Shown here in pieces: positions 1 to 17,525 of a stretch of 17,525 nucleotides of DNA. Positions within the stretch are counted from its first letter, which is position 1, and every line of letters starts with the position of its first letter. A program made the translations under genes and the position numbers. The notes under the pieces were generated by a model. The model was not told the origin of the DNA. It saw only the letters and a program-made list of their open reading frames with translations, and searched no databases. Source of the stretch: Nostoc sp. NMS4 (GTDB lineage Bacteria > Cyanobacteriota > Cyanobacteriia > Cyanobacteriales > Nostocaceae); contig NZ_JABXKI010000204.1 of NCBI RefSeq assembly GCF_017115095.1, positions 24,494 to 42,018 of the forward strand. Direction: 5' to 3'.

Positions 1-1
1 A

Positions 2-241
2 TATTATACATCTGAACAACGGCGAGTGTTAGATGTGCTTCCAGGTATCACCGATCCAGCTTCAATCAAATTCCGAAATGAAAGTGAACTACTAGAAGAT
101 ACTGCTAACCCGGAAAATGTCTATATTAACGAGATAATGCCTCAAAAATTAGAGTTGAATATGCAATATCTTGGTAAAGATAACTTAGGTTTTGCTCTAC
201 TGATTATCCTTAAAACATTACAACAAGTCATAAGAATTTAG
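2..241 (+). CDS. C-terminal fragment of a bacterial initiating sugar transferase (polyprenyl-phosphate glycosyl-1-phosphate transferase family); the 5' end lies outside the window
   Basis: The frame is open from nt 2 (YYTSEQRRVLDVLPGITDPASIKFRNE...). The 'EQ.RR..V.PGIT' block matches the conserved C-terminal signature of WbaP/PglC-type sugar transferases. The GTG at 26 in the ORF track is probably internal. The gene lies directly upstream of a Wzc-like gene. Confidence 0.65.
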   Translation, partial: YYTSEQRRVLDVLPGITDPASIKFRNESELLEDTANPENVYINEIMPQKLELNMQYLGKDNLGFALLIILKTLQQVIRI

Positions 242-459
242 TAATGGACTACGCCCCGCTAGTTCGTGAGGCGTTTCGTGGAGAAGATAGTAATTCTTAA
301 TTATGTTTCACATAGGACTTTAGTGCCTACCTTAGAAAAGCTATATGTGAAAATAGCGGTATAAAACCCTATATTTAATGGCGACCAACATCACAAATTT
401 AAATTATTAGATAAATTTATTAGATTAAGTTAAGATTATTCAGTATTTAAAATTGATTT

Positions 460-2595
460 ATGGAATCACAAACATCTCCTTTAACATTTTCTTTAATATC
501 TGATAAATATTGGCAAATACTAAAGCGACGTTGGACACCAGGTTTAGCTGTCTTTATCCCAGTGTTTATATTTTTAGTGCTGACTTCATATTTAAAAAAA
601 CCTGCTTATGAGGCAGAGGGAAAGCTACTGTTTCAAAGGACGAATACGATCTCCTCGCTGACGGGAGTAGGAGAGGGGATAGGGAAGCTAGAAGCAGTAG
701 CACAGGATCAGAAAACCAATCCTTTAAACACAGAAGCAGAAATTATTCAGTCAGTCCCTTTAGTGCAACAAACTATAGATAAACTTGCCTTGAAAAACAA
801 TCAAGGCGTAGCCTTAAAACCCAAAGAATTCCTGAAACAGTTAACAGTAAAAGATATTAAGGGTTCTGATATTCTAGAAGTTTCTTACAAGGACAGGGAT
901 GCTAAAAAATCTGCTGAAGTAGTTAATACGGTAATAAATATCTATTTAGAACACAACGTATCTTCTCGAAGAAAAGAAGCAGCATCAGCCCGTAAATTTC
1001 TTCAAAAGGAATTACCAAAAGCTGAATTAATTGTCAGAAAAGCAGAAAGTGAACTAGCAAAGTTTAAAGATAAGAACAAAGTTGTTTCCCTGCAAGAAGA
1101 AACAACTAACTCACTAGATGTGATTGCAGACTTACAAAAGCAATCTAGCCAGGTTCAATCTCAAATTGCCAATCTCAATGCTCAGTCTCAAGATATCCGT
1201 AAACAATTAAATATGAATTCAAAACAGGCGTTTGCTCAGACTTCTCTGAGCCAATCTCCTGGGTTGCAGGATATTCTCAAAGAAGTCCAGCAATTAGAGT
1301 CTCAACTTGCAGTTAGGCGAACTGTTTTGCGGGAATCACACCCTGAAATTATTACCTTAAAAAATAAGTTAGAAGCCTTAAAAAAGATAATACAACAGCG
1401 AACAACACAGGTTTTAGGGACAAATCAAGCACAATTGAATGGTAATTTGCAGATTGGGGCTTTACAACAGCAACTTACTGCAAACTTGATTGGATTAGAG
1501 TCAACTCGTATGGGTTTAGTTAGCCAAGCTGTAACTTTATCCAAATTACAAGCAGTCTACAAACAAAGATTGAAAACTTTGCCCAGATTGGAACAACAAC
1601 AGCGTCAGCTAGAACGCAAAGTACAAGCATCACAATCTACATATTCACTTTTGTTACAAAAATTGCAAGAGAGCCAAATTGCAGAAAATCAGAACGTCGG
1701 TAATGCCAGTTTGATATCTGAAGCCCAAATTCCTGACCAGCCGATTTCTTCTAATATGATTTCGTACTTGAGTTCAGGTTTAGTCGCTGTTCTAGCTGCT
1801 TTGGCGACTATATATATTTTGGAAGTAAGAGATAAAACCATTAAGACTGTTGATGAAGCGAAGGAATTAATAGGATTAACTTTATTAGGTGTAATTCCTG
1901 CCTTTAGCAAGCCTCAAAAGTCTGATTTAAAGGATGAAAAGCAAGACTTATCTACCTCAAAATTTGTTGAGAGAGAAACTTCTCACTCCCCAATTAATGA
2001 AGCTTATCGGATGTTGCGGGCAAATTTGGAGTTTAAACGTGGTGATAAAGAGTTAAAAGTTATTGTTGTCACTAGTTCTGTGCCTAAAGAAGGTAAATCA
2101 ACAGTAGCAGCTAATTTAGCAATAGTAATGGCACAGATGGAATATCAAGTTTTGCTAGTGGACGGGGATTTCCATCATCCAGTTCAACATCAAATTTGGG
2201 AATTAAGTAATAATCAAGGTCTGAGTAATCTGATTCTGGAAGAAGCCCAAATCAGCACTGTTGTCAAAAAAGTTATGAATAATTTAGATGTCCTCACTAC
2301 TGGAGTAGTACCTCCATCGCCAGCATCTCTCCTTGATTCAAAACGGATGGCTTCTTTGATTCAAAGTTTTGCTAACAACTATGATTTCGTAATTATTGAC
2401 ACTCCTTCATTAAATGTTGTCGCCGATGCAGTCACTTTGGGTCAAATGACTGATGGCGTTTTATTGGTAGTTCGTCCGGGGGTAGTTGATTCTGTTCAGA
2501 CCACTGTTGCTTGTGAAATTTTAGAAAAATCTGGTCAGAATGTCTTGGGACAAGTTATTAACGCAGTAGTTGAGGAAAAATTCGCCAAAATATGA
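460..2595 (+). CDS. Polysaccharide co-polymerase / BY-kinase-like protein (Wzc/GumC/ExoP family): Wzz-type periplasmic coiled-coil domain between two TM helices, plus a C-terminal P-loop ATPase domain
   Basis: 711 aa. An N-terminal TM helix (LAVFIPVFIFLVLTSYL) is followed by a long Q/L-rich coiled coil and a second TM helix (LSSGLVAVLAALATIYIL). The CpsD/CapB-like ATPase has Walker A VTSSVPKEGKST, Walker A' VLLVDGDFHHP and Walker B DFVIIDTPS. Confidence 0.9.
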   Translation: MESQTSPLTFSLISDKYWQILKRRWTPGLAVFIPVFIFLVLTSYLKKPAYEAEGKLLFQRTNTISSLTGVGEGIGKLEAVAQDQKTNPLNTEAEIIQSVPLVQQTIDKLALKNNQGVALKPKEFLKQLTVKDIKGSDILEVSYKDRDAKKSAEVVNTVINIYLEHNVSSRRKEAASARKFLQKELPKAELIVRKAESELAKFKDKNKVVSLQEETTNSLDVIADLQKQSSQVQSQIANLNAQSQDIRKQLNMNSKQAFAQTSLSQSPGLQDILKEVQQLESQLAVRRTVLRESHPEIITLKNKLEALKKIIQQRTTQVLGTNQAQLNGNLQIGALQQQLTANLIGLESTRMGLVSQAVTLSKLQAVYKQRLKTLPRLEQQQRQLERKVQASQSTYSLLLQKLQESQIAENQNVGNASLISEAQIPDQPISSNMISYLSSGLVAVLAALATIYILEVRDKTIKTVDEAKELIGLTLLGVIPAFSKPQKSDLKDEKQDLSTSKFVERETSHSPINEAYRMLRANLEFKRGDKELKVIVVTSSVPKEGKSTVAANLAIVMAQMEYQVLLVDGDFHHPVQHQIWELSNNQGLSNLILEEAQISTVVKKVMNNLDVLTTGVVPPSPASLLDSKRMASLIQSFANNYDFVIIDTPSLNVVADAVTLGQMTDGVLLVVRPGVVDSVQTTVACEILEKSGQNVLGQVINAVVEEKFAKI

Positions 2596-2662
2596 AAGGG
2601 CTGGAGCTGTTATTTATGAGAAGGTTTTTGTTGTAATATCATGGGTTTACCTCACCCTCAAT

Positions 2663-2685
2663 CCCTCTCCTTATAAAGGAGAGGG
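2663..2685. terminator. Hairpin between convergent genes (CCCTCTCCTT-ATA-AAGGAGAGGG); candidate bidirectional terminator or a small dispersed repeat
   Basis: A perfect 10-bp stem with a 3-nt loop lies between the Wzc-like stop (2595) and the minus-strand CPBP stop (2757). It has no strong T-tract, so terminator function is inferred only from its position. Confidence 0.4.
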
Positions 2686-2756
2686 AAGCTAGAGACAGGA
2701 TAAAGTTTTGCATCTTATTTAATCCATGTTCCTAAGTAATCAGCCGAACATGATAT

Positions 2757-3353
2757 TTATTTTTTAATTGCCGCCAGTTGCCCCATTTTCCAGAAATAGC
2801 TAGAAATCCAATTCGTAATAATATGAGCGACAATCGGCACTAATAAGTTTCCGGTCAGCAAGGCGCTATATGCTAATATCATCCCAACAATTGTTGCCCA
2901 AATTACATAAGGCCATTGTTGGGAACCGCTAAAATGCAAAATTCCAAAGCAAAGACTGGATACAATTACAGCTGTCAAATCGGAGCCTAGAGCGGACAAC
3001 ATCACACCTCTAAATAATAATTCTTCACTTAACCCTGGTAGTAACCCTAGCCAAATTAAATCTGGTAAAGCTAAAGGCTTGAGTACTACTTCTAGGTAAT
3101 AATCTGCACTTTTACGATAGGCAGTCCACAGGCGATAAGTTAAGCCACTTAAGGCGGTGATGAGGAATCCCAATCCTACACCTAACAGCAACTCTCTTTG
3201 GTTCAAGTCCCAAGAAAATAACGAAAAGTTGCCTAAGTATAACGAAAGTTTGGCGACTATCAACAAAATGATTGCAGTCGCTCCCATCGCCCCAAGTATT
3301 TGGATGCGCGTCAGGTATGGAATTTCTGGCTCTTGCTTTTGTTGTTCAATCAC
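2757..3353 (-). CDS. CPBP family intramembrane glutamic endopeptidase (CAAX protease / bacteriocin-processing family)
   Basis: 198 aa and multi-TM. All three family motifs are present: SEELLFRG (EExxxR), FGILHF (FxxxH) and AHIITNW (HxxxN). Confidence 0.85.
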   Translation of the reverse strand: MIEQQKQEPEIPYLTRIQILGAMGATAIILLIVAKLSLYLGNFSLFSWDLNQRELLLGVGLGFLITALSGLTYRLWTAYRKSADYYLEVVLKPLALPDLIWLGLLPGLSEELLFRGVMLSALGSDLTAVIVSSLCFGILHFSGSQQWPYVIWATIVGMILAYSALLTGNLLVPIVAHIITNWISSYFWKMGQLAAIKK

Positions 3354-3444
3354 GGGTTTTTAAGAAAGAGGGGGCATTGGGCATAGGGGGTAGGGAGATG
3401 AGGGAGATGAGGGAGATAAACAAAACTCCTAACTTCTAACTCCT

Positions 3445-3472
3445 GTACAGACGCGATTAATCGCGTCTGTAC
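3445..3472 (-). terminator. Perfect 28-bp palindrome GTACAGACGCGATT|AATCGCGTCTGTAC immediately downstream of the 3475..4533 gene
   Basis: It has 14+14 bp of perfect dyad symmetry and starts 3 nt after the minus-strand stop codon. It lies upstream of the CPBP start (3353). CTCCT direct flanks and a GAGATGAGG x2.5 tandem (about 3396-3418) are nearby. It could be a terminator, an operator or a dispersed repeat. Confidence 0.45.
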
Positions 3473-3474
3473 TC

Positions 3475-4533
3475 CTAACTTTTAATTACTGACTGCAAAG
3501 GTAATAATTTGGGACGGAGAGCGTTGGGATTGATGCCTGTTTTATGTGCTACTAATACACCTACTGCTTCTAAATATGAGTTTACCTGTATAGATTTTAT
3601 CCCCAGGGGTTGGGGAGGAACTTTTATCAGAGTTTTATTTTCTTCTACTGTAATTATTTGGCATCGTTTTTGGCTTAAACTCAGTAAGGCACTGCTACCA
3701 CAAGCAGTTGCAGGTGCGATCGCAGCATCAACTTCATCAGCCCAAATATCTTCTGGCTGCGATCCGATTGCTCCTCTCTCTATTATAAATTGTGGGGCGC
3801 GACTTAATCCGACAAGGACGCAGGGCAAAAAGGTATAACCTAATTCTTCGGCGGCGGAACGGGGAGATAAATCAGGTTGTGGAGGTTCGCTCAAAAGGGC
3901 GGGAGAATGAGCGCAAGGAATTTGAAAGGTTCGCAATAGCAAATGGCTAATTACGGCTTCTGCACCCGCTAAAGGATCTACGCCTTCACCGTGACGATAT
4001 TTTTGTACTGCTTCTTCATCTATATCATCGGGGAAACGGGCAACAACTGCGATCGCTTCTGCCCCCGCTTTTTTAATTAATATCTCGGCTGCCCGTAATA
4101 AACTATCTGGGTTGCCAATTGTTCCCCAACTCGCTCCCGATGCTGTAGTCCGTAATTCTACGTTTAATGGTGCATCTGTAATTACATAATCTGTTAGGGT
4201 TAATCCCAATGTTGCTCTAACTGCATCGGCTGCTTGTATATGTCGTAGCCGTAACTCTGGCTCTATGCCTTGGTCTAAAAGCAAACCTACCTTGTTGGTG
4301 CGAACTGGACGCAAACCCCAGCACCCAGAGGCGAATTTGTCAAGCCCATAACCTTCAACATAGAAAGCATTGGGGATATTCCAATACAAACTTGCGCCAT
4401 TCAAGACATTGGGGTGAGTAATTAGGCGATCGCAAACCTGTGATATAACTCTAGCAACAGGCAAAGCATCTCCTGCGTAACCCCCAATGGCAGCCCCAAC
4501 GCCTGTTGGTACAATTAATATAGCTGTGTACAT
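3475..4533 (-). CDS. Conserved cyanobacterial/plastid-lineage protein of unknown function (I believe DUF3326 family)
   Basis: A 352-aa uninterrupted ORF with normal composition. The N-terminus MYTAILIVPTGVGAAIGGYAGDA matches my recollection of the DUF3326 signature. The family name is from memory and unverified. Confidence 0.8.
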   Translation of the reverse strand: MYTAILIVPTGVGAAIGGYAGDALPVARVISQVCDRLITHPNVLNGASLYWNIPNAFYVEGYGLDKFASGCWGLRPVRTNKVGLLLDQGIEPELRLRHIQAADAVRATLGLTLTDYVITDAPLNVELRTTASGASWGTIGNPDSLLRAAEILIKKAGAEAIAVVARFPDDIDEEAVQKYRHGEGVDPLAGAEAVISHLLLRTFQIPCAHSPALLSEPPQPDLSPRSAAEELGYTFLPCVLVGLSRAPQFIIERGAIGSQPEDIWADEVDAAIAPATACGSSALLSLSQKRCQIITVEENKTLIKVPPQPLGIKSIQVNSYLEAVGVLVAHKTGINPNALRPKLLPLQSVIKS

Positions 4534-4536
4534 ATT

Positions 4537-4558
4537 GAGTGCTGAGTACTGAGTGCTG
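4537..4558. repeat. STRR-like heptamer tandem repeat GAGTGCT GAGTACT GAGTGCT G
   Basis: Three consecutive 7-nt units lie just upstream of the 3475..4533 gene start. An inverted partner array (the complement reads GAGTGCTGAGTAGTGAGC) sits at 4644-4661. Confidence 0.8.
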
Positions 4559-4648
4559 TTAGCGGATAGCTAAGGTTTAGCCCGTGCTGAGTTAGGAGTT
4601 TGGAGTTATTCTCATTACGCCCTTTTGTTTGCCGATATACCCTGCTCA

Positions 4649-4828
4649 CTACTCAGCACTCTTTGTCACCACGGCTTCAATTGTAGCTTTTTGTTTGTTA
4701 ACGTCCACAGAGGTAACTGCCCAACGTAGGGGTTCGCCTTGTTTCTTCAACTCTGTTTCAATTACTTGTAGTAACTCTGCGGGAGTTTCTTGTAAATCAA
4801 CTTCTGCGGTAATAAAGTGAGTCGTCAT
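4649..4828 (-). CDS. Small conserved-looking protein, 59 aa (MTTHFITAEVDLQETPAELLQVIETELKKQGEPLRWAVTSVDVNKQKATIEAVVTKSAE); not in the supplied ORF track
   Basis: Hand translation of the minus strand gives an ATG at 4828 and a TAG at 4649-4651. The composition is balanced and protein-like, whereas the antisense track ORF 4629..4820 (+) is Cys/Ser-rich and implausible. The ORF probably fell below the track's length cutoff. Confidence 0.5.
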   Translation of the reverse strand: MTTHFITAEVDLQETPAELLQVIETELKKQGEPLRWAVTSVDVNKQKATIEAVVTKSAE

Positions 4829-4922
4829 CTTGATAAATTCTCTTGGTTTGTAGTTTCTAGAATAGCTGATGTCCTCTGCGATGAAATACTTATAATATTA
4901 TTGATCAGATTTGGTAATGTTA

Positions 4923-4975
4923 GTGAACAGTTATTCAGTCATGAATAATCATCCGATATACTGATAACTGTTCAC
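4923..4975 (-). terminator. Stem-loop (GTGAACAGTTAT ... ATAACTGTTCAC) directly downstream of the ferredoxin gene
   Basis: A 12-bp perfect inverted repeat at 4923-4934 / 4964-4975 with a 29-nt loop. It begins 4 nt beyond the minus-strand stop at 4979. Confidence 0.4.
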
Positions 4976-4978
4976 AGA

Positions 4979-5299
4979 TTATTTGTCTTTGCCAAATTGT
5001 AACTGATAAACGATGTCTTCCTTTTCTGTCTTAAGTTTCAAATCAGAAAGGGGTTTGGCAACACAAAGCAATACGTAACCTTGCTTTTGCAAATCTGGAC
5101 TAACGCCCATACCATCAGTTTGATCTACAGTTCCCTCAGATAGTTGACCGGCGCAAGTTGTACAAACACCTGCATTGCAAGAACTCGGCAGTTCCAAGCC
5201 AGCAGCATCGGCAACTGATAAGATCGTTTCATTTTCAGGAACTTGCAAGGTATGAATTTTGCCTTGGTGATCGATTTCTACGGTGTAAATTTTGGGCAT
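4979..5299 (-). CDS. Plant-type [2Fe-2S] ferredoxin with a short C-terminal extension
   Basis: Cluster ligands are present as SSCNAGVCTTCAG...LLC (Cx4Cx2C...C). The track start at 5305 is a TTG; the first ATG (MPKIYTVEI...) is at 5299. Confidence 0.9.
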   Translation of the reverse strand: MPKIYTVEIDHQGKIHTLQVPENETILSVADAAGLELPSSCNAGVCTTCAGQLSEGTVDQTDGMGVSPDLQKQGYVLLCVAKPLSDLKLKTEKEDIVYQLQFGKDK

Positions 5300-5492
5300 A
5301 TACAAAACAAGTGTGATGCAACGGACAAAGGTATTAGTTTATCTGAATTAGTTAAAAATATCCAGATGTTACTATAAAAGTTTAGGTTAAAGAGGAATAA
5401 TTATAGCAACTAATTCTGAACAAGTTATAGATTAGTAATATTATTTACTATACAATACACAAATAAATTAGTTAAATTTGCTTACTATAAAT

Positions 5493-5984
5493 ATGCGCGA
5501 TCGCGTTTCTTTAGAGACTGTATCTGTAAGTCTGCCTTTTGGCATTGGTTCCATGTCTTGGAAAGTTGACACCACACAAAAGAAGGCGGCTTGGTCGCTT
5601 TATGTGGAATTGGTGACACGCATTGCTGTACAACCTTTGGAAGTTGACCAAGGTTTGGTACGAGAAGCGATGAACTCTCTTTATAGTTTATTTGGTACAA
5701 CCCGCGAAGTTCTCAAAGCCGCCGGGCCGGATGTGGGTGCTTCTCGTGATTCTGTGGGGGGAATTGCGATCGCTGTGTTAAATAATGGGTTAAGGCCATT
5801 TTTGGCTAAATGGCATCCCTTGTTGCAAGCATGGGAAGGTAGACGACCTGTGGGGGTGAGTCCCAAAGAACATGAGCAGAGTTGGTCGGAGGAACCCAAG
5901 TTGCGAAGTGAGTTGGAAGTTTTGCGCGGTGGGTTGGAAGATTACGCTAAGGCTTTGGCAAAAATTGCAGGCGTGGAGGAGTGA
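5493..5984 (+). CDS. Hypothetical soluble, probably alpha-helical protein (163 aa from the ATG; 168 aa from the TTG at 5478), co-operonic with the TIR-GUN4 gene
   Basis: Clean ORF with no TM segment and no catalytic motif I recognise (…KKAAWSLYVELVTRIAVQPL…LRPFLAKWHPLLQAW…). Its stop TGA (5982-5984) lies 3 nt before the next ATG, and the downstream gene's Shine-Dalgarno sequence is embedded in its last codons. Confidence 0.75.
   Translation: MRDRVSLETVSVSLPFGIGSMSWKVDTTQKKAAWSLYVELVTRIAVQPLEVDQGLVREAMNSLYSLFGTTREVLKAAGPDVGASRDSVGGIAIAVLNNGLRPFLAKWHPLLQAWEGRRPVGVSPKEHEQSWSEEPKLRSELEVLRGGLEDYAKALAKIAGVEE
5975..5981 (+). promoter_or_regulatory. Shine-Dalgarno sequence GGAGGAG for the TIR-GUN4 gene
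   Basis: GGAGGAG lies 6 nt upstream of the ATG at 5988, inside the 3' end of the upstream ORF. This arrangement indicates translational coupling. Confidence 0.6.
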
Positions 5985-5987
5985 TAA

Positions 5988-7193
5988 ATGCCAAAAGATG
6001 TTTTCCTTTGCCACAATAGCAAAGAAAAAGCACAGGTAGAAAAAATTAGAGCGCAGCTATTACAAGAAGGAATAGATGCTTGGTTAGATAAGTATGATTT
6101 TGAGCCATTTCGACGTTGGCAAGACCAACTTGAAGAAATTATTCCTCAAGTCAAAGCTGTAGCTGTATTTCTCGGTTCCTCTGGTGTAGGGCCGTGGGCA
6201 GATATCGAAATGAAAGAGTTTCTTGTTGAATTTGCGAAGAATCATAAGCTTCGCATAGGCTTAGTTATTCTTCCTGGATGCCCTGATAAACTTATAGATA
6301 CAGTTCCGAGATTCTTAAAAGGCTTTCATTGGGTAGATTTTCGGCTACAAAATCCCGATCCAATGGAACAGTTGATTTGGGGTATTACTGGACAAAAGCC
6401 AAAAACACAACCCATCACTTTATCTCAACTGCCTCAAAAACCTTCAGACAGAAGACAATTTTTGAAATGGGTAGGTTGGGGAAGTCTAGGCTTAGTAACA
6501 TCAGTCGTGGGTGCAGGGATTTTGAGTCAAGGAGGAAATCTGCCCGTTGTAACAAATAATAAACCTACAAACACTGAATCATCTCAGACTGCAATACCAG
6601 AAACAAAGCCTACTAGCAGCATCCCTCTAAGGGAGCAACGGGAAGAACGCAACTCACTTGAATCAGAGAGAGGCATTAACTATACCAAACTACGCGACTT
6701 ATTAGTAGCAAAAAACTGGAAGGAAGCCGACAAAGAAACCTATCGGGTGATGCTTCAGGCTGTAAAGTATGAATATGGCAACTATTTCACCTCAGAGGAA
6801 CTCTTTAAATTTCCTTGCACTGACTTACGCACAATTGACGGCTTATGGGTAAGATACAGCAATGGACACTTTGGCTTCAGCGTCCAGAAGGAAATTTACT
6901 TGAGCGTTGGCGGTAAAGCTGACGGCAAGGATTACGAAGAAGCCTGGAAAAAGTTTGGCGATCGCGTAGGATGGAGAGTGAATAGTAGTTGGATAAATTA
7001 CTCTGACGTAAATTATGATACAGCCTCGCCAAAAGGACACCTCCCTTACAGATTAGATCATCGGAGTGCAGAGGAGGTAGAAGATATACTAGGTACACAA
7101 AAGAAGCATGGAGGTTTAATACCAAACTCGGCGGTGGAAGTATTACCATTTTCTTCTCTCGCATCGAGACTTGTAAACTGTAACACGCCCTAA
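5988..7193 (+). CDS. TIR domain / Tat-like RRxFLK single-pass TM segment / GUN4 (porphyrin-binding) domain fusion protein
   Basis: 401 aa. Residues 3-135 form a TIR_2-like domain (DVFLCHNSKEK..., ...GPWADIEMKEF with candidate catalytic Glu74 at nt 6207-6209). Residues 154-180 read SDRRQFLKWVGWGSLGLVTSVVGAGIL. Residues ~229-335 carry GUN4 domain signatures (LLVAKNWKEADKET..., FPCTDLRTIDGLWVRYSNGHFGFSVQKEIY, WKKFGDRVGW). Confidence 0.88.
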   Translation: MPKDVFLCHNSKEKAQVEKIRAQLLQEGIDAWLDKYDFEPFRRWQDQLEEIIPQVKAVAVFLGSSGVGPWADIEMKEFLVEFAKNHKLRIGLVILPGCPDKLIDTVPRFLKGFHWVDFRLQNPDPMEQLIWGITGQKPKTQPITLSQLPQKPSDRRQFLKWVGWGSLGLVTSVVGAGILSQGGNLPVVTNNKPTNTESSQTAIPETKPTSSIPLREQREERNSLESERGINYTKLRDLLVAKNWKEADKETYRVMLQAVKYEYGNYFTSEELFKFPCTDLRTIDGLWVRYSNGHFGFSVQKEIYLSVGGKADGKDYEEAWKKFGDRVGWRVNSSWINYSDVNYDTASPKGHLPYRLDHRSAEEVEDILGTQKKHGGLIPNSAVEVLPFSSLASRLVNCNTP

Positions 7194-7197
7194 CGGG

Positions 7198-7221
7198 AAG
7201 TCAAAAGTCAAAAGTCAAAAG
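7198..7221. repeat. STRR-like heptamer repeat (AAGTCAA)x3 plus a partial unit
   Basis: Three perfect 7-nt units start 5 nt after the TIR-GUN4 stop. A degenerate copy (GGAAGTCAAAATTCAAAAGG) follows the stop of the 8542..8937 gene at about 8949-8968. Confidence 0.85.
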
Positions 7222-7222
7222 C

Positions 7223-7513
7223 TTATTTTCCTAGCTTTGCTTTAGTTGTTACGATTGATTTAGCAATAATTTTAATTAATTGTTCACACTCATCTAAAAT
7301 ATTTCTAACTTGTGCCTCAGTCATCATTTCTGATTTAATTAACAGCTTCAACCAGTATTTTGTTTCTTTTGCTTCTTTTAGTGCTATTGATTGCTTGCTA
7401 ATAAAATTCCTATCACTCTCAGCAGACTGAGACTCTTCAATATTTGCACCAATTGATGTCCCTGATCTGAATAACTGAGCAGCTAATTGTTTGAAAAGTC
7501 GTTGGCTGTGATT
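7223..7513 (-). pseudogene. 5'-truncated four-helix-bundle protein gene (23S rRNA intervening-sequence protein family)
   Basis: The minus-strand frame is open for 96 codons (...RLFKQLAAQLFRSGTSIGANIEESQSAESDRNFISKQSIALKEAKETKYWLKLLIKSEMMTEAQVRNILDECEQLIKIIAKSIVTTKAKLGK*). This matches helices 2-4 of the family (SIGANIxE, E.KYWL). There is no start codon and helix 1 is missing. The frame breaks at the edge of the repeat element starting at 7526. Confidence 0.6.
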
Positions 7514-7525
7514 TTAATTGCATTT

Positions 7526-7780
7526 TTACCCCCCTTAATCCCCCCTTAGAAAGGGGGGAAACCAGAAAATCTAGTTCCCTCCCCTTTCCAAGGCTACGGT
7601 GTACACACAAGTCCTCTTACCCCCCTCAATCCCCCCGATGCATTGGGGGGAAGCCGGAAATCTAGTTCCCTCTCCTTTGCAAGGGGAGGGTTAGGGTGGG
7701 GTAATTCAACAGACTGATTGTGATTCGATAACTTGTGTATACACGGTAGCCTTTGCAAGGGGAGGGTTAGGGTGGGGTAA
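7526..7780. mobile_element. MITE-like nested-palindrome dispersed repeat, copy A
   Basis: 20-bp cores CTACGGTGTACACACAAGTC (7594-7613) and ACTTGTGTATACACGGTAG (7731-7749) form an inverted pair. They enclose G/C-run hairpins (TTACCCCCC..CCCCCC / GGGGGG.., CTAGTTCCCTC.CCTTTGCAAGGGGAGGGTTAGGGTGGGGTA). Outer arms of the same type flank the pair. Related copies lie at 10357-10743 and 13734-13959. Confidence 0.75.
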
Positions 7781-7782
7781 AG

Positions 7783-7923
7783 CGCTTCTATGACATTTTT
7801 CAGCGCCTTACTCAACATTTTCGGGTCGCCTTCTTCTAAAATAACTTCAATATAAGCTGCGGCTTCTAGTGGATTTTTTAAGTCTTGAATCAGTTTTTCA
7901 TGATAGCTTGTACTTTTAGGCAT
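7783..7923 (-). pseudogene. 3'-truncated HigA-type antitoxin (addiction-module antidote protein) remnant
   Basis: MPKSTSYHEKLIQDLKNPLEAAAYIEVILEEGDPKMLSKALKNVIEA matches the N-terminal third of HigA/antidote proteins. After that point the frame reads into repeat copy A (YPTLTLPLQ...), so the HTH domain is missing. The track ORF 7594..8037 is a chimera of this remnant and repeat sequence. Confidence 0.6.
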
Positions 7924-8068
7924 GATCTCTACTCCTGTAGTCTTCCCAATATTCCTTGGCTTTGGCAATATCCTTTTCTTGAGTGCTTTTATCACCACCA
8001 CACAAAAGAATAATAACTGTTGATCCTTGCTGTCCAACTTTGCGATCGCTGTAAATCAACAATATACA
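7916..8068 (-). pseudogene. 5'-truncated RelE/ParE-superfamily (HigB-type 'addiction module killer') toxin remnant
   Basis: Hand translation gives ...DRKVGQQGSTVIILLCGGDKSTQEKDIAKAKEYWEDYRSRDHA*. The LLCGGDKSTQ.KDI..A motif is the characteristic C-terminus of this toxin family. The stop overlaps the antitoxin ATG (ATGCCTAA), which is the normal toxin-first arrangement. Only 50 codons remain before an in-frame TAG at 8069-8071. Confidence 0.6.
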
Positions 8069-8109
8069 CTAGCGATGATTGCACTCACCAACAAACTTTA
8101 GTCATCAAT

Positions 8110-8277
8110 GTTACAACATTAACCCTTAAGGTTACAACATTAAGCCTTAAAGCTAGAACATTAAGCCTTAAAGTTACAACATTAACCCTTAAAGCTAGAA
8201 CATTAAGCCTTAAGATTACAACATTAAGCCTTAGAGCCAGAACATTAAGCCTTAAAGTTACAACATTAAGCCTTAAG
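8110..8277. repeat. Tandem array of eight 21-bp units (GTTACAACATTAAGCCTTAAA / GCTAGAACATTAAGCCTTAAA variants) plus a partial ninth
   Basis: Unit boundaries at 8110, 8131, 8152, 8173, 8194, 8215, 8236 and 8257 were verified by hand. Two unit types mostly alternate. HIP1 sites flank the array at 8042-8049 and 8284-8291. Confidence 0.95.
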
Positions 8278-8541
8278 ATTAAAGCGATCGCAGTTAACTA
8301 GAAGTAAAGGTGCGATGTCTACGACGGGCTATGCCTACGCTTATGCAACAATATTGTAGTTTTCGTGCAACTTAAACATAATATTATATTTTTCAAGAAA
8401 TCAACCCTTGGTGATTAAATACCGAAAAATTACGGACATAAGTAAAAAATTTTATTTAAAAGACTGCGCTTTTTGCTGAACCATAATATAGATTAATTGA
8501 GACAAAATAGCTCTGTAAAGCTTTAATATCTGGATAAATTT

Positions 8542-8937
8542 ATGTCTCGAAAAAAACGTAGCTCCCGGATTTTAGAAAAAGCTGAGTTTAGAGTTGCCGG
8601 GCTGAAAGCTATTGATCAAAATATCAGATTTGATGATACTTACAACTTGCAAAATTTGACTCAATTAATAGAAGATTTTCACAATATACTTAATGAGTAT
8701 AACGCTGCTATAGCGATGATTGACTCTTCTAAAACAAAGTTAGATGAGATGGAAAAAAACTTAAATCAGGTTTCAGACAAAATGCTGATGGGAGTTGGTT
8801 TCAAGTATGGCAAAAATAGTAAGGAATATGGACTTGCAGGTGGTGTTCGAGATAGCGATCGTATCCGTAAAAGCAGATTAACACGCTTGAAAGCTAATAC
8901 AGATAAAACATCAGATGAAAAAGCTATAACCGCCTAG
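8542..8937 (+). CDS. Hypothetical protein, 131 aa, predicted coiled coil with basic N- and C-terminal tails
   Basis: ATG-initiated ORF with protein-like composition (MSRKKRSSRILEKAE...; C-terminal RIRKSRLTRLK). A strong hairpin follows it at 9028-9059. I recognise no motif. Confidence 0.6.
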   Translation: MSRKKRSSRILEKAEFRVAGLKAIDQNIRFDDTYNLQNLTQLIEDFHNILNEYNAAIAMIDSSKTKLDEMEKNLNQVSDKMLMGVGFKYGKNSKEYGLAGGVRDSDRIRKSRLTRLKANTDKTSDEKAITA

Positions 8938-9027
8938 TACCGCTACGTGGAAGTCAAAATTCAAAAGGTTTATAGAATCTGCTTTTAACTTTTTTAGAAT
9001 GGTATCTGTGAAAATTTAAGGTGTCCA

Positions 9028-9059
9028 GATCCCCGACTTCTTTGAGAAGTCGGGGATCT
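9028..9059 (+). terminator. GC-rich hairpin AGATCCCCGACTTC-TTTGA-GAAGTCGGGGATCT; candidate intrinsic terminator and a Nostoc-type dispersed palindrome
   Basis: A perfect 14-bp stem with a 5-nt loop, followed by the moderately T-rich ATTTCATT. It lies about 90 nt after the 8542..8937 stop. I recall this palindrome recurring in Nostocales genomes, but that is unverified. Confidence 0.55.
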
Positions 9060-9065
9060 ATTTCA

Positions 9066-9094
9066 TTACGAATGATTCAGGACTGCTATATAAT
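9066..9094 (+). promoter_or_regulatory. Candidate sigma70-type promoter for the 9138..10058 gene (TTACGA - 17 nt - TATAAT)
   Basis: A -35-like TTACGA (9066-9071) and a consensus -10 TATAAT (9089-9094) are spaced 17 nt apart. The -10 ends about 44 nt upstream of the ATG. This is a sequence match only. Confidence 0.35.
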
Positions 9095-9137
9095 AAGACT
9101 TTGCATTAACCCAGAAATTCCGAAATCTTAAAATTGA

Positions 9138-10058
9138 ATGACCCGTTTTATACATGATAAATTTGCCAAAGACTATCTAGAAGAATTACTAAAAGATTAC
9201 GGAGAAGTCAAGGCATCAGAAAAAGTATCAGGAGAGATTAAAGAAATAGATGTTTTATTCACTCCTGCTAAACAGCAAAACTCGAATTTACAAATACTGG
9301 GTTTACTAGGAAGATTTGCTGAACATCCTGCAATTATAGAACCATACCGCAATCCAGCTTCTACCGATGAAATCTGCGACTGTATTCTTAAATTATTAGA
9401 AATCAAGGCTTTATTGCGACGAGAAGCTAAGGCAAATAAAACCAAACTTCAGGATTCAGAAATTCCCAGATTGTGGGTTCTTACTCCAACCATATCTGAA
9501 ACTAGATTGTCTAGCTTTGGAACTATGCAAAAACCAGGTTGGTTATCAGGAGTCCATTTTCTACCAGATGCTTTGCGGACAGCAATTGTAGCGATACATC
9601 AACTACCCCAAACACCAGAAACTTTATGGTTGAGGCTTTTAGGTAGGGGAAGTGTGCAGTCACAAGCAATTATCGAGTTGCAAGCGTTACCATTAGATTA
9701 TCCATACCAAAAAGCAACTCTTGAATTAGTTTACAACTTGCGGGAAAACTTGAGAGTAAATCAAGAGTTAGAAGCAGATGATAGGGAGTTAATTATGCAA
9801 TTAGAACCACTTTATCAAAGAGACAGAGAACAAGCCAAAGAAGAAGGAAGGCAAGAAGGAAGGCAAGAGGGAAGGCAAGAAGGAAAACAAGGCTTAATAC
9901 TGCGTCTACTAAATCGCCGTATTGGTGAAATTGATGCATCATTAATCGAACGAATTCAAGGTTTATCGCTCGAAGAATTAGAGAATTTAGGAGAAGCATT
10001 ACTAGACTTTTCTAGTGTTGCTGATTTAGAAACTTGGTTAAACCAACAATCAATCTAA
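9138..10058 (+). CDS. Cyanobacterial multi-copy family protein: N-terminal Rpn/YhgA-like (putative PD-(D/E)XK nuclease / 'putative transposase') region plus a C-terminal DUF4351 domain
   Basis: 306 aa. The N-terminus MTRFIHDKFAKDYLEELL...EIKEIDVLFTP...AIIEPY and the C-terminus LILRLLNRRIGEIDASLIERIQGLSLEELENLGEALLDFSSVADLETWL match my recollection of this expanded cyanobacterial family. Domain names are from memory. Confidence 0.75.
   Translation: MTRFIHDKFAKDYLEELLKDYGEVKASEKVSGEIKEIDVLFTPAKQQNSNLQILGLLGRFAEHPAIIEPYRNPASTDEICDCILKLLEIKALLRREAKANKTKLQDSEIPRLWVLTPTISETRLSSFGTMQKPGWLSGVHFLPDALRTAIVAIHQLPQTPETLWLRLLGRGSVQSQAIIELQALPLDYPYQKATLELVYNLRENLRVNQELEADDRELIMQLEPLYQRDREQAKEEGRQEGRQEGRQEGKQGLILRLLNRRIGEIDASLIERIQGLSLEELENLGEALLDFSSVADLETWLNQQSI
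9843..9890 (+). repeat. Four tandem 12-bp units (GAAGGAAGGCAA) encoding the (E)GRQ-EGRQ-EGRQ-EGKQ linker
   Basis: Units lie at 9843-9854, 9855-9866, 9867-9878 (1 mismatch) and 9879-9890 (2 mismatches). They are in frame within the 9138..10058 gene. Confidence 0.9.
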
Positions 10059-10085
10059 TTCATTTCGATTGATAAAGAGTTAATT

Positions 10086-10325
10086 ATGCGACTAGAACCA
10101 CTTTATCAAAGAGACAGAGAACAAGCTATACAGGAAGGAAATAAACAACGAGAACAACGTCTAGTTATACGTCAACTCAATCGCCGTATTGGTGAGATTG
10201 ATACGTCATTAATCGAACGAATTCAAGGTTTATCGCTCGAAGAATTAGAGAATTTAGGAGAAGCATTGCTAGACTTTTCTAGTGTTGCTGATTTTGAAAT
10301 TTGGTTAAACCAACAATCAATCTAA
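10086..10325 (+). CDS. Stand-alone DUF4351 cassette (79 aa), a tandem duplicate of the 3' end of the preceding gene; may be a gene fragment
   Basis: MRLEPLYQRDREQA...RRIGEIDTSLIERIQGLSLEELENLGEALLDFSSVADFEIWLNQQSI is near-identical to residues ~219-306 of the upstream protein. Nucleotide identity extends into both flanks (GAGTTAATTATG... and ...TAATTCATT). Confidence 0.55.
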   Translation: MRLEPLYQRDREQAIQEGNKQREQRLVIRQLNRRIGEIDTSLIERIQGLSLEELENLGEALLDFSSVADFEIWLNQQSI

Positions 10326-10356
10326 TTCATTATTACTATAGCTGGGAAATCGAATT

Positions 10357-10743
10357 ATTACCCCCCTTTATAAGGTGGGAAACAAGAAAATCCGGTTCCC
10401 TCCCCTTTATAACTACCGTGTATACACAAGTCTGAAATACCTGATTAACCAGGGTTTTACCCCACCCTAACCCTCCCCTTGCAAAGGGGAGGGAACTAGA
10501 TTTTTTGGTTTCCCCCCAATGCAAGTAGTAATGCAACTCGCCAAGGCGAAAAACAAGGGAGGGAACTAGATTTTTCGGTTTCCCCCCAATGCAAGTAGTA
10601 ATGCAACTCGCCAAGGCGAAAAACAAGGGAGGGAACTAGATTTTCCGGTTTCCCCCCTTTGCATCGGGGGGATTAAGGGGGGTAATTCGACTTGTGTATA
10701 CACCGTAGCCCCTTTATAAGGGGAGGGTTAGGGTGGGGTAAAA
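10357..10743. mobile_element. MITE-like nested-palindrome dispersed repeat, copy B (core inverted relative to copy A, internally expanded)
   Basis: Inverted 20-bp cores CTACCGTGTATACACAAGTC (10413-10432) and GACTTGTGTATACACCGTAG (10689-10708). Outer arms are CCCTCCCCTTTATAA / TTATAAGGGGAGGG. The interior matches the reverse complement of copy A's interior. Confidence 0.75.
10491..10657. repeat. 70-bp tandem duplication inside repeat copy B (2 full units plus a 27-bp partial third)
   Basis: Units 10491-10560 and 10561-10630 differ at one position (T/C in GATTTTT[T/C]GG). Each unit consists of about 31 bp of element core (GGGAACTAGATTTTT.GGTTTCCCCCC...) plus a 39-bp segment AATGCAAGTAGTAATGCAACTCGCCAAGGCGAAAAACAA. 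Confidence 0.9.
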
Positions 10744-10974
10744 CAATATATGACACATCAATCATGACTTTCCAAACATCCTCTTAGTCCAAGTCGGTGG
10801 ACTAAGTTTTGTGTAGTAGCAAATTCTATTCGCCTCACACTTTTCAAACTTTCAGTATAAAAAAACTTTGCTAATAACCGATTACCAGTAAGGCTTTCAA
10901 TAATAAAAGTAAGCTAAACTTTTATAGCCAAGTATTGCCTAAAAATATTTCATAATTGAAGGGAGAAAATCCCA

Positions 10975-13653
10975 ATGGAGAAGATCAAAATGCTAGAACA
11001 ATATCGTAAACACGTTGCCGAAAGAGCAGCACTCGGTATTCCCCCTTTACCATTGGATGCAAAGCAAACCTCAGAATTATGTGAATTACTGAAAAATCCG
11101 CCCAAGGGTCAAGAGGATATATTATTGCATTTATTGAGCGATCGCATTTCTCCGGGTGTCGATCCAGCAGCTTATGTCAAAGCCGGATTTCTCACCGCCA
11201 TTGCCAAGGAAGAAATCACCAGTCCTTTAATTGCGCCCATCGAAGCGGTGCAATTATTGGGGACAATGATTGGTGGTTACAACGTGCAATCTTTAATCGA
11301 TTTGCTGCAATTGCCCACTGTATCCCTCTCAGACTCATCTGAAACACCTCTAGTAATGGGCGGACAAGGAAAGGAACCCATCGCCGCCTACGCCGCCAAC
11401 GCCTTAAGCAAAATTCTCTTGGTGTATGACGCTTACCACGATGTTTTAGAGTTGTCTAAAACCAATCCTTTCGCCAAGCGGGTGGTTGACTCTTGGGCGG
11501 AAGCTGAATGGTTTACCCTCCGCCCCACAGTTCCAGAAGCGATTACTGTCACCGTTTTTAAAGTTCCTGGCGAAACCAATACCGACGATTTATCACCCGC
11601 CCAAAGCGCTACAACTCGCCCAGATATTCCCTTACACGCCTTAGTGATGTTAGAGTCACGGCAACCGGGAAGCTTGGCAACCATTGCCGAGTTGAAGGAA
11701 AAAGGGCATCCTGTAGCTTATGTTGGCGATGTAGTTGGTACTGGTTCCTCGCGGAAATCTGCTATTAACTCCGTATTGTGGCATACAGGAAATAATATAC
11801 CTTTTGTGCCAAACAAACGCGCTGGGGGTTATGTTTTAGGTGGTGCGATCGCGCCAATTTTCTTTAACACAGCAGAAGATGCCGGTGCTTTGCCTATTCA
11901 GTGCGATGTCACCAAACTCGAAACAGGTATGGTGATTACCATCCATCCCTACAAAGGCGAAATCACCAACGAAACAGGGGAAGTCATTTCCACCTTTACC
12001 CTTAAACCCGACACCATCCTCGATGAAGTCCGCGCAGGTGGACGCATCCCTCTACTTATCGGACGTACCCTCACCGACAAAACTCGTCTTGCACTTGGTT
12101 TAGAACCCAGCACAGTTTTTACCCGTCCCCAGCAAGGCTTTGATACAGGCAAAGGCTACACCCTGGCACAGAAAATGGTAGGTAAGGCTTGCGGACTACC
12201 TGGTGTACGTCCCGGCACATCTTGCGAACCCATCATTACTACCGTTGGTTCTCAGGATACCACAGGCCCCATGACCCGCGACGAATTGACAGAACTCGCC
12301 TGTCTTGGTTTCAGTGCAGACTTAGTTATCCAAAGTTTCTGCCACACTGTTGCTTATCCCAAACCAGTAGACATCAAAACTCATCACGAACTTCCTGATT
12401 TCTTTGCTTCTCGTGGCGGTGTCGCCCTCCGCCCCGGTGATGGTATCATCCACTCTTGGTTAAACCGGATGCTGCTACCCGACACCGTGGGAACTGGCGG
12501 CGACTCTCACACCCGCTTCCCCTTGGGTATTTCTTTCCCCGCCGGTTCTGGATTAGTAGCTTTTGCAGCCGCCTTGGGTGTCATGCCTTTAGATATGCCA
12601 GAGTCAGTTTTGGTAAAATTTAAAGGTGAATTGCAACCAGGTATTACCCTACGGGATGTGGTGAATGCCATTCCCTACGTGGCAATTCAAAAAGGTTTGC
12701 TGACAGCAGACAAGCAGAACAAGAAAAATATCTTCTCCGGGCGAATTCTGGAAATAGAAGGTTTGCCAGATTTAAAAGTTGAACAAGCTTTTGAACTAAC
12801 CGATGCTAGCGCTGAACGTTCTTGTGCTGGATGTACAATTAAGCTGAGTGTAGAGACAATTTCAGAATATCTGCGTTCTAACGTCGCCCTGCTGAAAAAT
12901 ATGATAGCACGGGGCTATCACGATCCGCGTACCATGCTGCGCCGTGTGGCCAAGATGGAAGAATGGTTAGCCAATCCCGTATTATTAGAAGGCGATGCCG
13001 ATGCGGAGTATGCCGAAATAATTGAAATTGATTTGAACGAAATCAAAGAACCAATTGTTGCTGCTCCCAATGACCCCGATAATGTTAAATTATTATCAGA
13101 AGTTGCCAACGATCCAGTACAAGAAGTATTCCTCGGTTCTTGTATGACAAATATTGGTCATTATCGGGCAACAGCGAAAGTTTTGGAAGGTGCAGGGGAA
13201 GTGAAAACTCGTCTGTGGATAGCACCACCAACCCGCATGGATGAACATCAATTAAAAGAAGAAGGTGTATACAGTATTTTTGGGGCTGCGGGTGCGCGGA
13301 CAGAAATGCCAGGATGCAGCTTGTGTATGGGTAATCAGGCGCGAGTTGCTGATGGCACAACAGTGTTTTCTACCTCTACCCGTAACTTCAATAATCGCAT
13401 GGGTAAAGATGCGCGAGTGTATCTTGGTTCAGCCGAATTAGCCGCAGTTTGTGCGCTGCTGGGGCGGCTTCCCACAGTGCAGGAATACATGGATATTGTA
13501 GCGAGTAGAATTGAGCCTTTTGCCGATGATTTGTATCGGTATTTGAACTTCGATCAAATTGTTGGTTTTGAGGATGAAGGGCGAGTGATTCCGTTGGAAG
13601 ATATGCCGAAGCTGGAGGATATTTTGGGTATGCCAGCTAGTAGTTTGCGTTAG
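10975..13653 (+). CDS. acnB: Aconitate hydratase B (bifunctional aconitate hydratase 2 / 2-methylisocitrate dehydratase)
   Basis: 892 aa, collinear with E. coli AcnB as I recall it: [24 protein letters not shown]..., [48 protein letters not shown], and the Fe-S ligand context GSCMTNIGH / [22 protein letters not shown] lies about 10 nt upstream of 10975. The alternative start is Met6 at 10990. Confidence 0.97.
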
Positions 13654-13666
13654 TTAAGTATAGTAT

Positions 13667-13683
13667 GGTGGGCATTGCCCACC
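13667..13683 (+). terminator. Hairpin GGTGGGCA-T-TGCCCACC just downstream of acnB
   Basis: An 8-bp GC-rich dyad starts 14 nt after the acnB stop. No T-tract follows. I recall this GGTGGGCAATGCCCACC-type palindrome as another recurrent cyanobacterial motif. Confidence 0.4.
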
Positions 13684-13733
13684 TAATTGCTGCTCAAAGT
13701 AATTAGGACTTACGCACTGAAGCCTGAAACCTA

Positions 13734-13959
13734 GATCCCCCCTAGCCCCCCTTAAAAAGCTACGGTGTACACATCTTGGTAATGAAGCCCCAATCCTGGA
13801 TTTACCCCCCTTAATCCCCCCTTGTAAAGGGGGGAAATATCCGGTTCTCCCCCTTGCCAAGGGGGAGTTAGAGGGGGTCAGAAAGACTTGTGTGTACACT
13901 GTAGCCCTTAAAAAGGGGGGAACTTCTAAAGCCCCCTTTTTAAGGGGGTTGGGGGATCT
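13734..13959. mobile_element. MITE-like nested-palindrome dispersed repeat, copy C
   Basis: The terminal inverted repeat is GATCCCCCCTAGCCCCCCTTAAAAAG... on the left and, read on the complement, GATCCCCCAACCCCCTTAAAAAG on the right. Inner cores are CTACGGTGTACACATC (13760-13775) and GACTTGTGTGTACACTGTAG (13885-13904). The central hairpins are TTACCCCCCTTAATCCCCCC..GGGGGGAAA. Confidence 0.75.
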
Positions 13960-13977
13960 CAGTATCTAAGTGTTAGC

Positions 13978-14295
13978 TTAAATCTTTGTTTGTAGATATT
14001 GCACCAACTGCGGTGCTTGCATCACTCCTTCTATCCGCTCTACAGGTTTACCCTGCTTAAACAGTACTAAAGTTGGGAGAGAAGCAATTTTATACTCTGT
14101 AGCCAAATCTGTGTATTTTTCTGTGTCGATTTTGACAATCCGCAAGCGATCCTTAAGTTGGGCATTGACTTGCTCTAAAATTGGCACCATCATCTGACAG
14201 GGGCCACACCAGTCAGCGTAAAAATCTACTAATACAGGCACATCAGAAGCAGACAGCATATCTTCAAAGCTATTAAATTGCTTTTTAGTTGCCAT
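13978..14295 (-). CDS. Thioredoxin
   Basis: The WCGPC active site sits in ...VLVDFYADWCGPCQMMVPIL..., and the length and fold pattern fit thioredoxin. The track start at 14307 is a GTG; the first ATG (MATKKQF...) is at 14295. Confidence 0.92.
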   Translation of the reverse strand: MATKKQFNSFEDMLSASDVPVLVDFYADWCGPCQMMVPILEQVNAQLKDRLRIVKIDTEKYTDLATEYKIASLPTLVLFKQGKPVERIEGVMQAPQLVQYLQTKI

Positions 14296-14688
14296 GATGA
14301 CACACACCGATTTTCAATTGTTTGTTTCAATAGTAATTCTTAGAAAATAAAATCGGTATAGGTTCATGGGTTTTTGTTGGTAAAAGATTAGATTAATTAA
14401 TATAGAATGATTTGCTAGCCAAAAAGATTAAATAATTATAATAAAATACGTATATTCTTTTAGGTTGTGCATCTACATTAAATAATTCGTAATGACGCTC
14501 GATAGCGTTCGCAAAGCGTCTCGTAGAGAAGCATTAGGGACGTAGGAGCGTCTGACTCGCTAACGCTGCGCTAACGTAATTTGTAATGACGATCGCAAGA
14601 ATTAGATTTTATTCAGATAATATTTCAGATGTTCACGAAATCACCATAAGATAATTAGCGCGGTATTTCTAAGCTTGAGGAACATTAA

Positions 14689-15435
14689 ATGACACTATTA
14701 CAAGATAAAGTCGCAATTGTCACAGGTGCATCCAGAGGAATTGGCCGAGCGATCGCAATTGAATTAGCCTCACAAGGAGCGATCGCAATTGTCAATTATG
14801 CCAATTCTAATACTGCGGCTGAGGCAGTTGTTACAGAAATTATAGAAGCAGGAGGTCAGGCGATCGCTATTCAAGCTGATGTTTCTAAAATTGAGCAAGT
14901 AGACGCACTAGTTAACGCCGTCATGGAAAAGTTCAGCCGCGTAGATATTTTGGTCAACAACGCAGGTATTACCCGCGACACCTTACTTTTGCGTTTGAAA
15001 CCAGAAGATTGGCAAGCAGTGATAGACCTTAATCTAACCGGTGTTTTCTTATGTACACGCGCCGCCAGTAAAATCATGCTGAAGCAGCGATCGGGGCGGA
15101 TTATCAACATTACCTCAGTTGCCGCACAAATGGGCAACCCAGGTCAGTCGAACTACAGTGCCGCTAAAGCAGGTGTAATCGGCTTTACGAAAAGCGTTGC
15201 CAAGGAACTCGCTACTCGTGGCATCACCGTTAACGCCGTCGCCCCTGGCTTCATCACCACCGACATGACCAGTAATCTCAACAATCCCGAAGATATTCTC
15301 AAATACATCCCACTCGGTCGCTTCGGTCAACCAGAAGAAGTCGCCGGGATGGTGCGCTTCCTAGCTGCCGATCCCGCCGCAGCCTACATCACCGGACAAG
15401 TATTTAATGTTGATGGCGGTATGGTCATGGCGTAA
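14689..15435 (+). CDS. fabG: 3-oxoacyl-[acyl-carrier-protein] reductase (SDR family)
   Basis: 248 aa with TGASRGIGRAIA (cofactor-binding motif), NNAGITRD and the catalytic S...YSAAKAG, then GITVNAVAPGFITTDMT and the C-terminal GQVFNVDGGMVM. A GAGGAA RBS lies upstream. Confidence 0.93.
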   Translation: MTLLQDKVAIVTGASRGIGRAIAIELASQGAIAIVNYANSNTAAEAVVTEIIEAGGQAIAIQADVSKIEQVDALVNAVMEKFSRVDILVNNAGITRDTLLLRLKPEDWQAVIDLNLTGVFLCTRAASKIMLKQRSGRIINITSVAAQMGNPGQSNYSAAKAGVIGFTKSVAKELATRGITVNAVAPGFITTDMTSNLNNPEDILKYIPLGRFGQPEEVAGMVRFLAADPAAAYITGQVFNVDGGMVMA

Positions 15436-15776
15436 ATACTGCCAAAGTTAAGGGACTTCCAAATAAAAAAATATCTGAGATTAGCAAATGTCCCTGGACT
15501 TAATAGTTCAATCAACCGTGATTCTATCTGTTGGTTTGTTGGGGCTGGGCAAGTTACCCGATGTCGAAAGTCTGGATTTCCTTGTTTTTTGCGTGGCTTA
15601 CTTATGGCTCAAATCAACACCCTTGTGTTGAGTTTATCCATTCAGTTTTACCCTGTTGACAAGATTCTATTTTTCTTAACTTGACACTAATGGCTTTTCG
15701 ACCCACCCCACAATATTGGATAATTTATTTGTTGGAAGTCCCTCAGTGAAGATGTCGCCAGATAAGGTAGGATATT

Positions 15777-16193
15777 TTGGAACCAATCACAGCTAGTGCG
15801 ATCGCAACTCTCGCTTTTACTAAAGCATTTGAGAAAACCATCGAGAAATTTACTGAAGCAGCCCTTGGTAAAATGGACGAGCTGCGGAAAAAGATTTGGG
15901 GTAAGTTACGGGGAAATCTGAAAGCAGAAACAGCCCTCGTCGCTGCTGAAAAAGGCTCTAAACCAGATTTAGATAGGGTTGCTGCTTACTTGCAGATAAT
16001 TTTACATGAAGAACCAGAGTTTGCGAAAGAAGTAGAAACGCTGGCTCGTGAAATTGAGGCTGGTAAGATAGTAGACAAAAGCACTATGACCCAAATCAAT
16101 CAAGACAATGCCAGGGGATGGCAAACTAAGGTTGAGGGTGGAACAGTTTATCAAGGCGATATTAGCATTCATCATGCACCGCCCAATTCTTAA
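15777..16193 (+). CDS. Small helical protein (138 aa) with a hydrophobic N-terminal helix and a C-terminal G/N/Q-rich motif shared with the downstream NLR; candidate Bell-like cell-death effector
   Basis: The start is a TTG (the frame opens after a TAA at 15762, and no ATG occurs before residue 33). AGGTAGGA lies about 6 nt upstream. The N-terminus is MEPITASAIATLAFTKAFEKTIEKF. The C-terminus NQDNARGWQTKVEGGTVYQGDISI (nt 16098-16169) is repeated at 16217-16288. Confidence 0.7.
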   Translation: MEPITASAIATLAFTKAFEKTIEKFTEAALGKMDELRKKIWGKLRGNLKAETALVAAEKGSKPDLDRVAAYLQIILHEEPEFAKEVETLAREIEAGKIVDKSTMTQINQDNARGWQTKVEGGTVYQGDISIHHAPPNS

Positions 16194-16204
16194 ATTGAGC
16201 CATC

Positions 16205-17525
16205 ATGAACCAAAGCAACCAGGATAATGCCAAGGGATGGGAAAATAAGGTTGAGGGTGGAATAGTTTATCAAGGCGATATTAGTATCTACAATTCTCCT
16301 ACTCAGCAGTTACAGTCAACTTCTCCAAACAATATTCCTTATCGGGGTGTCGCCAACTTTGTCGGGCGGGATGAGAAACTTGCCCAAGTGCATAAAAAGT
16401 TGCTGCAAAATGACAACGCAGCAATTTTGGCTTTGGCTGGTATGGGGGGAATGGGTAAAACTGAACTGGCGACACAATACGCACAGCGCTACAAAGACAA
16501 TTATCCTGGTGGGCTTTGCTGGTTAGATGCCAGAAAACCAGATTTAGCAGCAGAGATTGTGGAATTTGCTCGGTTTTACATGAAACTGGAAGTACCGCAA
16601 ACTTTATTGACTTCCCAGGAACAAGCAAAATGGTGCTGGCGTAATTGGCAACCACAAACAGGACTAGTCTTGGTAGTATTGGACAATGTTGATGATGTGA
16701 CTAACTGGGAAAAATCTCGCCAAGTACTACCAACAGATAACCGCTTCTGTATATTGATGACAACTCGGTTGCGAAATCTCGGTTCAACAGTTCAACAGAT
16801 AAATTTAGATGAACTGTCACCAAACGATGCTTTAAAGTTGTTGACAGCTTTGTTGGGTGAAAATGATCGGCGGGTGCAACGGGAACCACAAACGGCAGCA
16901 AATTTATGTAAATGGCTGGGATATCTGCCTTTAGGTTTGCAATTAGTCGGCGCGTATTTGGCAGAAGATCCAAATTTGTCTTTAACAGAGATTTTACAGC
17001 GATTACCAGACCAGCAAAAATCTCAATTGGAAGCTGTATTTGAATTAAGCTGGCAACAACTCGATTCTATGACACAGTATGTCGGTGAGTTGTTGAGTTT
17101 ATTTGCCCCAGATATCATTCCTTGGCAAATAGTTGAATCTGTCAGTCAGCAGCTAAATTGGGCGAAGGCAGATGTTGACAAGGCGAGAAAGCAACTTTAT
17201 CAACGCCATTTAATTCAAAGCGTAGCAGAAGGAGAAAGTTGCTATAAAATTCATCCTTTAATTAGGGAGTTTTTGCAAGGGAAATTGGTAAGGTTAAACA
17301 CAGCCGATGACCTCAAAAAAGCCTTTGCCGCAGTATTAGTAGAAATTGCTCAGAAAATACCTGAATCTCTCACCCTTGAGGATATCAAGTTAGTGCAACT
17401 GGCAATTCCCCATTTAACTGAGGTGGCACAAAATCTGATTGATGTTGTGGAGGATGAAAATTTAACCTTGATTTTCACTGGCTTGGGCAAATTTTATCAA
17501 GGACAGGGTTTGTATACCCTAGCAG
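16205..17525 (+). CDS. NB-ARC (STAND) ATPase with an N-terminal amyloid-like signalling motif and the onset of C-terminal TPRs; 3' end outside the window (partial, absent from the ORF track)
   Basis: Hand translation gives 440 stop-free codons from the ATG at 16205: MNQSNQDNAKGWENKVEGGIVYQGDISIY..., FVGRDEKL, Walker A GMGGMGKT (16439-16462), Walker B LVLVVLDNVDD, ILMTTR, GYLPLGLQLVGAYL (GLPL motif), KIHPLIREF (MHD-like), then ...GLGKFYQGQGLYTLA (TPR start). I checked the frame at two coordinates (16934 and 17480). Confidence 0.9.
   Translation, partial: MNQSNQDNAKGWENKVEGGIVYQGDISIYNSPTQQLQSTSPNNIPYRGVANFVGRDEKLAQVHKKLLQNDNAAILALAGMGGMGKTELATQYAQRYKDNYPGGLCWLDARKPDLAAEIVEFARFYMKLEVPQTLLTSQEQAKWCWRNWQPQTGLVLVVLDNVDDVTNWEKSRQVLPTDNRFCILMTTRLRNLGSTVQQINLDELSPNDALKLLTALLGENDRRVQREPQTAANLCKWLGYLPLGLQLVGAYLAEDPNLSLTEILQRLPDQQKSQLEAVFELSWQQLDSMTQYVGELLSLFAPDIIPWQIVESVSQQLNWAKADVDKARKQLYQRHLIQSVAEGESCYKIHPLIREFLQGKLVRLNTADDLKKAFAAVLVEIAQKIPESLTLEDIKLVQLAIPHLTEVAQNLIDVVEDENLTLIFTGLGKFYQGQGLYTLA

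What the first reader, a model, noticed from the sequence alone, without database searches (positions are those of the whole stretch)
5478..7193. Two-gene operon: unknown helical protein plus a TIR-TM-GUN4 fusion, a candidate tetrapyrrole-sensing TIR signalling or defence module
The downstream protein fuses an N-terminal TIR domain to a single TM segment and a C-terminal GUN4 domain. The TIR domain carries DVFLCHNSKEK... and GPWADIEMKEF, with a Glu in the position of the NADase catalytic glutamate of bacterial and plant TIRs. GUN4 is the fold that binds protoporphyrin IX / Mg-protoporphyrin in Mg-chelatase regulation. TIR domains in prokaryotes are overwhelmingly NAD+-consuming or signal-generating effectors of immune systems such as Thoeris, CBASS-associated systems and Avs/NLR-like systems. 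Coupling one to a porphyrin-binding sensor domain suggests activation by a tetrapyrrole cue, such as cyanophage-perturbed pigment metabolism, heme, or photo-oxidative damage. The upstream 163-168 aa gene has no motif I recognise. It is translationally coupled: its TGA is 3 nt from the ATG, and the GGAGGAG SD lies inside its 3' end. That suggests a stoichiometric partner acting as a regulator, an immunity protein or a co-sensor. I do not recognise this pair as any named defence system.
Basis: partly seen in the sequence, partly recalled or inferred. Interest (0 to 1): 0.85.

Follow-up and report, generated by a model that had tools for sequence, protein, structure and literature searches.

The report
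Constant partner gene for swappable TIR
A small, very conserved protein of no known family sits directly in front of a TIR immune-type enzyme fused to a GUN4-like domain, and the same small protein accompanies TIR genes across at least five bacterial phyla, so it is probably an undescribed core part of a TIR-based defence module.

Summary
The two-gene operon is real. ORF A runs 5493-5984 (163 aa from the ATG that homologues use). ORF B runs 5988-7193 (401 aa) and has a TIR domain with an invariant catalytic Glu plus a GUN4-fold domain. Three details need correcting. The "TM" is a weak, Tat-signal-like linker found only in one subclade. The GUN4 domain is a paralogue lacking the bilin-binding LxNxLR motif. 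TIR-GUN4 fusions, and the idea that GUN4 senses tetrapyrroles in immune proteins, are already published.

The main result concerns ORF A. It matches nothing in Pfam, NCBIfam, PADLOC, PHROGs, PDB or Foldseek, yet it is a widespread TIR partner. A TIR gene lies in 74 of 79 cyanobacterial loci, in about 45% of distant metagenomic loci, and next to it on plasmids of Streptomyces, Vibrio, Photobacterium, Aureispira and rhizobia. Its domain is also fused to TIR (both orders), to HTH, to a STAND NTPase and to a patatin phospholipase.

At one syntenic Nostoc site ORF A stays 85-99% identical while the adjacent TIR is swapped among alleles 27-97% identical, with no co-evolution.

Best reading: a Thoeris-like module with a diversifying sensor-TIR and a constant partner that reads or gates TIR output. 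The biochemistry is untested.

The parts
5493..5984 (+). ORF A: 163-aa constant partner protein, with an N-terminal beta-hairpin and a helical bundle; unannotated family. The TTG at 5478 is an alternative but less likely start.
   Evidence: homologues start at MRDRV; AF2 pLDDT 85; 1419 homologues; 1378 clusters at 50% identity. No hit in Pfam, NCBIfam, PADLOC, PHROGs, PDB or Foldseek.
5975..5990 (+). Gene junction: SD-like GGAGGAG (5975-5981) inside the end of ORF A, TGA TAA (5982-5987), ATG of ORF B (5988-5990). The two ORFs are in the same reading frame.
   Evidence: Read directly. The same 3-nt spacing occurs in most Nostoc loci, and spacings of 1-25 nt or overlaps occur elsewhere.
5988..7193 (+). 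ORF B: 401-aa TIR - linker - GUN4-like protein, 100% identical to a Nostoc sp. NMS4 protein.
5988..6407 (+). TIR domain (aa 1-140). The putative catalytic Glu74 codon GAA is at 6207-6209.
   Evidence: Pfam TIR_2. Glu74 invariant in 170/170. Foldseek matches to NADase TIRs.
6030..6660 (+). Hypervariable cassette (most of the TIR plus the linker). Syntenic loci carrying other TIR alleles show no nucleotide similarity here, although both flanks align.
   Evidence: blastn break-points at about 5990-6037 and 6660-6663. (TIR 27-97% identical against ORF A 85-99%).
6450..6524 (+). Tat-signal-like RRQFLKW plus a moderately hydrophobic stretch in the linker (aa 155-179). It is specific to one lineage.
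   Evidence: 20 of 187 relatives; coil, pLDDT below 45.
6654..7046 (+). GUN4-like core (aa 223-353, ending in the conserved GHLP). It is semi-conserved between alleles (80-87% nucleotide identity).
7047..7190 (+). Hypervariable C-terminal tail after GHLP (aa 354-401). It replaces the LxNxLR ligand-lid region of true GUN4 and ends in a conserved LxSRxxxC-type helix.
   Evidence: (A7 consensus).

Best explanation
This is a two-gene TIR-based conflict module, most likely anti-phage, with the same division of labour as Thoeris.

ORF B is the diversifying component. Its N-terminal TIR domain is an NAD+-cleaving enzyme with invariant Glu74. Its C-terminal module, here a GUN4-like domain with a hypervariable tail, acts as the recognition or regulatory module. 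On a trigger the TIR is expected to assemble and cleave NAD+, producing an ADP-ribose-derived product, depleting NAD+, or both.

ORF A is the invariant component. It is a soluble domain with a beta-hairpin and a helical bundle, and it is functionally tied to TIR enzymes in general rather than to any one TIR allele. The most likely role is as a receiver of the TIR product, or a gate acting on the conserved catalytic face of the TIR. It would pass that output to an effector. The effector is fused in some lineages (patatin phospholipase, HTH, STAND). In the stand-alone cyanobacterial form it is unknown.

Shown here: the anatomy, the TIR and GUN4 folds, the invariant Glu, the family-wide and cross-phylum genomic coupling of ORF A to TIR genes, the Rosetta-stone fusions, the swapping of TIR alleles beside a constant ORF A, and the lack of co-evolution.

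Inferred: NADase or signal production, the defence function, the direction of information flow between the two proteins, and the nature of the trigger.
For: Coupling. 63 of 71 genes directly downstream of ORF A homologues carry TIR_2. 74 of 79 genome loci contain a TIR. In distant metagenomic relatives TIR_2 is the most frequent neighbour family on both sides, 25 of 68 downstream and 11 of 63 upstream. Clustering the neighbours of 125 non-syntenic loci finds only the small gene (125 loci) and TIR clusters (85 + 9 loci) recurring. A Chloroflexota MAG has the small gene 37 nt from a TIR gene. Plasmids of Photobacterium, Vibrio, Streptomyces, Aureispira (three tandem TIR genes then the small gene), Mesorhizobium and Sinorhizobium all place it beside TIR genes.

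Fusions. The domain is fused to TIR in both orders (P0250, P0342). It is also fused to HTH (P0337, P0361) and to BTAD-STAND (P0359). In Mesorhizobium it forms the N-terminus of a patatin phospholipase flanked by ThsB-type TIRs. A candidate Thoeris effector described as 'SLOG Patatin' carries the SLOG sensor in its architecture (bioRxiv 10.64898/2025.12.03.692087, Table S2). A 4x tandem-domain protein lies 62 nt downstream of a TIR-LD_cluster2 gene.

Constant against variable. At the syntenic fdx-acnB site, ORF A is 85-99% identical while the TIR is 27-97% identical, in three to four allele classes. Break-points lie at the start of ORF B and at the GUN4 core. Spearman rho between ORF A identity and TIR identity is 0.08 over 1596 pairs. 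Several genomes carry multiple copies or tandem cassettes.

TIR competence. Glu74 is invariant, and the fold matches SARM1, AbTir and Cat1.

Module swapping. GUN4, FGE-sulfatase, septin- and dynamin-like GTPases, HD-CE+HATPase, STAND-TPR, vWA and WD40 all occur behind the same TIR and partner. This matches the sensor and effector repertoire of the conflict systems of multicellular bacteria (PMC7159879, PMC8195603).
Against: There is no biochemical or phage-challenge evidence of any kind.

ORF A has no recognisable ligand-binding or effector fold. In the window it is stand-alone, so if it is a receiver its output is unknown.

The window's flanks are housekeeping genes (ferredoxin, DUF3326, aconitase B), not a canonical defence island.

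The gene order (small gene first, tightly coupled) is also the classic antitoxin-toxin layout.

The TIR scores better against PADLOC bSEFIR (E 3.8e-08) and SAVED-TIR (E 7.1e-06) models than against ThsB (E 0.03). It could therefore be an NAD+-depleting effector and not a signal generator.

The recent systematic Thoeris survey lists none of this TIR family in the stored part of its table. That file was truncated when stored, so this neither supports nor refutes.
Confidence: 0.45

Rival explanations
1. Toxin-antitoxin or abortive-infection logic. ORF A is an antitoxin-like inhibitor that binds the TIR NADase and keeps it off. Infection or stress removes ORF A or out-competes it, releasing NAD+ depletion.
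For: The gene order is upstream small gene, 3-nt spacing, with the SD inside the upstream gene, which is the canonical type II TA layout. HTH-fused versions of the domain exist, as in many antitoxins. TIR-domain fusions could be auto-inhibited enzymes. The TIR resembles effector-type TIRs in PADLOC. The fusion gene P0391 lies among TA genes.
Against: ORF A and the TIR do not co-evolve (rho 0.08). Nearly identical ORF A proteins sit beside TIRs only 27-38% identical, which is unusual for a specific inhibitor-toxin interface. Arrangements with three or four different TIR genes and a single copy of the domain, and fusion to a patatin effector, fit poorly with a 1:1 antitoxin. Convergent and upstream arrangements also occur.
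Confidence: 0.2
2. ORF A is the upstream constant sensor, adaptor or guarded decoy, analogous to EACC1 in the EACC1-caspase two-gene systems. It detects a conserved infection cue or is targeted by phage. It then nucleates TIR assembly, and the C-terminal variable domain of ORF B acts as effector or co-sensor.
For: The organisation is identical to the EACC1 system described in PMC7159879: a constant small 5' gene, then a 3' gene with a constant N-terminal enzyme and a variable C-terminus. Extreme conservation of ORF A (at least 70% identity across cyanobacterial orders) would suit a mimic of, or binder to, a conserved host or phage component. Tandem 2-4x versions suggest a scaffold.
Against: Pathogen sensors are normally the fast-evolving parts of immune systems, and here ORF A is the slowest part. 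Fusion of the domain to output modules (patatin, HTH) places it next to effectors, not at the top of the pathway. The lack of co-variation with the TIR again argues against a specific protein-protein nucleation interface.
Confidence: 0.15
3. The module is a tetrapyrrole-gated TIR switch. The GUN4 domain binds protoporphyrin, Mg-protoporphyrin or bilin. Ligand occupancy, altered by cyanophage or by photo-oxidative stress, controls TIR activity. The role could be physiological signalling and not defence.
For: The C-terminal domain is a true GUN4 fold, with best Foldseek hits to porphyrin- and bilin-bound GUN4 structures. The same hypothesis has been put forward for GUN4 domains in cyanobacterial conflict proteins and NACHT proteins (PMC7159879; bioRxiv 10.1101/2022.07.19.500537). 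The Arg equivalent to the last residue of LxNxLR is retained in the window protein.
Against: The LxNxLR motif is absent in the window protein and in all 159 relatives checked. This includes the Asn shown to be essential for bilin binding in Chlamydomonas GUN4, and reported as not retained by any member of the paralogue clade in PMC10156173. The corresponding lid region is a hypervariable tail, which is hard to reconcile with an invariant small-molecule ligand. GUN4 is freely replaced by FGE-sulfatase, GTPase, WD40, TPR and other modules in the same cassette. The GUN4 part matches positions 295-428 of the PADLOC model for PD-T4-6. PD-T4-6 is described as an E. coli-derived defence system (PMC11514479), and by my own knowledge E. 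coli makes no chlorophyll.
Confidence: 0.15
4. The adjacency is incidental. ORF A is a conserved cyanobacterial housekeeping protein that happens to lie beside a variable TIR-GUN4 gene.
For: The flanking genes are housekeeping. ORF A is unusually conserved for a defence gene.
Against: There are multiple copies per genome and copies on plasmids. The TIR association is kept in non-syntenic loci and in five or more phyla. The domain is directly fused to TIR.
Confidence: 0.02

Closest known systems
Thoeris systems: ThsB TIR plus a signal-activated effector. Types I-IV are established, and types V-XI plus about 18 further candidate configurations are in bioRxiv 10.64898/2025.12.03.692087.
   Same: A TIR gene is paired with a conserved non-TIR partner. 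There are often several divergent TIR genes per partner (Aureispira, rhizobial plasmids, tandem cassettes). The TIRs diversify while the partner stays constant. The partner's domain is fused N-terminally to a patatin effector; a candidate Thoeris effector is labelled 'SLOG Patatin'.
   Different: The partner matches none of the known receiver or effector domains (SLOG, Macro, caspase-like, DUF2270, DUF6650, SLATT, CMP hydrolase-TPR and others). In cyanobacteria it is a stand-alone soluble protein of about 163 aa with no recognisable killing domain. The TIR protein carries large C-terminal sensor-like modules, unlike most short ThsB proteins. No signal molecule or phage protection has been shown.
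EACC1-caspase two-gene conflict system (Kaur et al. 2020, PMC7159879) and the EACC2 systems (PMC8195603).
   Same: The gene organisation is the same: a constant small 5' gene, then a 3' gene with a constant N-terminal enzymatic domain and a highly variable C-terminal domain. Both are enriched in filamentous or multicellular bacteria and draw on the same pool of variable domains (GUN4, FGS, GTPases, TPR/WD40, STAND).
   Different: [quoted passage not shown] The enzyme is a TIR, not a caspase. There is no sequence relationship.
Cyanobacterial GUN4-domain fusion proteins and bacterial NACHT/NLR-like proteins with GUN4 sensor domains (PMC7159879; bioRxiv 10.1101/2022.07.19.500537).
   Same: A GUN4-like domain is attached to an immune-type enzymatic or NTPase module. 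The TIR-GUN4 architecture is explicitly listed in that literature.
   Different: Those descriptions treat the fusion protein alone. The obligatory upstream partner and the swapping of TIR alleles are not described there.
GUN4 / Ycf53, the Mg-chelatase cofactor (PDB 1Y6I, 1Z3X, 4XKB, 7E2T).
   Same: The core fold is the same (Foldseek E about 1e-8; phmmer E 6e-19) and the GHLP motif is conserved.
   Different: It lacks the N-terminal helical domain of true GUN4. It lacks the LxNxLR motif. The lid region is a hypervariable tail. It is fused to a TIR. It belongs to the paralogue class discussed in PMC10156173.
PD-T4-6, described as an E. coli-derived anti-phage system in PMC11514479 (PADLOC model PDLC04062).
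   Same: Positions 295-428 of the PADLOC model align to the GUN4-like domain at E 6.4e-46. The model of that defence protein therefore includes a GUN4-like C-terminal region.
   Different: Only that region matches. The N-terminal part of the model is not matched, and the N-terminal domain here is a TIR. PADLOC PD-T4-6 hits in S. thermophilus showed only a very mild phenotype, and structural analysis of that protein found a Ser/Thr-kinase-binding-type module (PMC11514479). The label therefore carries little mechanistic information.
Type II toxin-antitoxin modules.
   Same: A small upstream gene is translationally coupled to a downstream, potentially toxic enzyme. HTH-fused relatives exist.
   Different: There is no co-evolution between the partners. 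One domain copy can serve several TIR genes. The domain is also fused to effectors.

Membership tests
TIR domain (NADase-type) | Match to TIR profiles above the curated threshold | tested here: met
   Pfam TIR_2 at 65.1 bits against a cut-off of 28, aa 5-129.
TIR domain (NADase-type) | Flavodoxin-like TIR fold | tested here: met
   AF2 pLDDT is about 85-97 over aa 1-140. Foldseek hits SARM1, AbTir, Cat1 and MyD88 TIRs with TMt 0.64-0.78.
TIR domain (NADase-type) | Catalytic Glu at the WxxxE position at the start of helix C | tested here: met
   Glu74 in GPWADIEM is invariant in 170/170 relatives. That this position corresponds to SARM1 E642 and plant TIR catalytic Glu rests on my own knowledge of those families.
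TIR domain (NADase-type) | NAD+ cleavage or production of cyclic ADPR isomers | not testable with these tools
   Needs an enzyme assay.
GUN4 (Mg-chelatase cofactor orthologue) | GUN4 core domain by profile and by fold | tested here: met
   Pfam GUN4 E 5.7e-40. PDB phmmer E 5.9e-19. Foldseek E 1.7e-8.
GUN4 (Mg-chelatase cofactor orthologue) | LxNxLR bilin-binding motif, conserved in orthologues (PMC10156173) | tested here: not met
   The window has GHLP-YRLDHR where Synechocystis has GHLP-LLNQLR. None of 159 relatives has the motif.
GUN4 (Mg-chelatase cofactor orthologue) | Stand-alone protein of about 230 aa with an N-terminal helical domain | tested here: not met
   The N-terminus is a TIR domain. 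The alignment covers only residues about 84-225 of the GUN4 chains.
GUN4 (Mg-chelatase cofactor orthologue) | Porphyrin binding and stimulation of Mg-chelatase | not testable with these tools
   Needs spectroscopy, ITC or an enzyme assay.
Thoeris-type TIR signalling system | A TIR gene in a conserved operon or neighbourhood with a non-TIR partner gene | tested here: met
Thoeris-type TIR signalling system | Variable or multiple TIR genes per constant partner | tested here: met
   Allele swapping. Three or four TIR genes per partner on Aureispira, Mesorhizobium and Sinorhizobium plasmids.
Thoeris-type TIR signalling system | The partner carries a known signal-binding domain (SLOG, Macro and so on) and a cell-killing effector domain | tested here: not met
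   No profile or fold match for ORF A. An effector domain (patatin) is present only in the rhizobial fusion.
Thoeris-type TIR signalling system | Location in defence islands | tested here: inconclusive
   The window's flanks are housekeeping genes. Other members lie on plasmids or next to TA, SNF2-HNH, PLD or NUDIX genes.
Thoeris-type TIR signalling system | Phage-triggered production of a signal that activates the partner; protection against phage | not testable with these tools
   Needs experiments.
EACC1-caspase two-gene system | A constant 5' gene plus a 3' gene with a constant N-terminal enzyme and a variable C-terminus | tested here: met
   Described in PMC7159879.
EACC1-caspase two-gene system | The EACC1 domain is a single conserved TM helix, and the enzyme is a caspase | tested here: not met
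   ORF A is soluble with no hydrophobic helix. The enzyme is a TIR.
Type II toxin-antitoxin | Cognate partners co-evolve as a specific pair | tested here: not met
   Spearman rho is 0.08. Pairs with ORF A at least 90% identical have a median TIR identity of 38%.
HEPN RNase (considered for ORF A) | Rx4-6H motif in a four-helix HEPN fold | tested here: inconclusive
   An invariant R101-x6-H108 exists. The best HEPN fold hits have E above 1 and TM 0.29-0.37, worse than generic FAT-type bundles. No HEPN Pfam hit appears among 51 members at E up to 10. It is therefore not filed as HEPN.
Tat signal / membrane anchor (considered for the ORF B linker) | An N-terminal RRxFLK motif plus h-region, or a conserved hydrophobic TM helix | tested here: not met
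   The motif is present but internal (aa 155-179). Kyte-Doolittle is about 1.4. It occurs in 20 of 187 relatives only. AF2 predicts coil at pLDDT below 45.
PD-T4-6 (PADLOC) | Full-length match to the model | tested here: not met
   Only model positions 295-428 of 450 match, over the GUN4-like part.

The most novel reading that the evidence does not exclude
ORF A defines a new, pan-bacterial receiver domain for TIR-derived signals, filling the role that SLOG, Macro or SAVED fill elsewhere. The cassette would then be an undescribed Thoeris-type system. It would be the dominant TIR system of filamentous cyanobacteria. A single invariant receiver would serve a population-level library of swappable TIR-sensor alleles, possibly through a new NAD-derived messenger. 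Its stand-alone form would act through an as yet unknown, effector-less or trans-acting mechanism.
Probability: 0.35. Interest if true: 0.8.

Novelty: new variant of a known kind. Interest (0 to 1): 0.62.

Why it matters
TIR enzymes are central to immunity in bacteria, plants and animals. Each new TIR-coupled partner found so far has revealed a new signal molecule or effector mechanism.

This partner family is large: 1378 clusters at 50% identity and at least five phyla. It has no annotation in any profile library, and it is linked to TIR genes by neighbourhood, by fusion and by allele-swapping evidence. It therefore gives a concrete target that can be cloned.

It also offers a natural experiment. 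At one chromosomal site, one invariant partner sits next to TIR alleles 27-97% identical. This can show which parts of a TIR system must co-adapt and which read a universal output.

For cyanobacterial biology, it re-labels many 'GUN4 domain-containing proteins' as likely conflict-system components, not pigment-synthesis regulators.

Tried and rejected
(1) Remote homology for ORF A was sought in Pfam, NCBIfam and PADLOC, PHROGs, a PDB profile search, Foldseek against PDB and BFVD, and a permissive Pfam scan of 51 divergent members. Nothing was significant or recurrent.

(2) HEPN RNase idea. It was prompted by the invariant R101-x6-H108, but fold and profile evidence do not support it.

(3) The TM or Tat anchor was rejected as a family feature.

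(4) DGR-driven variation of the C-terminal tail. The window holds no template repeat and no reverse transcriptase.

(5) A third conserved gene. Only shadow ORFs recur.

(6) A phage-encoded homologue, such as an anti-defence copy. The phage collection has none.

(7) Promoter and terminator evidence for the operon boundaries is at chance level.

(8) The first metagenome locus search with a very divergent alignment failed for lack of a conserved stretch. It was repeated successfully with a narrower alignment.

(9) A search of the 2025 Thoeris survey's TIR table for this TIR family's FLCHNS motif found nothing, but the stored file is truncated.

(10) The PD-T4-6 label was considered as evidence for defence and then down-weighted. 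Only the GUN4-like part of the model matches. PADLOC's PD-T4-6 hits in S. thermophilus gave only a very mild phenotype, and structural analysis there found a Ser/Thr-kinase-binding-type module.


Full report
OBSERVATION

The window contains two co-directional ORFs at the reported place. ORF A can be read from TTG 5478 (168 aa). All close homologues start at the equivalent of ATG 5493 (MRDRV..., 163 aa), so 5493-5984 is the likely gene. ORF B is 5988-7193 (401 aa). Read directly, the junction is GGAGGAG (5975-5981), TGA (5982-5984), TAA (5985-5987), ATG (5988-5990). The two ORFs are also in the same reading frame. Promoter and terminator scans give nothing beyond chance.

ORF B is 100% identical to a protein of Nostoc sp. 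NMS4 annotated 'GUN4 domain-containing protein'. The flanks are housekeeping genes: a Wzc-like kinase, an Rce1-like protease, DUF3326 and a 2Fe-2S ferredoxin upstream, and unknown small ORFs, a DUF4351 gene and aconitase B downstream.

ORF B DOMAINS

Pfam gives TIR_2 (aa 5-129, E 1.1e-17) and GUN4 (aa 226-362, E 5.7e-40). An AF2 model built on 84 homologues has two confident domains (aa 1-140 and about 223-360, pLDDT about 85-97) and a disordered linker (aa 147-214, pLDDT 32-49). Foldseek against the PDB returns GUN4 structures, including porphyrin- and bilin-bound forms (E about 1e-8). It also returns TIR domains, including the NADases SARM1, AbTir and CRISPR-associated Cat1 (E about 2e-4, TM 0.64-0.78). 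Glu74 in GPWADIEM is invariant in 170 of 170 aligned relatives. By my own knowledge of SARM1 and plant TIRs, this is the position of the catalytic Glu.

The 'TM' is RRQFLKW followed by a Gly/Ser/Thr-rich, moderately hydrophobic stretch (aa 155-179, Kyte-Doolittle about 1.4). It resembles a Tat signal peptide placed in the middle of a protein. It is present in only about 20 of 187 relatives, essentially the window's own allele class. It is not predicted as a helix.

The GUN4 domain aligns with true GUN4 (1Z3X, 1Y6I; E down to 6e-19). Where orthologues have GHLP-LLNQLR, the window has GHLP-YRLDHR. [quoted passage not shown] The stretch after GHLP is hypervariable.

ORF A IS THE CONSTANT PARTNER OF TIR GENES

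ORF A has no hit in Pfam, NCBIfam or PADLOC, in PHROGs, in a PDB profile search, or in a permissive Pfam scan of 51 divergent members. Its AF2 model is confident (pLDDT 85): a beta-hairpin (aa 8-25) followed by helices 27-45, 56-77, 88-115, 124-129 and 134-159. Foldseek finds only generic four-helix bundles at E above 0.5 in both the PDB and BFVD.

The family is nevertheless large. It has 1419 homologues in the 5.8-billion-protein set and 1378 clusters at 50% identity. Within cyanobacteria it is strikingly conserved, at least 70% identical across Nostocales, Coleofasciculus, Xenococcaceae, Phormidium and others.

I fetched 79 genome loci. The gene immediately downstream, usually 1-25 nt away or overlapping, carries Pfam TIR_2 in 63 of 71 cases and GUN4 in 55. 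A family HMM finds a TIR in 74 of 79 loci, and two of the five exceptions are truncated contigs. Where the TIR gene is not directly downstream, it lies upstream or convergent.

Behind the N-terminal TIR the C-terminal module is interchangeable. Examples are GUN4, FGE-sulfatase, septin-like and dynamin-like GTPases, HD-CE plus HATPase, AAA_16-TPR (STAND), GUN4 plus DUF1349, vWA and Uma2. Several genomes hold two or three copies with different partners, for example Aphanizomenon flos-aquae FACHB-1287. Some loci carry two cassettes in tandem.

The association is not specific to cyanobacteria.
- A Chloroflexota MAG has the small gene 37 nt from a convergent TIR gene.
- In 80 metagenomic loci holding distant relatives (43-69% identical to the Chloroflexota member), TIR_2 is the commonest Pfam family in both the downstream neighbours (25 of 68) and the upstream neighbours (11 of 63), often with WD40 propellers.
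- Clustering all neighbours of 125 non-syntenic loci shows only two recurrent components, the small gene (125 loci) and TIR clusters (85 + 9 loci). The other 'clusters' are shadow ORFs of the small gene, so there is no conserved third gene.
- In the annotated plasmid collection the family occurs in 12 records and in no phage record.
- Photobacterium has the same layout as the window: small gene, 14 nt, then an 821-aa TIR protein.
- Vibrio has a TIR gene next to the small gene.
- Streptomyces has the small gene between a TIR gene and a NUDIX hydrolase.
- Aureispira has three tandem TIR genes followed 42 nt later by the small gene.
- Mesorhizobium and Sinorhizobium have three or four small TIR genes, ThsB_TIR in the Mesorhizobium genes scanned with Pfam, around a protein of about 860 aa whose N-terminus carries the ORF A domain.

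FUSIONS

The ORF A domain is fused to TIR in both orders (P0250, P0342). It is also fused to XRE-type HTH domains (P0337, P0361) and to the C-terminus of a BTAD-STAND protein (P0359). It occurs as 2-4 tandem copies as well. The 4x protein lies 62 nt downstream of a TIR-LD_cluster2 gene. The STAND fusion lies beside a TIR-NB-ARC-TPR gene.

In Mesorhizobium the domain (aa 34-160, E 4e-15, retaining the VEL.SRIA and RPF.AKWHP motifs) precedes a patatin phospholipase domain. In the recent systematic survey of TIR signalling systems, a candidate effector is labelled 'SLOG Patatin' (bioRxiv 10.64898/2025.12.03.692087, Table S2). SLOG is the signal-binding domain of the type I Thoeris effector (same preprint, introduction). 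The rhizobial protein has the ORF A domain in front of patatin. I read this as a domain swap, and it is the best single clue to the domain's role.

CONSTANT AGAINST VARIABLE

In Nostoc and close relatives the cassette occupies the same site as in the window, between the ferredoxin gene and acnB (26 loci). At that site ORF A is 85-99% identical to the window's. The adjacent TIR domain is 27-97% identical, in three to four allele classes including a very divergent DIFLSHASEDK class. The GUN4 core is 55-75% identical.

At the nucleotide level, about 92% identity runs from the ferredoxin gene through ORF A and stops within the first 0-40 nt of ORF B. Positions 6030-6660 cannot be aligned between allele classes. 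Identity resumes over the GUN4 core (6663-7045, 80-87%), is lost again over the tail (7047-7190), and returns in the 3' flank.

Across 1596 locus pairs, ORF A identity and TIR identity are uncorrelated (Spearman 0.08). Pairs with ORF A at least 90% identical have a median TIR identity of 38%, the same as pairs with ORF A below 80% identical (36%). No template repeat or reverse transcriptase in the window explains the variable tail.

INTERPRETATION

The pattern is a diversifying TIR protein, sometimes several of them, next to one invariant partner. This is the logic of Thoeris, where TIR proteins sense infection and make an ADPR-derived signal that a conserved effector reads (background from bioRxiv 10.64898/2025.12.03.692087).

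The missing co-evolution argues that ORF A does not recognise allele-specific TIR surfaces. It more probably reads something common to all these TIRs, either their product or their conserved catalytic face. Its fusion to output modules (patatin, HTH) places it on the effector side of the pathway.

I therefore favour this sequence. ORF B senses a cue through its variable parts. The TIR assembles and cleaves NAD+. ORF A receives or gates that output. Every step after the domain assignments is inference. What the stand-alone ORF A does once engaged is unknown.

The main rivals are as follows.
- An antitoxin-like inhibitor. The gene order and coupling fit. The lack of co-evolution and the layouts with many TIR genes per single domain copy do not.
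- An upstream constant sensor or adaptor, as proposed for EACC1 in the organisationally identical EACC1-caspase systems (PMC7159879).
This is already proposed in the literature for GUN4 in immune proteins. It is weakened here by the missing LxNxLR motif, the hypervariable lid and the free replacement of GUN4 by unrelated modules.

The strong PADLOC hit of the GUN4 part to the PD-T4-6 model (positions 295-428, E 6.4e-46) shows that GUN4-like domains also occur in the model of an E. coli-derived defence protein. PADLOC PD-T4-6 hits in S. thermophilus showed only a very mild phenotype, so I give that label little weight.

NOVELTY AND SCORE

The TIR-GUN4 architecture and the idea of tetrapyrrole sensing are known. 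I could not find three things in the profile libraries (Pfam 2025, NCBIfam 2026, PADLOC 2.0, PHROGs), in the Aravind-lab papers read here, or in the held part of the 2025 Thoeris survey (its Table S1 is truncated in storage). These are the ORF A family itself, its cross-phylum coupling to TIR genes, and the allele-swapping architecture.

I class this as a new variant of a known kind: a TIR-based two-gene conflict system with an undescribed constant partner. Interest is 0.62. It gives a concrete, testable new component of TIR immunity, but it has no experimental support yet, and an existing large-scale survey may already list it under another label.

Noticed in passing
window 6450-6524 (ORF B aa 155-179): An internal, canonical-looking twin-arginine motif (SDRRQFLKW) plus a Gly/Ser/Thr-rich h-region lies in the middle of a cytoplasmic-type protein, between the TIR and GUN4 domains. 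It occurs only in the window's TIR allele class. It may be a relic of recombination with a Tat-exported gene, or a lineage-specific membrane tether.
   Followed up: partly
window 5982-5990: ORF A and ORF B are in the same reading frame, separated only by TGA TAA. Natural single-polypeptide fusions of the two domains exist elsewhere, in both orders (P0250, P0342).
   Followed up: partly
window 7047-7190 and homologues: The segment between the conserved GHLP and a conserved C-terminal LxSRxxxC-type helix is a hypervariable loop of about 14-35 residues, often Gly/Trp/Val-rich. It sits where true GUN4 has its ligand lid. The window has no DGR template that could explain it.
   Followed up: partly
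window 8110-8276: A 21-nt tandem repeat of 8 copies (about 83% matches) lies inside a probably spurious ORF (8020-8301). Similar repeats occur at the same place in syntenic Nostoc loci.
   Followed up: no
window 7525-7790, 10347-10750, 13800-13920: MITE-like G/C-rich palindromic repeat elements (GGGGGGAAACC...GGTTCCCTCCCC) occur in direct and inverted copies. They bracket the 7.5-10.7 kb segment that holds the unknown small ORFs and the DUF4351 gene. A 70-nt unit repeats 2.4 times at 10487-10657.
   Followed up: no
window 9138-10058 and 10086-10325: A DUF4351 protein gene is followed by an 87% identical partial duplicate of its 3' end (9853-10064 against 10120-10331). The gene also contains a 12-nt AAGAAGGAAGGC repeat encoding (EGRQ)n.
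   Followed up: no
window 7196-7220: A heptamer AGTCAAA is repeated three times immediately after the ORF B stop codon. It resembles the short tandem repeats common in Nostoc genomes.
   Followed up: no
window 16086-16168 and 16205-16287: An 83-nt direct repeat (88% identical) covers the 3' end of an unannotated 138-aa ORF (15777-16193) and the sequence just downstream.
   Followed up: no
L019 6001-7815 and 8862-10343; L016 2224-3762 and 6001-7569; L013, L017, L018, L019, L025 upstream fragments: Some genomes carry two complete small-gene/TIR-GUN4 cassettes in tandem with different TIR classes. Several loci keep 5' fragments of the small gene upstream of the intact copy, which look like scars of cassette recombination.
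   Followed up: partly
L058 (Westiellopsis prolifica) 988-8881: Four separate TIR-encoding ORFs lie within 12 kb around one copy of the small gene.
   Followed up: no
L165 (Mesorhizobium plasmid pMesoLj131a2) 1-7387: The TIR/[domain]-patatin cluster also encodes an Nmad2 (nucleotide modification associated) protein, a thymidylate-kinase-like protein and an NTP pyrophosphohydrolase. This suggests a larger nucleotide-centred conflict island.
   Followed up: partly
Contig of P0337 (JGI 3300050821, no DNA held): The HTH-fused version of the ORF A domain lies in a mobile-element-like region (Mom, Prim-Pol, ParB, RadC, DprA) with no TIR gene nearby. It could be a regulator or a counter-defence copy carried by a mobile element.
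   Followed up: no

Follow-up and report, generated by a model that had tools for sequence, protein, structure and literature searches.

Amyloid-signaling systems of bacteria and fungi

In the accepted model for this class of systems, oligomerization of an NLR leads to amyloid formation and then to conversion of the tail of an effector, as shown for Bab/Agp of Escherichia coli and for fungal HET-S/NWD2. Bab/Agp, which carries a BASS11 motif, mediates an amyloid-controlled abortive infection (bioRxiv 10.1101/2024.11.07.622273) during which Bab moves to the cell periphery. Motifs of the BASS class are roughly 25 residues long, and for BASS1 and BASS3 the NLR-side motif converted the Bell-side motif in Podospora and fibrils were obtained in vitro. 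The BASS3 pair of Nostoc punctiforme was tested for prion behavior, cross-seeding, and fibrils in Podospora and in vitro, which corrects the statement of an earlier note on the DNA analyzed here that no cyanobacterial pair had been tested. A literature search retrieved no report of a BASS9 test, nor of a test of any such pair inside a cyanobacterium. According to its published description, Bell is an alpha-helical bundle of ~100 residues in a protein of 120-140 aa; its N-terminal helix is hydrophobic, and residue 2 or 3 is acidic. The BASS9 motif (nlr_20) follows the pattern ...N.DNA[KR]G[WFY]QT.V.GGTAYI (Dyrka et al. 2020, bioRxiv 10.1101/2020.01.06.895854, Table S2).

The window (i.e., the whole stretch of 17,525 nucleotides of Nostoc sp. 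NMS4 that was analyzed) holds two adjoining genes which we read as a two-gene BASS9 amyloid-signaling module of a Nostoc-type cyanobacterium, with a probability of roughly 70%. The Bell/NLR pair as such is not new, as its family was catalogued in 2020. The locus reproduces the HET-S/NWD2-type architecture that the earlier note had recognized, namely a helical effector with a C-terminal motif adjoining an NLR with an N-terminal copy of it, and each of the tests run here agreed with this core reading.

A putative Bell-domain effector gene

The effector gene (15777..16193, + strand) was delimited from the open reading frame listing and its translation. It starts with TTG, a start codon kept in the orthologs, stops with TAA (16191-16193), and encodes a protein of 138 aa that opens with MEPITASAIATLAFTKAFE (TTG read as Met) and closes with MTQINQDNARGWQTKVEGGTVYQGDISIHHAPPNS. 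The Bell domain was assigned to residues 1-103 (15777..16085, + strand) with the help of conserved columns in alignment A1. It comprises a hydrophobic N-terminal helix, the N-terminus being MEPITASAIATLAF with Glu at position 2, followed by a helical bundle. An AlphaFold2 model computed with 45 sequences predicted about five helices (residues 6-13/15-18, 27-44, 48-58, 62-78, and 80-95) with pLDDT values of 75-90 across residues 1-100. In the BASS9 tail the pLDDT was <50, and thus no fixed fold of the monomer is predicted there. These results agree with the small helical protein bearing a hydrophobic N-terminal helix that had been proposed from the letters of the DNA.

A total of 271 homologs of the effector were retrieved, all of them cyanobacterial wherever the source names the organism. 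Over its full length, the protein was 75% identical to BAZ41012.1 of Calothrix NIES-4101 and 70% identical to AFZ02241.1 of Calothrix PCC 6303, both published as BASS9 Bell proteins. These two homologs (P0005 and P0006) are listed as Bell/BASS9 in Table S2, with the motif at residues 104-126 exactly as tabulated. Homology to Bell proteins, the predicted helical bundle, the hydrophobic helix, and Glu2 together characterize the effector as a predicted Bell protein. Since no Pfam or NCBIfam model matched, this assignment is made by transitive homology.

Scans of the small protein with Pfam, NCBIfam, and PADLOC returned only noise and no match to a Bell model, and a Pfam scan of 45 members of the effector family likewise returned only noise. 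PF20701 was flagged for two homologs in precomputed data and was discarded after hmmscan did not reproduce the match. A Foldseek comparison of the AlphaFold model with the PDB gave no match at E <= 0.001 (best E = 2.1); the CC-R domain of NRG1.1 appeared at E = 5.2 with a TM score of 0.17-0.20, small helical bundles being hard targets for such comparisons. No relevant relative was found by searching PDB sequences with the effector profile. The domain check proposed earlier thus yielded a predicted helical bundle and no Pfam or significant PDB match, and kinship of the effector with HeLo, MLKL, or Bab is neither independently supported nor contradicted by these comparisons.

The adjoining NLR gene and its neighborhood

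The two genes lie on the same strand in different reading frames and are separated by an intergenic spacer of 11 nt (ATTGAGCCATC, 16194..16204, + strand), which is identical in L001-L005, the loci in which it was compared. The frame of the NLR opens with ATG at 16205, its product starting with MNQSNQDNAKGWENKVEGGIVYQGDISI, and stays open up to the end of the window. The 5' part contained here (16205..17525, + strand) encodes the BASS9 motif, a linker, and NB-ARC in 440 of about 1087 codons, as seen from the translation and from Pfam matches to NB-ARC and DUF7779; a frame running off the window had been correctly anticipated. NB-ARC spans residues 56-273 (16370..17023, + strand; PF00931, E = 1.1e-20) and includes the P-loop GMGGMGKT at residues 79-86 (16439-16462, + strand, from the translation). 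The earlier note had announced an NB-ARC/TPR gene 11 nt downstream of the effector. The NB-ARC domain and the spacer were confirmed, and the TPR array was seen in orthologs only, Pfam detecting no TPR inside the window. The ortholog of locus L004, 92% identical, is 1087 aa long and consists of NB-ARC and 14 TPR_12 units. With TPR assigned through this ortholog, sequence comparison places the protein among NLR-like STAND NTPases (NB-ARC + TPR), consisting solely of motif, linker, NB-ARC, and TPR and carrying no effector domain of its own.

About 20 Nostoc genomes carry the pair; their copies are 91-94% identical to it in nucleotides and agree in the TTG start, the 11-nt spacer, and the motif positions, and the loci of the Nostoc clade share a 5-nt gap to the open frame together with the AIM-MNQS junction. 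The NLR gene is probably co-transcribed with the effector gene. A promoter and terminator scan of positions 15300-16400 gave counts no higher than in shuffled sequences, and for this reason no promoter was assigned. The immediate neighbors are the housekeeping genes fabG, thioredoxin, and aconitase B, not an obvious defense island, and PADLOC has no model for the Bell/NLR pair.

Two similar copies of BASS9

The shared motif occupies residues 104-131 of the effector (MTQINQDNARGWQTKVEGGTVYQGDISI, 16086..16169, + strand) and residues 1-28 of the NLR (16205..16288, + strand). The two copies are identical at 23/28 residues overall and at 20/24 in the core. The motif had been described as terminal in the effector; it does lie in the tail, and seven further residues follow it before the C-terminus. 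At the DNA level the copies form a direct repeat of 83 nt (16086-16168 / 16205-16287; the effector-side copy is one arm of repeat D7) that is 88% identical and includes a stretch of 41 nt with a single difference. Smith-Waterman alignment of the effector tail with the N-terminus of the NLR scored 132, compared to a mean of 22.3 (sd 4.8, maximum 57) in 2000 shuffles. The shared segment noted beforehand was accordingly found again, and G+N+Q make up 36% of the effector tail versus 7% of the remainder of the protein. A hidden Markov model built from 16 published BASS9 sequences was run against the six-frame translation of the window. The effector-side copy scored 52.8 bits and the NLR-side copy 28.4 bits, while no other site exceeded 3.3 bits. 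These profile matches identify the shared motif as BASS9 (sub-motif nlr_20; Dyrka et al. 2020) and not as the new variant that the earlier note had considered.

Across 31 distinct pairs, motifs matched their own partners at 16.1 of 24 positions versus 14.4 +/- 0.29 for permuted partners, a value reached in 0/5000 permutations, so that the two motif copies co-vary. At two loci (L035 and L036) the effector-side and NLR-side motifs show matching deviations from the consensus. When the test was restricted to the closely related Nostoc clade, the match to the own partner was not significantly above that to permuted partners (P = 0.07).

Single-motif relatives and a candidate read-through element

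The effector family occurs in three arrangements, i.e., as a true fusion, as an in-frame stop followed by a pseudoknot, and as two genes with a motif copy each, and in all three a BASS motif lies directly N-terminal to the NTPase. A single copy of the motif was present at no fewer than 33 of 79 related genome loci and on roughly a dozen contigs from metagenomes. At these loci the effector open reading frame stops at UGA-C (UAG-C in four), and the coding sequence of a STAND NTPase follows in frame but lacks a start codon; inspection of the loci showed this in-frame junction ('gap 0') to be genuine. An H-type pseudoknot with stems of 5 and 3-4 bp is located 8 nt past the stop, and both stems display compensatory changes. 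Single-sequence RNA folding of the junctions yielded z-scores of -0.9 to +0.6, so that the element does not stand out by its thermodynamics alone and its support comes from covariation. Neither the literature nor Rfam provided a description or a family for this combination of stop and pseudoknot. To our knowledge, pseudoknot-stimulated read-through is undescribed in bacteria.

Based on these sequence patterns, single-motif loci may employ programmed read-through to produce abundant free effector and a little effector-BASS-NLR fusion, the internal motif of which would act as a seed for free effector molecules, and the NLR-side BASS copy of the window would be an evolutionary replacement for this element. 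We consider the odds of this scenario to be about even. By sequence comparison, TTACAGTCA (16310..16318, + strand; Leu-Gln-Ser, NLR residues 36-38) is what remains of the CTRCAGTCG spacer located just past the in-frame stop of single-motif relatives, and DNA homology between the NLR of the window and those of single-motif loci starts at 16311-16333. The pseudoknot found next to this spacer in those relatives is absent here, and a search of the window that tolerated as many as 3 mismatches detected no pseudoknot-like match.

Two further candidates were set aside. One homolog (P0312) appeared to be a natural Trp-for-stop variant; its DNA has TGA, and the W stems from the alternative code of the gene caller. 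Ribosomes are unlikely to re-initiate at the codon directly downstream of the stop. Of the 24 listed loci (1 of the 24 being not Type A), 9 have CUA at this place and 3 have CUC, and by codon-anticodon reasoning CUA cannot pair adequately with the initiator tRNA.

Proposed mechanism and alternative explanations

We infer the function of the window pair from its family membership, and the steps that follow from HET-S/NWD2 and Bab/Agp by analogy. The effector would be the executioner, the N-terminal hydrophobic helix of its ~100-residue Bell domain attacking the membrane, and would be held inactive by a BASS9 tail that is unstructured in the monomer. The NLR, a STAND NTPase of the NB-ARC/TPR type whose N-terminal BASS9 copy nearly equals that of the effector, would be the sensor. 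Its TPR array would perceive a trigger, most likely a component of a phage or another invader, upon which the NB-ARC domain would oligomerize and the clustered N-terminal BASS9 segments would form a cross-beta nucleus. This nucleus would template the BASS9 tails of free effector molecules, and their conversion would release the Bell domain, permeabilize the membrane, and kill the cell. The outcome would be abortive infection, or the sacrifice of a cell within the filament.

The two copies might instead be similar only through a recent local duplication or through gene conversion, without any functional significance. Their 88% DNA identity exceeds what would be expected of segments separated long ago, and the VYQ and AYV variants are swapped between the effector and NLR sides among Nostoc strains, both of which speak for such an origin. 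Gene conversion, rather than selection on each copy, could partly account for the high nucleotide identity; it would explain that the copies match, not that they exist. The motif pair recurs, however, in the 31 distinct pairs from many genera, with identities that span 8 to 22 of 24, and BASS9 has been catalogued in Microcystis, Pseudanabaena, Leptolyngbya, Chamaesiphon, and Calothrix. Because conservation is this broad, we regard a meaningless duplication as refuted and exceedingly improbable, which answers the check for the motif beyond a single local pair. Much less extreme, though still unlikely, is the possibility that the motif acts as a homotypic adaptor that binds one to one (e.g., by beta-strand pairing) without a self-propagating amyloid, in which case the NLR would activate or release only those effectors bound to it. 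The literature yielded no account of BASS9 fibrils, the published grammar or profile recognition of BASS9 was the weakest of ten families (average precision of 0.42-0.63), and AlphaFold shows no structure in the effector tail, all of which would suit an adaptor. On the other hand, BASS1, BASS3, and BASS11, which are all those tested so far, made fibrils and propagated as prions, and the motif has the G/N/Q enrichment and the length typical of the class. An all-in-one relative (P0263) with effector and NLR in one chain even retains the motif.

The role given to the small protein can also be questioned, as it might be a regulator, inhibitor, or chaperone of an NLR whose output lies elsewhere. 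It matches no enzymatic or pore-forming family, and its predicted structure did not significantly resemble HeLo, MLKL, or RPW8 domains. Against this speak the NLR, in which an effector domain is missing, and the Bell hallmarks of the small protein, i.e., the hydrophobic N-terminal helix, the acidic residue at position 2 or 3, and the helical bundle. Moreover, the effector slot of one related locus (L093) is taken by an alpha/beta-hydrolase-like protein, and in two relatives (P0232 and P0260) Bell-BASS9 is fused to segments judged by eye from their signatures to be CHAT-like and TIR-like, which are classic effector or immune domains. A regulatory role thus appears doubtful, slightly more so than that of an adaptor, and amyloid templating of a Bell executioner by the NLR is the reading that we retain.

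The window pair represents a well-preserved Nostoc example of BASS9, a family known only from bioinformatics, and its unusually similar motif copies offer a clean substrate for a first biochemical test of BASS9. The three arrangements of the effector family provide independent genomic support for the templating model. If the stop and pseudoknot truly direct programmed read-through, they would represent one of few instances of recoding in bacteria and a neat means to set the stoichiometry of sensor to effector and guarantee the identity of the motifs. The two-motif pair of the window would then be one answer to a problem of design for which many of its relatives rely on translational recoding.

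Comparison with known systems

The gag-pol junction of MuLV, a gammaretrovirus, has a leaky stop, an 8-nt spacer, and a compact H-type pseudoknot, and its read-through product, made in small amounts, has the same N-terminus and an extended C-terminus. The candidate element of the single-motif relatives has the same order of stop, 8-nt spacer, and H-type pseudoknot. MuLV is a eukaryotic viral system with UAG and 80S ribosomes, whereas the relatives are bacterial, have mostly UGA-C, and possess a much smaller pseudoknot.

HET-S/NWD2 of Podospora anserina shares with the window the adjoining effector and NLR genes and an amyloid motif (predicted as such in the window) of ~25 residues that lies C-terminally in the effector and N-terminally in the NLR. 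HET-S targets the membrane through a helical domain whose N-terminal helix is hydrophobic, as is predicted for the effector of the window. The two systems have no sequence or detectable structural homology. The fungal NLR is of the NACHT/WD type, whereas that of the window family is NB-ARC/TPR; two pseudo-repeats of the motif occur in HET-S as opposed to one copy in the window effector, and the fungal pair acts in heterokaryon incompatibility. Bab/Agp (E. coli ECOR25; Ibarlosa et al. 2024) likewise combines a small, Bell-related effector with a C-terminal motif and an adjoining sensor with an N-terminal motif. Experiments have shown it to cause amyloid-triggered cell death upon phage infection, and among Bell/NLR systems functional evidence of such a role comes from Bab/Agp only. 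It differs in its motif family (BASS11) and its shorter effector (109 aa).

The closest counterparts are the BASS9 pairs of Calothrix (AFZ02241.1/AFZ02242.1 and BAZ41012.1/BAZ41011.1; Dyrka et al. 2020, Table S2). The exact Nostoc pair of the window is absent from the 2020 table. The Calothrix pairs have an effector family in common with the window (70-75% identity over 138 aa), and as in the window the motif is found at residues 104-126 and a collinear NB-ARC NLR with an N-terminal motif adjoins. The motif copies are much more alike in the window (20/24 in the core and 23/28 overall) than in Calothrix and other genera (8-14/24), and they stay similar for five residues beyond the published 23-residue motif (YQGDISI).

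The Bell/NLR pair belongs to BASS9

The effector ORF (15777..16193, + strand) runs from a TTG start to a TAA stop and encodes 138 aa, with MEPITASAIATLAFTKAFE as first and MTQINQDNARGWQTKVEGGTVYQGDISIHHAPPNS as last residues. After an 11-nt spacer, the NLR frame opens on the same strand with an ATG at 16205 (N-terminus MNQSNQDNAKGWENKVEGGIVYQGDISI) and continues to the window end. The motif copies of the two proteins are identical at 23/28 residues, form an 83-nt direct repeat at the DNA level (88% identical) and align locally with a score of 132 (shuffles 22.3 +/- 4.8, maximum 57), which bears out the earlier claim of an effector/NLR pair sharing a motif. The motif had been placed at the very end of the small protein; it does lie near the C-terminus, but 7 residues come after it. 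As for the adjacent NB-ARC/TPR protein, Pfam located the NB-ARC domain at residues 56-273 (E = 1.1e-20, P-loop GMGGMGKT) and NCBIfam gave a partial match to NB-ARC/TPR models; the TPR part lies beyond the window and was seen in the orthologous NLR of another Nostoc locus (L004; 1087 aa, NB-ARC and 14 TPR_12 units).

Dyrka et al. 2020 (bioRxiv 10.1101/2020.01.06.895854) defined the Bell domain along with ten families of BASS motifs and reported BASS9 as cyanobacteria-specific; their Table S2 lists, under BASS9 nlr_20, MTQINQDNAKGWQTKVDGGTAYI (Calothrix PCC 6303 AFZ02241.1, residues 104-126) and MTQINQDNARGWQTKVDGGTAYI (Calothrix NIES-4101 BAZ41012.1). A collection of 5.8 billion proteins yielded 271 effector homologues, nearly all of 130-150 aa and cyanobacterial in every case where the source named an organism; two of them carry the exact published Calothrix strings at 104-126, namely P0006, which shares 70% identity with the window effector, and P0005, which shares 75%. 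A profile built from 16 published BASS9 sequences and run on the six-frame translation of the window recovered the two expected sites alone: the effector tail scored 52.8 bits, the NLR N-terminus 28.4 bits and the next best hit 3.3 bits. Judged by these matches, the shared motif is BASS9 and not the new variant that the earlier note had considered. The finding of that note is real and was correctly interpreted: the pair is a member of the family published in 2020, and the locus is of an ordinary, already known kind.

No model in Pfam, NCBIfam or PADLOC matched the effector domain. AlphaFold2 (45 homologues) predicted helices at residues 6-18, 27-44, 48-58, 62-78 and 80-95 (pLDDT 75-90), followed by a tail (100-135) with pLDDT below 50. 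This predicted fold fits the published description of Bell as a bundle of five helices, the first of them hydrophobic, with an acidic residue at position 2 or 3 (bioRxiv 10.1101/2020.01.06.895854). Since Foldseek against the PDB returned nothing significant (best E-value 2.1) and a profile search of PDB sequences found no relative, kinship of the effector to HeLo, MLKL, RPW8 or Bab is without independent confirmation.

Conservation and genomic setting

Conserved at 91-94% nucleotide identity, the pair is present in about 20 Nostoc genomes or MAGs, including those of several lichen cyanobionts, and in these it has the TTG start of the window pair, an 11-nt spacer and the same positions of both motifs. 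Adjacent motif-sharing pairs also occur elsewhere in cyanobacteria, as had been proposed. In 31 distinct pairs from many genera, motifs matched their own partner at 16.1/24 positions versus 14.4 +/- 0.29 after permutation (0/5000 as high), a signal to which shared phylogeny adds because of linkage; within the Nostoc clade alone, own-partner matching was not significant (P = 0.07). At two loci (L035 and L036), effector and NLR motifs deviate from the consensus in the same manner. Among strains, VYQ and AYV variants are swapped between the effector and NLR sides, which, together with the striking DNA identity of the window's two copies, suggests occasional gene conversion between them.

Upstream of the effector lie fabG (14689-15435) and genes for thioredoxin and aconitase B. 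Homology to all other Nostoc loci sets in abruptly about 35 nt ahead of the TTG (15739-15743), and the fabG side is shared with none of them. In this genome, the cassette therefore has a different neighbourhood. The fabG-effector intergenic region is filled by a ~293-bp element (15451-15743) with 32-nt inverted repeats (AGGGACTTCCAA... / ...TTGGAAGTCCCT), the right end of which is the start of homology to the other Nostoc Bell/NLR loci; it looks like a MITE at the synteny break.

Elsewhere in the window, a gene at 5988-7193 (+), immediately preceded by an ORF at 5478-5984, encodes a protein with an N-terminal TIR_2 and a C-terminal GUN4-like domain, the latter matching the PADLOC model for PD-T4-6, an antiphage protein (E = 6e-46). 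Three Bell-BASS effector relatives (P0241, P0299 and P0363) also have C-terminal segments that are GUN4-like by eye, and GUN4-like domains may therefore serve cyanobacterial immune proteins as sensors. A tandem array at 8073-8303, made up of about ten 21-nt units (AACATTAAGCCTTAAAGTTAC), overlaps a small ORF (8020-8301). G-rich palindromic interspersed repeats (e.g., CCTTTGCAAGGGGAGGGTTAGGGTGGGGTAA) cluster at 7525-7790, 10347-10750, 13747-13920 and 2662-2687 in both orientations, and are found in the Nostoc loci L003 and L004 as well. The gene at 9138-10058 encodes a DUF4351 protein of 306 aa, and its 3' part is duplicated directly downstream (9779-10064 versus 10070-10331, 84-87% identical; region 9779-10331).

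Three arrangements of effector and NLR

We examined 79 genome loci encoding effector relatives. The family shows three arrangements, each of which places a BASS motif directly N-terminal to the NTPase. The window's own, Type B, in which the NLR has its own motif copy, was found at 31 loci (first-pass scores 54-142; second-copy scores 76-142 in the 13 loci tested). Type A comprises at least 33 loci from many genera, with several different BASS tails and with NB-ARC as well as other STAND NTPases; a second motif copy is absent within +/-5 kb (scores 24-47). The third is a true fusion, P0263 (L102:1501-4374), a 957-aa Bell-BASS9-NB-ARC-TPR protein whose DNA translates without interruption. Beside P0263 lie PNP_UDP-TIR and TIR genes and a further pair, in which 7 nt separate an NB-ARC gene from a 150-aa ORF; the setting looks like a defence island. 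In P0232 and P0260, sequence signatures read by eye show the Bell-BASS9 module fused to CHAT-like and TIR-like segments. Effector and sensor modules are freely shuffled.

A candidate recoding signal at Type A junctions

In 28 distinct Type A junctions, the effector stop is TGA (24/28) or TAG (4/28), followed by C in 27/28. The NTPase reading resumes at once in the same frame (L-Q-S/P-x-E-R-x-K-L-N-P-P...FVGR), with the P-loop about 51 codons past the stop. One apparent sense-codon variant, P0312 (L101:488-1648), was rejected: the protein has Trp where the DNA has TGA, evidently because gene calling on this contig used an alternative genetic code, and such database entries could pass for natural variants.

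A 5-bp stem (GYCCG / CGGRC) begins 8 nt past the stop, and GGG in its loop pairs with CCC ten nt downstream; the partners in other loci are CCGG/CCGG, CGGC/GCCG, AGG/CCT or CGG/CCG. This element is an H-type pseudoknot (junctions at, e.g., L041:5415-5465, L045:5430-5480, L064:5427-5477, L079:5424-5474 and L101:917-965; alignment A3). Over 27 sequences, 88% of cells pair, versus 57% or less with the partner slid by 1-3 columns, and the covariation score is 0.31 versus 0.17 for shuffles (0/500 as high). At pair 19-34, 12 sequences have UA and 11 have CG; pair 21-32 occurs as CG, GC, UA or UG, and pair 26-48 as GC (20 sequences), CG (5) or AU (1). RNAalifold independently recovered stem 1; single-sequence folding stabilities of the junctions were not exceptional. 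When metagenomes were scanned with a pattern lacking the stop codon, 16 contigs matched, with TGA directly 5' of the element in 16/16. One of them (L094) has a second in-frame stop one codon past this TGA, and its copy may therefore be degenerate; in another (L093), the upstream ORF encodes a 301-aa alpha/beta-hydrolase-like protein with an HSMGG motif.

Most economically, we infer programmed read-through, by which one frame would give both the effector and an effector-NLR fusion, with the pseudoknot as candidate signal. Non-canonical re-initiation is an alternative. In most Type A loci, no ATG, GTG or TTG follows the stop until codon 25-44 or beyond, where the frame has reached or entered the NTPase domain. 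Loci with an earlier one are few; at L062, GTG is the codon directly past the stop. Alternatively, the element might be a purely regulatory RNA structure. Third-codon-position divergence is 0.105 over its 13 codons versus 0.45-0.48 in the next 67, whose codon-position pattern (0.27/0.20/0.45) shows that they are translated in that frame. No family in Rfam matched the element, and literature searches gave no description of it; such a recoding-like element in the window's relatives is unexpected, apparently undescribed, and merits its own follow-up.

The window NLR may keep a trace of such a junction. Past its motif copy it reads YNSPTQQ-LQS-TSPNNIPYRGVANFVGR, compared with stop-LQS-PERERAKLNPPNNIPYRGVGNFVGR at Type A loci, and its TTACAGTCA (16310-16318) aligns at the DNA level to the Type A spacer CTACAGTCG. 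Between this spacer and a shared CCAAAC, the pseudoknot-coding segment is missing (8 nt versus about 30 nt in the related locus L044). This alignment suggests that the pair arose from a Type A-like frame through duplication of the motif segment, gain of a start codon and loss of the recoding signal, or else that the order of events was the reverse.

Proposed mechanism

Given its membership in the BASS9 Bell/NLR family, the published amyloid-signalling model is the best explanation for the window pair. The TPR array would sense a trigger, upon which the NB-ARC domain would oligomerise; the clustered N-terminal BASS9 segments of the NLR would then nucleate a cross-beta fold that could template the effector tail, setting the Bell domain free to attack the membrane. 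We found no literature data on BASS9 function, and we infer that of the pair, at every step, from related systems: BASS1 and BASS3, which are supported by Podospora and in-vitro data including a Nostoc punctiforme pair; Bab/Agp, the BASS11 abortive-infection system of E. coli (bioRxiv 10.1101/2024.11.07.622273); and HET-S/NWD2, the fungal paradigm of amyloid signalling.
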